Below are positions 1 through 64,000 of a DNA stretch of 64,000 bases, piece by piece. The DNA is from an uncultured Clostridia bacterium. Lineage in GTDB: Bacteria > Bacillota > Clostridia > TANB77 > CAG-508. Made by a program: the position numbers and the translations under genes. Under the pieces are notes generated by a model. The model saw nothing but the letters and a program-made list of their open reading frames with translations, did no database searches and had not been told where the DNA came from. Numbering within the stretch: position 1 is the stretch's first letter; the number at the start of each line of letters is the position of its first letter. The stretch is from contig CALXRX010000005.1 in assembly GCA_944390975.1 (NCBI GenBank), positions 8,182 through 72,181 on the forward strand, written 5' to 3'.

Positions 1-201
1 ACTACAAATAATCAAACAACAAATACTAATGGAAATACTAATAATAGTAATTCAAATAATAGTAACACTAATAATGGAACAAACAATAACAACAATAATA
101 GTAATAACAATGGTAACAATAGTAACAATAATCAAACAAATAATACTAATAACAATTCAGATTCTGTAGGTAATTATTTACCAAATACAGGTACAAAGTA
201 G
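1..201 (+). CDS. 3' end (partial) of an Asn/Thr/Ser-rich low-complexity surface-protein-like CDS ending ...NYLPNTGTK*
   Basis: Frame 1 is open from the window edge to TAG at 199-201. The translation is an N/T/S repeat tract and ends in an LPNTG sortase-like motif, but no hydrophobic anchor or charged tail follows. Confidence 0.35.
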   Translation, partial: TTNNQTTNTNGNTNNSNSNNSNTNNGTNNNNNNSNNNGNNSNNNQTNNTNNNSDSVGNYLPNTGTK

Positions 202-261
202 GTTATATTTATTTATATAGATATACACATTAATAAAAATATTTTTAAGGAGGAATTTTTT

Positions 262-489
262 ATGTTAAAAGGACAAAAAGGTATTACACTTGTAGCTTTA
301 GTTATTACAATCATTGTATTACTAATTCTTGCAGGAGTTACAATTACATTAACTCTAGGAGAAAACGGTATATTTAAAACAGCTGAAAAAGCTGGAGAAA
401 ACTATACTCAAGCTCAAAGAGATGAATTAGAAGGATTAAATTCATTTGAACAAACAGTTGATCAAGTAATTAAAAATGTAACAGACTAA
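262..489 (+). CDS. short type IV pilin-like protein (75 aa); leader MLKGQKG then hydrophobic helix ITLVALVITIIVLLILAG
   Basis: AGGAGG RBS 8 nt upstream. Short basic leader ends in Gly, followed by a ~22-aa hydrophobic helix. It is the first gene of an operon with pilD, pilB, pilT and pilC. The same N-terminus recurs on other proteins in the window. Confidence 0.55.
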   Translation: MLKGQKGITLVALVITIIVLLILAGVTITLTLGENGIFKTAEKAGENYTQAQRDELEGLNSFEQTVDQVIKNVTD

Positions 490-587
490 TCTAACAATAA
501 CCCTTAAATTTTATAAATAGGGTTAAGTTAAATGGCATATGCACTTTTTGTATATGCCATTTAGTTTAAAAATGAGAGGAAATAAAA

Positions 588-1400
588 ATGCTAGAAATAA
601 TTTTTTTAATTATTATATTTATAACAGGAATATACTTTGGTAGTTTTTTCACACTTGCAACATATAGGCTACCTAAAAAAGAAAATATAACACATAAACA
701 TTCATATTGTCCTAATTGCAACCATAAATTAGGAGTTTTTGACTTAGTTCCAATTTTTAGCTATTTATTTCTAAGAGGAAAATGTAGATATTGTGGTAAA
801 AAAATAGGTATAAGATATTTCTTATTTGAACTATTAACTGGAATAGTTTTTGTGTTGTTTGCAATTTCCTTAAATAAAACAATACTTGATTTGGATTTTA
901 ATACAATAATATACTTTGCCTTAACCATACTTTATTTTGCTAGTTTATTTATAATTGCAGGAATAGAAAAAGAAAAAAATGTAATACAAAAATCAGTATT
1001 AATTTACGGAGTTATTGTAGCTATATTATATATGATATATTCATATACACTAAATCCAAATAATGTCTATGAATATGTTATATATTTATTAATGATGATT
1101 ATTTTGCTTTTTATGGATATAATATTCTTGAAAAAGAAGATGAAATATAATTATACTGTGCAAATATTAATTTTAATATTATATATGTTAATCTTTTCTG
1201 GAGCATATAATACTACTTTTACTGTTTGTATAGCTATATTATCAATAGGTATAAAAAAATTAATATCATTTTTAACAAAGAAAAAATCAAAAGTAATTAA
1301 TAATAAAGAAAAAGTACCATTTGCGTTTTTCTTATGTACAGCTAATATTTTAGTTATAATTATAACAAATTTTATTATTAATTATACAATTAGTAAATAG
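588..1400 (+). CDS. pilD: prepilin peptidase (A24 family, PilD-like)
   Basis: Polytopic membrane protein with the N-terminal tetracysteine motif CPNC...CRYCG typical of PilD/ComC prepilin peptidases. Sits in pilus operon context. Confidence 0.8.
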   Translation: MLEIIFLIIIFITGIYFGSFFTLATYRLPKKENITHKHSYCPNCNHKLGVFDLVPIFSYLFLRGKCRYCGKKIGIRYFLFELLTGIVFVLFAISLNKTILDLDFNTIIYFALTILYFASLFIIAGIEKEKNVIQKSVLIYGVIVAILYMIYSYTLNPNNVYEYVIYLLMMIILLFMDIIFLKKKMKYNYTVQILILILYMLIFSGAYNTTFTVCIAILSIGIKKLISFLTKKKSKVINNKEKVPFAFFLCTANILVIIITNFIINYTISK

Positions 1401-1408
1401 GTGATTAA

Positions 1409-1831
1409 ATGAAAAAAAATAAATTATTAGATAATAGAGGTGTTACTACAACTGATATAGTGGCTGGGGTAATAATTATAATAGTTTTTGTATCTGTAAT
1501 AACAACTAGCTTTTACAATTACTATTTAAGTGCTACATCCAAAAATAGAAATGCTGTTGCTACTAACTGTATAATAGATTTAATTGAAAATATTGAAGCA
1601 ATGGCTTATGATGAGGTAGATCAAACTGCAGTAGATGATTTAATACAAAACTTAGTAGATAAAGGAACAATTCCTTCAGGATACACAGTTACAGCAAGTT
1701 TGCAAAAATATAATGAATTAGAAGGTAATACTGATAAAGAAGATTTAATTAAAATATTAAAAGCAAATGTAAAGTATACAGTAAATGATAAAGAAGAAAA
1801 CTTCGAAGTTACAAGATTAATAACTAAATAA
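1409..1831 (+). CDS. minor pilin-like protein with non-canonical leader (DNRG-VTTTD) and N-terminal hydrophobic helix
   Basis: 140 aa with leader, Gly, then a hydrophobic segment. Paralogous to the next ORF. Located between pilD and pilB. Confidence 0.4.
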   Translation: MKKNKLLDNRGVTTTDIVAGVIIIIVFVSVITTSFYNYYLSATSKNRNAVATNCIIDLIENIEAMAYDEVDQTAVDDLIQNLVDKGTIPSGYTVTASLQKYNELEGNTDKEDLIKILKANVKYTVNDKEENFEVTRLITK

Positions 1832-1842
1832 AGGAGTAAAAT

Positions 1843-2265
1843 ATGAAATCAGATAGAGGAGTGACAACTACAAGTTTAATAATATATATAATTGCAATGA
1901 CAATAGTAGTTGGAATAATTGCAACTATAAATTCATTCTTTTATAGTAATGTTATGAATATAGAAGATGAAAGTAGTAATATATCTGAACTTACAAAGTT
2001 TAACATGTATTTTTTAGCAGATATTAAAAAAGAAAATAATGATATTATAAAAATTTCAGAAAAAGCAATTACATTTTCTAGTGGAAATACATTTACATTT
2101 CAAGATAATGCAATATATCTAAATAGTATTAGAATTTGCGAGAATGTAAAGAATTTACAATTTAATGTAAATAAATACACTGATAAAAATATAGTTAATG
2201 TTTTAATAACAATTGGGGATAATATGGAGTATACTAAAACAACAAAATACGTTATGAAAAAGTAA
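1843..2265 (+). CDS. minor pilin-like protein, paralog of the previous ORF (leader MKSDRG-VTTTS)
   Basis: Same length (140 aa) and the same RGVTTT plus hydrophobic-helix N-terminus as 1409..1831. RBS GGAG upstream. Confidence 0.4.
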   Translation: MKSDRGVTTTSLIIYIIAMTIVVGIIATINSFFYSNVMNIEDESSNISELTKFNMYFLADIKKENNDIIKISEKAITFSSGNTFTFQDNAIYLNSIRICENVKNLQFNVNKYTDKNIVNVLITIGDNMEYTKTTKYVMKK

Positions 2266-2351
2266 TAGTAATTTGTGGAAATTCCAAAATAACTATATAA
2301 AAAAGTCTAAATTTAAGATATAATAAAATAGAATAATATACAAAGGAGGAA

Positions 2352-3974
2352 ATGGATATGAGACAACCTATTGGTATAGAATTAGTAAGAAAAGGAGTTA
2401 TTACAGAAGAAGATATTACAAAAGCTTTAGAATATCAAAAAACACATCCTAATAAAAAAATAGGAGATATTTTAAATACATTAGGTGCATGTGATTCGAA
2501 TATATTAATACAAGCTATAGGAGAAATTTTAGGAGAAAAAGCAATACTTTTAGACGAAAGACATTTAAGAATAAATTTAGAAGACTATATTTCTATGGAT
2601 GTTCTTAAACAAAATAAAGCAGTACCTTTTGAAGTAGAAAACGGAAAAATAAAAGTATGTTTTGCTGATACAGCAAATAAAAGAGCAGTAGAAACAATTA
2701 GGTTATTATTACTAAATAAAGGTTTAGTAATGGATAAATATATTACATTTGAAAGTAATATAGAAAAAGTTTTAAAATCATTCGAAGGTGATAGTTCTAA
2801 TGATATTAAGTCAACAACAGATATTACAGGATTAATTGATACTATAATAAAAAAGGCAATGGATAAAAGAGCAAGTGACATACACTTTGAGCCTATGGAA
2901 GATGGTATAAGAATCCGTTATAGAATAGATGGTGAATTATATACAGTAGCAAATTTAGAGGATGATAAACAAGCTCAAATTATAGGAAGATTAAAAGCTA
3001 TTTCAAATATGCATCAAGAAAAACAAGAATCACAAGATGGTAGAATTCTTCTATATCCAGATTATAACATTCGTGTTTCATCACAAAGAAATGTGTATGG
3101 AGAGAAATTTGTTTTAAGATTATTAAAAAAGAATGCAGATTTAAAAGAAATATTTGAATTAGGATTTCCAAAAGATGATGCTTTATTAAATAGAGCATTT
3201 AATAAAAGAAATAGTATAACAATAATGGCAGCTCCTACAGGAGAAGGAAAAACAACTACATTGTACAGTGTTATTGCTTATTTAAATAGACCTGAAATTA
3301 ATATAACAACTATTGAAGATCCTGTTGAAATAAGAATTCCAGGTTTAAACCAAATAGAAATAGATGCAAAAACAAATTTTATAGATTCATTAAGAACAGT
3401 ATTAAGACAAGATCCAGATATTATACTAGTTGGAGAAATTAGAGATAAAGAAACTGCTGAAATTGCCATGCAAGCAGGACAAACAGGACATTATGTATTA
3501 TCTACAATACACACAATAGATAGTGTAGAAGTTATAACAAGACTTAGAAAGATGGGTATTTCAAACTATGATATCGCAAGTACTCTTGCAACATCTGTAT
3601 CACAAAGGTTAGTAAGAAAAATATGTCCACATTGTGCAGTGCAAAGAGATTTTACAAAAGAAGAAATTGACATAATGACACAAATTGGTCAAAAATATAA
3701 TATAGAATTTGATTTTAATGGAAAGAAAACTTATGATGTAGTAGGATGTAAGCATTGCAATAATTCTGGATATTATGATAGAACAGGTATATTTGAAATA
3801 TTAATTATAGATGATAAAATAAGAGAATTGATTACTAATGATGCATCTACTATTAAAATAAAAGAAGAGGCAATTAAAGGAAAATACAAACCATTAGTAA
3901 TAGACGGAATAAATAAAGTTCTAGATGGTACAACGACTTTACAAGAATTGAATAAAAAATTAGTTTTATTTTAG
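2352..3974 (+). CDS. pilB: type IV pilus assembly ATPase PilB (GspE family)
   Basis: N-terminal T2SSE_N-like domain. Walker A APTGEGKTTT, Asp/His boxes, and a C-terminal tetracysteine motif CPHC...CKHC. Start may be the second ATG at 2358. Confidence 0.85.
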   Translation: MDMRQPIGIELVRKGVITEEDITKALEYQKTHPNKKIGDILNTLGACDSNILIQAIGEILGEKAILLDERHLRINLEDYISMDVLKQNKAVPFEVENGKIKVCFADTANKRAVETIRLLLLNKGLVMDKYITFESNIEKVLKSFEGDSSNDIKSTTDITGLIDTIIKKAMDKRASDIHFEPMEDGIRIRYRIDGELYTVANLEDDKQAQIIGRLKAISNMHQEKQESQDGRILLYPDYNIRVSSQRNVYGEKFVLRLLKKNADLKEIFELGFPKDDALLNRAFNKRNSITIMAAPTGEGKTTTLYSVIAYLNRPEINITTIEDPVEIRIPGLNQIEIDAKTNFIDSLRTVLRQDPDIILVGEIRDKETAEIAMQAGQTGHYVLSTIHTIDSVEVITRLRKMGISNYDIASTLATSVSQRLVRKICPHCAVQRDFTKEEIDIMTQIGQKYNIEFDFNGKKTYDVVGCKHCNNSGYYDRTGIFEILIIDDKIRELITNDASTIKIKEEAIKGKYKPLVIDGINKVLDGTTTLQELNKKLVLF

Positions 3975-3994
3975 TAAATAGGAGGGAAATACAA

Positions 3995-5095
3995 ATGATA
4001 CAAGTAGAAAGTATTTTAGATTATGCTATAAAAAAAGATGCATCAGACATTCATTTTATATGTGGAAATAAACCAATGTTAAGAATTATAAGAGACTTAG
4101 TTCCAGTAGAAAATTCTGAAGAATTAGTTCCAGAAGATATGAATGAAATATATGATTATTTAGTAAAAGGTAATATAGATAAAGATAATGTATTTAGACA
4201 AACAAAAAAATTAGATACATTCTTAGAATATGGAGAAAGACGTTTTAGGGTAAATATTTCTTTATCAGGAGATATACCACTTTTTACACTAAGAATTATA
4301 AAAAATGAATTACCAAAATTTGAAGATTTAGGTGTTCCAGATATTGTTAGACGTATGACATTCCAACCACAGGGATTAATGCTAGTTACAGGTAAAACAA
4401 ACTCTGGTAAAACAACAACTTTAAATGCACTTATTAATGAAATTAATGAAACACAAAACAAAAAAATATTAACATTAGAAAGTCCGGTAGAATATAAACA
4501 TCATTCAAAAAAATCAATAATAGTGCAAAAAGAAGTAGGTGTTGGTGGAGACTCATTATGCTATAGTGATGGTGTAAAAAACTCTTTAAGAGAAGACTGC
4601 GATATAGTAGTAGTAGGAGAAATTAGAGATAAAGAAACAATGGAAGCTGCTATTGAAACAGCAGAATCTGGCCATTTAGTAATAGGAACACTTCACACAA
4701 AATCATGTGCAGAAACAATAGATAGAATGATAAATTTCTATGAAATTAGTGATCAACCAACTGTTAAATATTTAATTTCTTCATTATTAAAACTTGTTAT
4801 TTCTCAAAGATTATTAAAAGGAACAGATGGAAAATTAGTATTAGTACCAGAAGTAATGGTTGTTGACAATATTGTTGCAGGACTTATAAGAAAAGATAAA
4901 ATTAGTGTATCAGAAATAGAAGATGCAATACAAAGTAATTTAGAAAAAGGAAGTATAGGACTTATAAATTCAATTGCTACATTATTTGTTGATGAAAGAA
5001 TAACTTTAGAGCAAGCAAAAGCTCAAATAGAGGAAAAAAATATTGAAACTCTAAATAGAACAATTATGCAATTAAGGATTAAAAAGAATAAATAA
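3995..5095 (+). CDS. pilT: twitching-motility retraction ATPase PilT
   Basis: 366 aa. ASDIHF motif, Walker A GKTNSGKTTT and the GHLV..TLHT motif. Collinear with PilT along its length. Confidence 0.85.
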   Translation: MIQVESILDYAIKKDASDIHFICGNKPMLRIIRDLVPVENSEELVPEDMNEIYDYLVKGNIDKDNVFRQTKKLDTFLEYGERRFRVNISLSGDIPLFTLRIIKNELPKFEDLGVPDIVRRMTFQPQGLMLVTGKTNSGKTTTLNALINEINETQNKKILTLESPVEYKHHSKKSIIVQKEVGVGGDSLCYSDGVKNSLREDCDIVVVGEIRDKETMEAAIETAESGHLVIGTLHTKSCAETIDRMINFYEISDQPTVKYLISSLLKLVISQRLLKGTDGKLVLVPEVMVVDNIVAGLIRKDKISVSEIEDAIQSNLEKGSIGLINSIATLFVDERITLEQAKAQIEEKNIETLNRTIMQLRIKKNK

Positions 5096-5123
5096 AAATG
5101 CTAGAAAGGAAGGAGTAAATTAG

Positions 5124-6476
5124 ATGGCGGTATATAGATATAGAGCTTTAACGCCTAATGGTGTAATTGTTAGTAATCGTATAGATGAAAACAATAGAAG
5201 TGCAGTAATAAAGAAACTAAAAAGAAATAATTTAACACCAATAAGCATTACAGAACAAATAGGATTAGCAAAAAAACCTGCTAAATCTAATAAAAGAAAC
5301 GTAAAAGATATTGAAGATATTATAAAGAATGTAAATACTTCTAATATTGTAACAAATAGGGAGAAAAAAAGAGAATCCTATATACAAAAAATTAATAAAG
5401 CTTTAGCTAAAACAGAAAAAATAACAACAAGAGATATAGTTATATTTACGCAAAATTTCTATTTGTTAAAAAAAGCTAATTTTAACAACATACATGCTTT
5501 AAATACAATTATAGAAAGTACAGAAAACTATATTTTTAGAGGAATATTAGAAGACATATTAGCAGGTGTTGAAGCAGGGGAAAATATGTATACTACTATG
5601 GAATATTATTCTAATGTATTCCCATATATTTATATAAATATGATACGTGTTGGAGAACTATCGGGATCTCTTACAAACTCTTTAAAACAAGCAGTTAAGT
5701 ACCTTGACGATAGTACAAATATTAACAAGAAATTAAAAAATATTTTAATACCAAACCTTGTTCAATTTGCTTTATTATTGGTAATGTTAGTAGTAGGTAC
5801 ACTTGTTGCTGTTCCAGCAATTCAAAATGTATTTGATGCTGTAGGAACAAAAGATACTCTACCAGCTTTAACGCTTTGGTTTAAAGATTTCTTAGATAAA
5901 TTAATTATGTATTGGTATGTTCCAACAGCTATTATAGGTGCAATTGTTGTATTTGTTATAATGTATATTAGAACACCAAAAGGAAAATACAACTTTGACT
6001 ATTTTAAATATACTATGCCAATCTTTGGAAAGCTAATTTTTGCTTTAGATTTTTCAAGATTAATGAAAGCTATGCTTCTTAACTTAAATAATGGAATGAG
6101 AATACAAGAGGCATTAGAAGTAAGTAAAAATATATGTAAAAATTATGTTATGCTTTCAATAATTGAAACTTCAATAAATAACATTTTAATTGGACAATCT
6201 TGGATTGAGCCATTTGAAAGATCTGGATTACCATCTTCAATGATAACAGAAATGTTAAAAATAGGTATGAAAACAGATTTATCTGAAATGATGGAAAAAC
6301 TAGTAGAATATATGGAAATAGATATAAATAACATAATAGATAATATTATGAAAGTATTACCACAAGTAGTATATAGTATAGTTGGTATTGTATTAATATT
6401 CTTCGTACTAATTGTATTAGTTCCTGCATTACAATTATACATGGGTAACTTCTTAATTTCAGCAGCAGGATTTTAA
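5124..6476 (+). CDS. pilC: type IV pilus inner-membrane platform protein PilC (GspF family)
   Basis: 450 aa polytopic protein with two GspF-like repeats. Follows pilB and pilT. Confidence 0.8.
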   Translation: MAVYRYRALTPNGVIVSNRIDENNRSAVIKKLKRNNLTPISITEQIGLAKKPAKSNKRNVKDIEDIIKNVNTSNIVTNREKKRESYIQKINKALAKTEKITTRDIVIFTQNFYLLKKANFNNIHALNTIIESTENYIFRGILEDILAGVEAGENMYTTMEYYSNVFPYIYINMIRVGELSGSLTNSLKQAVKYLDDSTNINKKLKNILIPNLVQFALLLVMLVVGTLVAVPAIQNVFDAVGTKDTLPALTLWFKDFLDKLIMYWYVPTAIIGAIVVFVIMYIRTPKGKYNFDYFKYTMPIFGKLIFALDFSRLMKAMLLNLNNGMRIQEALEVSKNICKNYVMLSIIETSINNILIGQSWIEPFERSGLPSSMITEMLKIGMKTDLSEMMEKLVEYMEIDINNIIDNIMKVLPQVVYSIVGIVLIFFVLIVLVPALQLYMGNFLISAAGF

Positions 6477-6488
6477 ATAAATTAATAA

Positions 6489-6541
6489 AACAAAAAAGTA
6501 TAATTAAGTGGTATAAAACTTTATTATACTTTTTGTTTTTT
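6489..6541 (+). terminator. Rho-independent terminator ending the pilus operon
   Basis: Stem caaaaagtataa / ttatactttttg followed by a T-run. Confidence 0.6.
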
Positions 6542-6574
6542 AAATTAAAATGTCACACATTATGGGGAGGAAAA

Positions 6575-7486
6575 ATGAGAATAGGAATAGATATAGGTGG
6601 AAGTCATATACAAGTTGGTTTAATAGACGAATTTGGGAATATTTTAGCAAAAAAAGAAAAAGACATATTAAAGGAAGATAAATTAGAAATACAAAATAAA
6701 ATTGAAGAAACAATTATTAAAAATATATTAGAAATTATAGAAGAACAAAAAATTAATATTTTAGATGTTAAATTTATAGGGATTGCTTTCCCTGCAAGTT
6801 TTAGAAATGGAGAAATAGGTTTATCAGTAAATTTAGGAGCAAATGGTGAACTATTAAGAAAAAACATTCAAACTCATTTTTCAATACCTGTATATATTAG
6901 AAATGATGCTAAATGTGCAGCAATTTGCGAGAAAAAATATGGCTCACTAAAGTATTATTCTGATTGCATATTCTTAACAATAGGAACAGGAATAGGAGGA
7001 GCAGCTTTTGTAGACAATAAATTGTTTAAATCTCCTAATATGGATAAATTTAAAGTAGGGCATATTACCATACAAAAAGATGGTTTAAAATGTAGGTGTG
7101 GAAAAAAAGGATGCTTTGAAAATTATGCTTCAATTACAGCATTAAAAAGAAATGTAACCAAAGAATTCAATATTGAAAAAGAGATTACAGGTAAAGAACT
7201 ATATGATTTTATAATAAAAAATGAAAATAATGAAAAAATGAATATAATTATAAATAATTATATTGAAAGCTTAAGTGTAGGAATATCAAATTTAATAAAC
7301 TTATTTGAGCCAGATGCTATTAGCATAGGCGGAAGCTTCGTATATTACAAAGATATATTTCTAGAAAGATTAAAATTGAAAATACAACAAAATAATTTGC
7401 TATATAAAGACAACATACCAGAAATACTTTTAGCAAAATTTAAAAATGATGCTGGAATGATAGGTGCATCTCAAATTGAAAACTAA
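6575..7486 (+). CDS. ROK-family sugar kinase (glucokinase-like)
   Basis: N-terminal RIGIDIGG and the ROK zinc motif CRCGKKGCFE. Likely start is the ATG at 6575 after a GGGGAGG RBS; the ORF-track start at 6533 has no RBS. Confidence 0.7.
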   Translation: MRIGIDIGGSHIQVGLIDEFGNILAKKEKDILKEDKLEIQNKIEETIIKNILEIIEEQKINILDVKFIGIAFPASFRNGEIGLSVNLGANGELLRKNIQTHFSIPVYIRNDAKCAAICEKKYGSLKYYSDCIFLTIGTGIGGAAFVDNKLFKSPNMDKFKVGHITIQKDGLKCRCGKKGCFENYASITALKRNVTKEFNIEKEITGKELYDFIIKNENNEKMNIIINNYIESLSVGISNLINLFEPDAISIGGSFVYYKDIFLERLKLKIQQNNLLYKDNIPEILLAKFKNDAGMIGASQIEN

Positions 7487-7490
7487 AATA

Positions 7491-7519
7491 TTGACTTTTT
7501 TTATGTCCTATAGTATAAT
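7491..7519 (+). promoter_or_regulatory. sigma-A-type promoter (TTGACT, 17 nt spacer, TATAAT)
   Basis: Consensus -35 and -10 hexamers with a 17-nt spacer. A terminator lies about 210 nt downstream, before rnj. Confidence 0.5.
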
Positions 7520-7731
7520 AATAAAAGTTGTTACCTAAAAATGGTAAAGATGAGATTTTAATTTTATGTATAAACAAAGAAATGAGATAAATAATATTAA
7601 TGTATTGATTCGGGAAAATGAAAATATAGAAATATACAAAATAATGTATAAAATTATGGATTGTGTACGGGAATTTAATTATATAATTTTATACTAATTA
7701 AAACTATATATAAACGTATTTTCTAAAATCA

Positions 7732-7759
7732 ATCAGTTTATTAATAAACTGGTTTTTTT
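7732..7759 (+). terminator. Rho-independent terminator
   Basis: cagtttattaataaactg hairpin followed by a T-run. Confidence 0.55.
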
Positions 7760-7899
7760 GCTTTTTCTAAATTTAATAAAAATGATATTAGAAAAAGAAA
7801 TTGTCGTATTTTATTAGTAACTTATTATAAAAAATATATTTGTTTTATATAAAAAATTAAATGAAAATAAACGAAATAAAATAAAGGAGAGATGAATTT

Positions 7900-9825
7900 A
7901 TGATGCAAGAAGTAAAAACAGAAGAAAAGAATAATACAGAAAAAACTAGTAGAGAAGCTAAAAGTAGAAATACAAAAAGAAATTATGCAACAAAAGCTAA
8001 CAAAACTAATAAGGAAAAATTAAAAGTGGAAAGCACAAAAAAAATTAATAATGAAAATACAAAAAACAATGAGAAAATTTTTAATGAACTAAATAAAAAA
8101 GTTACTAAAACAAGAAGGCAGTCAGTTAGGAAGGATAATGCCAAAAAAGACAATGAATTTAGATTTAAGAAAAGTCCTTTAAAAATAATTCCATTAGGAG
8201 GATTATTAGAAGTTGGTAAAAATATTACAGTATTTGAATATGAAAATGAAATAATAGTAGTTGATTGTGGGCTAGCATTTCCAGAAGATGACATGCTAGG
8301 CATAGACCTAGTAATTCCAGATGTAACATATCTAGAAAAAAATAAAGATAAAATAAAAGGCCTAGTAGTTACACATGGACATGAAGACCATATTGGCTCT
8401 ATACCATATTTATTAAAACAATTAAATATACCAATTTATGCAACAAGATTAACAATTGGGTTAATTAGCAACAAATTAGAAGAGCATGGATTATTAAGAA
8501 GTACAAAATTAAATATCGTAAAACAAGGTGAAACTATAAACTTTGGAAAAATGCAAGTAGAGTTTATTAGAAGTTGTCATAGTATACCTGATGCTGTAGC
8601 ACTTGCTATACACACACCAATTGGTACAGTAGTACACACAGGAGATTTCAAAATAGATTTCACACCAATTGATGATGAAAGAATGGATTTTGGAAGAATT
8701 GCAGAACTTGGAAATAAAGGTGTTTTAGCACTTATGTCAGATAGTACAAATGCAGAAAGAAAAGGATATACTATGTCTGAAAGTACTGTTGGAGATGTAT
8801 TTGAAAAACTATTTTTACATTGCACCAAAAGAATTGTAGTAGCAACATTTGCTTCAAATGTTCATAGAGTTCAGCAAATAGTAAATTCTAGCGTTAAATA
8901 TGGAAGAAAAATAGCTGTTTGTGGTAGAAGTATGATTAATATGATACAAACAGCAATAGAACTTGGGTATATTAAAGTACCAAATAATGTATTTATAGAC
9001 ATAGATATGATAAATAATTATCCAGATGAAAATTTAGTTATTATTACAACAGGATCACAAGGAGAAACGATGTCAGCACTTACAAGAATGGCAGCAGGAG
9101 AACATAGAAAAGTTACAATAACACCTAATGATTTAGTAATAATTTCAGCAAATCCTATACCAGGAAATGAAAAATTTGTATCAAAAGTAATAGATGATTT
9201 AATGAAAATTGGTGCAGAAGTAGTATATAGTGCATTAGAAGATGTTCATGTATCAGGACATGCATGTCAAGAAGAACAAAAATTAATGTTAGCATTAGTA
9301 AAACCAAAATATTTTATACCAGTTCATGGAGAGTATAGACAATTAGTTGCACATATGGATACAGCAAAGAAAATGGGAATAGATTCAAAAGACATATTTA
9401 TAATGACAAATGGAAGAATTCTAGAGTTAAATGAAAATGAAGCAAAACTTACAGGAACAGTTCCATCAGGAAAGATTTTAGTAGACGGTTTAGGTGTTGG
9501 AGATGTTGGAAATATAGTATTAAGGGATAGACAACATTTATCACAAGATGGTCTAATAGTAATAGTGTTAACAATGGATTCTTCAACAGGAGAAGTAGTA
9601 TCAGGACCAGATGTTATATCAAGAGGATTTGTATATGTGCGTGAATCTGAAAACTTAATGGAAGATGTAAAAAAAGTTATTAGAGAAGAAATTGAAAAAT
9701 GTGAGCAAAAACATATAAAAGAATGGTCAATTATAAAATCTAATCTAAAGGATGAATTAAGAGACTATATTTATCAAAGAACAAAAAGAAACCCAATGAT
9801 TTTACCAATTATAATGGAAGTATAG
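7900..9825 (+). CDS. rnj: ribonuclease J (beta-CASP metallo-beta-lactamase RNase) with ~90-aa Lys-rich N-terminal extension
   Basis: HGHEDHIG metallo-beta-lactamase motif, beta-CASP region and RNase J C-terminal domain. GGAGAG RBS upstream. Confidence 0.85.
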   Translation: MMQEVKTEEKNNTEKTSREAKSRNTKRNYATKANKTNKEKLKVESTKKINNENTKNNEKIFNELNKKVTKTRRQSVRKDNAKKDNEFRFKKSPLKIIPLGGLLEVGKNITVFEYENEIIVVDCGLAFPEDDMLGIDLVIPDVTYLEKNKDKIKGLVVTHGHEDHIGSIPYLLKQLNIPIYATRLTIGLISNKLEEHGLLRSTKLNIVKQGETINFGKMQVEFIRSCHSIPDAVALAIHTPIGTVVHTGDFKIDFTPIDDERMDFGRIAELGNKGVLALMSDSTNAERKGYTMSESTVGDVFEKLFLHCTKRIVVATFASNVHRVQQIVNSSVKYGRKIAVCGRSMINMIQTAIELGYIKVPNNVFIDIDMINNYPDENLVIITTGSQGETMSALTRMAAGEHRKVTITPNDLVIISANPIPGNEKFVSKVIDDLMKIGAEVVYSALEDVHVSGHACQEEQKLMLALVKPKYFIPVHGEYRQLVAHMDTAKKMGIDSKDIFIMTNGRILELNENEAKLTGTVPSGKILVDGLGVGDVGNIVLRDRQHLSQDGLIVIVLTMDSSTGEVVSGPDVISRGFVYVRESENLMEDVKKVIREEIEKCEQKHIKEWSIIKSNLKDELRDYIYQRTKRNPMILPIIMEV

Positions 9826-9847
9826 AAAAGTAAAAGGAGAGAGATGT

Positions 9848-11506
9848 ATGGATTATAAAGATTTAGCAAATATAATATTTCCAGATGTTAAAGACATTTC
9901 ATATTATGAAGAAAAATATCCAAGAAGAAATTTAGAAGAAGGAGCAATAGTAACAAGATATGCCCCAAGCCCTACAGGATTTATGCATATAGGTGGATTG
10001 TATCAAAGTGTAGTAGCTAAAAAAATGGCAAAACAAACGAAAGGCGTATTTTTCTTAAGAATTGAAGATACAGACCAAAAAAGAGAAATTGAAAATGGAG
10101 TTAATGATATAATAAATGCATTAAGAGAATTTGATATGTTACCAGATGAAGGAATGACAGATGAAGAAAACTATGTAGGAAACTATGGTCCATATAAACA
10201 ATCTCAGAGAAAAGAAATCTATCAAAGCTATGCAAAATACTTAGTAGAAAAAGGACTTGCATACCCTTGTTTTTGTAAGCAAGAAGAATTAGAAGAAATG
10301 AGAAAAAAACAAGAAACAGCAAAATTAAGAACAGGTTATTATGGCATATGGGCAAAGTGTAGATTAATTCCAGTAAATGAAGCAATTGAGAAAATTAAAA
10401 ATGGTGAAGAATTTATATTAAGATTTAAGTCACCAGGTAACCCAGAAAAGAAAATAAAGCATCGTGACCAAATAAAAGGAAATGTAGATTTTCCAGAAAA
10501 TGACCAAGACATTGTAATAATAAAATCTGATGGATTACCAACTTACCATTTTGCACATGCAGTAGACGATCATTTAATGGGAACTACATGTGTAATCCGT
10601 GGGGATGAATGGTTATCTTCAGTGCCACTACATTTACAACTATTCCAAGCTTTAGGGTTTAAAGCACCAAAATATGCACATATTGCACCTATTATGAAAG
10701 AAGAAAATGGAGCAAAAAGAAAATTAAGCAAGAGAAAAGATCCAGAAGCTGCTGTAAGTTATTATGGGGAATTAGGAATCCCATCAGAAGCAGTAGACGA
10801 ATACTTGTTAAATATAGCAAATTCTAATTTTGAACAATGGAGAAGACAAAATCCAGATGCAAAATTAGATGAATTTGATTTACAATTAAATAAAATGAGT
10901 GTAAGTGGAGCTTTATTTGATATAATAAAATTATTAGATATCTCAAAAAGAGTAATTTCTAAATACACTAAAGAACAAGTATATGAAAAAGCATTAGTTT
11001 GGGCTGAAAAATATGATAAAGAATTAAAACAATTATTAGAAGAAAACAAAGAATATGCATTAAAAGTATTTGGAATAGAAAGAGGAAATGTAAAACCAAG
11101 AAGAGATATAGCTAAATGGTCAGATGTAAAAGAAAATATTATATATATGTATGATAAAGAATTTTATAAAAGCAAACCTATATACGAATTTCAAAAAATA
11201 TCAGATAAAGAAGAAATAAAAAATATTATAAATACATATATAACTAAATACTACAATAACTCAGACGATAAGCAAACATGGTTTGAAAAAATTAAAGATT
11301 TATCAGAAGATTTTGGATATGCAAGAGAAACTAAAGAATATAAAAATAATCCAGAAAAATATAAAGGACATGTAGGAGATGTAAGTACAGTAATTAGAAT
11401 TTGTCTAACATCAAGAAGTAATACTCCAGACATGTATGAAATAATGAATGTGTTAGGAGAAAAATCTGTTAAAGATAGACTACAATATGCAACACAAAAT
11501 ATGTAA
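9848..11506 (+). CDS. gltX: glutamate--tRNA ligase (class I aaRS)
   Basis: HIGH-type motif RYAPSPTGFMHIGG and KMSKS-type motif KLSKRK. 552 aa. Confidence 0.75.
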   Translation: MDYKDLANIIFPDVKDISYYEEKYPRRNLEEGAIVTRYAPSPTGFMHIGGLYQSVVAKKMAKQTKGVFFLRIEDTDQKREIENGVNDIINALREFDMLPDEGMTDEENYVGNYGPYKQSQRKEIYQSYAKYLVEKGLAYPCFCKQEELEEMRKKQETAKLRTGYYGIWAKCRLIPVNEAIEKIKNGEEFILRFKSPGNPEKKIKHRDQIKGNVDFPENDQDIVIIKSDGLPTYHFAHAVDDHLMGTTCVIRGDEWLSSVPLHLQLFQALGFKAPKYAHIAPIMKEENGAKRKLSKRKDPEAAVSYYGELGIPSEAVDEYLLNIANSNFEQWRRQNPDAKLDEFDLQLNKMSVSGALFDIIKLLDISKRVISKYTKEQVYEKALVWAEKYDKELKQLLEENKEYALKVFGIERGNVKPRRDIAKWSDVKENIIYMYDKEFYKSKPIYEFQKISDKEEIKNIINTYITKYYNNSDDKQTWFEKIKDLSEDFGYARETKEYKNNPEKYKGHVGDVSTVIRICLTSRSNTPDMYEIMNVLGEKSVKDRLQYATQNM

Positions 11507-11517
11507 GGATAGATAAT

Positions 11518-11718
11518 ATGGAATATAATATAGGAGATATAGTAAGAACAAAAAAAGTACACCCATGTGGAAGCAAATTATGGGAAATTACAAGAATTGG
11601 AGTAGACTTTAAACTAAAGTGCATGGGATGTGGACATGTAATAATGGTTGAAAGGCAAAAAGCATTAAAAATGATTACTAAAAATGTTAGTAAAGAAGAA
11701 AATACTAATAAAGATTAA
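11518..11718 (+). CDS. DUF951-family small protein
   Basis: 66 aa with the IGDIVRTKK...HPCGS...CMGCGH pattern of DUF951. Confidence 0.55.
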   Translation: MEYNIGDIVRTKKVHPCGSKLWEITRIGVDFKLKCMGCGHVIMVERQKALKMITKNVSKEENTNKD

Positions 11719-11734
11719 ATAAATAAAAAACAAA

Positions 11735-11778
11735 AATGTGGTGTAAAAAATAATAATTACACCACATTAATTTTATAC
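11735..11778 (+). terminator. Rho-independent terminator
   Basis: aatgtggtgtaa...ttacaccacatt hairpin followed by a T-rich tail. Confidence 0.55.
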
Positions 11779-11845
11779 ACTATATTGTATAAAAAATATA
11801 ATTAGGTATATAATCTAATTATAAATTATATAAAGGAGTGATAAT

Positions 11846-12922
11846 ATGAATGAAAAAGTAAAAGTAGTACAGTATGGTACTGGTAAAATGTCAGTTTATA
11901 CAATGCGTTATGTCGAAGAAAAAGGTGGACAAATAGTTGGAGCAATAGACATTAATCCTTCCGTTATTGGAAAAGATATAGGAGAAATTATGGGAGGACA
12001 AAATAGGGGAGTAAAGGTTACAGCTCTAGAGGACGCAGAAAAAATGTTAAAAGAAGTAAAACCAGATATTTGTATAGTTACAACTATGAGTTTATTTAAA
12101 GATGTAAAAGATGCATTAATGTTATGCGCAAGTTTAGGTATTAACGCAATTACTACTTGTGAGGAAGCATTCTTCCCAATGAATTCATATCCAGAAGCTA
12201 CAAAACAAATAGATGAACTTGCTAAAAAGAATAATTGTACAATAACAGGAAGCGGATATCAAGATATATATTGGGGACAACTTGTAACATCAGTTGCAGG
12301 CTCAACACAAACAATTAAAAAAATAAAAGGAAGTTCAAGCTATAATGTAGAAGACTATGGAATAGCACTAGCAAAAGCACATGGTGCAGGTTTGAATTTA
12401 AAAGAATTTGAAGAACAAGTTGCATCAGCAGATAATATTTCAGAAGAAGAAAGACAAGACTTAATAAATAAAGGTGAATTTTTACCTTCATATATGTGGA
12501 ATGTAAATGGATGGTTATGTGAAAAATTAGGACTAACAGTAGAAAGTCAGTCACAAAAATGTGTACCACAAACATATAAAGAAGATTTATACTCATCAAC
12601 ACTTGATATGACAGTAAAAGCAGGAGATGCAACAGGAATGAGTGCAGTAGTTACTACAAAAACAAAAGAAGGAATAATACTTGAAACAGAATGTATAGGC
12701 AAAGTATATTCTAAAGAAGATTATGACAAAAATGAGTGGACAATAGAAGGAGAGCCAAATACAACAATAGTAGTTTCAAGACCACAAACTGTAGAATTAA
12801 CATGCGCATCAGTTGTAAATAGAATACCAGATGTAATAAATGCAAAACCAGGGTACATGCCAACAGAACAAATTGGTGAATTAAATTATAAAGTAAAACC
12901 ACTAAATGAATATATAAATTAA
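11846..12922 (+). CDS. DapB-N-like NAD(P)-dependent dehydrogenase, 2,4-diaminopentanoate/amine dehydrogenase family (tentative)
   Basis: N-terminal VVQYGTGKMS...GGQIVGAIDINP...IGKDIGEI Rossmann pattern, as in the amine dehydrogenase family. No ornithine-pathway neighbours. Confidence 0.4.
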   Translation: MNEKVKVVQYGTGKMSVYTMRYVEEKGGQIVGAIDINPSVIGKDIGEIMGGQNRGVKVTALEDAEKMLKEVKPDICIVTTMSLFKDVKDALMLCASLGINAITTCEEAFFPMNSYPEATKQIDELAKKNNCTITGSGYQDIYWGQLVTSVAGSTQTIKKIKGSSSYNVEDYGIALAKAHGAGLNLKEFEEQVASADNISEEERQDLINKGEFLPSYMWNVNGWLCEKLGLTVESQSQKCVPQTYKEDLYSSTLDMTVKAGDATGMSAVVTTKTKEGIILETECIGKVYSKEDYDKNEWTIEGEPNTTIVVSRPQTVELTCASVVNRIPDVINAKPGYMPTEQIGELNYKVKPLNEYIN

Positions 12923-13021
12923 AAAATAAGGGCGGTTATTTATTTAAAAATAACTGCCCTATTGACATTAAAATATTAAAAATAGTAGAATAACATATAT
13001 AAATAACAAAAGAGGTAGAAA

Positions 13022-13669
13022 ATGGAAACAAACTTATTTAATCAAGTAATAGATTTTATAAAGAAAAATTTAAAATGGATAGTTTTACTATTAAGTATAA
13101 TTATATTTTGGTTAATATTAGAAGACATTTTTGAAAACGAAATAGGAAATTTTGATAATATGATATATAGTGTAATATCTCAATGTATATCACCTGTAAC
13201 TACAAATATATTTAAAGTAATAACGAATTTAGGAGGAGCAATTACATTAATATTTCTAACATTATGCACACTAATATTTGCTAAAAATAAAAAGCATGCA
13301 ATATATGTAAGTGTTAATTTAGTAGTAATAACACTATTAAATCAAATACTAAAATATGTTATTCAAAGACCAAGGCCAACAGAATTTAGAATTATAGATG
13401 AAACAGGATATAGCTTTCCATCTGGACATTCAATGGTCAGTATGGCTTTTTATGGATTAATAATTTATTTGATATATAAAAACATACAAAACAAATACTT
13501 GAAATGGATATTAATAATATTATTATCTAGTTTAATAATACTGATTGGAACTAGTAGAATTTATTTAGGAGTACATTACGCAAGTGATGTTATAGGAGGC
13601 TTTTGTTTCTCAATAGGATATCTAGTTATATTTACTAAAATTATAAAAAAATTTAGTAAAAATAGTTAG
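13022..13669 (+). CDS. PAP2-family phosphatase (undecaprenyl-diphosphatase / phosphatidic acid phosphatase type)
   Basis: PAP2 motifs: KYVIQRPRP, PSGHS and SRIYLGVHYASDV. Confidence 0.7.
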   Translation: METNLFNQVIDFIKKNLKWIVLLLSIIIFWLILEDIFENEIGNFDNMIYSVISQCISPVTTNIFKVITNLGGAITLIFLTLCTLIFAKNKKHAIYVSVNLVVITLLNQILKYVIQRPRPTEFRIIDETGYSFPSGHSMVSMAFYGLIIYLIYKNIQNKYLKWILIILLSSLIILIGTSRIYLGVHYASDVIGGFCFSIGYLVIFTKIIKKFSKNS

Positions 13670-13725
13670 AAAATTATAATAAGTGATATAATATTAATAA
13701 ATTAATATAGATTGGAGAGAGGAAA

Positions 13726-14685
13726 ATGATAGAAAGAAGAAAAATTGTTTTAGTAGGTACAGGTTTTGTAGGAATGAGTATGGCATATTCACTTCTAAAT
13801 CAGGGAGGTGTAAATGAGTTAGTTTTAATAGATATAATGAAAGATAAAGCAGAAGGTGAAGCAATGGACTTATCTCATGGAATGCCATTTGCACCAAGTA
13901 AAATGGATATAAAATCAGGAGACTACGATGAATGTAAAGATGCAAATATTGTAGTAATTACAGCAGGATTAAATCAAAAACCTAATCAGACAAGATTAGA
14001 ACTAGCAGAAGCAAATGCAAAAATTATAAAAGATATAACTAAGCAAGTTGTAGAATCAGGATTTAAAGGAATTTTTGTAGTAGCAAGCAATCCAGTAGAT
14101 TTAATGACATATGTAGTGTATAAAACATCAGGATTTCCAAGTAGTAAAGTTATTGGCTCAGGAACAGTATTAGATACAGCAAGGTTACGTTATTTAATAG
14201 GAGATTATCTAGATGTATCTAGCAAAAATGTCCATGCATATATTATGGGAGAACATGGGGATTCATCATTTGTACCTTGGTCACATTGTTATGTTGGATG
14301 CAAAAAATTAATAGATGTAATGAAAGAAAATAAAAAGCCTATGGAAGATTTAGACAAAATATATACTAATGTACAACAAGCAGCATATGAAATTATAAAC
14401 AAGAAAAAAGCAACATATTATGGAATAGGAATTGCATTAACAAGACTAATAAAAGCTATTTTAGGAGATGAAAATTCAATTATGCCAGTTTCTACTTATT
14501 TAAGTGGACAATACGGCCATGAAGGAATGTTTATAGGAGTTCCAGCCATTATAAATAGAAAAGGAGTAAAAGAAATACTAGAATTAAAACTTGAAGATAA
14601 AGACCAAAAAGAATTTGATAATAGCTGTAATTTATTAAATAAAATGATAAAAGATAGTATTAATCCAATTATAGAAAAAGATTAA
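13726..14685 (+). CDS. ldh: L-lactate dehydrogenase
   Basis: KIVLVGTGFVGMS NAD-binding site, ASNPVD motif and catalytic-loop residues. 319 aa. Confidence 0.9.
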   Translation: MIERRKIVLVGTGFVGMSMAYSLLNQGGVNELVLIDIMKDKAEGEAMDLSHGMPFAPSKMDIKSGDYDECKDANIVVITAGLNQKPNQTRLELAEANAKIIKDITKQVVESGFKGIFVVASNPVDLMTYVVYKTSGFPSSKVIGSGTVLDTARLRYLIGDYLDVSSKNVHAYIMGEHGDSSFVPWSHCYVGCKKLIDVMKENKKPMEDLDKIYTNVQQAAYEIINKKKATYYGIGIALTRLIKAILGDENSIMPVSTYLSGQYGHEGMFIGVPAIINRKGVKEILELKLEDKDQKEFDNSCNLLNKMIKDSINPIIEKD

Positions 14686-14689
14686 AAAA

Positions 14690-14721
14690 GAATGGTAGTT
14701 AAAAGCTACCATCTTTTTTTC
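14690..14721 (+). terminator. Rho-independent terminator after ldh
   Basis: atggtagttaaaagctaccat hairpin followed by a T-run. Confidence 0.65.
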
Positions 14722-14823
14722 AAAATATTTATATACGATTACCAGGTAATTAAATACTGATACTTGAACTTTAACAAAAATATAAATTTAAATAAATAAT
14801 TGATTTTTATATAAAAGTTTTAG

Positions 14824-15993
<1,170 letters not shown>

Positions 15994-16009
15994 TAAAAGG
16001 GGGAAAAGT

Positions 16010-17371
16010 ATGCAAAACTTTGGAAATTTAGAAAACTCAAAACAGGAAAAAAACAAAAAAATTTCAAGGATTATTATAGTTTTTATAATATTACTATTTA
16101 TTGCAATTATAGCTGTAATGTGTGCAATAATTTTTCTACAAAATAATTCTCTTAGTGTGTATATAGATGGAGTAAGCGTTAATTTACCAACAGACACAAT
16201 AATAATAGATGAAAACTCTGGAAAAATATATGTAGATATTAAAGAAATTGCAAGTTATTTAGGTTATGATTCTCACAATGGAGAATATAAACTATTTACA
16301 GAAGATACTAACAAATGTTGGGTAAATTGTGAAGACGAAACAGCATCATTTTACTTAAACTCTAATAGAATATCAAAAGTAGAGCCAGATGAAACAAAGG
16401 ATTATGAAGATTATCTAATAACAGATCCAGTTGTAAATATAAATGGAAAACTATATACTACAAGTGAAGGTATAAAAATAGGATTTAATGTAATATTTAA
16501 TTATAATGAAGAAACAAATAATATACAAATAAGCACACTACCATATTTAGTTGAAAGATATACTACTATATTTAAAGGTTATGGTTATAGCGGAGTAAGC
16601 AATAATTTCAATAATCAAAAAGCTATTTTATATAATATGTTCGTAGTAAAAAAAGATAATGGACTATATGGAGTAGTAGATGCAAATAATAAAGAAATTA
16701 TAAGTTCTAGATATCAAAGCATGGAATTTAACGAAAACTTAAAAGAATTTTTTGTATCAAACACATCTAGAAAAGTTGGAATAGTTACACAAGCAGGTGA
16801 TACAAAAATAAATCTTTTATATGATGAAATAGACATGTTAGATAAAAATAATGGGTTATATTTAGTAAAAAACAATAATAAGTATGGAGTATTAGGAAAT
16901 GCAGGAAATATTGTAATCCACTTAGAATATGACAAAATTGGAGTAGATACTACTAAATTTCCAAATGATACCATAAAAAATAAATATTTATTATTCGATA
17001 ATGCAATACCAGTATATCAAAATAAAAAATGGGGATTATTTGATAAAACAGGAAAAATGATATTACCATTAGAATATGATGAAATAGGGTATGTAGCAGG
17101 AAGTTCAAATAGAAATGTTAATAACTTACTTATTATACCAACATGTAAATCAATAGTATTAGGAAAAACATATGATAAACAAACAAAATACGGAATTTAT
17201 AATTATTTAGGAGAGCAACTTGTACCATGTCAATTAGATAGTGCTTATTCAATAACAAATGCAGGGGTAGACACATACTATATGGAATACCAAGGACAAC
17301 TATTAGATATTGAAAGCTATATACAAAGAGTATATGGATCAAGTAGTGTAGTAGAAACAACAGACACATAA
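16010..17371 (+). CDS. membrane-anchored protein with WG-containing repeats, function unknown
   Basis: N-terminal TM helix and repeated KWG/YG-motif segments. Likely start is the ATG at 16010 after an AAGGGGGAA RBS; the ORF-track start is 15974. Confidence 0.45.
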   Translation: MQNFGNLENSKQEKNKKISRIIIVFIILLFIAIIAVMCAIIFLQNNSLSVYIDGVSVNLPTDTIIIDENSGKIYVDIKEIASYLGYDSHNGEYKLFTEDTNKCWVNCEDETASFYLNSNRISKVEPDETKDYEDYLITDPVVNINGKLYTTSEGIKIGFNVIFNYNEETNNIQISTLPYLVERYTTIFKGYGYSGVSNNFNNQKAILYNMFVVKKDNGLYGVVDANNKEIISSRYQSMEFNENLKEFFVSNTSRKVGIVTQAGDTKINLLYDEIDMLDKNNGLYLVKNNNKYGVLGNAGNIVIHLEYDKIGVDTTKFPNDTIKNKYLLFDNAIPVYQNKKWGLFDKTGKMILPLEYDEIGYVAGSSNRNVNNLLIIPTCKSIVLGKTYDKQTKYGIYNYLGEQLVPCQLDSAYSITNAGVDTYYMEYQGQLLDIESYIQRVYGSSSVVETTDT

Positions 17372-17373
17372 AA

Positions 17374-17402
17374 AAGGCAGAGGATACTCTGCTTTTTTTT
17401 AC
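17374..17402 (+). terminator. Rho-independent terminator
   Basis: ggcagaggatactctgcc hairpin followed by T8. Confidence 0.7.
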
Positions 17403-17537
17403 AAATAAGTATATAGAATAAAACTTAAAACTTCTCCAATTGTTCTAAAAAATAATTCACTATAATATATTTTAATAGATTAATAATATTTATAATGAAG
17501 AAATTTAAACCAGATAAAAGAGAGGAGAAATTTTTAT

Positions 17538-17939
17538 ATGAAAAATATAGCCGAAACATCAGGAATAGATAACAAAAACAATATTCTTAATATATTTAAA
17601 GGAATTGTAATTTCATTTATTCTCACATTAATTCTATTATTCATATTTTCAGTAATTTTAACATATACAAATGTACCTGAAAACACAATAGGGCCAGTGA
17701 TAATAATAATAACAATAGTAAGTATATTAATAGGAAGCAGTATAAGTACAATAAAAATAAGAAAAAATGGGATAATAAATGGGGGAATTATTGGAATTAT
17801 ATATATACTAATAATTTATTTGTTTTCTAGTATGTTCGAGACAGGATTTAATGTTAACATATATTCTATAATAATGATAGCACTTTCTATAATAGCTGGA
17901 ATGGCTGGAGGAATAGTAGGAGTAAATATAAAAAAATAA
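17538..17939 (+). CDS. small polytopic membrane protein, function unknown
   Basis: 133 aa, four predicted hydrophobic helices. RBS AGAGGAGAAA upstream. Confidence 0.4.
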   Translation: MKNIAETSGIDNKNNILNIFKGIVISFILTLILLFIFSVILTYTNVPENTIGPVIIIITIVSILIGSSISTIKIRKNGIINGGIIGIIYILIIYLFSSMFETGFNVNIYSIIMIALSIIAGMAGGIVGVNIKK

Positions 17940-18013
17940 TTGACAAAAAAAAATATGTAGTATAAAATGAACAATAGTTGAAAAACAAAAAATAGCATAA
18001 AGGAGAATGAAAA

Positions 18014-18475
18014 ATGGAAAAAATACGTAGATTTGAAATAGCAAAAGGTTATGAAGATAAACAAATTAATTTACCAGTTAGAAAAACAAAATATTCAGCA
18101 GGATATGATGTAGAAGCTGCAGAAGATTGCACAATTAAAAGCTTCAAAAAAGGAGATAAACCAACACTTGTAAAAACAGGAATAAAAGCATATATGCCAG
18201 AAGATGAAGTATTAATACTTGCAAACCGTAGTTCTAACCCAGGAAAAAAAGGTTTAATACTTGCAAATAGTATAGGAGTAATTGATAGTGACTATTATGG
18301 AAATGAAGATAATGATGGGCATATAATGTTTGCATTTTATAATATAAAAGAAGAAGATATCGAAATAAAAAAAGGAGATGTAATAGGTCAAGCAATATTC
18401 CAAAAATATTTAATAACAGATGATGATGCAGCAACAGGAGAAAGAATAGGTGGATTTGGCTCAACTAGTAAATAA
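18014..18475 (+). CDS. dut: dUTP diphosphatase
   Basis: dUTPase motifs including RSSNPGKKG and GVIDSDYYG. Confidence 0.8.
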   Translation: MEKIRRFEIAKGYEDKQINLPVRKTKYSAGYDVEAAEDCTIKSFKKGDKPTLVKTGIKAYMPEDEVLILANRSSNPGKKGLILANSIGVIDSDYYGNEDNDGHIMFAFYNIKEEDIEIKKGDVIGQAIFQKYLITDDDAATGERIGGFGSTSK

Positions 18476-18544
18476 AAAATATTAGATAAGACAACACTTA
18501 GAGATTAAAGTGAAGGCGGAAGAATAGTATTTTTCCGTAAGAAA

Positions 18545-18580
18545 AAATTACCAAAAGTTTTTGACTTTTGGTAATTTTTA
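18545..18580 (+). terminator. Rho-independent terminator after dut
   Basis: attaccaaaagtttttgacttttggtaat hairpin followed by a T-run. Confidence 0.65.
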
Positions 18581-18700
18581 TGATATAATAATTATGGTTA
18601 AAAAAGAAAAAAGCGGTCATAAATTGCGTAATTAATTTAGCTTAAAGTATCGCATTTTTTTATTAATAGATATTAGTTTTCAGAAAGGAGTGGCACTTAT

Positions 18701-19273
18701 ATGTTTAATGTAGGAGACCATATAGTATACCCTATGCATGGGGCAGGAGTAATAGATGCAATTGAGGAAAAAGATATTTTAGGAGAAAAGCAAGCTTATT
18801 ACATACTAAAAATGCCTGGGGAGGTAAAAGTAATGGTGCCAACCAACAAAGCTGAAGAAATTGGTGTAAGAGAAGTTGTTGATAAAGCATCTGCAGATAA
18901 AGTTTTTGCCATATTAGAAGAAGATAAAACAGAAATGTCAATGAACTGGAATAAAAGATATCGCGACAATATGGATAAAATGAAAAGTGGAAATATTTAT
19001 GAAATTGCTGACGTTGTAAGAAACTTATCATTTAAACAAAAAGAAAAAGGTTTATCAACAGGAGAAAAGAAAATGTTATCAAATGCCAAACAAATTTTAG
19101 TTAGTGAATTAGTACTTGCAGAAAATGCTTCAGAAGATGAAGTAGAAGGGTTAATCGAAAACAAAATAAATGCATCATTTAAAGAATTTGAATTAGATAA
19201 CATAGAGCCAGTAAAAAATGTTGTAAACAAATTTATACCATATGAAGATACAGGGGACAATCAAAATATGTAA
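18701..19273 (+). CDS. CarD/CdnL-family transcriptional regulator (RNA polymerase-binding)
   Basis: N-terminal FNVGDHIVYPMHGAGVIDAIEEK...YY matches the CarD_CdnL_TRCF RNAP-interaction domain. Confidence 0.75.
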   Translation: MFNVGDHIVYPMHGAGVIDAIEEKDILGEKQAYYILKMPGEVKVMVPTNKAEEIGVREVVDKASADKVFAILEEDKTEMSMNWNKRYRDNMDKMKSGNIYEIADVVRNLSFKQKEKGLSTGEKKMLSNAKQILVSELVLAENASEDEVEGLIENKINASFKEFELDNIEPVKNVVNKFIPYEDTGDNQNM

Positions 19274-19284
19274 TATTAAAGACA

Positions 19285-19315
19285 AAAGAGAATATATAAA
19301 CTATATTCTCTTTTA
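19285..19315 (+). terminator. Rho-independent terminator
   Basis: aagagaatatataaactatattctctt hairpin followed by Ts. Confidence 0.6.
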
Positions 19316-19453
19316 AATTGAAAACAATAAATAATATAAATATTGCTATAAATTTATATAACAAATTTCAAATATTTTTAATTTTATGTGAAGTAAGAAG
19401 GATTTAGAGAATTTATGTCGAATAGAATAGTATAATAAGGAAAGGTAATAAGG

Positions 19454-21244
19454 ATGGTACGATATAGTGATGAACTAATTGATGAAATTAGAAATAGTAA
19501 CGATATAGTTGATGTGATATCACAATACGTAGTATTAAAAAGAAGTGGTAGAAATTTTTTTGGATTATGTCCATTTCATAAAGAAAAATCCCCTTCTTTT
19601 TCTGTGTCACCAGACAAGCAAATATTTCATTGTTTTGGATGTGGTGTTGGAGGAAATGTAATTCATTTTGTAAGTAAAATTGAAAATTTAGATTTTAGAG
19701 CAACTTTAGAATTACTTGCAGAAAGAAGCGGAATAAATTTACCAATATTAGAAAATGGACAAGATAGCGATAAATTACGACTTAAAGAAAAAGTTTACCA
19801 AATTAATAAATATACAGCAAACTATTTTCATGAAAATCTTTATAAACCAAATGCCAAACAAGCTCAAGAATACGTAAAAAAAAGAAAGCTTGATAATAAT
19901 ACATTAAAAACATTTAGTATTGGATTCTCCACAAATTTTGATGAATTATATAAAGCATTAAAAACGCAAGGTTTTAGTGATGAAGAAATATTAGCATCAA
20001 GTTTAGTAAGCAAATCACAAAAAGGACAATTTTATGATAAATTTAAATCAAGATTAATGTTTCCAATAAAAGATATTCAAGATAGAGTAATTGCATTTGG
20101 AGGAAGAGTTTTAGATGATAGTAAACCTAAATACATAAATTCTCCAGAAAATATAGTATATAGTAAAGGAAGAAATCTATTTGGCTTAAATGTAGCGAAA
20201 AAAAGCGGAAATAATAAAATAATTATTGTTGAAGGTTATATGGATGCTATATCACTATATCAAAGAGGAATTACAAATGTTGTAGCATCTTTAGGAACAG
20301 CCCTTACAGAAGCACAAGGAAGATTACTTAGAAAATATGCTTCTCAAGTTATTATAGGATATGATTCAGATGGTGCAGGACAAGCAGCCACAATGAGAGG
20401 TATGGAAATATTACAAAACCTAGGTTGTGACATACGAATTTTACAATTAGATGGTGATGCAAAAGATCCAGATGAATATATTATAAAATATGGTAGTGGA
20501 AGATTTGAAAAATGTGTAGAAAATGCAATTTCACTTGTTGAGTTTAAAGTAAAAACATTAAAAAACACATTAAAAATTCAAACAGCTAGTGATAAAATAA
20601 AGTTTTTAAATGAAATTGTGAAAATACTATCAAAAGTAGATAATAATATAGAAAGAGAAATCTACATAGATAAAATTTCAAAAGAATATAATATTTCAAA
20701 AGAAGCGATTTATGCAGAATCAAATAAAATGTCTAATTCAAATAATCAAGGAATAAAAATTTTACAAAAACCAATAGGAATAAGAAACCAATCTAAGATA
20801 AAAAGTAATAATGAAGAAGTAAGTGAAGCCTTAGTAAAAAGGGAAAATATGATTATATCACTTTTAATTAACCCAGAAATTAATGCATATGAGCAAATTA
20901 GTAAAAAAATAAAACCAGAAGATTTTAAACAAGAACAAAACAAAAAAATTGCAACCAAATTGTATGAACACTTTGAAAAAGGAAATAGTAATAACATACT
21001 AGATTTGTTCCAAGAGGAAGAATTAATTAATCATATAACAAGTATAATGGCAGACGACTTTGAAATATCAGATAATAAGAAAGCAATAGAGGACTTACTA
21101 AATTTATATGAAAGAGAGAAACTAATTGATGAAAAAAGCAGAATTATAAAAAAATTAGAAGACACAAGTTTAGATGCTGAAGAAAGTAGAAATCTTGAAA
21201 AAGAATTACAAAAAATAATTATACAAATTGCAAAAATAAAATAG
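19454..21244 (+). CDS. dnaG: DNA primase
   Basis: Zinc-ribbon [11 protein letters not shown]...HCFGCG, a TOPRIM region (EGYMD) and a C-terminal helicase-binding domain. Followed immediately by rpoD. Confidence 0.9.
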
Positions 21245-21255
21245 GAGGTATAAAG

Positions 21256-22461
21256 GTGATAGAAGAAGAAAAAAAAGAAACTAAAAAATTAAAAAAAGAT
21301 AATGCTGTAGAAGAAAACAAAAAAGTGGACAACAAGGATAATGATAAGTCAGAAAATAAAGAAAAAACACAAGACAATATTTCAGAAGATGAAAAAGTAA
21401 GAAATATTATAGAAAAAGCAAAAAAACAGGGACAAATAACATATGGTGAAATAGCAACAGAATTAGATACTGCAAATCCAGACCAAATAGAAAAAGTATT
21501 TGATGCATTTGAAGAATTAAATATGGATGTTTTAAAAGACGACTTAGATGACCAAGAGCCAGATTTAGAAGACTTAGAAGAAGTAGAAGATATTAAAGTA
21601 GAAGATATTAATTTAGCAAATTTTGATGGAATTAGTACAGATGATCCAGTTAGAATGTATTTAAGAGAAATTGGTCGTATACCACTTCTTAGTTATGATG
21701 AAGAATTAGAAATAGCAAAAAAAGTATTAGATGGAGATGAAGAAGCAAAACAAAAACTTGCAGAATCCAATTTAAGACTTGTTGTTAGTATAGCAAAAAA
21801 ATATGTTGGAAGAGGTATGCTTTTCTTAGATTTAATACAAGAAGGAAATATGGGATTAATAAAAGCAGTTGATAAATTCGATTATAAAAAAGGTTTTAAA
21901 TTTAGTACTTATGCAACATGGTGGATACGTCAGGCAATTACAAGAGCAATTGCTGACCAAGCAAGAACAATAAGAATACCAGTTCATATGGTAGAAACAA
22001 TTAATAAACTAATTCGTACATCTAGGCATTTACTACAAAAATTAGGTAGAGAGCCATCACCAGAAGAAATTGCAGAAGAATTAGAAATGCCAGTTGAAAA
22101 AGTAATGGAAATACAAAAAATTGCACAAGACCCAGTATCACTTGAAACACCAATTGGCGAAGAAGATGACAGCCATTTAGGAGATTTTATACAAGATGAT
22201 GATTCACCAGCACCACATGATTCAGCAGCATATACTTTATTAAAAGAGCAGTTAGAAGATGTAATGAATACATTAACTCCTAGAGAAGCAAAAGTATTAA
22301 AATTAAGATTTGGACTAGAAGATGGAAAAGCAAGAACATTAGAAGAAGTAGGAAGAGAATTTGAAGTAACAAGAGAAAGAATAAGACAAATTGAAGCAAA
22401 AGCACTAAGAAAACTTAGACATCCAAGTAGAAGCAAAAAATTAAGAGACTATATGAATTAG
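21256..22461 (+). CDS. rpoD: RNA polymerase primary sigma factor (sigma-70/SigA)
   Basis: Regions 1.2 to 4 are present, including [30 protein letters not shown] start after an AGGAGG RBS. Classic dnaG-rpoD pair. Confidence 0.9.
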
Positions 22462-22486
22462 AATACAAAAATTATAACAAAACATA

Positions 22487-22516
22487 GCAGACAAAACAGT
22501 CTGCTTATTTTTTTCT
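22487..22516 (+). terminator. Rho-independent terminator after rpoD
   Basis: gcagacaaaacagtctgc hairpin followed by T8. Confidence 0.75.
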
Positions 22517-22575
22517 GGTGAGACAAGGTTAGGCATCTTTTCGTGTTAACGTTTAGTCTATTTTACTTTTTAATA

Positions 22576-32836: not shown

Positions 32837-34429
32837 ATGCTAAAACAAGAAAAGGGTTCAATAACATTGTTTGTTTTAATTGCTATGCTATTTTTTACAA
32901 TATTCTTAATTGGAATGTATATATTAAGTACAAATAGTGAAAGTATCCAAATAGAAGAAATGGCAAAAATAAAAGAGATATATGAAGAAGGAGCTAATAA
33001 TGTAGATGATGTATATGCTACAGTAGAGAATAAAGAAATAAAAGAAATAGCACTAGATGGAAGTTGGAGTAGTGCAAATAAAGTAAACAAGCCAAATTTA
33101 GAAAATACAGGATTACAACCAATAGTAATAAATAGTAATGGAACAACATCTACACCAGATACAACAAAAGAAAACTGGTACAGTTATGATGGAGTAGAAA
33201 ATAAATGGGCAAATGCACAAACAGCAGATGGAAGCATGTGGGTATGGATACCAAGATACGCATACAAAATAACATATAATGATGCAAGTGATAAATCACA
33301 AGGAGGAACAATAGATGTAGTATTCTTGCAAGGAACAAGTAACTTAGATAAAAATGGAAAAGATGTAACTCAAGAAAATTATGTAGATGAAAAAGGGAAC
33401 ACAGGAGCATATATAGTACATCCAGCATTCGAAGATGGAAGTAGCAATGGATACCCAAATGGAGAATGGAATAAAAAGATAGAAGGAATATGGGTAGCAA
33501 AATTTGAAGCAGGATATCAAGATGCAGATAAAGCAGTAAACTCAAATGTAGGATATAGTGTAACAGATGGTTATGATGGAACTACAGCAGGAGATATAAA
33601 AAATAATTACTATGAAGAAATACAACAAGGAACAAAAATAAAATTTCCAACATTTATAGCAAACAAACCAAGTATAAATTATATTGGGGTAAATGACAGC
33701 TATGATTTATGTAAGGATTTAACAAGTACAAATGCCCCATACAAATTAAATGGAAATAAAGTAGATAGTCATTTAACAAAAAATAGTGAATGGGGAGCAG
33801 TAGCATATTTAACACACAGTAAATATGGAAGAAACGGACAAGAAGTAACAATAAATAATGTATCTGTAAATGGAGAAAATACAGTATATGCAGTAACAGG
33901 GTATGCAGGAGAAAGTGTTAGTGCAAATCCAGTAACAACGAATTTGACAGCTATAAAAAATAACGAAGTAGCAGGAAGTTGGACAACTGAACAAGGACAA
34001 AAAGCAAGTAGTACAGGAAACATATATGGAATATATGACTTAAGTGGAGGACTATGGGAATGGACAGCAGGATATATAGCGCCAGAAACAGGAAACTATC
34101 AAACATATGGAGGAAGCTTAAAAGGAGAAAGTAATCAGTATAAAAGTAAATATGCAGGTGTATCTGACAAAGATTTAGACAATTACAATGAAACAGCAAA
34201 TGCTAGTAGAGTTGGAGAAGCTATATGGGAAACTTCAGCAAGTGGAACATATCCAGGGAAAAGTGCATGGAATAGCGATTACTCATATTTTGTTTCTCTT
34301 TCAGGAGTATTTACTGAACGTGGAGGTGGATGGGGTAGTACAACTATTGCCGGTGTTTTTGCATTCACTCGCAATGAGGGTTTTGGTAATTATAATGTCG
34401 GTTTCCGTCCAGTGTTAATAGTTGAGTAG
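32837..34429 (+). CDS. paralog 1: pilin-like N-terminal anchor plus FGE-sulfatase (C-type-lectin fold) domain protein with hypervariable C-terminus
   Basis: N-terminus MLKQEKG-SITLFVLIAMLFF. SUMF1/FGE-family motifs HLTKNSEWGAVAYL, NIYGIYDLSGGLWEWTAGY, RGGGW and GFRPVLIV. The last ~120 nt are A-poor and GC-rich. Confidence 0.7.
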   Translation: MLKQEKGSITLFVLIAMLFFTIFLIGMYILSTNSESIQIEEMAKIKEIYEEGANNVDDVYATVENKEIKEIALDGSWSSANKVNKPNLENTGLQPIVINSNGTTSTPDTTKENWYSYDGVENKWANAQTADGSMWVWIPRYAYKITYNDASDKSQGGTIDVVFLQGTSNLDKNGKDVTQENYVDEKGNTGAYIVHPAFEDGSSNGYPNGEWNKKIEGIWVAKFEAGYQDADKAVNSNVGYSVTDGYDGTTAGDIKNNYYEEIQQGTKIKFPTFIANKPSINYIGVNDSYDLCKDLTSTNAPYKLNGNKVDSHLTKNSEWGAVAYLTHSKYGRNGQEVTINNVSVNGENTVYAVTGYAGESVSANPVTTNLTAIKNNEVAGSWTTEQGQKASSTGNIYGIYDLSGGLWEWTAGYIAPETGNYQTYGGSLKGESNQYKSKYAGVSDKDLDNYNETANASRVGEAIWETSASGTYPGKSAWNSDYSYFVSLSGVFTERGGGWGSTTIAGVFAFTRNEGFGNYNVGFRPVLIVE

Positions 34430-34455
34430 CACTTCAAAAATATATAGATTATATT

Positions 34456-34509
34456 AAAACTAGTAAAAAAGTCTCAGATTAAAATCAGACTTTTTGTACT
34501 AGTTTTTTC
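34456..34509 (+). terminator. long-stem Rho-independent terminator (3' flank type a)
   Basis: aaaactagtaaaaaagtctcagatt pairs with aatcagactttttgtactagtttt, followed by a T-run. The same flank follows paralog 3. Confidence 0.6.
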
Positions 34510-34870
34510 TATGGAAAAAATAAATAAAAAGCTTGACAAAGTAATATAAGTAAATATAAAATTGTATCATAAAACGGGAAAAAGAGTTTAACAGAATTTA
34601 AACTTAAATTTATCAAAAAACTTGTTCAAGCTAATTTACAAAGATATTCTAAAATAATTTTATGGCACCCTTCCATTTAAAATGAACACTTTCCATAAAA
34701 TTATTTAAGAATATCTAAAGCAAATTACTTTCAATGCGTTTTTTTCAAATTTGAAGTTTTAAATTCTGTTAAATAAAATTTCTAGTAGGCAAGCAAATGA
34801 AGCTAAAATGTATAAAAAAAAGTTAAAAGTAAAAAATAAAATCACAAAAGAGAATGAGGAGGAAAGGTCA

Positions 34871-35909
34871 AGTGATAAGGAAAAAGGAGAAAAGCAGTAA
34901 AAATAATTTAAAATCAAAAAACGAGATAGGAATCACATTAATAGCTTTAATAATAACAATAATCATCTTGTTAATACTTGCAGGAGTGACAATAAACTTA
35001 ACATTAGGAGAAAATGGGATATTTAGAACAGCAGAGATGGCAGGAAAGAACTATATGGAGGCACAAGAAAGAGAGTTAGCAGGACTAGCAGACTTTGAAA
35101 AAGCAATAAATAATATAATAGGAGGAACAGGAAGTAGCAGTGACACAGATACACCTGTTATAAATTATGACACATTAAAAAGTGTAGCAGATCCAGGAGA
35201 TTATGTAAAATATGATACAGGGATAACATCAGTTGGAAATAATGGAATAGTAACATTTAGGGTATTGTATAATGATGATACATATGGATTGCAAATAATA
35301 TCAGATAAAAATCTAGAGGAAATAAATTTTGGAATAACTAAATCTAATGATTTGGCCACATGGGAATTAGTAATGAATGATTATAACAATGCAATAACTA
35401 CATTAAATGAAAAAGCGGAGTATTATATAACAAATAGTCCATATGCACTAGATGGAAGATGTGTGGGAAGTGTAGCAACAATAGGAGCAGATGGAAAATT
35501 TAATGAAAAGAATACAGAAGTAGAAGGAACATATAATATACCAGATTCATGGACATTACCAAGTGGATGGAGTAGTAGAGATACAGGATGTAAAAAAGTG
35601 ACTGATGAAAATTATATAACAGACCAAATGACTATGGAAGCATTAGGACTATGGAGAACAGATGAAAACTATTGGCTAGCATCCCACCATGTAAATTTGG
35701 ATACAGACGATTTGACTTTTTTTGTGAATGGTGTTGATAGCAGTGGGAACGTTTTCTTAGCTCACATGTGTGGTGCCTATCCAAGTGGTAGCACAGTTAC
35801 TGGCTCTTATAAATTTGGGCTTCGTCCTTGTATATCTTTAAAATTTGATGTCAAGGTAATAGCAGGAGATGGAAAAACAGAAGCTACTGCATATGAGTTA
35901 GGAATATAA
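34871..35909 (+). CDS. pilin-like N-terminus protein with globular C-terminal domain (putative modular minor pilin)
   Basis: Likely GTG start at 34871 after a GAGGAGG RBS; the ORF-track ATG is 34854. EIG-ITLIALIITIIILLILAGVTINLTLGENGIF is near-identical to the pilin of 262..489. The C-terminus ...GSYKFGLRPCISL is NNY-codon rich. Confidence 0.5.
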
Positions 35910-35917
35910 GGCTTGAT

Positions 35918-36085
35918 ACTCTAAAATATATATTTCTCAAATTTTTATACAAAAACCTTGGTGTCGCAACCTACAAAGTAAGAAAACAAGACGTAGGTTG
36001 CTCCAAGTCGCACTCGCTTCAAAAGAAGCGAGTTTGGTCGCTTACGCGGTTTTTATAAAAATTTTCTAAATATATATTTTAGAGT
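35918..36085. other. about 168-bp element: ~38-bp AT-rich inverted-repeat arms enclosing a 90-nt GC-rich multi-hairpin core
   Basis: Arms are actctaaaatatatattt...aaaaacc and ggttttt...aaatatatattttagagt. The core has hairpins gcaacctac/gtaggttgc and actcgcttc/gaagcgagt, and a thrice-repeated gtcgc. Confidence 0.5.
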
Positions 36086-36123
36086 GAGGGGAGTAAAAAG
36101 AGTATGTAAAATCTTTAAAAAGC

Positions 36124-36175
36124 TAGTCAAAAGTTTTGTAAGTAAAAGCAGAGTAAACTTGACTAGTTTTTTTGC
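36124..36175 (+). terminator. Rho-independent terminator
   Basis: gctagtcaaaagtt...aaacttgactagt hairpin followed by T7. Confidence 0.55.
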
Positions 36176-36276
36176 GTTATTAGATTATCTATGAAGTAAT
36201 TTATAGGAGTATACGTTGTTTAAGAAAAAAGCAAAATATTATGCAAACAAATGATAAATAAAAAGTAGAAAATTAC

Positions 36277-36305
36277 TTGAAAGAGAGATAAAAAAGAGAT
36301 ATATA
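36277..36305 (+). promoter_or_regulatory. putative sigma-A promoter (TTGAAA, 17 nt spacer, TATATA) in the conserved ~150-bp module upstream of paralogs 2, 3 and 4
   Basis: The same module is present upstream of the ATGs at 39095 and 43021. Confidence 0.4.
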
Positions 36306-36350
36306 AGTACTTGAAAATGAAAATTAATATAATAAAATACGGAGGAAAAA

Positions 36351-37955
36351 ATGTTAAAACAAGAGAGAGGCTCAATAACATTGTTTGTATTAATAGCAAT
36401 GCTATTTTTTACAATATATCTAATTGGAATGTATATATTAAGCACAAATAGTGAAAGTAGCCAAATAGAAGAAATGGCAAAAATAAAAGAAATCTATGAA
36501 GAAGGAGTAAACAATATAGATGATGTATATACTACATTAGAAAAAAGAGAAATGGAAAATAATGAGAAAGATATTGCACTAGATGGAAGTTGGAGTAGCA
36601 CAAATAAAGTAAACAAGCCAAATTTAGAAAATACAGGATTACAAGCAATAGTAATAAATGCTGATGGAACAACATCTACACCAGATAGTAAAAAAGAAAA
36701 TTGGTACAGTTATGATGGAGTAGAAAATAAGTGGGCAAACGCACAAACAGTAGATGGAAGTATGTGGGTATGGATACCAAGATATGCATATAAAATAACA
36801 TACAATGATGGAAGTGATAAATCACAAGGAGGAACAATAGATGTAGTCTTTTTGCAAGGAACAAGTAACTTAGATAAAGATGGAAAAGATGTAACCCAAG
36901 CAAGTTATTTAGATGAAAAAGGACAAACAGGAGCATATATAGTACATCCTGCATTTGAAGATGGAAGTAGCACAGGGTATGCAAATGGTGAGTGGAGAAA
37001 AAAGATAGAAGGAATATGGGTAGCAAAATTTGAAGCAGGATATCAAGATGCAGATAAAGCAGTAAATTCTAATGTGGGATACACTACTATATATAGTTAT
37101 GAAATAGATGGAACAGAAGCAGATAGAACAACATATTATTATGGAGAAAGGGTAGTAGGAACAAAGATAAAATATCCAACATTTACAGCAAATAAACCAA
37201 GTATAAGCTATATAGGAATAAGTGATAGTTATGATTTATGTAGAGATTTAACAAGTATGAATGCTCCATATAAATTAAATGGAAACAAAGTAGATAGTCA
37301 CTTAACAAAAAATAGTGAATGGGGAGCAGTAGCATATTTAACACACAGTAAATATGGAAGAGGAGGACAAGAAGTAACAATCAATAATATAACAGTAAAT
37401 GGAGAAAATACAGCATATGCGGTAACAGGATATGCAGGAGAAAGCGTTAGTGCAAGCCAACTAGTAACAAATTTAACAGCAATAAATAATAATCAAGTAG
37501 AAGGAAGTTGGACAACTGCACAAGGACAAAAAGCAAGTACTACAGGAAATATATATGGAATATATGATTTAAGCGGAGGACTATGGGAATTCACAGCAGG
37601 ATATATAGCACCAGAAACAGGGAACTATCAAACATATGGAGGAAGTCTAAAAGGAGAAAGTAACGAATACAAAAGTAAATATGCTGGGGTATCAGAAACA
37701 GCTGAAACAAACTACAACGAAATAGTCAATAAAGGAAGAATTGGAGAGGCAATATGGGAGACATCAGATAGTGGAAGCACTGTTAATGGTGCATGGAATA
37801 GCGACTATAGTGCTTTTGTACGTTCTATAGCACCATTTACAGTCCGTGGAAGTAATTGGAGTTTCGATTCTAAAGCCGGACTCTTTGCGTTCGACCGTAC
37901 TTATGGTTTTTGCCGTTTCCAGGTTGGTTTCCGTCCAGTGCTTATAATTGAGTAG
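36351..37955 (+). CDS. paralog 2: pilin-like N-terminus plus FGE-sulfatase/CLec-fold protein with hypervariable C-terminus
   Basis: About 85% identical to paralog 1 over the first ~480 aa. The first ~45 codons are identical. C-terminus ...VRGSNWSFDSKAGLFAFDRTYGFCRFQVGFRPVLIIE. Confidence 0.7.
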   Translation: MLKQERGSITLFVLIAMLFFTIYLIGMYILSTNSESSQIEEMAKIKEIYEEGVNNIDDVYTTLEKREMENNEKDIALDGSWSSTNKVNKPNLENTGLQAIVINADGTTSTPDSKKENWYSYDGVENKWANAQTVDGSMWVWIPRYAYKITYNDGSDKSQGGTIDVVFLQGTSNLDKDGKDVTQASYLDEKGQTGAYIVHPAFEDGSSTGYANGEWRKKIEGIWVAKFEAGYQDADKAVNSNVGYTTIYSYEIDGTEADRTTYYYGERVVGTKIKYPTFTANKPSISYIGISDSYDLCRDLTSMNAPYKLNGNKVDSHLTKNSEWGAVAYLTHSKYGRGGQEVTINNITVNGENTAYAVTGYAGESVSASQLVTNLTAINNNQVEGSWTTAQGQKASTTGNIYGIYDLSGGLWEFTAGYIAPETGNYQTYGGSLKGESNEYKSKYAGVSETAETNYNEIVNKGRIGEAIWETSDSGSTVNGAWNSDYSAFVRSIAPFTVRGSNWSFDSKAGLFAFDRTYGFCRFQVGFRPVLIIE

Positions 37956-37969
37956 AGAAATTTTATATA

Positions 37970-38008
37970 AATGGTAATATTGAGAAGAAGTGATATTACC
38001 ATTTTTTG
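37970..38008 (+). terminator. Rho-independent terminator (3' flank type b)
   Basis: aatggtaatat / atattaccatt stem followed by T6. The same flank follows paralog 4. Confidence 0.6.
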
Positions 38009-38159
38009 GTAAAATAAATTCATAATAGTGTAGTTTGGCAATGTTGACTTCACTTTACACTTCAATATTATATAGGAATAATAATTAATATATAAATAAT
38101 ATAAAATGAATATATCTCAATATATTAGATATATTATTTATAATAAATGTTTTATAGTG

Positions 38160-38188
38160 TTGACGTACGTATAAGCGTATGCTATAAT
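38160..38188 (+). promoter_or_regulatory. promoter of the toxin-antitoxin operon (TTGACG, 17 nt spacer, TATAAT) with cgtata direct repeats in the spacer
   Basis: Consensus hexamers. The repeats cgtata and gcgtat lie inside the spacer and are a likely antitoxin operator. Confidence 0.5.
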
Positions 38189-38210
38189 ATATAGAAGGAG
38201 TGAATAAGAA

Positions 38211-38459
38211 ATGACTAATACTAATATAACTAATTTTAGAAAGAATATATATAACCTATTAGAAAAGACAATCAAATACAATGAGCCAATTAATATTTCA
38301 ACGAAAAATGGCAATGCTGTTATTATATCCGAAGAAGATTATAACAGCATAATAGAAACATTGTATATATGCTCAATACCTAAATTAAAAGAAGATATAC
38401 AAAAAGGATTAAAGGAAAATATTGAGAACTGTGTACCAGAAGATGAGGTGGAATGGTAA
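38211..38459 (+). CDS. yefM: Phd/YefM-family antitoxin
   Basis: 82 aa, with the FRKNIYNLLEK...PINISTKNGNAVIISEEDYNSIIETLY pattern of YefM. Confidence 0.75.
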   Translation: MTNTNITNFRKNIYNLLEKTIKYNEPINISTKNGNAVIISEEDYNSIIETLYICSIPKLKEDIQKGLKENIENCVPEDEVEW

Positions 38460-38462
38460 ACA

Positions 38463-38729
38463 ATGTATAATATAGTATATATAAAACAAGTAATAAAAGA
38501 TATACCAAAACTAAAAGCTATTGGATTAAGTAATAAAGCTAAAAATTTAATAGATATTATAAAGTCAAATCCGTATCAAAATCCACCACCTTATGAAAAA
38601 CTTATTGGAGATTTACAAGGTGCATATTCAAGAAGAATTAACATACAGCATAGATTAGTGTATCAAGTTTTAGAAGAAAAAAAAACAATAAAAATATTAA
38701 GTATATGGTCACATTATGAAAATGTATAA
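38463..38729 (+). CDS. yoeB: YoeB/Txe-family toxin (ribosome-dependent mRNA interferase)
   Basis: 88 aa. Begins 4 nt after the yefM stop. Conserved ...RRINIQHRLVYQV...IKILSIWSHYE. Confidence 0.75.
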   Translation: MYNIVYIKQVIKDIPKLKAIGLSNKAKNLIDIIKSNPYQNPPPYEKLIGDLQGAYSRRINIQHRLVYQVLEEKKTIKILSIWSHYENV

Positions 38730-39094
38730 AGATAAATATACTTTTATTGTTTATCATAATATAAAATTATAGAAAAAATGAAAAGTTAATGGACAACCAA
38801 TAGTTACAAATATAAAAGAGTTAAAAAAGTTTGTGCAATATAAGGAATTAGAACAAACAAAAATGGCTATTGGAAGATATAATAGATGTTACAATAAACT
38901 TTGCGATAAAAAAGCGTTGAATTTAGAAATAAGTTCAAAGCTTTTTTATATTCTAAATTTGATTTTTAAATAAGAGATAATATTATGCAAACAAGTGATA
39001 AATAAAAATTAGAAAATTACTTGAAAGAGAGAGAAAAAAGAGATATATAAGTACTTGAAAATAAAAATTAATATAACAAAGTACGGAGGAAAAA

Positions 39095-40696
39095 ATGTTA
39101 AAACAAGAGAAAGGATCAATAACATTGTTTGTATTAATAGCAATGCTATTTTTTACAATATATTTAATAGGAATGTATATATTAAGCACAAATAGTGAAA
39201 GTAGCCAAATAGAAGAAATGGCAAAAATAAAAGAAATCTATGAAGAAGGAGTAAACAATATAGAAGATATATATGCCACATTAGAAAAAAGAGAAATGGA
39301 AAATAATGAAAAAGAAATAGCACTAGATGGAAGTTGGAGTAGCACAAATAAAGTAAACAAGCCAAATTTAGAAAACACAGGATTGCAACCAGTTATAATA
39401 AATGCAGATGGGACAACTGCTAAACCAGATAGTAAAACAGAAAATTGGTATAGCTATGATGGAGTAGAAAATAAGTGGGCAAACGCACAAACAGCAGATG
39501 GAAGTATATGGGTGTGGATACCAAGATACGCATATAAAATAACATACAACGACTCAAGTGATAAATCACAAGGAGGAACAATAGACGTAGTATTTTTACA
39601 AGGAACAACTAACTTAGATAAAAATGGAAAAGATGTAACACAAGCAAGTTATGTAGATGAAAAAGGAGTAACAGGAGCATATATAGTACACCCAGCATTT
39701 GAAGATGGAAGCAGCACAGGGTATGCAAATGGAGAGTGGAGAAAAAAGATAGAAGGAATATGGGTAGCAAAATTTGAGGCAGGATACCAAGATGTAGATA
39801 AAGCAGTAGATTCAAATGTGGGATATAGTACAATATATAGTTGGGAAATAAACAAAACATCAGCAGATAGAACAACATACTATTATGGAAAAAGAACAGT
39901 AGGAACAAAAATAAAATATCCAACATTTACAGCAAACAAACCAAGTATAAATTATATAGGAATAAGCGATAGTTATGATTTATGTATGGATTTAACAAGT
40001 ACAAATGCCCCATATGGATTAAATGCAGCCAAAGTAGATAGTCATTTAACAAAAAATAGTGAATGGGGAGCAGTAGCATATTTAACACACAGTAAATATG
40101 GAAGAAACGGAAAGGAAATAACAATAAACAATATAACAGTAGATGGAGACAGTACAGCTTATGCAGTAACAGGATATGGAGGAGAAAGTGTTAGTGCAAG
40201 CCAACTAGTAACAAATTTAACAGCAATAAATAATAACCAAGTAGCAGGAAGTTGGACAAGTTCACAGGGACAAAAAGCAAGCAGTACAGGAAATGTATAT
40301 GGAATATATGACTTGAGCGGAGGATTATGGGAATTCACAGCAGGATATATAGTACTAGATTCAGGCAACTATCAAACATATGGAGGAAGTCTAAAAGGAG
40401 AAAGTAATCAATATAAAAGTAAATATGTAGGTATAGCTGAAACATATGAAATAAATTATTCTAATGAAGGAAATGTAAATAGAAAAGGAGAGGCAATATG
40501 GGAGACATCAGATAGTGGTGAGGGAACAACTTCATGGAATAACGACCACTCCTTTTTTGTGTATTCTTCGGAACCTTTCCTTGCTCGTGGAGGTAGATGG
40601 AGTTACACGTCTGATGCTGGTGTGTTTGGATTCAGTTGCAGTTACGGTTACGGCAATTGCAGTATTGGTTTCCGTTCAGTGCTTATAGTTGAGTAG
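39095..40696 (+). CDS. paralog 3: pilin-like N-terminus plus FGE-sulfatase/CLec-fold protein with hypervariable C-terminus
   Basis: Same architecture as paralogs 1 and 2. C-terminus ...ARGGRWSYTSDAGVFGFSCSYGYGNCSIGFRSVLIVE. Confidence 0.7.
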   Translation: MLKQEKGSITLFVLIAMLFFTIYLIGMYILSTNSESSQIEEMAKIKEIYEEGVNNIEDIYATLEKREMENNEKEIALDGSWSSTNKVNKPNLENTGLQPVIINADGTTAKPDSKTENWYSYDGVENKWANAQTADGSIWVWIPRYAYKITYNDSSDKSQGGTIDVVFLQGTTNLDKNGKDVTQASYVDEKGVTGAYIVHPAFEDGSSTGYANGEWRKKIEGIWVAKFEAGYQDVDKAVDSNVGYSTIYSWEINKTSADRTTYYYGKRTVGTKIKYPTFTANKPSINYIGISDSYDLCMDLTSTNAPYGLNAAKVDSHLTKNSEWGAVAYLTHSKYGRNGKEITINNITVDGDSTAYAVTGYGGESVSASQLVTNLTAINNNQVAGSWTSSQGQKASSTGNVYGIYDLSGGLWEFTAGYIVLDSGNYQTYGGSLKGESNQYKSKYVGIAETYEINYSNEGNVNRKGEAIWETSDSGEGTTSWNNDHSFFVYSSEPFLARGGRWSYTSDAGVFGFSCSYGYGNCSIGFRSVLIVE

Positions 40697-40725
40697 AAGT
40701 TTAAAAAATATGTAGATTGTATAAT

Positions 40726-40778
40726 AAAACTAGTAAAAAAGTTTCAAAGTTAAATCAGACTTTTGTACTAGTTTTTTC
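40726..40778 (+). terminator. Rho-independent terminator (3' flank type a, copy 2)
   Basis: Near-identical to the element at 34456..34509. Confidence 0.55.
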
Positions 40779-40925
40779 TGTGGTAAAAATAAATAAAATA
40801 CTTGACAAGTAATATAAGTAAATATAAAATTGTATCATAAAATGGAAAGAGGTTGTTTAACAGAATTTAAACTTAAATTTATAAAAAAGTAATTCAATCT
40901 AATTTATTAAAATATTAAAAAAGCA

Positions 40926-40965
40926 AAGGAATAACATTAATAGTTCTAATAATAACAATATTGTT
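40926..40965 (+). pseudogene. remnant of a second copy of the 34871..35909 pilin-like gene (about 230-bp deletion removed RBS, start and leader)
   Basis: 40780-40925 matches 34510-34650. Then ggaataacattaatagttctaataataacaatat matches codons ~20-32 of the intact gene. It diverges afterwards. Confidence 0.45.
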
Positions 40966-41288
40966 CTCTTATACGAAATGATAAAATTCAGCAATAACAA
41001 AGGTTTCCTCCTACAAACAATTTAGTAATTTATAAATTTTCACATATTTAGAAGATGAATTGTAATAAATAAATACAAGTTCATCTTTTTTGAATTTATA
41101 AAAATAGTTAAAAATGAAAAATTGATAGATATAAAATTCAAAGGTAACAAATTCGATACCTTTGGAATGTAAAAATGTCTTTTTTTAGATTTTTAATGAA
41201 AAAAATAAAAACAGATGATATAATGTCAATTAATAGAAAAGATGAATTGTGCAGACGGCATTTGCACAATTAGAAAGAAGGTACATAT

Positions 41289-42179
41289 ATGAGTATGGAT
41301 ATGATAAAAACAGAGATATATGTTGAAAAAAATAAAGTCAGTGTAATTAGAATAAATAATAAGGAATACATATCATTAACAGATTTAGCAAGATATGCAA
41401 ATCCAGAAGAACCCAAAATACCAGTACAAGCTTGGATGAGAAATAAAGATGTAATTTCATATTTGGGATTATGGGAAAAGCTTAATAATGAAAATTTCAA
41501 AGGTCACGAATTCGAGACCTTTGAGAATGAAGCAGGTAAACATAGCTTTTATATGTCACCGCAAAAATGGATAAAGGAAACAAATGCTATTGGTATTATA
41601 TCAAAGTCTGGAAACAATGGAGGGACATTTGCACATAGTGATATAGCATTTGAATTTGCAAGTTGGTTATCTCCAGAATTTAAGTTATATTTAATTCAAG
41701 AATTTGAAAGGCTAAAAAAGAATGAATCATATCAATATAAAATTGAATGGCAAGCTAATAGAGTATTATCAAAGGTAAATTATTTAGTACATACTGATGC
41801 CGTAAAAATGAACATAGTTCCAGTTTTAACAGAAGAACAAAAGAGATATGTTTATGCTGAAGAAGCAGATGTATTGAATGTTGCATTATTTGGAATGACA
41901 GCTAAACAGTGGAGAACACAAAATCCAGATTTAGTAGAAAAAGGTAATATGAGAGACTATACTGGTTTACTTCATTTGGTTATTTTGAGTAATTTAGAGA
42001 ATACAAATGCAGAATTAATAAATGCAGGAGTACCACAAAGTGAAAGATTAATAAAATTAAATGATTCAGCAAGAAGGCAAATGAGAGTATTAGAAAACAA
42101 CAAAGGAATAAAAGAATTAGAAAATTTACAAGATGAAATAAATGAAATCAATATTTTGAAGATAAAAGATAAAAATTAG
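41289..42179 (+). CDS. KilA-N domain protein (phage/plasmid-associated DNA-binding domain)
   Basis: 296 aa. The N-terminal 110 aa carry a KilA-N/APSES-like pattern (ISLTDLARYAN...WMRNKDVISYLGLWE). The C-terminus is coiled-coil. Confidence 0.55.
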   Translation: MSMDMIKTEIYVEKNKVSVIRINNKEYISLTDLARYANPEEPKIPVQAWMRNKDVISYLGLWEKLNNENFKGHEFETFENEAGKHSFYMSPQKWIKETNAIGIISKSGNNGGTFAHSDIAFEFASWLSPEFKLYLIQEFERLKKNESYQYKIEWQANRVLSKVNYLVHTDAVKMNIVPVLTEEQKRYVYAEEADVLNVALFGMTAKQWRTQNPDLVEKGNMRDYTGLLHLVILSNLENTNAELINAGVPQSERLIKLNDSARRQMRVLENNKGIKELENLQDEINEINILKIKDKN

Positions 42180-42625
42180 AACTTTTGAATCGTCCAGACG
42201 TCTGAACAATTTAAAAATGAAAATCGTTTTAGATTAAATTTCTAAAGCGATTTTTATGGAAATTTTTTATCTACATTTTGAAGATATAAAGTTATATAAA
42301 AAACAAATAAAAATGGCTAGAAATTAAAAATAAGTCGAATAAAGAGAATAATGAAAACAAAGAATAGCAAAATTATATGCAAATGAAATACTCTAAGATA
42401 AGACACATGATTTGCATATAAGAAACCAGCTACTAGAGTAGATAAACTACTTGGGTAGCTGATTTTTTAGTTAAAGTTGAGAATAGCAATTTTAACTAAA
42501 ACATAAAAAATATAAAAATATTTTTTATGCAAAGGGGTGTGGGGAAAAATAAATTTTTCCCTGCCACATTAACACTTTTTAGTGATAGCGTTAAAAAGTG
42601 TTGTAGTGTGTTTACTGCACATTTG

Positions 42626-42871
42626 GAATGGACAGCAGGATATATAGAACTAGAAACAGGGAATTATCAAACATATGGAGGAAATCTAAAAAGGGAAAGT
42701 AACGAATACAAAAGTAAATATGCAGGTGTATCAGATAAAGATATAGACAATTACAACGAAATAGCAAATACAACTAGAAAAGGAGATGCGATATGGGAGA
42801 CTTCAAATAGCGGAAGTGGAAGTAATTCATGGAATGGAGGATACTCATGTTTCATGCATACTACTTGTTAA
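42626..42871 (+). pseudogene. internal fragment (~82 codons) of an FGE-domain paralog, truncated at both ends
   Basis: Homology begins at gaatggacagcaggatatata (EWTAGYI...) and ends inside the variable C-terminal region. The 3' end is fused directly to the conserved upstream module of paralog 4. Confidence 0.6.
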
Positions 42872-43020
42872 AAATTTTCAAGGTAAAACTTAAGAAAAAA
42901 GCAAAATATTATGCAAACAAGTGATAAATAAAAAACAACAAATTACTTGAAAGAGAAATAAAAAAGAGATATATAAGTACTTGAAAATAAAAATTAATAT
43001 AACAAAGTACGGAGGAAAAA

Positions 43021-44628
43021 ATGTTAAAACAAGAGAAAGGATCAATAACATTGTTTGTATTAATAGCAATGCTATTTTTTACAATATATCTAATAGGAAT
43101 GTATATATTAAGTACGAATAGCGAAAGTAGTCAAATAGAAGAAATGGCAAAAATAAAAGAAATATATGAAGAAGGAGTAAACAATATAGAAGATGTATAT
43201 GCCACATTAGAAAAAAGAGAAATAGAAAATAATGAAAAAGAAATAGCACTAGATGGAAGTTGGAGTAGCACAAATAAAGTAAATAAACCAAATTTAGAAA
43301 ATACAGGATTACAAGCAATAGTAATAAATGCTGATGGAACAACATCTACACCAGATAGTAAAAAAGAAAATTGGTATAGCTATGACGGAGTAGAAAATAA
43401 ATGGGCAAATGCCAAAACAGCAGATGGAAGCATGTGGGTATGGATACCAAGATATGCCTATAAAATAACATATAATGATGCAAGTGATAAATCACAAGGA
43501 GGAACAATAGATGTAGTATTCTTGCAAGGAACAAGTAATTTAGATAAAGATGGAAAAGATGTAACCCAAGAAAATTATATAGATGAAAAGGGAGCAACAG
43601 GAGCATATATAGTGCATCCAGCATTTGAAGATGGAAGTAGTACAGGATACCCAAATGGAGAATGGAGAAAAAAGATAGAAGGAATATGGGTAGCAAAATT
43701 TGAAGCAGGATACCAAGATGTAGATAAAGCAGTAGACTCAAATATAGGATATAGTACAATATATAGTTGGGAAATATCAGGAACGCCAACAGCAGATAGA
43801 ACAACATACTATTATGGAGAAAGAGAAATAGGAACAAAAATAAAATACCCAACATTTGTAGCAAACAAACCAAGTATAAATTATATTGGGGCAAGTGATA
43901 GTTATGACTTATGTAAGGATTTAACAAGCACAAATGCACCATATGGATTAAATGCAAACAAAGTAGATAGCCATTTAACAAAAAATAGTGAATGGGGAGC
44001 AGTAGCGTACCTAGCACATAGTAAATATGGAAGAAATGGACAAGAAGTAACAATAAACAATATAAATGTTAATGGCGACACTACAGCATATGCAGTAACA
44101 GGATATGGAGGAGAAAGTGCTAGTGTTGGAGGGGTAATAACAAATTTAACAGCAATAAAAAATAACCAAGTAGAAGGAAGTTGGACAACATCACAAGGGC
44201 AGAAAGCAAGTACTACAGGAAACATATATGGAATATATGACTTAAGTGGAGGACTGTGGGAATGGACAGCAGGATATATAGCACCAGAAACAGGAAACTA
44301 TCAAACCTATGGAGGAAGCTTAAAAGGAGAAAGTAATCAGTATAAAAGTAAATATGCAGGAGTATCTGCAACAGATGAAACAAATTACAAGGAAACTGCC
44401 AATATAAATAGAATTGGAGAAGCAATATGGGAAACATCAACAAGTGGAGCATGGCCAAGTACAACTGCATGGAATAGCGACTATACCTGTTTTGTAAGTA
44501 CAAGTCCATTCATTGTTCGTGGTGGAACTAGAATCGACAATTATGCTGCTGGTATGTTTTCGTTCGCTCGTGGTACCGGTTACAACGTTTTCGATGTTGG
44601 TTTCCGTTCAGTGCTTATAGTTGAATAG
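43021..44628 (+). CDS. paralog 4: pilin-like N-terminus plus FGE-sulfatase/CLec-fold protein with hypervariable C-terminus
   Basis: Same architecture. C-terminus ...VRGGTRIDNYAAGMFSFARGTGYNVFDVGFRSVLIVE. Confidence 0.7.
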   Translation: MLKQEKGSITLFVLIAMLFFTIYLIGMYILSTNSESSQIEEMAKIKEIYEEGVNNIEDVYATLEKREIENNEKEIALDGSWSSTNKVNKPNLENTGLQAIVINADGTTSTPDSKKENWYSYDGVENKWANAKTADGSMWVWIPRYAYKITYNDASDKSQGGTIDVVFLQGTSNLDKDGKDVTQENYIDEKGATGAYIVHPAFEDGSSTGYPNGEWRKKIEGIWVAKFEAGYQDVDKAVDSNIGYSTIYSWEISGTPTADRTTYYYGEREIGTKIKYPTFVANKPSINYIGASDSYDLCKDLTSTNAPYGLNANKVDSHLTKNSEWGAVAYLAHSKYGRNGQEVTINNINVNGDTTAYAVTGYGGESASVGGVITNLTAIKNNQVEGSWTTSQGQKASTTGNIYGIYDLSGGLWEWTAGYIAPETGNYQTYGGSLKGESNQYKSKYAGVSATDETNYKETANINRIGEAIWETSTSGAWPSTTAWNSDYTCFVSTSPFIVRGGTRIDNYAAGMFSFARGTGYNVFDVGFRSVLIVE

Positions 44629-44642
44629 AGAAATTTTATATA

Positions 44643-44680
44643 AATGGTAATATTGGGAAGAACTGGTATTACCATTTTTT
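44643..44680 (+). terminator. Rho-independent terminator (3' flank type b, copy 2)
   Basis: aatggtaatat / tattaccatt stem followed by T6. Confidence 0.6.
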
Positions 44681-44914
44681 ATGTAAGAAAATAAATATTG
44701 TATAATTTGAAATAGTAGTAGCATAATAATATTACGAAAAAGTTACGTTTACGGAAAAAATTCGTAATAAAATTAAATTTTGAGAGAAAAGAAATTATTT
44801 TAAATAAATTAATATGCATGTAAAAATACAACTTTTATAAAACATTCAAAACAATTAGATAATAAATAAAATCAAGAACAAATTTGTTCTTGATTTTATT
44901 TACTCAGTAAATTT

Positions 44915-45652
44915 CTATCCATGCCGAAAACTAAAATAATTGTTTTTAATACACCAATTTTCAATTTCTTCTCTATGCATGCGTTTAAACTCTTTATATG
45001 ATAAGTCTTTTATTGATTCATAATCAACTTCTTTAAAAATACAAGCACAATATCCTTTAAGAGCCTTTTCATATTCAAACTGCATTCGAAAATTTGTATC
45101 AAAGCACCAACCATTATTTACATATAACACATGCATTAAGGGGTTATGAAAGTAATGGACACCTATTACAACAAAAACCATCTTGCCTTTTTTTAAAGCT
45201 TTTAAAATATCAAAGCATGTAGGGTAACAATATCCTTCACATTCATCAGTCTTAATATTATAAAGTAAACTTTTGTCACTTAATTTGATTTTTTTAAAAT
45301 CACTTTTTTTAAGTGCTTTACCTTTACATGTATATATATGATAAAATAAAAAGTTAATGCATTTATAATATATTAAATATACTAATGTACCCAAACAACT
45401 ATCTTTTAAAAGTAAATAGATTACGTAATAAAAAATCAAAATAAAGCAAAGTACAATAAAATGTATTAAATTTGGTAATTTATAAAGTTCAAATTTGTAA
45501 TCAAGAAATACTAAAGGAATCATTATTATAAATATGTAAAAAATTACCACGCATAATGTTTCGACTTTAAAATGCTTCATTTTTGCATTCCGATAGAATT
45601 TTTTAAAAGTTTTCTGAGTTATTTCATCTTTTGTTTTTTCTAAAATTGTCAT
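44915..45652 (-). CDS. membrane protein, function unknown (two TM helices N-terminal, Cys-rich C-terminal half)
   Basis: 245-aa ORF with an AAGGAGG RBS on the minus strand. A bidirectional terminator hairpin lies at 44868-44898. Confidence 0.45.
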   Translation of the reverse strand: MTILEKTKDEITQKTFKKFYRNAKMKHFKVETLCVVIFYIFIIMIPLVFLDYKFELYKLPNLIHFIVLCFILIFYYVIYLLLKDSCLGTLVYLIYYKCINFLFYHIYTCKGKALKKSDFKKIKLSDKSLLYNIKTDECEGYCYPTCFDILKALKKGKMVFVVIGVHYFHNPLMHVLYVNNGWCFDTNFRMQFEYEKALKGYCACIFKEVDYESIKDLSYKEFKRMHREEIENWCIKNNYFSFRHG

Positions 45653-46002
45653 AAAATTACCTCCTTAAATTAATTTTTGGAGGTTGAAACCTCCAAGATA
45701 TGTATTCTTTTTGGTTTCTATAAATTAATACTTAACTATTATACCATAATTATGTCGATTTGCATATAATTTCCAAATTTTTTTATGCTAAAATATTTTG
45801 ATGATATGTTGCTAGTTTTATTTGTTATTCCAGCTAGTTTTTTGTGAGTCTTAAATTTATCCACTGATACCTTTCCAAAACGAAGTTTTGAAAGTGTCAT
45901 AGGGGGTTACATACTTTCTTGTCAAAATAAAGTTAAATAAATATATATAAGAAAAGAAATAGTCTATAATTGTAGATTATTTCTTTTTTTCTACACTAGG
46001 TT

Positions 46003-46035
46003 TTGACACAATTTTAACCAATTAAGTTGTACAAT
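46003..46035 (+). promoter_or_regulatory. spoIIG-type promoter: TTGACA, 21-22 nt spacer, TACAAT
   Basis: -35 at 46003-46008 and -10 at 46030-46035. An abnormally long spacer is the known hallmark of the Spo0A-activated spoIIG promoter. A TTTGACA 0A-box-like sequence overlaps the -35. Confidence 0.45.
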
Positions 46036-46075
46036 AAATAAACAATTAGTAATGTGAGTCGAGGAGGAAAAGTAG

Positions 46076-47005
46076 TTGACAATATATCTTGATGTAATAC
46101 TAATGGAAAATATGTGTATGAATTATATTATATTGTTTGCTACAGGATTAATTGGAAAAATGAAGATAAAGCAAATTAGAATTATTATTTCTAGTTTACT
46201 AGGAGGAATATATGCTATTTTATCTTTTGTTCCAATATTAGAAATCTATTCTAATTTTATATTAAAAATCATTTTATCAATTACAATGATTTACATTGCA
46301 TTTAATCCTAAAAATTTTAAACAAATGTTAAAAGAATTAATACTATTTTATCTAGTTTCGTTTGCTTTTGGTGGATGTGCATTTTGTCTACTATATTTCA
46401 TTAAACCACAAGACATATTAATGAGAAATGGATACTTAACAGGAACATATCCAATAAAAATAGCTTTTTTAGGAGGTATAGTAGGGTTTGTAATAGTAAA
46501 TATAGCATTCAAACTAGTGAAAAATAGAATATCTAAAAAAGATATGTTTTGTGATATAGAAATATATTTAAAACAAAAAAGTGTAACAATAAAAGCAATG
46601 ATAGATACAGGAAATTTATTAAAAGATCCAATAAGTGGTATGCCTGTTGTGGTGGTAGAAAAAAGAAAATTAGAAGAATTAATACCTAGAGAAATTATAG
46701 ATAATTTAAATGTAATATTAAAAGGAGATAATAAAGAATTAAATGAAGGAGAAGCAAGAGAGTTTTTACCCAAATTTAGAGTAATACCATTTTCATCTTT
46801 AGGTAAACAAAATGGAATATTATTAGGATTTATTGCAGATAAAATCATAATTAAACTAGATGAAAAGGAAAAAGAATTGAGCAAAATTATTGTGGGAATA
46901 TATGATAAATATTTAACAAAAAATGGAGCTTATACTGGTTTAGTTGGGTTAGATATTATAGAAAGGTGTGAGGAAAATGAATATTTTACAAATATTAAAA
47001 TCTAG
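46076..47005 (+). CDS. spoIIGA: sporulation sigma-E factor-processing peptidase SpoIIGA
   Basis: TTG start after GAGGAGG. N-terminal MTIYLDVI..., five TM helices and the catalytic IDTGN motif. Followed by sigE. Confidence 0.8.
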
Positions 47006-47715
47006 TATTAATACTATATATGTTAAATATATAAATAAAGATTTAGAGGATATAGAAGAACTTCCAATATATTATATAGGAGGAAGCCAAACCTTGCCAC
47101 CTCCATTAGAAGTGAATGAGGAAGAAAAAATGTTAGAGGCATTATCTAAAGGAGATGACAAAGCAAGACAAACATTAGTAGAAAGAAATTTAAGATTAGT
47201 AGTATATATTGCTAAAAAATTTGAAAATACAGGAATAGGGATAGAAGATTTAATTTCAATTGGAACTATAGGGTTAATGAAAGCAGTTAATACATTCAAC
47301 ACAGATAAAAATATAAAACTCGCAACATATGCATCAAGATGTATAGAAAATGAAATATTAATGTATTTAAGAAGAAGCAATAAAATAAAACGGAGAAATA
47401 TCTATAGATGAGCCATTAAACCAAGATGGAGACGGAAATGAACTATTATTATCAGATATTCTAGGAACAGAAAATGATGTAACATCAAGAGCAATTGAAG
47501 ATGAAGTAGATAAAAGCCTTCTTAGAGCATCAATGCAAAAATTAAGTAATAGAGAAAAAAATATTATGGAATTACGTTTTGGTTTTATAAGTGGAAATGA
47601 AAAAACTCAAAAAGAAGTGGCTGATATGCTAGGAATTTCACAAAGTTACATATCAAGACTAGAAAAAAAGATTATAAATAAAATGAAAAAAGAAATAATG
47701 AGTAAAACAGGTTAA
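46977..47715 (+). pseudogene. sigE: RNA polymerase sporulation sigma factor SigE, reading frame interrupted by an apparent 1-nt insertion near 47390-47396
   Basis: The pro-sequence plus [13 protein letters not shown]...[39 protein letters not shown]...YLRRSNKIK is in frame 46977. The conserved continuation EISIDEPL...[11 protein letters not shown]...[12 protein letters not shown] is in the +1 frame (ORF 47533..47715). Confidence 0.6.
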
Positions 47716-47844
47716 TAAAAAAAGTGTCAAATATGGTCGGAGACTAATTGTATAGCATGTCTTTCTTTGGAAATAATATTTATATAGTAAGAAATTATAA
47801 ATTTTCTTTTATATAAATTGTGTTTCATAAAAGGAGGATATTTT

Positions 47845-48618
47845 GTGATTAGGAAAGTAGAAATAAGCAATGTAGATACATCTAAACTGCCAATTTTATC
47901 TAATAAAGAAAAGGATGAATTATTTCTTAAAATAAAACAAGGAGATTTAGAAGCAAGAGAAAAATTTATTAATGGAAATTTAAGATTAGTACTTAGTGTT
48001 TTACAAAGATTTAGTAGTAGAAGTGAGAATATGGACGACCTATTTCAAGTTGGATGTGTAGGACTTATAAAATCTATTGATAATTTTGATTTATCTTTAA
48101 ATGTTCAATTTTCCACATATGCTGTGCCAATGATTATTGGGGAAATTAGGAGATATCTTAGAGATAATAATCCAATACGTGTAAGTCGTTCAATTAGAGA
48201 TTTAGCATATAAAGCATTGCAAGCAAGAGAAAAACTTACAAAAGAACTTAGTAAAGAGCCAACAATAGAGCAAATTGCAAAAGAAATAGGAGTAAATAGA
48301 GAAGAAATTGTATTTAGTTTTGAAGCTATACAAGATCCGCTTTCTTTACAAGAGCCAGTTTTTAATGATGGAACAGAAAGTATTTATATAATGGATCAAG
48401 TTAAAGATAGCAAAAATACAGATGAAAAATGGGCAGATGTTATTACTATTGAACAAGCCATGAAAAAGCTAAGTGAAAGAGAAAAAATGATTATAAATAA
48501 AAGATTTTTTGATGGAAGAACACAAATGGAAGTTGCAAATGAAATTGGAATAAGTCAAGCACAAGTTTCAAGGCTAGAAAAAGATGCAATATATAGAATT
48601 AAAAAATTATATAAATAA
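47845..48618 (+). CDS. sigG: RNA polymerase sporulation sigma factor SigG
   Basis: GTG start after AGGAGG. VDTSKLP...NGNLRLVLSVLQRF...DLFQVGCVGLIKSIDNFD...FSTYAVPMIIGEIRRYLRDNNPIRVSRS is collinear with SigG. Confidence 0.85.
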   Translation: MIRKVEISNVDTSKLPILSNKEKDELFLKIKQGDLEAREKFINGNLRLVLSVLQRFSSRSENMDDLFQVGCVGLIKSIDNFDLSLNVQFSTYAVPMIIGEIRRYLRDNNPIRVSRSIRDLAYKALQAREKLTKELSKEPTIEQIAKEIGVNREEIVFSFEAIQDPLSLQEPVFNDGTESIYIMDQVKDSKNTDEKWADVITIEQAMKKLSEREKMIINKRFFDGRTQMEVANEIGISQAQVSRLEKDAIYRIKKLYK

Positions 48619-48752
48619 AAATTTACCCGTCTTTTAATATTAAATTTGTAAATATCTAAAGATGGGTAAAGATTAAAAAATATAAGCAAAATGAATAAAA
48701 AATGCATAGTAGAATATAATATTAATAATATAGAAAAAGGAGAAAATTACCA

Positions 48753-49046
48753 ATGTATGAAGAATTTGTAAAAGAACTTAAATTAATTGAAAGAAGCGAA
48801 GAGGAACTTAATGTGGAACTAATAAAAAGCATTATTAAAACAAAAATAGATTTAAAAAATGCTAATAAAAATTACGAATTTGCAGAAGGAGAATTAATAG
48901 ACTATTATTTATATCAAATTAAAGCAAATCAATCAAAATTAAACTATTTACTAAAAAAAGCGAAAAAAAATGGGATAATTATAGATATGATAAAAGAAAT
49001 TGAAATTAGAAAAGAAAAATATTTAGAAGATACAAATGCTGTATAA
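48753..49046 (+). CDS. small hypothetical protein (97 aa, Lys/Glu-rich helical)
   Basis: ORF with an AAAGGAGAAA RBS. Sits between sigG and bofA. Confidence 0.35.
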   Translation: MYEEFVKELKLIERSEEELNVELIKSIIKTKIDLKNANKNYEFAEGELIDYYLYQIKANQSKLNYLLKKAKKNGIIIDMIKEIEIRKEKYLEDTNAV

Positions 49047-49102
49047 TAAAAAACTAAGAATAATTGTCCAACTTTAATCATATTATTTTATAAAAGGACG
49101 AG

Positions 49103-49375
49103 GTGATTAAATTGGATACTAATAGTGTGATTATTTATATTGCATGTATTTTCTTTTTATTTTTATTTGGTAGAATATTTATACTACCGATACGAAGTAT
49201 ATTAAAATTAGTTTTAAATTCCATATTAGGTGGATTAGTAATATATTTAATAAACTTAATTGGAGGCTTGTTTTCATTTCATATAGGGTTAAATTACATA
49301 ACAGCAATAATAGCTGGAATATTGGGTGTTCCAGGAGTAATATTATTGGTCATACTAAAAATTTTCTTGGGATAA
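49103..49375 (+). CDS. bofA: pro-sigma-K processing inhibitor BofA
   Basis: 90-aa two-TM protein. ...LKLVLNSILGGLVIYLINLIGGLFSFHIGLNYITAIIAGILGVPGVILLVIL matches the BofA family. Confidence 0.7.
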   Translation: MIKLDTNSVIIYIACIFFLFLFGRIFILPIRSILKLVLNSILGGLVIYLINLIGGLFSFHIGLNYITAIIAGILGVPGVILLVILKIFLG

Positions 49376-49468
49376 TATAAAAAGCCTAATAAAAAAGTAT
49401 AAAATAATATAGAAATAATATAAAATAAAAAAGAAGCTACTCTAGAATAAGTAACTTCTTTTTTTGTA

Positions 49469-51310
49469 TTATTCAACTGTAACAGATTTTGCCAAATTTC
49501 TTGGCTTATCTACATCTAATCCTTTTTCTTTTGATATATAATAAGCAAATAATTGTAAAGGTATTACTGAAAGAATTGGTGAAATAAAAGGATTAGTTTT
49601 TGGTATATTTATTACCATATCATAATTTTTATTTTCTAAATCTTGATTTGTAATAATTAAAGTTTTAGCACCACGAGTAATTACTTCTTGGATATTACTA
49701 ACAGACTTACTAACTAAGTTGTGGTCTGTAATTATACCTACAACTGTAATTCCATTTTCAATTAAAGCAATAGGGCCATGTTTTAATTCACCAGCAGCAT
49801 AAGCTTCTGAATGTATATAAGAAATTTCTTTTAATTTTAAAGATGCTTCTAAGGATACTGTATAATCAACGCCTCTTCCTAAAAAGAAAATATCTTTTTC
49901 AGTATAAACTTTTTTTGCAAATTCTTTAATATCTTCTATATTTTCTAATACAGTTTGAATTTTTTCTGGTAATAAAAGTAATTCATTTTTAATATCTTCT
50001 ATTTCATCTTTGCTACTAATGCCTAATACTTCTCCAAAATATAATGCTAATAAAGATAAAATTGTTACTTGAGATGTATAAGCTTTTGTAGATGCAACAG
50101 CAATTTCTGGACCGGCATGGGTATAAACTGTGAAATCTGCTTCTCTTGTAATAGAACTTCCAATTACGTTAGATATAGCTATTGTTTTGGCACCACAAGT
50201 TTTTGCAAGTTTTAAAGCTGCAAGAGTATCTGCTGTCTCACCAGATTGACTTATGTATATGCAAAGTGTTTTATTATCAATTAAAGGATTTCTATATCTA
50301 AATTCTGAAGCGATGTCAACAGTAACAGGAATTTTGCAAAGCTTTTCAATTAAAGGCTTTACAGCAAGGCCAGCATGCATAGCTGTACCACAAGCTACTA
50401 GATATATTTGATTTATACTTTCTAAATAATCTTTAGATAAATTTATATCATCAAAATTAACAGGAGTATTTGCTACTAATCTAGAGCCAATAGTTTCTCT
50501 TACTGTATGAGCCTGTTCAAATATTTCTTTTAACATATAATCTTCATAACCATTTTTTTCACTTAAAGCAGCATCCCAATCAATACTTTTAAGATCTTTG
50601 TCTATTTTAGATAAATTAATATCATAAAAATTAATTTTATTCTTGTATAATTCTACAATTTCATTATCATCTAAAAGATAAAAATTTTTAGTATAAGAAA
50701 GAATTGCTGGAATATCAGAAGCAATATAATTTTCGTTAATACCAGAGCCTATTACTAATGGGCTATCCTTTCTAGCAACTATCATTAAATCTGGATAATC
50801 TTTGCAAATTACTTCTATTGCATAACTTCCATTTAAGTCTTTACAAGCAGAACTTACAGCTCTTAAAAATCTTTTATCATCATTGTTTGTATCTTTACTA
50901 TAGTAATAATGAATTAAATTTGGGATAGTTTCAGTATCTGTTTGTGATAAAAAAGAATAACCAGCCTTTTCTAAAAAAAGTTTTAATTCTTGATAATTTT
51001 CAATAATTCCATTATGAACAACACTAAACATTTTGCTATTATCCATATGTGGATGAGAATTTTCTTTAGATGGCTTTCCATGAGTAGCCCATCTAGTATG
51101 TGCAATACCAATAGTTCCATTTAGATTATTAATTCCATCTAAATCATATAAATTTTTTACCCTACCAACATTTTTCATATTAGAAATATAATTATCTTCT
51201 AAAGTAGAAATACCAGCAGAATCATATCCTCTGTATTCTAATCTCATTAGCCCATCAATTAATATTGGGCAAGCTTTTTTTGTACCTATATAACCAACAA
51301 TTCCACACAT
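49469..51310 (-). CDS. glmS: glutamine--fructose-6-phosphate aminotransferase
   Basis: N-terminal MCGIVGYIG (Ntn Cys) and two SIS domains. 613 aa. Confidence 0.9.
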   Translation of the reverse strand: MCGIVGYIGTKKACPILIDGLMRLEYRGYDSAGISTLEDNYISNMKNVGRVKNLYDLDGINNLNGTIGIAHTRWATHGKPSKENSHPHMDNSKMFSVVHNGIIENYQELKLFLEKAGYSFLSQTDTETIPNLIHYYYSKDTNNDDKRFLRAVSSACKDLNGSYAIEVICKDYPDLMIVARKDSPLVIGSGINENYIASDIPAILSYTKNFYLLDDNEIVELYKNKINFYDINLSKIDKDLKSIDWDAALSEKNGYEDYMLKEIFEQAHTVRETIGSRLVANTPVNFDDINLSKDYLESINQIYLVACGTAMHAGLAVKPLIEKLCKIPVTVDIASEFRYRNPLIDNKTLCIYISQSGETADTLAALKLAKTCGAKTIAISNVIGSSITREADFTVYTHAGPEIAVASTKAYTSQVTILSLLALYFGEVLGISSKDEIEDIKNELLLLPEKIQTVLENIEDIKEFAKKVYTEKDIFFLGRGVDYTVSLEASLKLKEISYIHSEAYAAGELKHGPIALIENGITVVGIITDHNLVSKSVSNIQEVITRGAKTLIITNQDLENKNYDMVINIPKTNPFISPILSVIPLQLFAYYISKEKGLDVDKPRNLAKSVTVE

Positions 51311-51434
51311 AATTGCATAAACCTCCTAAAATAAAATATGCTTTTACATTGTCCGTGAACTTTAATAATAGTATATTACACCAAAAATCAAAAAGTAGCA
51401 AGTACAATACAAAAAATTAATAATCTTGCAAAAC

Positions 51435-51836
51435 CTACAAACTAAAACTATGAGGTAATAAATCTGAAATAGAATATTCCTCAACAGTATCATTTTCACC
51501 AAAACAAGCATAAACTTTAAAGTTAGTATCTACATATTGGCTCATAAACTGTCTACAGTATCCGCAAGGCAAGCATCTTTCTAAAATAGGAGTATCTTTA
51601 AATCCACCAACTACAACAATATAACTAAAATTTCGTTCACCTTCAGATAGAGCCTTTACAAAAGCAGTTCTTTCAGCACAAATACTTTGTATACCATCAT
51701 TTTCAATATTGCATCCAGAATAGTGTTTACCATCTGGTGTAACTAGGCAAGCACCAACAAAGTATTTATCAGCACAAGCATTAAGTCGAGTCTTTTTTGC
51801 AATATTAATAGCATTTTGAATATCCATATTAATCAC
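51435..51836 (-). CDS. cdd: cytidine deaminase
   Basis: Zinc motifs CAER and PCGYCRQ. 133 aa. Confidence 0.8.
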   Translation of the reverse strand: MINMDIQNAINIAKKTRLNACADKYFVGACLVTPDGKHYSGCNIENDGIQSICAERTAFVKALSEGERNFSYIVVVGGFKDTPILERCLPCGYCRQFMSQYVDTNFKVYACFGENDTVEEYSISDLLPHSFSL

Positions 51837-51935
51837 ACTCTTTTTCTATAAATTTGTATTAATTATATAAATACGAAAAATAAAAGTCAACATTATCACA
51901 AAAAAGTTGATATAGTTTCAGACTATGAGTACTTA

Positions 51936-52085
51936 ATTGATAGATAATAGTATATAAATATTGAAGAACGATGAGGAGCCATAAGTGGGGACCAATAGAA
52001 ACTGTTAAAATGTGCAAACATTTTATACAGTTTCATTGGGGAATGGCGACTGTTCAAAATATTTATATACTATTATCTATCAATT
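51936..52085. repeat. MITE-like palindromic element, copy C (opposite orientation, perfect 27-bp terminal repeats attgatagataatagtatataaatatt, ~45-bp internal insertion)
   Basis: Shares terminal repeats and core with copies A, B, D and E. It additionally contains the palindrome aaactgttaaaatgtgcaaacattttatacagttt. Confidence 0.7.
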
Positions 52086-52227
52086 TTAAAAAAGTAAAAT
52101 AGTATAAACATTAACAAAAAGTTATGCAAATACATGTTAAAGTCTTGATTTTTATTGATTTTTATGTTAAGATAGATATGTATACAAATAAAGAGAGGTG
52201 AAACCTAAATAAATTTTAGGAATTAGT

Positions 52228-52524
52228 ATGAAAACAATAGTAAAAGAAAATAAGTTTATAGAAAGTGTAAAATTGTTCTTTGGAGGTTTAGTTGCAACAG
52301 ATGAAAACGTGCAATCTTCTACAATGGTAAGTGCCAAAGAAATAGAAAAACAAGAGCCAAATAAAGCATATATAAATAAACTAGAACAAGAAACTGGTAA
52401 AGCAAATATACCATTAGATAAAGATTTTGTACCTCATGCTAATATTTCTGAAAAAGAAGCATTAAGGAAGGCAGAAGAAAATGTAAAAGCAAAAAAGAAA
52501 GATGAAAAAATAAGAGAAAATTAA
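52228..52524 (+). CDS. small hypothetical protein (98 aa, Lys/Glu-rich)
   Basis: ORF only. The RBS is weak. Confidence 0.3.
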   Translation: MKTIVKENKFIESVKLFFGGLVATDENVQSSTMVSAKEIEKQEPNKAYINKLEQETGKANIPLDKDFVPHANISEKEALRKAEENVKAKKKDEKIREN

Positions 52525-52612
52525 ATAATAAATCAAAAAACTTAAAAAGAACTATTCTTTTTAAGTTTTTTTTGATATAATACAAACATTGATAAAAAGG
52601 AGAGGTTTTAAG

Positions 52613-54253
52613 GTGGATAAAAAAGTAAAATTAAGTTTTAACATAGTAGCAATTGTTTGTATTTTATTATTTTGTATAGCACTTACACCAGTTACATTAC
52701 AGAACGATACATTTTATACAATAAAAATTGGAGAACATATATTAGAAAATGGAATTGATATGCAAGATCCATTTTCAATACATGACTTACCATACACATA
52801 TCCTCATTGGTTATATGATGTTGGTATTTATTTAATTTATAATATTGGTGGAATGCCTGGAATATACTTATCTACAATGCTTTTAGCATGTATATTAGGT
52901 GTTTCAATTTATATGGTGAACAAAAAAATTGTAAAAAATGATTTAATTTCATTTTTATTAACAATGGAAGTAATGTATGTATTAGATGGATTTATAGCAG
53001 CACGAGCACAACTTGTAACTTACATTTTATTTACATTGCAAATATTCTTTATTGAAAAATTTATAGAAACAAAACATAAAAGATATGCAATAGGATTAAT
53101 AATAATACCAATAATTATAGCAAATGTGCATTTAGCCGTATGGCCATTCTACTTTGTTCCATTTTTACCTTATGTAGCAGAATATTTAATAGCATTAATT
53201 TTAGATTCTCATTTAATACATAAACTAGAAATTAAAATAATAAATTCTAGAATAAATAAATTAACTAAGAAACAGGGAAAACAAGAAGAAATTGCAAAAT
53301 TAGAAGAAACAAAGAAAATTAAAGAACAAAAATTTGAAAAATATAAAGAAAAACAAAATATAAGAAGACAAAATCCATATAAATTAAAAATTGAAAGAAA
53401 AGATAATGTAAAATGGTTAATAGTAATAATGATTATTTGTCTGTTTACAGGATTGCTTACACCTTTAGGAGATACACCATATACATACCTTATAAAAACA
53501 ATGCAAGGAAATACTACACAAAGTATTAATGAACATTTACCAACTGTACTAATAGAAGCACCTTATGTGTTAGCTATAATTGTGATTGCTTTATCAATAT
53601 TAATATTCACAGACACAAAAATAAGGTTAAAAGATTTCTTTATGCTAGGAGGATTAATACTTCTTGCACTAATGTCTAAGAGGCAATTATCAATGCTTGT
53701 ATTATTAGGTGTATATTCTATTAATAGAATGCTATGCGATTTATTTAACAAATACGATCCAAAGGGCTCAGAAACATTTACAAAAGTAATTGCTAGTGGA
53801 TTTGGTAGAATAATTACTTTATTATTAGTTGTATTGGTGTGTATAGTAATGTATAAACCAAAAGCAAAGGCGGAATTTATAGATGCAAATACATATCCAG
53901 TAGAAGCAGCAAAATATGTAAAAGAAAATTTAAACATTGAAAACATGCGATTATACAATGAATATAATTATGGTAGTTATTTATTATATGAAGATATACC
54001 AGTATTTATAGATTCAAGAGCAGACTTATATACACCAGAATTTAATGGTGATAAGGATAAAGACGTATTTACAGATTTTATAAGAGCTTCAAGTGTTAGT
54101 GTTCATTATGAAGATATTTTTGATAAATATGATATAACTCATTTACTAATACCTAATAATACAAAAATGAATTTATTTATAAGTAAAGATGAAAATTATA
54201 AAGAATTATATAAAGATTCTCGTTTTGTAATATATGAAAGACTTGTAAAATAA
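52613..54253 (+). CDS. large polytopic membrane protein with internal charged coiled-coil segment (possible GT-C-fold glycosyltransferase)
   Basis: Likely GTG start at 52613 after an AAGGAGAGG RBS; the ORF-track start is 52589. More than 10 predicted hydrophobic helices. No motif I can name securely. Confidence 0.4.
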   Translation: MDKKVKLSFNIVAIVCILLFCIALTPVTLQNDTFYTIKIGEHILENGIDMQDPFSIHDLPYTYPHWLYDVGIYLIYNIGGMPGIYLSTMLLACILGVSIYMVNKKIVKNDLISFLLTMEVMYVLDGFIAARAQLVTYILFTLQIFFIEKFIETKHKRYAIGLIIIPIIIANVHLAVWPFYFVPFLPYVAEYLIALILDSHLIHKLEIKIINSRINKLTKKQGKQEEIAKLEETKKIKEQKFEKYKEKQNIRRQNPYKLKIERKDNVKWLIVIMIICLFTGLLTPLGDTPYTYLIKTMQGNTTQSINEHLPTVLIEAPYVLAIIVIALSILIFTDTKIRLKDFFMLGGLILLALMSKRQLSMLVLLGVYSINRMLCDLFNKYDPKGSETFTKVIASGFGRIITLLLVVLVCIVMYKPKAKAEFIDANTYPVEAAKYVKENLNIENMRLYNEYNYGSYLLYEDIPVFIDSRADLYTPEFNGDKDKDVFTDFIRASSVSVHYEDIFDKYDITHLLIPNNTKMNLFISKDENYKELYKDSRFVIYERLVK

Positions 54254-54266
54254 GGAGAAAATAAAA

Positions 54267-54767
54267 ATGGTAAAACAAAAGAAAAATAAGCCTGTACTTT
54301 ATGGTATAAGCATATTAGTAATATTACTTATATTAGACCAAATAACTAAAGCCATTATTATCAGCAATAATTTAAACAAAACAATAATACCAAATGTTTT
54401 AGAAATAACTAATGTACAAAATACAGGAGGAGCATTTGGAGTAGGACAAGGGAATACTACAATGTTTATTATTACAAATATTGTAGTACTAGGGCTCATT
54501 ATAAGATTTATATACTTACAAAAAGATTTCATGGATAAAATAACATTATACACACTATTTATAATATTAGCAGGAGGCTTTGGAAATTTAATAGATAGAT
54601 TATTTAGAGGATTTGTAGTAGATTTTATTAAAATATTTCCAAGCACTAATTTTCCAGTATTTAATTTAGCAGATATATATATTACATTAGGATGGATATT
54701 TTTAGCATTCATTTTTGCATTATTTACATATAAAGAAATAAAAAATAACAAGAAAGTAAAGGAGTAA
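54267..54767 (+). CDS. lspA: lipoprotein signal peptidase II
   Basis: GGFGNLIDRL...GFVVDFI...FPVFNLADIYIT motifs of LspA. The adjacency with rluD matches Bacillus. Confidence 0.8.
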   Translation: MVKQKKNKPVLYGISILVILLILDQITKAIIISNNLNKTIIPNVLEITNVQNTGGAFGVGQGNTTMFIITNIVVLGLIIRFIYLQKDFMDKITLYTLFIILAGGFGNLIDRLFRGFVVDFIKIFPSTNFPVFNLADIYITLGWIFLAFIFALFTYKEIKNNKKVKE

Positions 54768-54770
54768 AAT

Positions 54771-55526
54771 ATGCGTAATACAATTTCAATATTAGGAGTT
54801 CAAATTGATGCAGTTACAAGAGAAGAAGCGGGAAAAATAACAGAAAATTTAATAAAACAGAGCAATAAATCTTGTAAAATGATATTTGCACCTAATGTAG
54901 AATTTATTATGTATGCACAAAAAGATAAAGAATTTTTTGATATATTAAAGCAATCAAGTTTATCTACTCCAGATAGCATAGGAGTAATTATAGGTGCAAA
55001 ACTTCAAGGAAAAACTTTTCCAGAAAGAATACCAGGTCAAAGTTATTTTAGAAAAGTAATAGAACTATCAAATGAAAAAGGATATTCTATATATTTACTT
55101 GGAGGAGAGCCAGGAATAGCAGAAAAAACTAAAGAAAATTTAGAAAAGATATTCCCAAATGTTAATATAATTGGATATCATCATGGATATTTTAATGAAA
55201 ATGAGGAAAAAGAAGTAATTTCAGAAATTAACAAATTAAAACCAAATGTCTTATTTGTAGCATTAGGAGCACCCAAACAAGAAAAATGGATTTATAAGCA
55301 TAGAAATGAACTAAAAGTAGATGTTGCAACAGGGCAAGGAGGAACATATGATTATGAAGCAGGAAAAATAAAAAGAGCTCCAGTTTGGATACAAAAAATT
55401 GGTATGGAATGGTTTTGGAGACTATGTAGAGAGCCAAAAAGAATAAAAAGACAATTAGTATTACCAATATATTTAATAAAAGTATTATTTAAGAAAGACA
55501 AAACAAAGGGAAAATTTGACATTTAA
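54771..55526 (+). CDS. tagA: WecB/TagA/CpsF-family glycosyltransferase
   Basis: N-terminal ISILGVQIDAVT and the LGAPKQEKWI motif. Confidence 0.65.
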   Translation: MRNTISILGVQIDAVTREEAGKITENLIKQSNKSCKMIFAPNVEFIMYAQKDKEFFDILKQSSLSTPDSIGVIIGAKLQGKTFPERIPGQSYFRKVIELSNEKGYSIYLLGGEPGIAEKTKENLEKIFPNVNIIGYHHGYFNENEEKEVISEINKLKPNVLFVALGAPKQEKWIYKHRNELKVDVATGQGGTYDYEAGKIKRAPVWIQKIGMEWFWRLCREPKRIKRQLVLPIYLIKVLFKKDKTKGKFDI

Positions 55527-55538
55527 AAGGAGAAAAAA

Positions 55539-56447
55539 TTGAAACAATTTATAGTAGAAGAACAATTCAAAAATTTAAGACTAGATAAAGTAATTGCTAA
55601 AAACTATCCTGAATTATCTAGAACTAATATTCAAAAATTAATTGAAAATAACAAAATAACAGTAAATAATAAAATTGAAAAAGCATCATATAAGGTTTTG
55701 CCAGGTGATAAAATTTCAATAGAAGAAATAGAAGTAAAACCAGTTGATCTAAAACCACAAAATATACCTTTAGACGTAATATATGAAGACGACGATATTA
55801 TTGTTATAAACAAACAAAAAGGATTAGTTGTACATCCAGCAAATGGCAATCCTGATGGAACATTAGTAAATGCAATAATGGCATTGTGCAAGGATTCGTT
55901 ATCTGGAATAGGAGGAGAATTAAGACCAGGAATTGTACATAGATTAGATAAAGATACATCTGGTCTAATAATAGTAGCAAAAAATGACAAATCGCATATA
56001 AATTTAAGTAATCAAATCAAAAATAGAGAAATAAAAAAGACATATATTGCATTAGTAAGAGGAGTTATTAAAGAAAATGAAGCAACAATAAATATGCCAA
56101 TAGCAAGAAGTACAAAAGATAGAAAGAAAATGGCAGTTTCAAAAGATGGAAAAGAAGCAATAACACATTTTAAAGTAATAAAAAGATATGATAAATATAC
56201 ATTAATAGAAGTAAAAATTGAAACAGGAAGAACTCATCAAATTAGAGTACATATGTCTCAAATAGGATATCCAATAGTAGGGGATGCGGTATATTCAAAT
56301 GGTAAAAATCCATTTGGAGTTGTAGGACAAATGTTACATTCTGCAAAATTAACCTTTAAACATCCTATTACTAATGAAGAAATAAACTTAGAAGCACCAC
56401 TTCCTAAGTATTTTTTAGAAGTATTAAATAAATTAGACAACCTATAA
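55539..56447 (+). CDS. rluD: RluA-family 23S rRNA pseudouridine synthase (RluD-like)
   Basis: TTG start. S4 domain plus the HRLDKDTSGLIIVAKN catalytic motif. Confidence 0.8.
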   Translation: MKQFIVEEQFKNLRLDKVIAKNYPELSRTNIQKLIENNKITVNNKIEKASYKVLPGDKISIEEIEVKPVDLKPQNIPLDVIYEDDDIIVINKQKGLVVHPANGNPDGTLVNAIMALCKDSLSGIGGELRPGIVHRLDKDTSGLIIVAKNDKSHINLSNQIKNREIKKTYIALVRGVIKENEATINMPIARSTKDRKKMAVSKDGKEAITHFKVIKRYDKYTLIEVKIETGRTHQIRVHMSQIGYPIVGDAVYSNGKNPFGVVGQMLHSAKLTFKHPITNEEINLEAPLPKYFLEVLNKLDNL

Positions 56448-56633
56448 ATAAAAATATAAAAAAATGCCCCATACCTATATAATTTGTATGGGTGCACATT
56501 CGTTTATAATAAACGAAAAATCTATATAAACTTTATACCTATATAAATAATAGGTATAAAGAAAATAAATAACATGCTTGTATAAATATTATATGTAAAA
56601 AAGAAATTTATGTTACAAGAAAAAAGGAGTTTT

Positions 56634-57356
56634 ATGGAGGAAATAAGATTACAAAAATATATGGCAGATTGTGGAATAGCTGCTAGAAGAAAATGCGAAG
56701 AATATATTTTATCTGGACAAGTAAAAGTAAATGGGATTATTGCAAGTTTGGGAATTAAAGTAAATCCTAAAACTGATGTAGTAGAATTTAGAGGAAAACA
56801 AGTGCAATATCCAGAAGAAAGCAAAAAATATATATTATTAAACAAACCAATAGGATATGTAACAACAGTAAAGGACCAATTTTCAAGACAAACAGTTTTA
56901 GACTTAGTAAAAGGAATAGATGCAAGACTAGTTCCAGTAGGAAGGCTTGATATGTATACAAGTGGTGCATTAATTTTAACTAATGATGGAGAATTTGTAT
57001 ATAAGGTAACACACCCTAAGTATGAAATTAAAAAGACGTATATAGCAACAATTATAGGAATAGTGCAAAATGAAAAAATTGAAGAACTAAGAAAGGGAGT
57101 AGATATTGGAGGATATATTACAAAACCTGCAAAAGTAAAAATAATAAAAATAGATAAAGAAAAAAATATATCAAGAATAGAAATTATAATTCATGAAGGA
57201 AAGAATAGAGAAGTAAGAAAAATGTGTGAAAAAGTAGGGTATAAAGTGATGGCATTACATAGAAGCAAAATAGGAAATATAGACGTCAAAAACTTAAAAA
57301 TAGGAAATTGGAGATACTTAAGTTTAGACGAAGTAAAATCAATACTTAAAAGTTAA
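56634..57356 (+). CDS. RsuA/RluB-family rRNA pseudouridine synthase
   Basis: S4 domain (LQKYMADCGIAARRK) plus VGRLDMYTSGALILTNDG. Likely ATG at 56634 after AAGGAG. Confidence 0.7.
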   Translation: MEEIRLQKYMADCGIAARRKCEEYILSGQVKVNGIIASLGIKVNPKTDVVEFRGKQVQYPEESKKYILLNKPIGYVTTVKDQFSRQTVLDLVKGIDARLVPVGRLDMYTSGALILTNDGEFVYKVTHPKYEIKKTYIATIIGIVQNEKIEELRKGVDIGGYITKPAKVKIIKIDKEKNISRIEIIIHEGKNREVRKMCEKVGYKVMALHRSKIGNIDVKNLKIGNWRYLSLDEVKSILKS

Positions 57357-57438
57357 AATAATTTTTGATAACTTATTTACAATCAAATAAAATATTTATA
57401 TAATCATGTTGAAATACTAAAGAAAAAAGGTGATAAAA

Positions 57439-58242
57439 ATGGACTATCAAAAATTTATTCCAGAAGGATGGGTATATGAAAATAAGCAAATTACACCATT
57501 AGATATACAATCCGCATATCAAAATGGAGATATTATGAATGGATTTGTAACAAAGTGTGATTCTAATTATAATTTACATATTGATTTGGGAAATAATATA
57601 AAAGGAATTATACCAAGAGAAGAAGTTGAAGCAATAAATGTAGATGAAACAGGTTTTCCTAAACCCAATATATGTATTAACAAAGTAAACAAGATAGTTC
57701 AATTTAAAGTAAAAGATATAAAACAAGAAGACTTAGTTATTTTATCAAGAAAAGAAGTTGGAAAAGAAGCTTTAAACTGGGTAAAAAATGACTTAAAAGA
57801 GGGGATGATAGTCCACGGAATAGTAAAAAATATACGCCCTTATGGAGTATTTGTTGAAATAGGTGGAGGAATAGCAGGTTTACTTCATATAGAAGATATA
57901 TCTGTATCCAGAATTAAAACACCAGAAGAAAGGTTTAAAATTGGACAAAAAATAAAAGTTATGATAAAATACATAGATAGAACAAAAGAAAGAATAGTTC
58001 TTACATATAAAGAACTTCTAGGAACATGGGAAGACAACATAAAAGATTTTTCTGAAGGAGATACAGTCCAAGGGATTGTAAGAGAAGAAGAAAAATATAA
58101 AAATGGAATTTTTGTTGAACTAAGGCCAAACTTGGTAGGACTAGCTGACTACAAAGAAAATATACATTATGGACAAAATGTAAAAGTAAATATTAGAAAA
58201 ATTATTCCTGAAAAGAAAAAAGTAAAATTAGTTTTTGTTTAA
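57439..58242 (+). CDS. S1 RNA-binding domain protein (two S1-like domains)
   Basis: GMIVHGIVKNIRPYGVFVEIGGGIAGLLHIEDIS and GDTVQGIV...GIFVEL S1 motifs. Confidence 0.5.
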   Translation: MDYQKFIPEGWVYENKQITPLDIQSAYQNGDIMNGFVTKCDSNYNLHIDLGNNIKGIIPREEVEAINVDETGFPKPNICINKVNKIVQFKVKDIKQEDLVILSRKEVGKEALNWVKNDLKEGMIVHGIVKNIRPYGVFVEIGGGIAGLLHIEDISVSRIKTPEERFKIGQKIKVMIKYIDRTKERIVLTYKELLGTWEDNIKDFSEGDTVQGIVREEEKYKNGIFVELRPNLVGLADYKENIHYGQNVKVNIRKIIPEKKKVKLVFV

Positions 58243-58257
58243 AAGGAGGAGTTTAAT

Positions 58258-59196
58258 ATGGTTGAAGATAACCAAATTGAAGCAAAAAATTCACCATTTG
58301 CAATTAGAGAAGGTGAAATTAAAGTATTTGATGGAAAAGATGGATACGTTTCCATGAATCAAATTGTACATAAGATTAATATAGGGCATATTAATGATTT
58401 GCATTTTAAAATACTAGAATTAGTAAATGAATTTGAATTTATCACATCAAGACAATTATGCCAAATGTTATCTTGGAAAGGAATAGATTACAAATCTCAA
58501 GATAAATTAAATAATAAATTAGAACAATTAGTAAAATCAAAAATATTAACAAGATACTACTTTTCTTCAGAAGAAGGAAAGGGAATTTATAGAATTTACT
58601 GTTTAGAAAAAATGGGTAAATACTTATTAAATTCAAAAGAAATTGAATGTAAATGGCAACCAACAGATAACACAAAACCAGTTGCAATGATTAAAAAAAG
58701 ATTAGCTGGAAACCAAACAATTATTGCATATTTAAGAAAAGTAAAAGCATTTGATGAATATACTGTAAAACCAACAATTACTGCAAAAACATTGGCAAAA
58801 ACTTTTAAAGCGACAGGTGGTAGTGTTAAATTAACAAAAAATAATAAATCTATCATATTCCTTTTTGAAGTAATAAGAAGGGAAGAAGACTGGGAGAAAA
58901 AACTAATAGATAAAATGAGATTATATCAAGATTTCTATAATAATTTCGTTTTAGGAGATTCAGGATTTAATGCAATGCCACAATTAATATTTGTATGTGA
59001 AGATGAAAAAAATATGGCAGAAACATTTAGAACTATTGTTACAAATAAATTAGAAATACCAGAAATTAAACTATATTATACAACAGATTTAAGACAAAAT
59101 AATGAAACTTTATCAAAAACATTAGTAGAATTTAAGTTAGATGAAACAACAAATAAATATAAAATGGAAGATGTTGAACTTAAATTATTAGATTAA
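58258..59196 (+). CDS. hypothetical protein (312 aa)
   Basis: ORF with an AAGGAGG RBS. No recognisable motif. Confidence 0.35.
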   Translation: MVEDNQIEAKNSPFAIREGEIKVFDGKDGYVSMNQIVHKINIGHINDLHFKILELVNEFEFITSRQLCQMLSWKGIDYKSQDKLNNKLEQLVKSKILTRYYFSSEEGKGIYRIYCLEKMGKYLLNSKEIECKWQPTDNTKPVAMIKKRLAGNQTIIAYLRKVKAFDEYTVKPTITAKTLAKTFKATGGSVKLTKNNKSIIFLFEVIRREEDWEKKLIDKMRLYQDFYNNFVLGDSGFNAMPQLIFVCEDEKNMAETFRTIVTNKLEIPEIKLYYTTDLRQNNETLSKTLVEFKLDETTNKYKMEDVELKLLD

Positions 59197-59284
59197 AAAT
59201 AATATATAGATAAATAAATATTAAAAATATATAACAGCAATTTTTGTACAACACTTATAAAATTATAATAAAGGAGAAATTAAT

Positions 59285-60211
59285 ATGGAAGAAATAAATG
59301 CTATAATATTTGGACACAAAAATCCAGATACAGATTCAATTTGTTCTAGCTTAGTAATGCAAAAATATAATAAAAATAATGGATGGAATACCAAAGCTGT
59401 AAGATTAGGAGAAATAAATAAAGAAACTACATTTGTACTAAATTATTTAGGGTTAGAAGCACCTGTTTTAATTAATAAAGTAGAAGATGGGCAATCAGTA
59501 ATATTAGTGGATCATAACGAATTTTCACAAAGTGCAGATAATATAGAAAATGCTAAAATAGAAATGGTAGTAGACCACCATAGAATAGCTAATTTTGAAA
59601 CAAAAGAGCCACTTTATTATACAGCAAAACCATATGGTTGTACTTGTACAATTTTATATGAAGAATTTAAGAAAGCAAATATGAAAATAGAAAAAACAGA
59701 AGCAGTTTTAATGCTAAGTGCTATTGTTTCTGACACATTATTATTCAAATCACCTACATGTACAAAAAAGGATATTGAAGCATGTAATGAATTAGCAGAA
59801 ATTGCAGGTATAGATGTAAACACTTATGGCTTAGAAATGCTAAAAGCAGGTACAGACTTAAGCGATTATACTTCTGAACAATTAATTAATATTGATTCCA
59901 AAAAATTGGCTAGTGGAGATTTTAAATTTCAAGTTGCACAAGTAAATACAGCAAGTATAGAAGATGTATTAAAAAATAAAGAAGAAATTGAAAAAGCTAT
60001 TAAAGATGTTATAAAAACTAACGAATTAAAACTATTTGTATTTTTAATTACTGATATAATAAATAGTAATTCACAAGCAATTGTATTAGGTGATAATACA
60101 GAAGTATTTGAAAAAGCATTTAATAAAAAATTAGAAAATAATATGGCATTTTTAGAAGGCGTTGTTTCAAGAAAAAAACAAGTTGTACCATTCATTTTAA
60201 ATAATATATAG
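59285..60211 (+). CDS. ppaC: manganese-dependent inorganic pyrophosphatase (DHH family)
   Basis: DHH motifs GHKNPDTDSICS, LVDHNE and VVDHHR, plus a DHHA2 C-terminal domain. Confidence 0.85.
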   Translation: MEEINAIIFGHKNPDTDSICSSLVMQKYNKNNGWNTKAVRLGEINKETTFVLNYLGLEAPVLINKVEDGQSVILVDHNEFSQSADNIENAKIEMVVDHHRIANFETKEPLYYTAKPYGCTCTILYEEFKKANMKIEKTEAVLMLSAIVSDTLLFKSPTCTKKDIEACNELAEIAGIDVNTYGLEMLKAGTDLSDYTSEQLINIDSKKLASGDFKFQVAQVNTASIEDVLKNKEEIEKAIKDVIKTNELKLFVFLITDIINSNSQAIVLGDNTEVFEKAFNKKLENNMAFLEGVVSRKKQVVPFILNNI

Positions 60212-60237
60212 TTAAAATTCAGAACTATAAGTACTTA

Positions 60238-60330
60238 AAGTTAATTGTATATAAATATTGAAGAACGATGAGGAGCCATAAGTGGGAATGGCGGCTGTTC
60301 AAAATATTTATATACTATTATCTATTGATT
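60238..60330. repeat. MITE-like palindromic element, copy D (opposite orientation)
   Basis: ttgtatataaatattgaagaacgatgaggagccataagtgggaatggcggctgttcaaaatatttatatac. Confidence 0.7.
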
Positions 60331-60366
60331 TAAAAAAGTAAAATAGACTAAACAATAACAACATAT

Positions 60367-60402
60367 AAAAACAGTAGCATAATATGGAATGCTACTGTTT
60401 TT
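60367..60402. terminator. bidirectional Rho-independent terminator (A-run, hairpin, T-run)
   Basis: acagtagcataatatggaatgctactgt. Serves ppaC on the + strand and the small minus-strand ORF. Confidence 0.65.
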
Positions 60403-60409
60403 ATGATAT

Positions 60410-60550
60410 TTAATTAGATTTATTATTTTTCTTTTGTACAAAATAAGCACAATTTAGAGCTGGTGTAACAGGTTTTGCTGAAATATTTTCAAAGCAACAT
60501 TTACCATCTTTTTGATAAACACAATTAGCTAAACAGTTTATGTTTGTCAA
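60410..60550 (-). CDS. DUF1540-like small Cys-rich protein (46 aa), not in the supplied ORF track
   Basis: Minus-strand TTG start after GAGGTG. Translation MTNINCLANCVYQKDGKCCFENISAKPVTPALNCAYFVQKKNNKSN has two (N)C..Y...C motifs. Confidence 0.5.
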   Translation of the reverse strand: MTNINCLANCVYQKDGKCCFENISAKPVTPALNCAYFVQKKNNKSN

Positions 60551-60612
60551 AACAATCACCTCTAAAGGCTAGTATTAGTTTAGTTTAAATTTTTATACAT
60601 TTATTTATATAA

Positions 60613-61257
60613 TTATTGTTTAAATTTACCATAACTATTACAAAAAGATTTAATAGTACATATTTCACATTTAGGATTTCTAGAATCACAAGTTTTTCTA
60701 CCATGCCAAACAAATAAGTGATTTATATCCTTTAAATATTCTTTTGGAAAAATTTTTAGTAAATCCTGTTCTATTTTTTCAGGAGTAGCATTATTAGAAA
60801 GACCAATTCTATTAGAAATTCTTTTAGCATGAGTATCTACTGCTATACCTTCAGCAATTCCAAACACTTCAAGTAAAATAACATTTGCACTTTTTCTACC
60901 CACACCAGGAAGGCTTGTAAGTTCTTCCATAGTATGAGGTACAACTCCATTAAAATCTTCAACTATTTTTTTTGCACAAGCTTTAATATTTTTTGCTTTA
61001 TTTTTATAAAAGCCACATGGATGAATTAAAGTTTCTAACTCAGTTATATCAATATTTGCGAAATCTTCTGGAGTAGAATATTTTGCAAATATTTGAGGTG
61101 TAGTTTTATTTACTCTTTCATCTGTACATTGTGCAGATAACATAACAGAAACTACTAATTCAAATGGATTTGAAAAATCTAAACTACAAGTTGCATCTGG
61201 ATATGTCTTTTTTAGTGTATCAATTAATTTTATTGTATTATTTTTATCTAAATTCAT
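60613..61257 (-). CDS. nth: endonuclease III
   Basis: HhH-GPD domain and the [4Fe-4S] cluster motif C...CDSRNPKCEICTIKSFC. Confidence 0.85.
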   Translation of the reverse strand: MNLDKNNTIKLIDTLKKTYPDATCSLDFSNPFELVVSVMLSAQCTDERVNKTTPQIFAKYSTPEDFANIDITELETLIHPCGFYKNKAKNIKACAKKIVEDFNGVVPHTMEELTSLPGVGRKSANVILLEVFGIAEGIAVDTHAKRISNRIGLSNNATPEKIEQDLLKIFPKEYLKDINHLFVWHGRKTCDSRNPKCEICTIKSFCNSYGKFKQ

Positions 61258-61315
61258 TTTATCACCTTTTTTTAATAATTTAATATAATATATTAAGGAT
61301 TGGAGGTAAGGTATT

Positions 61316-61465
61316 ATGTTTGGAATACTTAAAAAAACTTGTGGTGTATGTTTAATTGGTTTAGGTTTAGGTATACTCCTTGTTTTATTACTTCCAGTTA
61401 CTGGATGGCTATTCTTAATTGGAGTAGCAATCCTAATATTAGGTTTAATTTGGCTTTCATGTTAA
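61316..61465 (+). CDS. small hydrophobic membrane peptide (49 aa)
   Basis: ATG after GGAGGTAAGG. Translation MFGILKKTCGVCLIGLGLGILLVLLLPVTGWLFLIGVAILILGLIWLSC. Confidence 0.3.
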   Translation: MFGILKKTCGVCLIGLGLGILLVLLLPVTGWLFLIGVAILILGLIWLSC

Positions 61466-61614
61466 AATATAAAAAGGAGAGTGTTATATATGCAAATAGT
61501 TGTTAAGAAAGTGCCTAAATTTTTAAGAGGTTTTGTTAAACTAATCTTTGGTATAAAAGACTAGTACATAGCAAAATAAAATATACATTTTGTGTTATAG
61601 AGAAGAAATCTCTA

Positions 61615-61645
61615 TAACACAAAAAAAGTAGGTTATGCCTACTTT
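61615..61645 (-). terminator. Rho-independent terminator for rpmB
   Basis: aagtaggcataacctactt hairpin followed by T7 on the minus strand. Confidence 0.65.
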
Positions 61646-61657
61646 TAAAATTATTCT

Positions 61658-61855
61658 TTATGCTCTTGTAACTTTTCCTGCACGTAAACATTTTGCACAT
61701 ACAGTAATTCTTTTTGGTTCTCCATTAACCATAGCTTTTACAGTTCTAATATTTGGTTTCCAAGTTCTAGATGTTCTCTTACTAATATGAGAACGAGTAA
61801 TACTTAATTTATTTCCATGAGATAAAGTTTTTTCACAAATTACACATTTTGCCAT
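61658..61855 (-). CDS. rpmB: 50S ribosomal protein L28
   Basis: MAKCVICEK...TRSHISKRTSRTWKPNI...RITVCAKCLRAGKV matches L28. The true start is the MAK codon, not the upstream in-frame ATG. Confidence 0.85.
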   Translation of the reverse strand: MAKCVICEKTLSHGNKLSITRSHISKRTSRTWKPNIRTVKAMVNGEPKRITVCAKCLRAGKVTRA

Positions 61856-61994
61856 TTTAAATTGCACCTCCTATAAAGTTAATAAATTGTCTACTAAATA
61901 GTTTAACACAGTATTAAAAAAAAAACAATAGTTTATTGGAAATTTTTATTTATTATGGTAAAATAAAGTTACTGTTCAACCTATAAATAGTTAA

Positions 61995-64000: not shown

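Follow-up and report, generated by a model that had tools for sequence, protein, structure and literature searches.

Organization of the locus

The window analyzed here, a 64,000-nt stretch of DNA, carries four paralogous genes on the + strand, whose ORFs encode proteins of 530–535 aa (Table 1). In an alignment, these proteins are 76–81% identical to paralog 1, and their paralogy is far beyond chance. The ORFs lie where an earlier note on this DNA had placed them, and the array forms a 13-kb island flanked by ftsZ and spoIIGA. Upstream of it is a complete type IV pilus (T4P) operon, whose pilC gene is separated from the array by 26 kb that hold housekeeping genes. Pfam bears out the PilD, PilB, PilT and PilC genes that the note had recognized in this operon; directly upstream of the window are a PilM-N fusion, a PilO-like gene and a gene for a 162-aa protein.

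Every copy in the array has its own terminator-like hairpin and a conserved upstream region of ~115 nt (repeats D3–D5). The array would have grown by tandem duplication, with gene conversion still homogenizing it in some places. Several other elements are interspersed with the four copies. The gene for the 351-aa protein starts at 34854 rather than at the previously proposed 34871; its product has no Pfam or PHROG matches, and a single-sequence AlphaFold2 model was unusable (pLDDT 38). The fragment of a fifth paralog covers residues ~413–495, the truncation falling before the variable region (VR). The KilA-N regulator gene marks a mobile element. The fifth-copy fragment, the remnant of a second 351-aa-type gene, the Phd/YoeB pair and the KilA-N gene had not been described in the note.

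Table 1. Features of the T4P operon and the paralog array, in window coordinates.
Feature	Position	Strand	Basis or remark
75-aa helix-only pilin without Glu5	262..489	+	Lone class B module, first pilin gene of T4P operon; conserved family, synteny
PilD, two 140-aa minor-pilin-like proteins, PilB, PilT, PilC	588..6476	+	Pfam
DUF285/PARCEL-repeat protein	23709..25544	+	Class B pilin-type N terminus; another candidate modular pilin
Paralog 1, 530 aa	32837..34429	+	Class A helix module at N terminus, FGE/C-type-lectin-fold head, VR at C terminus; ORF, alignment
VR of paralog 1, 43 codons	34283..34411	+	Run without invariant A
351-aa protein	34854..35909	+	Class B pilin-type N-terminal module, head of unrecognized fold
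Paralog 2, 534 aa	36351..37955	+	ORF, alignment
VR of paralog 2	37809..37937	+	A-free invariant run, codon use
Phd/YefM antitoxin and YoeB toxin pair	38211..38729	+	Between copies; Pfam E=6.8e-13, 5.4e-11
Paralog 3, 533 aa	39095..40696	+	ORF, alignment
VR of paralog 3	40550..40678	+	A-free invariant run, codon use
Decayed remnant of second 351-aa-type gene	40807..40967	+	Upstream region and N terminus (..KSKGITLIVLIITILF..stop); repeats D10, D11; six-frame motif scan
KilA-N/phage-type transcriptional regulator	41289..42179	+	Pfam 1.1e-19; PHROG 3.4e-49
Fifth-paralog pseudogene fragment, 114 aa	42527..42871	+	61% identity in alignment; repeat D1
Paralog 4, 535 aa	43021..44628	+	Copy used for structure model
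VR of paralog 4	44482..44610	+	A-free invariant run, codon use
Terminator-like hairpin 3' of paralog 4	44642..44677	+	

A lectin-fold head with a hypervariable C terminus

The motifs quoted in support of an FGE-sulfatase/C-type-lectin head (EWGAVAYL, GIYDLSGGLWEWTAGY, RGGxW and GFRxVLIV) are all present. The assignment holds at the level of the fold, since an AlphaFold2 model of paralog 4 (pLDDT 91.5) strongly matches FGE/C-type-lectin-fold proteins, but not at the level of the Pfam FGE-sulfatase family (PF03781), which falls below threshold in all four proteins: two paralogs reach 18.2 and 19.8 bits where the cutoff is 23.3, and the Pfam search gave no match in the other two. Among 60 relatives, 24 match PF03781 at E≤0.01. 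The proposal that the head is a binding module rather than an enzyme is upheld, because a conserved cysteine pair is absent from a 60-sequence family alignment, where the sole Cys-majority column reaches 70%. That the paralogs are membrane-anchored enzymes of the FGE/SUMF1 or EgtB type, active in formylglycine generation or as sulfoxide synthases, is extremely unlikely. This cysteine pattern and the Pfam scores under the gathering cutoff both speak against it, the top structural matches are non-enzymatic variable proteins, and a hypervariable C terminus cannot fit a conserved active site.

The VR of each paralog lies at the C terminus of the protein, and the VR-bearing domain has the C-type-lectin/FGE-like fold expected of a variable protein mutated by a diversity-generating retroelement (DGR). 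Alignment of the paralogs reveals a run of 130 columns of which 48 are invariant, all of them C, G or T, and 81 are variable. Outside this run, A makes up 48.75% of invariant columns and the next longest A-free gap spans 18 columns; the probability of the A-free invariant run arising by chance is ~1e-14. The pattern holds when the alignment is extended by two further paralogs from the same species. Base composition shifts accordingly, with 16–20% A within the VRs of the four paralogs versus 45–46% elsewhere (for paralog 1, A 0.20 and GC 0.41 in the VR, versus 0.46 and 0.32 in the rest of the gene). Codon usage shifts as well: 13 of 15 Arg codons within the VRs are CGT/CGC, all 26 outside are AGA/AGG, and Gly is encoded mostly by GGT within and mostly by GGA outside. 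That these are DGR-type variable proteins whose variable region lies at the C terminus is the central feature of this locus, and it had no place in the earlier note.

C-terminal hypervariability could also have arisen without a retroelement, if a binding loop came under diversifying selection once the genes had been duplicated. The paralogs differ over their whole length, including ~20% divergence outside the VR, and part of the VR divergence is therefore ordinary; third codon positions are variable too. In addition, no template repeat (TR) or reverse transcriptase (RT) lies within reach, and the VRs are unchanged between assemblies. However, selection on amino acids leaves unexplained how 130 columns could lack an invariant A in a genome of 27% GC, and it fails equally to account for a conserved switch in Arg and Gly codons from AGA/GGA to CGT/GGT that is confined to the VR. 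The homologous segment of relatives, moreover, has canonical TR/VR pairs. We consider selection without a retroelement improbable.

Relatives with DGR cassettes and the static state of the array

Further evidence for DGR-type variable proteins came from relatives at 35–45% identity, which adjoin complete DGR cassettes (TR, RT and bAvd) with adenine-specific mismatches. Two such loci, L119 and L146, share the order target gene with pilin-type N terminus, TR, RT (RVT_1), bAvd (E=1e-22) and MutS_I protein, and 14/15 and 16/17 of their respective mismatches fall at TR adenines. The corresponding counts are 19/20, 10/10 and 20/21 for the phage loci L093–L095, and 19/19 and 15/18 for L060 and L024, where the TR lies directly 3' of the gene. 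Variation limited to TR-adenine positions is thus seen directly in these seven relatives, and a five-gene array in a different genome shows the same pattern. The family is large, with more than 7,700 proteins scored in a single search, and is typically present in several copies per genome, with tandem arrays common. Among ~100 family genes in reference genomes, a TR was found within 10 kb of two and an RT within 10 kb of none. With a TR near only two of the ~100, most copies are orphans, and their relation to a DGR is putative.

The array in the window is likewise devoid of a cassette. A search of both strands of the window found no TR-like copy, and Pfam and tblastn searches found no RT. When the flanks beyond the window were read from loci L085 and L186, no TR, RT or Avd was detected from about −7 to +70 kb in window coordinates. 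Two other assemblies (L100 and L101) are ~99.9% identical to this one over 21.6 and 7.2 kb. The comparison yielded 11 SNPs over 21.6 kb (99.95% identity), none in any VR, and 7 of the 11 form one gene-conversion tract. The VRs are thus identical across three assemblies, with no sign of ongoing diversification, which together with the lack of a nearby TR or RT indicates that the array is an orphan or remote repertoire that is currently static. With the search of the window and flanks yielding no cognate TR, RT or Avd, we infer DGR action on the four genes from its footprint. We put at roughly 0.75 the probability that the four paralogs are DGR-type variable surface ligand-binding proteins belonging to a very large family of uncultured gut Clostridia.

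Two N-terminal carrier modules

The 75-aa pilin of the T4P operon has a mature start of I-T-L-V-A, which lacks Glu5, and scores 17.6 bits against N_methyl, under the threshold. The pilins of this operon are all non-canonical in lacking Glu5, so the Glu5 criterion may not apply in this lineage. As had been noticed before, a G-ITL-hydrophobic N terminus without Glu5 is common to the 75-aa, 351-aa and DUF285 proteins. Family homologs at 53 of 84 genome loci and 33 of 80 metagenome loci bear a ~70-aa N-terminal module (class B) with 50–60% identity to the 75-aa operon pilin, and 14 of 15 class B modules match Pfam N_methyl (PF07963). Since a copy of the operon's pilin serves as their N-terminal carrier, these relatives are modular pilins. 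Across the 164 family loci, no PilB, PilC, PilD or PilT match was found within 10 kb. The idea that binding modules have been grafted onto pilin helices is borne out for the family, but not for the four paralogs.

The N termini of the four paralogs, previously called identical, are nearly so, differing by K/R at residue 6 and F/Y at residue 23. They belong to a 65-aa carrier module (class A) that is as widespread as class B and distinct from the pilin module; it occurs in 609 representative clusters, always N-terminally, and among the heads it carries are ConA-like lectin, CBM_2 and ALK/LTK glycine-rich domains. The leader MLKQEKG followed by SITLFVLIAMLFFTIYLIGMYIL provides what is expected of a pilin leader, namely a short hydrophilic stretch ending in Gly and then ~21 hydrophobic residues. 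Gly7 does not vary among 15 class A modules, and the mature start would be S-I-T-L-F, without Glu5. Known minor pilins without Glu5 (GspK, PilX/PilK and ComGG) have a leader ending in Gly and a hydrophobic helix, with a proposed tip site for bulky subunits; class A would resemble them in its Gly-ending leader and Glu5-less hydrophobic helix.

These features bear on a model, built on the earlier note, in which the four paralogs are genuine modular type IV pilins: PilD would cut after Gly7, the helix would enter a pilus built by PilB/PilC/PilT, and the lectin-fold head would act as a tip adhesin. The class A leader is similar to MLKGQKG, the leader of the operon pilin, and both have the G-(S)-ITL motif. 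Gly7, Ser8 and Thr10 show little or no variation across class A, and hhalign aligns class A with class B at 82.6% probability. Class B modules carry heads 60–67% identical to that of paralog 4 (P0007, P0013), and same-species paralogs with heads 75–76% identical (P0006, P0010) also bear class B. Class A is, like modular pilins, a general carrier of lectin and CBM heads, the operon pilins themselves lack Glu5, and the paralog 4 model has a long N-terminal helix. Against these points, PF07963 matches neither the four paralogs nor, at a cutoff relaxed to E≤5, any of the 15 class A modules, and class A N termini match no NCBIfam prepilin model and no solved pilin, only generic signal-anchor families. 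Searches of class A with PilX_N and ComGG also gave no match, Tad (PF13400) gave a weak match in 2 of 15 members (E=0.22), and there are no stand-alone class A genes in T4P operons.

The pilin claim for the four paralogs is accordingly doubtful, and class A as a divergent tip pseudopilin is a minority possibility. Class A is judged most likely to be a stalked type II membrane anchor, at somewhat better than even odds. A 40-residue stalk may not clear the Gram-positive wall, a consideration that favors pilus display over simple membrane anchoring. Modular-pilin status of the paralogs is compatible with their heads being DGR targets.

Comparison with known systems

The DGR variable proteins TaqVP (PDB 5VF4), TvpA (2Y3C) and Mtd (1YU0) have the same C-type-lectin fold as the array heads. 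The array differs from them in having neither a cognate TR nor an RT or Avd within ~77 kb, in comprising four tandem copies and a fragment, in its larger head (~460 aa, with insertions), and in its N-terminal carrier helix module, which is missing from those structures. In overall architecture, the array proteins are like the membrane-bound cellular DGR targets of Roux et al. 2021 (PMC8144416), a paper in which pilins have no occurrence, with the difference that the N-terminal segment here is a conserved, swappable 65–75-aa module, one version of which is the T4P operon pilin.

A binding module is likewise mounted on a pilin-type helix in the modular pilins of Streptococcus sanguinis (PilB with vWA, PilC with a ConA-like lectin). 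Those pilins carry Glu5, whereas the carrier here is helix-only, lacks Glu5 and, on the four paralogs, is unrecognizable as a pilin. In the S. sanguinis proteins, the class III signal peptide is canonical and the pilin module is complete, including its beta-sheet (PMC8179133). The pairing of pilin and FGE-sulfatase had already been catalogued among InterPro modular pilins as IPR012902-IPR005532 (8 proteins, Dataset S1), as had pilin and DUF285 (IPR012902-IPR005046) (Raynaud et al. 2021, PMC8179133). A literature search returned no described DGR link for modular type IV pilins; that link would be new, the architecture itself being already known. In Bacteroides type V pili (bioRxiv 10.1101/2024.11.15.621889), a gut-bacterial DGR diversifies a pilus-displayed lectin-fold adhesin, and the pilin-fused variable heads of gut Clostridia parallel these adhesins. 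The Bacteroides system differs in phylum and carrier, being a type V pilus assembled by chaperone-free strand exchange in a diderm, and type IV pili, Firmicutes and Clostridia are unmentioned in that report.

A model for the array and its implications

Each array protein would have three parts: a basic leader (MLKQEKG), 22-residue hydrophobic helix and conserved helical stalk (..IKEIYE..DVY..); a ~460-aa, predicted extracellular head with the FGE-sulfatase/C-type-lectin fold; and the 43-codon C-terminal VR, where a scaffold (R-G-G, A-G-x-F-x-F, G-F-R) alternates with hypervariable positions that form a putative binding surface. The N-terminal helix, a class B pilin copy in most relatives and class A in the four paralogs, would export and anchor the head. 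The VRs probably derive from a template repeat through adenine-directed mutagenic retrohoming, a process suggested by the footprint here and seen directly in relatives. Because the segment holds no TR, RT or Avd and the VRs are identical in three assemblies, the array now appears to be a fixed standing set of four putative binding specificities, every gene having a separate promoter region and terminator. Further diversification would depend on trans action by a DGR at another site in the genome.

To our knowledge, no natural system other than DGRs carries out targeted hypermutation of proteins in bacteria, and we know of roles for few of their cellular targets. Most copies in this family lack an adjacent cassette, and surveys that start from the reverse transcriptase miss many DGR-type variable regions. 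Swappable carriers on DGR-type heads, one of them the conserved pilin of a T4P operon, offer a concrete route by which variable proteins may reach the cell exterior, and the class B fusions would tie a hypermutation system to type IV pili. For T4P biology, an ultrashort Glu5-less major pilin with genome-wide modular fusions to DUF285, lectin-fold and unrecognized heads is of interest in itself. A more speculative proposal, which we hold only tentatively, is that a Glu5-less, helix-only T4P built on the 75-aa pilin displays DGR-hypermutated lectin-fold adhesins in gut Clostridia, with class B forming the shaft, class A acting as a tip pseudopilin, and a single DGR serving the orphan arrays in trans. 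If true, this would be the first link between a DGR and a type IV filament, and would give a monoderm a programmable adhesin repertoire.

An array of variable genes

The four paralogs constitute an orphan tandem array of variable surface proteins of the type targeted by diversity-generating retroelements (DGRs), in which a reverse transcriptase (RT) and the accessory protein bAvd accompany a template repeat (TR) and a variable region (VR). The earlier note had described four long open reading frames with a shared N-terminus and a set of SUMF1/FGE-family motifs; all of these were recovered, the N-termini being near-identical, and the encoded proteins share 76-81% identity. Each gene has its own terminator-like hairpin and a conserved upstream region of ~115 nt. 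Reading the paralogs as FGE enzymes was rejected, as the conserved cysteine pair is absent from an alignment of 60 family sequences. A PHROG search added nothing for the four proteins. Tandem arrays are common in the family.

The variable character of the genes is concentrated in a run of 130 alignment columns right before the last five codons. In a DNA alignment of the four genes, 48 columns of this run are invariant, all of them C, G or T, and 81 are variable. Outside the VR, A occupies 48.75% of 1,120 invariant columns, and the second-longest A-free gap spans 18 columns (P~1e-14). Codon choice and composition shift accordingly in the 43 codons of the VR: arginine is encoded by AGA or AGG at 26 of 26 positions outside the VR and by CGT or CGC at 13 of 15 inside, glycine mainly by GGA outside and mainly by GGT inside, while A makes up 45-46% of the bases outside and 16-20% inside, and GC content rises from 32-33% to 41-45%. 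The A-free pattern holds after two further paralogs from the same species are added, and the same VR pattern is also seen in another genome, in an array of five genes. Across the family, the protein scaffold F..RGG........G.F.F....G......GFR..L is interleaved with positions that accept at least 10 residue types. DGRs mutagenize adenines, and the scaffold codons of their templates avoid A. The VR pattern is the footprint that mutagenesis of adenines by a DGR should leave; the analysis demonstrates both this mutational footprint and the fold of the heads.

Two other assemblies contain the same array, with 99.9% identity over 21.6 and 7.2 kb and 0 differences in any VR, and comparison of the three assemblies gave no sign of current mutagenesis in the four VRs. 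A gene-conversion tract from paralog 3 to paralog 2 accounts for 7 of the 11 SNPs between assemblies. The only clustered differences replace the N-terminal region of paralog 2 with paralog 3 sequence (NNIDDVYTT to NNIEDIYAT), which indicates that the copies are still exchanging sequence by gene conversion.

Coordinates of the array, its neighbors and related loci in other genomes and metagenomes
Feature	Sequence	Coordinates	Strand
T4P operon (75-aa pilin, PilD, two 140-aa proteins, PilB, PilT, PilC)	window	262-6476	
Patatin-like phospholipase and DUF285/PARCEL-repeat genes	window	22753-25544	
ftsZ (end)	window	32453	
Paralog 1: start; VR	window	32837; 34283-34411	+
351-aa protein	window	34854-35909	
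Paralog 2: start; VR	window	36351; 37809-37937	+
Clustered differences between assemblies	window	36521-36575; 43284-43287	
Paralog 3: start; VR	window	39095; 40550-40678	+
Decayed second 351-aa-type copy	window	40807-40967	
Paralog 4: start; VR	window	43021; 44482-44610	+
245-aa ORF	window	44915-45652	-
spoIIGA (start)	window	46076	
Stand-alone class A gene after cca	L097; L184	10001-10231; 9001-9216	
Full-length class A variable gene after cca	L001	10001-11569	
Same-species class B paralogs (also L088, L089)	L087; L091	3965-5633; 4946-6608	
T4P operon on other contigs	L085; L182	4149-7298; 6133-15463	
Cellular DGR (RT, bAvd and MutS domain I genes)	L119; L146	9585-11871; 2974-5313	RT, bAvd and MutS genes opposite to TR and target
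TR 3' of family gene	L060; L024	11508-11642; 1258-1409	
Five tandem family genes	L016	2000-11548	

Template repeats and reverse transcriptases

A TR matching these VRs is expected to be ~130 nt long, to follow the scaffold CGTGG..G.....G............T...GC.GG..T.TTT...TTC....G...T...GGTT.......TT......T.GGTTTCCGT and to carry adenines at the variable columns. Scanning both strands of the window with the scaffold pattern returned the four VRs and nothing else, and an RT was detected neither by Pfam searches of all large ORFs in the window nor by tblastn with two DGR RTs. The search was extended on contigs from this strain or a closely related one, reached through PilD and a DHH gene, to ~7 kb upstream and 6 kb past the 3' end (to ~70 kb in window coordinates), and these flanks lack a DGR. 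The pattern had zero matches in viral and metagenome collections, from which the species appears to be absent. No TR was found downstream of the two additional same-species paralogs, and an RT motif regex had 0 matches in 84 genome loci. Among ~100 family genes in reference genomes, two have a TR within 10 kb and none has an RT. Given these counts and the searches of the window and its flanks, most members of the family, these four among them, are variable-region genes of the orphan or remote kind.

Complete cassettes occur in relatives. At two human-gut metagenome loci, L119 and L146, a family member 38-42% identical to the paralogs is followed by a TR, with 14 of 15 and 16 of 17 TR/VR mismatches, respectively, at TR adenines; past the TR lie an RT (RVT_1), bAvd (E=1e-22) and a MutS_I protein, the last being a small MutS domain I protein. 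An adjoining RT is also present at L137 and L177. Phage contigs L093-L095 carry more distant homologs within canonical cassettes, where 19/20, 10/10 and 20/21 mismatches are at TR adenines. At L060 and L024, a canonical TR lies ~220 nt 3' of the gene, and mismatches at adenines number 19/19 and 15/18; the L060 TR translates as N-R-G-G-N-Y-N-N-G-S-N-A-G-A-F-A-F-N-N-S-N-G-N-A-N-N-N-N-G-F-R. At both loci an RT is absent from the 0.4-0.9 kb after the TR and from the whole fetched locus. The L024 TR is an imperfect donor for other VRs of its genome, with 18/32 mismatches at A, so the idea that one TR serves many VRs in trans is unsupported. In L016, from another Clostridia MAG, two of the five tandem genes have identical VRs and one gene is frameshifted.

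N-terminal modules

One head type is joined in the family to three alternative N-terminal modules, of which class B is the commonest. Over ~70 residues, class B (KG/ITLVALVITIIVLLILAG..GENGIF..) shares 50-60% identity with the 75-aa ORF at the start of the T4P operon. Pfam N_methyl matches 14 of 15 such modules, and a PDB search with the class B profile returned type IV pilins only. The 75-aa protein belongs to a conserved stand-alone family of >100 clusters of 73-80 aa. On this combined evidence, class B fusions, among them the 351-aa and DUF285 proteins of the window, are modular pilins, and pilus display of the class B relatives is supported. The operon layout is unchanged in a species whose pilin is 63% identical, and a same-species contig places a PilM-N fusion, a PilO-like gene and a 162-aa gene just 5' of the operon. 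The 75-aa pilin is apparently helix-only and lacks Glu5 (G/ITLVA..); the 140-aa minor pilins begin G/VTTTD and G/VTTTS.

The four paralogs carry the 65-aa class A module, and the pilin-like N-terminus that the earlier note assigned to them was not supported: class A fails every pilin test, with N_methyl matches in 0 of 15 modules, no NCBIfam match and no PDB pilin match. Its matches are to generic signal-anchor families only. Alignment of class A with class B by hhalign scored 82.6%, which is weak evidence, two hydrophobic helices being compared. PilB, PilC, PilD and PilT were found within 10 kb of 0 family loci. Export and anchoring would proceed through the N-terminal helix, and display of the four paralogs on pili is possible but less likely than not.

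Class A is nevertheless more than a random anchor. The module was found in 609 representative clusters, where it invariably spans residues ~4-66, either as a stand-alone protein of ~70 aa or joined to heads, among them ConA-like lectin, CBM_2 and ALK/LTK glycine-rich domains. The stand-alone ORFs may be deletion remnants, but their position after cca, outside T4P operons, is conserved in several species. Immediately 3' of the CCA-adding enzyme gene, some species encode a stand-alone class A protein of 71-76 aa and another species a full-length class A variable protein; this slot is a conserved site of the module.

Two further same-species paralogs with the class B module lie at a groEL-mutL locus and 5' of spoIIAA. 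A shared +1 frameshift (..DNMLSGRKYRRRGR* and then GTG-GGNTGEEEDEKEIALDG..), kept in at least three samples, interrupts both; they could be inherited pseudogenes, undergo programmed frameshifting or express module and head separately.

Genomic setting

The host chromosome in the window is that of a low-GC (~27%), sporulating Clostridium-like organism. Downstream of the T4P operon, housekeeping genes run from RNase J to FtsA and FtsZ. The ftsZ and spoIIGA genes are adjacent as a rule; here, the array occupies a ~13-kb segment between them. The segment looks like a variable island: a Phd/YoeB toxin-antitoxin pair, a phage-type KilA-N regulator and gene remains lie there too, the remains being a 114-aa piece of a fifth copy and a decayed second 351-aa-type gene. 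As the decayed gene lies 3' of paralog 3, the ancestral repeat unit may have comprised a variable protein and a 351-aa-type gene. The intact 351-aa protein combines class B with a head that has no detectable family (single-sequence AF2 pLDDT 38); to our eye, there is a loose resemblance between its C-terminus (..YWLASHH..GLRPCISL) and lectin folds of the DUF1566 type. The last gene of the island before spoIIGA is a 245-aa ORF with hydrophobic segments, which matches nothing in Pfam or PHROG and for which tblastn recovered no homolog from the first 84 family loci. Elsewhere in the window, a patatin-like phospholipase gene lies immediately 5' of the DUF285/PARCEL-repeat gene with its class B pilin-type N-terminus.

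Relation to known systems

Pilin plus FGE-sulfatase and pilin plus DUF285 architectures were already catalogued by Raynaud et al. (PMC8179133), N-terminal transmembrane segments are already known from cellular DGR targets (PMC8144416), and a GspG-type pilin domain appears in one survey as one of the scarce domains that hold VRs (PMC11661182). A literature search returned no paper tying DGRs to type IV prepilins and none on the N-terminal motif; the closest precedent is the DGR-diversified type V pilus adhesins of Bacteroides (bioRxiv 10.1101/2024.11.15.621889). A major pilin as short as the 75-aa protein, and lacking Glu5, would be unusual among bacterial T4P. TR/VR pairs with no RT alongside, as at L060 and L024, would be missed by surveys that take the RT as their starting point.

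Follow-up and report, generated by a model that had tools for sequence, protein, structure and literature searches.

The 3′ ends of four tandem paralogous genes in a 64-kb window (the whole stretch of DNA analyzed here) from a Clostridium-like gut bacterium bear the footprint of a diversity-generating retroelement (DGR), and complete DGRs occur in the protein family to which the genes belong. We think it probable that these segments are orphan DGR-type variable regions, static at present, and that duplication and gene conversion have shaped the gene array. With no retroelement in the window, and with the same segment sequences in all strains sampled, the segments were most likely left behind by past hypermutation. 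In a DGR, a reverse transcriptase (RT) together with Avd copies template-repeat (TR) RNA into cDNA, misreading adenines, and the cDNA replaces a variable region (VR) at the C-terminus of a binding protein with a C-type-lectin (CLec)/FGE fold. AAY codons in the template can become any NNY codon, while scaffold codons are free of A in the template and hence fixed. The four open reading frames encode proteins of 530-535 aa and, with the features between them, are arranged as follows.

32837-34429, + strand: paralog 1, 530 aa, with a pilin-like hydrophobic N-terminal helix and an FGE-sulfatase/C-type-lectin-fold ectodomain (ORF list, alignment)
34270-34429, + strand: variable region 1, A-poor, with a scaffold of A-free codons
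34456-34506, + strand: hairpin and T-run 27 nt past the paralog 1 stop, terminator-like, homologous to that of paralog 3
34854-35909, + strand: gene of a second pilin-N-terminus family, an island member
36351-37955, + strand: paralog 2, 534 aa, identical to database protein P0121
37795-37955, + strand: variable region 2 (composition, synonymous-codon test, divergence)
37960-38015, + strand: hairpin and T-run 5 nt past the paralog 2 stop, homologous to that of paralog 4
38211-38729, + strand: toxin-antitoxin genes YefM/YoeB, carried as island cargo outside any DGR in the interval from paralog 2 to paralog 3
39095-40696, + strand: paralog 3, 533 aa (ORF list, alignment)
40540-40696, + strand: variable region 3 (composition, synonymous-codon test, divergence)
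40726-40775, + strand: hairpin and T-run 30 nt past the paralog 3 stop
41289-42179, + strand: gene with a KilA-N domain, also island cargo, lying after paralog 3 and before the remnant
42620-42871, + strand: truncated paralog remnant inside ORF 42527-42871
43021-44628, + strand: paralog 4, 535 aa, the sequence chosen for the structure model
44470-44628, + strand: variable region 4 (composition, synonymous-codon test, divergence)
44634-44688, + strand: hairpin and T-run 6 nt past the paralog 4 stop, passing the terminator scan

Synteny places the array in the gap between ftsZ and spoIIGA, where a related species carries a single copy. The window is chromosomal, and a tblastn search against 50,697 phage records returned no homolog. 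The remnant lacks the segment proper, since its homology to the paralogs ends about 27 nt past the start of the variable region. The gene at 34854-35909 has an A-poor, variable-region-like segment of its own at 35670-35834 (YWLAS...GLRPCI). The earlier note had placed a long hairpin within 15 nt of each variable region; hairpins are indeed present, but they lie at 5-30 nt, and because a T-run follows each one they resemble ordinary intrinsic terminators and are better read as such. The fold of the paralog 3 hairpin is no better than that of shuffled sequences (z −0.9). DGR targets are recognized through elements such as an IMH-like GC-rich 3′ end and a hairpin or cruciform downstream.

The A-depleted, GC-rich character first noticed in these 3′ ends is borne out by measurement: the final 120 nt of the paralogs are 17-22% A and 42-47% GC, compared with 46% A and 32% GC in the remainder of each gene and about 26% GC in the entire window. 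When the + strand of the 64 kb is scanned in 120-nt windows, the five lowest in A are the four 3′ ends and the segment at ~35670-35834. A-free synonymous codons for Gly, Arg, Leu, Val, Ala, Pro and Ser account for 70/102 (69%) in the last 45 codons versus 85/769 (11%) upstream of them (Fisher p 4e-35), and arginine is written as CGN in 13/15 cases in the last 45 codons versus 0/26 elsewhere. As the depletion persists when only synonymous codons are compared, amino-acid composition does not explain it. This bears directly on an account in which no retroelement was ever involved and in which ordinary diversifying selection on a lectin binding site was combined with an amino-acid composition (G, F, R, V, Y, C, W) whose codons happen to be A-poor. 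Scaffold residues do inherently have A-poor codons, and the window is without RT or TR, as that account would have it. Against it stand the extreme result of the codon test with the amino-acid effect removed, the TR/VR pair of a homolog that is a verified DGR target (L016, below), and the coincidence of variable columns with the adenines of that real template; contradicted on all three counts, it strikes us as highly improbable.

The codon repertoire fits the DGR footprint in further respects. NNY codons make up 72% (89/124) of the variable codons versus 33% elsewhere, an enrichment that agrees with the earlier description, though the wording "almost all" NNT/NNC was an overstatement. The invariant scaffold (R-G..W......AG.F.F....G......GFR.VLI.E) and the invariant 3′ end were both recovered as described, save that paralog 4 has R for W; the latter, GGTTTCCGTYCAGTG, is kept in all four paralogs and closely resembles the 3′ end of the L016 VR and TR. 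Across 76 homologs, Lys, Glu, Gln and Met together occupy 2.4% of the variable columns versus 17.7% elsewhere, and Cys 3.7% versus 0.3%. The A-free codon bias is still strong, 69% in the window segments versus 81% where a locus has its DGR in cis, and all paralogs retain codons such as TTC and CGT despite a genome of 26% GC. The retained bias together with these codons argues for recent activity or nucleotide-level selection.

The earlier assignment of the proteins to the CLec/FGE-fold targets of DGRs is upheld by predicted structure and by profile comparison. An AlphaFold (AF2) model of paralog 4 (pLDDT 91) found its best PDB matches by Foldseek in TaqVP (5vf4, E 1.7e-8), Mtd, formylglycine-generating enzymes and TvpA (2y3c), and the family profile matches TaqVP by sequence (E 0.0066); the Pfam FGE-sulfatase match is weak (E 7e-4 to 2e-3), under the family cut-off. 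The paralogs thus combine a C-type-lectin/FGE fold with a variable segment at the C-terminus. Type IV pilins have a class III signal with Gly at −1 and a hydrophobic alpha-1 helix, usually with Glu at +5, and depend on prepilin peptidase. The paralogs begin MLKQEKG/SITLFVLIAMLFF..., without Glu at +5, and residues 8-50 are modeled with low confidence as a long helix. Pfam and NCBIfam searches of the paralogs returned no pilin domain, and the family profile matches geopilin (9egp) weakly (E 0.045). Genes for prepilin peptidase, PilB, PilT and PilC lie in the same window at 588-6476. On the basis of the pilin-like helix and these neighboring type IV pilus genes we propose that the proteins probably bind ligands at the cell surface or in association with pili.

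A complete DGR is found next to a homolog of the paralogs (P0156, ~43% identity) on contig L016 (ENA ERZ27293935 k119_172621). Its TR (7190-7355, 166 nt) lies 208 nt beyond the end of the target gene, 19/22 TR/VR mismatches fall at template adenines, and genes for RT (RVT_1), bAvd (NCBIfam DGR Avd, 93 bits versus a cut-off of 80) and MutS_I lie on the strand opposite the target gene. The variable columns of the window segments coincide with the adenines of this template (22/27 versus 36/81, p 8e-4). The DGR variable-region reading is therefore backed by fold, by homology to the L016 target and by adenine position, and the evidence supports placing the locus in a known class, DGR variable proteins of the FGE-sulfatase/CLec1 type.

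Other relatives show the family in several states. RT or TR was found in L042, L069, L060, L100, L027, L025 and L011, and adenine-biased repeat pairs in five of these (L069, L027, L042, L025 and L011); the DGR is complete in L016, L042 and L069, and the family's accessories are MutS-like and Avd proteins (Architecture D-like), not HRDC. In L011 the TR is kept and an ISL3 transposase occupies the expected position of the RT. The cassette-free strains L013-L015 carry one frozen variant; their protein P0144, seen in 57 collection blocks, has a single, fixed variable region, which departs from the L016 template at 12 positions other than adenines. In the L016 and L013 strains the final 365 nt of the gene have been replaced as one block along with the DGR cassette.

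Within the 64 kb no DGR machinery was detected, as had been claimed from the first inspection. A motif scan found no ORF with YxDD and SQxxxN, tblastn searches using a DGR RT from the family and the L016 Avd found no match in the 64 kb, and Pfam analysis of 20 window ORFs returned neither RVT_1 nor bAvd. An adenine-tolerant scan and low-stringency blastn pair detection were negative for a TR across the window, as was local alignment of each segment against the downstream 1-2 kb; the same pipeline did recover the TR/VR pairs in L016, L069, L027, L042, L025 and L011. As a counterpoint to the orphan reading, these searches cover 64 kb of the genome only, and remote DGR targets are documented elsewhere. 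An active DGR at another locus, with RT, Avd and one or more templates rewriting the segments in trans, therefore has to be weighed. A precedent is the single DGR of Treponema denticola, which acts on tvpA and on several distant targets; ten DGRs are known with targets >100 kb away, and the number of non-adjacent targets can reach seven (PMC5758913). The intact scaffold, the only slightly eroded A-free codon bias and the preservation of the L016-like 3′ end in all paralogs favor it as well. Moreover, in a related species 11 metagenomes yield 8 different variable regions for the gene of the second pilin-like family, neither RT nor TR lies within 10 kb downstream, and this hypervariation with no cis DGR in view indicates that trans-acting DGRs probably exist in this bacterial group.

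The divergence among the four segments speaks against such a source here. Pairwise DNA identity falls from 85-89% in the gene bodies, a narrower range than the ~85-100% given in the earlier note, which was right about the high body identity, to 57-69% in the last ~160 nt. Variability is 0.65 at third codon positions versus 0.59 and 0.47 at first and second positions, and since third positions vary as much as the others, the four segments do not descend recently from one template. Fully 58/108 core columns differ, 22 of them third positions, and C/T synonymous differences (GCC/GCT, CGC/CGT) are found among the segments; a shared template would erase such differences at each homing, which disfavors a single remote template. 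Variable codons such as AAA, GAG, CAG, ATG and AGA are not derivable from AAY templates. One template for all four segments would need about twice as many adenines as a real one (28 in L016). The expectation that variable positions map to template adenines thus holds with respect to the L016 template, but many differences are not of the adenine type, too many for a shared template. A pattern scan of IMG/VR and the metagenome collection found no matching template, a weak test because the species is absent from both.

Comparison across strains points the same way. L008 has all four variable regions identical to the window, with 11 SNPs in 21.6 kb and 0 in the variable regions, and the variable regions covered in L009 (two) and L010 (one) are also identical. 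Three dispersed paralogs at other loci of the same species have unchanged protein sequences across 2-5 samples, and 90% clusters of the paralogs contain a single sequence each or differences confined to the N-terminal part. No ongoing diversification between populations was seen in the L008, L009 and L010 consensus contigs, which come from nearly clonal strains (0.05% divergence, hence little elapsed time) and conceal minority variants. Identical C-termini in related strains, which the earlier note had listed among the observations that would count against it, were thus found, whereas its companion, no RT anywhere in the genome, extends here to 64 kb only. Of the two fates that note left side by side for the diversifier, elsewhere or lost, the identical C-termini and the excess of non-adenine differences lead us to prefer lost or inactive over active elsewhere. 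We consider a remote active DGR unlikely, and the more specific proposal of one or more chromosomal DGRs still active at a distance on eight or more targets from two unrelated pilin-like surface-protein families (the four tandem paralogs, the three dispersed paralogs and the 34854-35909 gene) distinctly unlikely. If true, it would involve more remote targets than any DGR described and would make type IV pilus-associated DGR adhesins a feature of gut Clostridia.

A cluster of strain SNPs at 36521-36575 matches the sequence of paralog 3, a direct view of gene conversion between paralogs. Raised divergence, including synonymous sites, begins ~95 codons before the gene end, beyond a template-sized segment, and the grouping is mosaic: paralogs 1+3 and 2+4 go together by their downstream flanks, but 1+2 and 3+4 by their GFRP/GFRS codons. 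These observations, together with the L016/L013 block replacement, would suit cassette-type variation, in which 3′ ends are kept and swapped as blocks, between paralogs or between strains, by homologous recombination with no retroelement active in the lineage, the DGR-like composition having been imported with the blocks. Such swapping explains the movement of ends but not the adenine-specific depletion or the NNY repertoire, for which a DGR origin is still required, and no variable-region swaps were seen among the sampled strains. As a full explanation we give it a slim chance; it complements the orphan reading more than it competes with it.

Under the orphan reading, the footprint would have been written in an ancestor or imported by recombination with DGR-linked 3′ modules, the machinery would subsequently have been lost from the array loci, and the genes would have multiplied within the ftsZ-spoIIGA gap. 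Gene conversion may at present homogenize the first 1.3 kb of the genes and leave the 3′ ends divergent, these being altered now perhaps by ordinary mutation only. Four fixed binding-site variants would supply a small standing repertoire in place of on-demand hypermutation, and the array suggests that duplicated frozen variants can substitute for it.

DGR surveys begin from the RT, and consequently variable regions without a retroelement, or far from one, are overlooked. The footprint alone (adenine-specific depletion, A-free scaffold codons, NNY repertoire) can flag such regions, as this locus shows. The family forms a natural series, from complete DGR through TR without RT (L011) and cassette-free frozen genes (L013-L015) to the four-copy frozen array, which makes DGR gain, DGR loss and 3′-module exchange in gut Clostridia testable. 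The pilin-like N-termini hint that the lectin-fold binders are either presented on type IV pilus components or anchored in the way these are.

Among known systems, the T. denticola DGR target TvpA is an FGE-sulfatase-type C-type lectin that Wu et al. 2018 (PMC5758913) class as "category b / CLec1". Like the window proteins it has a C-terminal variable region in an FGE-sulfatase-like C-type-lectin fold ending ...GFRxV, and it is one of several targets per genome, some distant from the RT. Unlike it, the window shows no RT, accessory gene or TR, its segments are static between strains and mutually inconsistent with a single template, its proteins add a pilin-like N-terminal helix and a ~300-aa region, and the family's DGRs have MutS-like and Avd accessories in place of HRDC. 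The Thermus aquaticus DGR variable protein TaqVP, which has a CLec fold (PMC6328139), is the top structural and sequence-profile match to the family, but the identity is only ~15%, the TM-score is 0.3-0.45, and TaqVP adjoins its DGR. The L016 DGR has in common with the window a homologous target, the 50-codon length of the variable region, the scaffold and the GG(G/T)TTCCGTYCAGTG 3′ end; the window differs in lacking TR, RT, Avd and MutS_I. The prototype DGR, Mtd/Brt/Avd of Bordetella phage BPP-1, shares the adenine-specific footprint, the C-terminal CLec variable region, and a GC-richer invariant 3′ end with a hairpin downstream, whereas the window is chromosomal and without cis machinery, and its hairpins look like plain terminators. 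Finally, Bacteroides DGRs diversify type V pilus adhesins (bioRxiv 10.1101/2024.11.15.621889), again DGR-type variable proteins of gut bacteria tied to pilus-like surface structures; the phylum and the pilus type are different, and the pilus link in the window consists of the pilin-like helix and nearby Pil genes only, yet pilus display, if true, would parallel these recently described adhesin targets.

The window is a stretch of Firmicute chromosome (~26% GC) in which four paralogous surface-protein genes occupy a 13-kb island between ftsZ and spoIIGA. After the type IV pilus block, the gene order runs through dnaG, rpoD and cell-division genes to ftsA and ftsZ.

Features of the window
near 275: pilin-like ORF, part of the type IV pilus block (275-6476; pilus genes 588-6476)
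588-1400: prepilin peptidase
2352-3974: PilB
3995-5095: PilT
5124-6476: PilC
30052-32453: ftsA and ftsZ
32837-34429: paralog 1 (variable region 34270-34429)
34854-35909: gene of a second pilin-like family
36351-37955: paralog 2 (variable region 37795-37955)
39095-40696: paralog 3 (variable region 40540-40696)
42527-42871: truncated paralog remnant
43021-44628: paralog 4 (variable region 44470-44628)
in the island: YefM/YoeB toxin-antitoxin pair
in the island: KilA-N gene
from 46076: spoIIGA, sigE, sigG

In a related species the same gap holds a single copy (protein 75% identical), which makes the array a lineage-specific expansion. A 611-residue DUF285/PARCEL-repeat surface protein (23709-25544) has the same GITLIALVITI-type N-terminus as the pilin-like proteins, and a pilin-like leader is common to several surface proteins of this organism.

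In their last 120 nt the paralogs contain 17-22% A and 42-47% GC, whereas the remainder of each gene has 46% A and 32% GC. Of all 120-nt windows in the 64 kb, the five poorest in A are the four paralog 3' ends and a segment at about 35670-35834 in the second pilin-like gene. Amino-acid composition does not explain this depletion, since a test confined to synonymous codons is still extreme: adenine-free codons for Gly, Arg, Leu, Val, Ala, Pro and Ser account for 70 of 102 in the last 45 codons but 85 of 769 elsewhere (p = 4e-35), and 13 of the 15 Arg codons there are CGN, as against 0 of 26 elsewhere. Variable-column codons are NNY in 72% of cases, against 33% elsewhere, and pairwise DNA identity between paralogs falls from 85-89% in the body to 57-69% in the variable segments. 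Composition, codon choice and the drop in identity thus bear out the A-poor, GC-rich, hypervariable 3' ends described in the earlier note; the scaffold RG..W......AG.F.F....G......GFR.VLI.E and the invariant GGTTTCCGTYCAGTG are likewise present as described.

These ends had been read as variable regions of a diversity-generating retroelement (DGR) in a target with a CLec/FGE fold, a reading now supported by fold matches, by a DGR beside a homolog and by overlap with its template. The family search returned 7,744 matches, mostly in ENA metagenome assemblies; named relatives are gut Clostridia MAGs, those in the GTDB species set are 43-58% identical, and no phage homolog was found among 50,697 phage records, so that a phage origin was rejected. 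An AlphaFold model from 72 homologs (pLDDT 91) has as its top PDB matches the DGR variable protein TaqVP (E = 1.7e-8), Mtd, formylglycine-generating enzymes and TvpA. The family's sequence profile also matches TaqVP (E = 0.0066), with an N-terminus weakly matching a geopilin; TaqVP (5vf4) is the Thermus DGR variable protein (PMC6328139). Across 76 homologs, K, E, Q and M together make up 2.4% of residues in variable columns compared with 17.7% elsewhere, and Cys 3.7% compared with 0.3%; this repertoire is the NNY set expected of AAY template codons.

The decisive evidence for the DGR class is the complete DGR beside the gene of homolog P0156 (locus L016). A 166-nt repeat lies 208 nt downstream of this gene and has 22 mismatches to its 3' end, 19 of them at repeat adenines, and the opposite strand carries genes for an RVT_1 reverse transcriptase (RT) and an Avd (93 bits with the NCBIfam DGR Avd model, whose cut-off is 80), as well as one with a MutS_I domain. 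Variable columns in the window overlap the L016 template adenines (22/27 vs 36/81, p = 8e-4), which places the segments in the FGE/CLec1 class of DGR variable regions. With 80 further loci examined, homologous RTs were found beside family genes at L042, L069, L060, L100 and L027, and adenine-biased repeat pairs at L069, L027, L042, L025 and L011; no RT was found in the loci of relatives L001-L007, L011, L012, L013-L015, L017-L024 and L105. We conclude that the four segments are very probably of DGR-class origin.

Orphan variable regions have precedents in the family. Strains of the L016 species differ in the presence of the cassette (template repeat, RT, Avd and MutS_I; L016 5296-9482), and in L013-L015 HTH and ORF6N genes stand in its place. 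The cassette-free strains (protein P0144, in 57 collection blocks) have one fixed variable region, whose differences from the L016 template number 16 at adenines and 12 at other positions. Their gene is identical to that of L016 over its first 1,361 nt and different as a block over the last 365 nt, which shows that DGR cassettes travel with a 3' module. At another relative's locus, L011 (3230-6458), a target gene is accompanied by an adenine-biased template repeat (5088-5247), but the RT is missing and its expected position is taken by an ISL3-family transposase gene; the locus looks like a DGR caught in decay.

Within the window, every scan agreed with the earlier observation that RT, Avd and template repeat are absent from the 64 kb. 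A motif scan and tblastn with the L016 RT were negative, as was tblastn with the L016 Avd; for the template repeat, an adenine-tolerant sliding scan gave only A-rich, low-identity stretches, and neither blastn pair detection nor local alignment of the individual downstream regions found any. Two scaffold-based IUPAC patterns for the template repeat had 0 matches in IMG/VR and 0 in a metagenome collection, which carries little weight because the window species is absent from both. The remnant at 42527-42871 was rejected as a template repeat: its paralog homology stops ~27 nt into the variable region, without an adenine-rich version. The repeat unit upstream of paralog 4 follows the remnant directly, which puts the deletion breakpoint within the variable region, close to its 5' end.

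The long downstream hairpins pointed out in the earlier note lie 5-30 nt past the stop codon, are followed by T-runs and are terminator-like; as DGR target elements they could not be told apart from plain terminators. A strongly structured 170-nt palindromic element (35917-36086; -65 kcal/mol, z -9) lies directly downstream of the gene at 34854-35909; its outer arms are AT-rich, and they enclose two GC-rich hairpins. Separately, a family of intergenic palindromes of ~100 nt has copies at 22575-22672 and 61993-62092 and partial copies at 32640-32720, 51936-52115 and 60284-60337, one of them just upstream of paralog 1. Its ~27-bp AT-rich stem surrounds a GC-rich core (GAACAGTCGCCAT...ATGGCTCC.CATCGTTC; fold z -8 to -9), and it is possibly MITE- or REP-like; it has no Rfam match, and Rfam over the whole window gave none at gathering score or E <= 1.

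Variation had been described at scattered codons of the last ~40. The 3'-end variability stands, but divergence among paralogs rises from ~95 codons before the gene end and third codon positions are equally variable (0.65, against 0.59 and 0.47 at the first two). Of the 108 core columns, 58 vary among the four segments, and these include 22 third positions as well as C/T synonymous sites. No single template fits them all: it would have to contain roughly double the adenines of a genuine one (L016 has 28), and homing would have homogenised the C/T synonymous and third-position differences. This argues against the alternative that an active remote DGR writes the segments in trans, which we consider unlikely. 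In its favour stand documented remote DGR targets (PMC5758913), the more so as the present view covers 64 kb of the genome, and a codon bias in the window segments that is only slightly weaker than in cis-DGR loci (69-72% vs 81%).

The strain comparison proposed earlier revealed no change in the variable regions, a second point against writing in trans, although the sampled strains are nearly clonal. A contig from another metagenome (L008) aligns with the island over 21.6 kb with 11 SNPs, 0 of them in variable regions, and L009 and L010 agree with the window over the portions they cover. Seven of the 11 SNPs cluster at 36521-36575 in the N-terminal part of paralog 2 (window vs L008/L009), where the alternative allele is the paralog 3 sequence, indicating a recent gene conversion tract. 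At least three further paralogs of the same species, near groEL/mutL, upstream of spoIIAA (spoIIAA/sigF) and upstream of recA, have A-poor 3' ends and identical proteins in 2-5 samples; no template repeat or RT lies nearby. These dispersed loci (L017-L019, L023, L024) come from the same samples as the window's strain, and some called N-termini look truncated or frameshifted.

The second pilin-like family, unrelated to the paralogs, speaks more for remote activity. Its gene at 34854-35909 has a pilin N-terminus and an A-poor, variable-region-like segment (35670-35834; YWLAS...GLRPCI) with adenine-free synonymous codons at 19/27, compared with ~15% elsewhere. Another strain carries exactly the window's allele, from which conserved scaffold residues have been lost. 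In a related species, one 90% cluster comprises 8 variable-region variants across 11 metagenomes. The segment contains 28 of its 40 variable columns, and on L105, a contig of this cluster, neither an RT nor a template repeat occurs in the 10 kb downstream.

On balance, and from the 64 kb of genome seen, the paralog segments are probably orphan, left without their retroelement and currently static in the window species. The locus is of value in showing orphan variable regions, and the family in showing stages of DGR gain and loss. A link of DGR-type lectin-fold binders to type IV pilus-like display in Clostridia is possible; in a full-text literature search, no paper turned up that treats orphan variable regions or connects clostridial DGRs with pilin-like targets. 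Among known systems, the FGE/CLec1 class corresponds to category b, which comprises 19% of DGRs (PMC5758913), and the layout of the L016 DGR is similar to what Wu et al. call Architecture D (PMC5758913).

Follow-up and report, generated by a model that had tools for sequence, protein, structure and literature searches.

A candidate family of dispersed palindromic DNA repeats with a conserved core and variable arms in uncultured gut Clostridia

Sequence comparison indicates that the element at positions 35918 to 36085 of the window (the whole 64-kb stretch of DNA analysed here) is one copy of an uncatalogued, dispersed palindromic DNA repeat family in uncultured gut Clostridia. The best explanation, to which we give about even confidence, is that the family consists of non-autonomous foldback (MITE-like) interspersed DNA repeats belonging to a lineage of uncultured, low-GC, spore-forming gut Clostridia. 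First, arms and core together recur as one unit in intergenic regions that are otherwise unrelated; relatives lack the unit at the syntenic positions, and its presence can cut genes short at their ends. Second, the core is conserved across subfamilies and the arms are not, yet the arms always pair. Third, alleles that are otherwise identical differ by inversion or deletion of the centre, and recombination takes place between different copies.

A sequence-only reading of this DNA had placed inverted arms at 35918 to 35957 and 36048 to 36085 around a core carrying hairpins and GTCGC repeats, and all of these features are present there. The left AT-rich arm (P1, 5′ side, 35918 to 35957) has a GC content of 17.5% and the right (P1, 3′ side, 36048 to 36085) one of 13%. 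Over 36 nt (35918 to 35953 and 36050 to 36085) they are complementary at 89% without gaps, and across their full extent 35 of 40 positions pair (∼38 bp, interrupted by a 2-nt bulge and an internal loop of 3 nt). As far as about 35944, the outer left arm is similar to DNA on the 3′ side of a paralogous gene that has no core (L025 7266 to 7300). Between the arms, the conserved core (35958 to 36047, + strand) is 90 nt long and has a GC content of 47.8%, compared with 13 to 18% in the arms and 26.9% in the window, close to the ∼50% core in 27% GC DNA of the earlier estimate. The folded core is a four-way junction closed by the arms and is built of three related GTCGC-plus-hairpin modules, with GTCGC starting at 35963, 36007, and 36037. 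Module 1 (35958 to 36006, + strand) comprises the invariant stem TTGG/CCAA (35958 to 35961 and 36003 to 36006), the internal loop TGTC, and hairpin 1, a perfect 9-bp stem (GCAACCTAC, 35966 to 35974, with GTAGGTTGC, 35993 to 36001) with a variable loop. Module 2 (36007 to 36033, + strand) is GTCGC followed by hairpin 2 (ACTCGCTTC, 36012 to 36020, with GAAGCGAGT, 36025 to 36033), which is a perfect 9 bp in the window copy. The 3′ linker TTGGTCGCTTACGC (36034 to 36047, + strand), nearly invariant among copies, holds the third GTCGC (36037 to 36041). Relative to shuffled sequences, the 186-nt region folds with z scores of −8.9 as + strand RNA and −9.8 as − strand RNA, and folding as single-stranded DNA is as good (−9.4); none of 200 shuffles folds as well as the element, and the window hairpin has a stability of about −65 kcal/mol.

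The window is chromosomal DNA of a low-GC spore-former with the gene order ftsA, ftsZ, a ∼13.5-kb variable island (32.5 to 46 kb), spoIIGA, sigE, and sigG, and the element sits within this ftsZ-spoIIGA island. It starts 9 nt past the stop codon (35907 to 35909) of a 351-amino-acid gene (34854 to 35909, + strand) and ends 35 nt before a separate terminator-like hairpin followed by TTTTTTT (36121 to 36172, + strand), which agrees with the position previously assigned to it. The same T-run hairpin also follows the homologous copies in L023. The earlier judgement that the element is not needed as a terminator is reasonable, because this separate hairpin follows it. An intrinsic terminator has a GC-rich stem and an immediate U-run, whereas the right arm runs into GAGGGGAG, and a terminator scan of the element found no site. 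The description of the 351-amino-acid gene as “pilin-like” holds for its prepilin-like N-terminal hydrophobic helix (G|ITLIALIITIIILLILAG), which is the only pilin likeness, but does not extend to any Pfam or NCBIfam model, none of which matches the protein. Directly past the right arm (36086 to 36108), the Shine-Dalgarno-like GAGGGGAG is followed by a 10-nt spacer and then ATG and TAA (a start-stop mini-ORF); GAGGGGAG is not kept in the L023 copies, which have TAAGGATAG there.

Although the element had been termed unique, this is true only inside the window, as it is a member of a multicopy family. A scan of one genome per species for the linkers alone (GGTGTCGC..CCAAGTCGC..TTGGTCGC) recovered 8 copies in 5 uncultured Clostridia MAGs, with no more than 3 per genome. 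A two-block metagenome scan added 12 loci, and a core HMM revealed extra copies within the fetched loci and beside pilin-like homologs, bringing the family to about 15 distinct loci, spread over at least 8 assemblies of uncultured Clostridia. Known copies per genome reach 3 or 4, which is a lower bound; copy number and diversity are underestimates because the scans demanded exact linker matches. All relatives are MAGs or metagenome contigs, in which palindromes can be mis-assembled. Every family copy is intergenic, and most adjoin unrelated housekeeping genes. The repeats are small, noncoding, multicopy, dispersed, and present or absent between relatives. The Rfam search that had been proposed for the element gave no family match at gathering or E-value thresholds: no Rfam 15 covariance model matched the window or 12 copy-bearing loci at the gathering threshold, and matches below it were only to generic long hairpins (miRNA precursors). 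Neither blastn against phages and plasmids with three queries nor scans of viral contigs found a relative of the element. Look-ups by exact protein sequence gave no entry or, in one case, just a short contig.

The core is ∼88 nt long family-wide, with nearly invariant linkers and variable hairpin loops. In an alignment of 14 distinct copies (A4), the invariant or nearly invariant blocks are TTGGTGTCGCAA, TTGCTCCAA-TCGC, and TTG-TCGCTT-CGC. A structure of four helices (arms, TTGG/CCAA, hairpin 1, and hairpin 2) fits this alignment, with pairing in 89% of cells, compared with 77% in shuffles and 30 to 51% in slid-partner controls. Changes on both sides occur in 13 of the 25 pairs, a value that none of 500 shuffles reached. 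Three pairs of hairpin 1 covary across copies. Hairpin 2 carries a conserved T/C mismatch (columns 73/90) in 13 of the 14 distinct copies, the perfect hairpin of the window being the exception; the neighbouring pair (74/89) is unpaired in 10 of 14, and the apical stem both varies and covaries. In some copies the second module also ends in GCTCCA. The test suggested in the sequence-only reading, conservation and covariation in relatives, has thus come out positive on both counts, which argues for a real structure that is selected or actively maintained. Covariation implies that single strands fold and is silent on whether these are RNA or DNA.

In every copy the arms pair right up to the core boundary, and their sequences differ between subfamilies. 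Arm lengths range from 22 nt (L017) through ∼40 to 70 nt and 83 to 91 nt (L013 and L012) to at least 120 nt in L016, where complementarity is 98%. Copies with close cores have the proximal 13 to 25 arm nucleotides in common and diverge beyond them. Compensated changes are also present in the arms, and arm mismatches comprise 12 G·T and 12 A·C, with no strand asymmetry. In one lineage (L010 to L014, L019, L029, and L030), the arms consist of 32-nt tandem units, with 1 to 3 per side depending on the allele; the unit is GTTCCGGGTTT[AA/GG]ATGGCAATAA plus the spacer ATTGCAAT (for example, L013 8262 to 8344 and 8445 to 8527). Two convergent housekeeping genes take their stop codon and final residues (…ATSSGFKWQ) from these units, and protein clusters of 523, 526, 547, 553, and 560 amino acids, 98 to 99% identical, represent allelic arm states. 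Two other origins of the arms were rejected. Pre-existing palindromes as insertion targets are contradicted by two syntenic empty sites that lack a palindrome and by the tandem arm units, which were never seen without a core in about 100 kb. Inverted copies of the end of the gene for a FAD-dependent protein are contradicted by element-free homologs, which end in …AIxIL(E)xx, so that the arm is foreign. Capture of flanking DNA is possible for the outer left arm of the window copy, given its similarity to L025 7266 to 7300, and for L016; a solo-arm remnant would explain the L025 likeness equally well.

Several comparisons speak for mobile, unstable DNA. Between L002 and L006, copies are 87% identical over 165 nt including the arms, and the flanks have no homology; three loci in L012 have one 270-nt unit in common. 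L004 carries the element where the syntenic intergenic spacer of L006 is only 15 nt. The window itself provides an empty site at 61245 to 61282, where the syntenic region of L009 is filled and about 60 nt of window DNA contain neither core nor palindrome. In L013 two convergent genes both terminate inside the arms, and homologs show that the native last codons of the FAD-dependent protein have been replaced by arm sequence. A decayed, truncated copy lies at L023 840, after an EAL-domain gene. In L015 and L018 the left flank of one locus is joined to the core and right flank of another, which looks like ectopic recombination between copies, with assembly chimerism as a possible alternative.

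At the locus between the FAD-dependent protein and an aminotransferase, three alleles have flanks that are ∼99% identical and differ in the centre. The L013 allele has the core forward with 2+2 arm units. In the L030 allele the proximal arms and core are inverted, with 1+2 units. In the L029 allele, 165 nt including the core are deleted between ATTGCAAT and ATTGCCAT. L013, L011, L014, and L019 are oriented one way at this locus, and L030 and the VOFB contigs the opposite way. The evidence for inversion is the L013-L030 comparison only and is at assembly level; orientation differences in L016 and L012 were not counted because short-read assemblers may not resolve long, near-perfect arms. The earlier proposal of a recombination site or element end comes closer: the centre is inverted or deleted and copies recombine, but the element is a whole dispersed repeat and not the end of a larger one.

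How the repeats are mobilized can be proposed only by inference. Since whole units have moved with an invariant core but with ends that vary from one subfamily to another, a copying factor would recognize the core instead of the termini. A strand folding back on itself would expose the core at the hairpin tip, and an enzyme acting on such folded single-stranded DNA would most plausibly be the recognizing factor. The arms would be constrained only to pair and would be kept complementary by arm-to-arm correction (templated repair or gene conversion), which would account for near-perfect arms, compensated changes, gain and loss of units, and inversion of the centre. The same process could let arms lengthen, shrink, and gain tandem units, and slippage across the hairpin may have produced the deletion allele. 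Neither a transposase nor a target-site duplication was found. Neither the three copies with the same arms nor the filled and empty sites show a duplication, although boundaries there are blurred by arm extension and comparisons are at 76 to 78% identity, and no target motif is common to the flanks. About 250 kb of fetched flanks yielded no transposase, Y1/HUH enzyme, or tyrosine or serine recombinase in a crude motif search with partial Pfam coverage, and no parent autonomous IS was found in the fetched flanks, plasmid and phage collections, or viral contigs. Transposition from the lagging-strand template is expected to give a strict orientation bias; orientation relative to GC skew is about 10:5, with no clear replication-strand bias. 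Inversion of the centre would erase such a bias. The low known copy number, this weak skew bias, and conservation of the element above that of its flanks count against a mobile repeat.

A more specific form of the foldback reading, possible but in our view rather unlikely, is a “core-specified” foldback transposon, or reversed MITE. A trans-acting enzyme would recognize only the conserved four-way-junction core at the tip of a hairpin of single-stranded DNA, and cutting or copying would take place where the enclosing stem begins, whatever its sequence. If so, arms would be free to change, to capture flanking DNA, and to exceed 100 bp, and each copy would be an invertible, recombinogenic site able to reshuffle its neighbours, including the tandem pilin-like genes and the variable surface-protein genes of the island.

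The association of the window copy with the pilin-like gene extends to relatives. L022, recovered from an independent sample, matches the window exactly. In L023/L024, from a related genome in which the gene DNA is 79.5% identical, each of the two tandem pilin-like paralogs has the element behind it, with position and strand unchanged, so that elements lie 9 to 12 nt after the stop codon of three paralogs or orthologs. The element is 91.5% identical between the window and the L023 copies, compared with 79.5% for the adjacent genes and 76.8% for downstream DNA; the arms are nearly identical, with one compensated pair of substitutions, and differences are concentrated in the loops. Greater conservation of the element than of its flanks could reflect either a host function maintained by purifying selection or a recent conversion or transfer event, and the window copy appears to be under constraint or recently homogenized. 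Because same-place copies occur in L023/L024 and the element is conserved, the copy seems to have travelled with the pilin-like gene family or been retained behind it. Two further pilin-like paralogs (L025) lack the core, and one has the 3′ flank that resembles the outer left arm, which is either a native flank or a solo-arm remnant.

An alternative reading is a structured RNA. It could be a cis-element in the 3′ untranslated part of the pilin-like mRNA, acting as a stabilizer, partial terminator, or RNase III site, or else a gene for a small RNA; its core would then be a four-way junction that binds a protein, with a long helix as its handle. We regard this alternative as unlikely. It would account for strong covariation in all stems, for an element better conserved than its flanks with changes in the loops, for its location just past the stop codons of the three paralogs or orthologs, on the strand of the gene and with a terminator afterwards, and for invariant single-stranded linkers, which suggest a specific partner. 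Family copies, however, occur in either orientation relative to flanking genes: those in L007 and L008 run antisense to the genes on either side, and further copies separate convergent or divergent gene pairs. G·U mismatches, which RNA pairing would tolerate, do not exceed A·C (12 and 12 in the arms; 3 and 2 in the core stems), no promoter in the arms or terminator of the element's own was found, and no Rfam family matches. Arms of 83 to >120 bp are far longer than RNA function needs, and their entry into coding sequence, like the inversion and deletion alleles, is behaviour at the level of DNA. “Structured ncRNA” is accordingly the least supported of the three options originally offered for the element, which also included a recombination site and an element end. 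A generic effect of a very stable hairpin in either orientation is likely, secondary to the DNA-repeat reading, and the window copy, lying in the 3′ untranslated region of the pilin-like gene, probably has the additional effect of a barrier at the RNA 3′ end or of a partial terminator.

The alleles with core and proximal arms in opposite orientations could instead reflect a programmed invertible DNA switch (inverton), in which the arms are the inverted repeats, the core is the cargo, and each flip alters expression of a neighbour. The orientation of L030 should be reliable: its contig (name k99_) is probably from a k=99 assembly, and its arms share only ∼20 nt exactly (by eye). We nevertheless consider a programmed switch improbable. 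The arms differ between copies, leaving no conserved sequence for site-specific crossover; the crossover falls in distal tandem units and is accompanied by a change in unit number, as for homologous or replication-slippage recombination; and no recombinase gene was found nearby in the crude motif search with partial Pfam coverage. The core has no convincing outward promoter or terminator, and inversion is expected of any inverted repeat with a short spacer.

It is highly improbable that the element is a nonmobile, dispersed double-stranded cis-element of the host, a platform offering three GTCGC sites to a chromosomal protein, which ordinary recombination has scattered and selection retains. 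The linkers and all three GTCGC are invariant, conservation exceeds that of the flanks, and the only six + strand occurrences of GTCGC in the 64-kb window fall within the element (three) or copies of a second repeat family (three). Such a platform would leave unexplained the stem covariation and the need for long pairing arms; the GTCGC spacings of 44 and 30 bp are out of helical phase, and presence/absence and gene-end truncation resemble insertions. Great stability just past a stop codon might suggest a hairpin formed by chance or simply the intrinsic terminator of the pilin-like gene, but this has negligible probability, being refuted by covariation and by conservation of the core in at least 8 assemblies, and also disfavoured by the shuffles, a right arm without a T-run, the separate T-run hairpin 35 nt downstream, and the empty terminator scan.

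If the foldback-repeat reading is correct, the element works most like REPINs and MITEs but does not have their conserved ends, and of their other defining features neither target-site duplications nor a RAYT gene or parent IS was found in the loci and collections searched. REPINs are short, noncoding, intergenic repeats that fold into long hairpins; they persist within lineages and show no target-site duplications of the classical kind. An enzyme whose gene lies elsewhere in the genome presumably copies them by recognizing, in single-stranded DNA, a hairpin and a short adjacent motif. The element is likewise short, noncoding, intergenic, and folded into a long hairpin. Its geometry is reversed: in REPINs the inverted REP arms are conserved and recognized and the spacer is free, whereas here the centre is conserved and the arms are free. 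REPINs also number tens to hundreds per genome, compared with the few copies per genome so far recovered for this family, which is a lower bound. REPINs and REP sequences are described as mobilized by RAYT (Y1 HUH) transposases (PMC3116915, PMC3337134). In REP-RAYT systems the repeats flank a single-copy RAYT gene; a crude regular-expression search of the fetched loci found no Y1 motif and no RAYT gene.

Classical bacterial MITEs (such as Correia, RUP, and bcr1), which derive from ISs with a DDE transposase, are defined by conserved terminal inverted repeats matching an IS transposase and by target-site duplications. With MITEs and with stem-loop repeat families, a further comparison class (PMC2267715), the element shares a length of 100 to 300 bp, terminal inverted repeats, intergenic and dispersed positions, presence/absence, and foldability, and such repeats often affect mRNA 3′ ends, as the element could. 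It differs from MITEs in that its ends vary between subfamilies, no duplication was seen, and no parent IS is known; the arms are unrelated between subfamilies, and only ∼13 to 25 proximal nucleotides are shared within subgroups. Since the ends are not conserved and no duplication, RAYT gene, or parent IS was found in the loci and collections searched, we regard the element as a variant form of interspersed palindromic repeat outside the named families.

Other systems resemble the element in part. The palindrome-associated elements derived from IS200/IS605 (PATEs) lack long terminal inverted repeats, are strongly biased to one replication strand, and always insert on the 3′ side of a given tetra- or pentanucleotide. 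The element recalls PATEs in its conserved hairpins, internal or subterminal and next to short motifs, and in presumed single-strand chemistry; PATEs make no target-site duplication, and none was visible here. In contrast to PATEs, the element has long inverted repeats, no common flanking motif, and a skew orientation of about 10:5. Integron attC sites have conserved outer boxes (R″/L″ and L′/R′) and a variable centre and are recognized as a folded single strand. Like them, the element is an imperfect palindrome of variable length directly after an open reading frame, for which structure would matter more than sequence in recognition. An attC site was rejected on geometry, which is the reverse here, with variable outer ends and a conserved centre; there is moreover no integrase or cassette array logic, and copies also lie beside housekeeping genes. 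Invertons have recombinase-specific inverted repeats and locus-specific cargo such as promoters. The element resembles them as an inverted-repeat-flanked segment found in both orientations in natural populations (L013 and L030, at assembly level), and differs in that its cargo is conserved and its repeats are arbitrary: the arms are unconserved, and the crude motif search with partial Pfam coverage found no recombinase nearby.

Interspersed palindromic repeats are already known from many bacteria, and in MITEs and REPINs the ends are the conserved, enzyme-recognized part. A conserved centre with interchangeable long arms would point to a different recognition logic, structure plus an internal motif, and if a partner enzyme exists, this lineage, which metagenomes alone have revealed, would possess a DNA enzyme guided by hairpins. 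The elements truncate or extend gene ends, and they invert, delete, and recombine between copies, and they are likely breakpoints in assemblies of these genomes. Copies behind tandem pilin-like surface-protein genes could promote cassette shuffling or set mRNA 3′ ends.

A second palindromic repeat family has five copies in the 64-kb window (22575 to 22672, 32631 to 32744, 51935 to 52115, 60239 to 60364, and 61960 to 62121). Conserved AT-rich arms (AATTGATAGATAATAGTATATAAATATT plus outer arms) surround a GC-rich hairpin, GAAC-AGTC-GCCAT..ATGGC-TCCACATC-GTTC; one copy has a ∼50-nt insert, and one is without an arm. This family also occurs in related MAGs (L001 and L004), and it had no match in Rfam or among plasmids. 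Its design is that of the element, with AT-rich arms, a GC-rich hairpin, and (A)GTCGC…GCTCCA, and its arms are conserved. Upstream of the pilin-like gene lie nested long palindromes, an inner one with 37-nt arms and a 1-nt spacer (34642 to 34716) enclosed by an outer one with 34-nt arms (34587 to 34620 and 34740 to 34773); the core of neither repeat family lies inside this structure (34587 to 34773).

The ftsZ-spoIIGA island also contains a Phd/YefM-YoeB toxin-antitoxin pair and a KilA-N domain protein (38211 to 38729 and 41289 to 42179), which suggests that the island was acquired or is mobile. Four paralogs of ∼530 amino acids (32837 to 34429, 36351 to 37955, 39095 to 40696, and 43021 to 44628) are accompanied by a truncated copy (42500 to 42871). 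Their DNA is 83 to 96% identical except in ∼130 nt preceding a conserved GGTTTCCGT(C/T)CAGTG; this stretch is adenine poor, just 62 to 71% identical, and like the variable region of a diversity-generating retroelement (DGR). Two of the four have weak FGE-sulfatase matches. An adenine-mismatch scan found no template repeat for these paralogs in the window, and no reverse transcriptase is among the annotated open reading frames of the window. A DGR target hairpin was rejected as an identity for the element on both grounds, and a retron msr-msd was rejected since no adjacent reverse transcriptase is annotated. Beyond the island, sigE looks interrupted, with region 2 in a 147-amino-acid open reading frame and region 4 in a 60-amino-acid one in a different frame (46968 to 47411 and 47533 to 47715), by either a frameshift (pseudogene) or an assembly error; spoIIGA and sigG, which flank the split gene, are intact.

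A pilin-like homolog of 62% identity in L028 is followed after its stop codon by a different GC-rich double hairpin (6050 to 6135), formed by AGCCGAGAAG..CTTCTTGGCT and GGTGCCATGCG-TCAA-GCGTGGCAC, for which there was no gathering-level Rfam match. GC-rich hairpin elements may thus favour the 3′ ends of genes of the pilin-like family.
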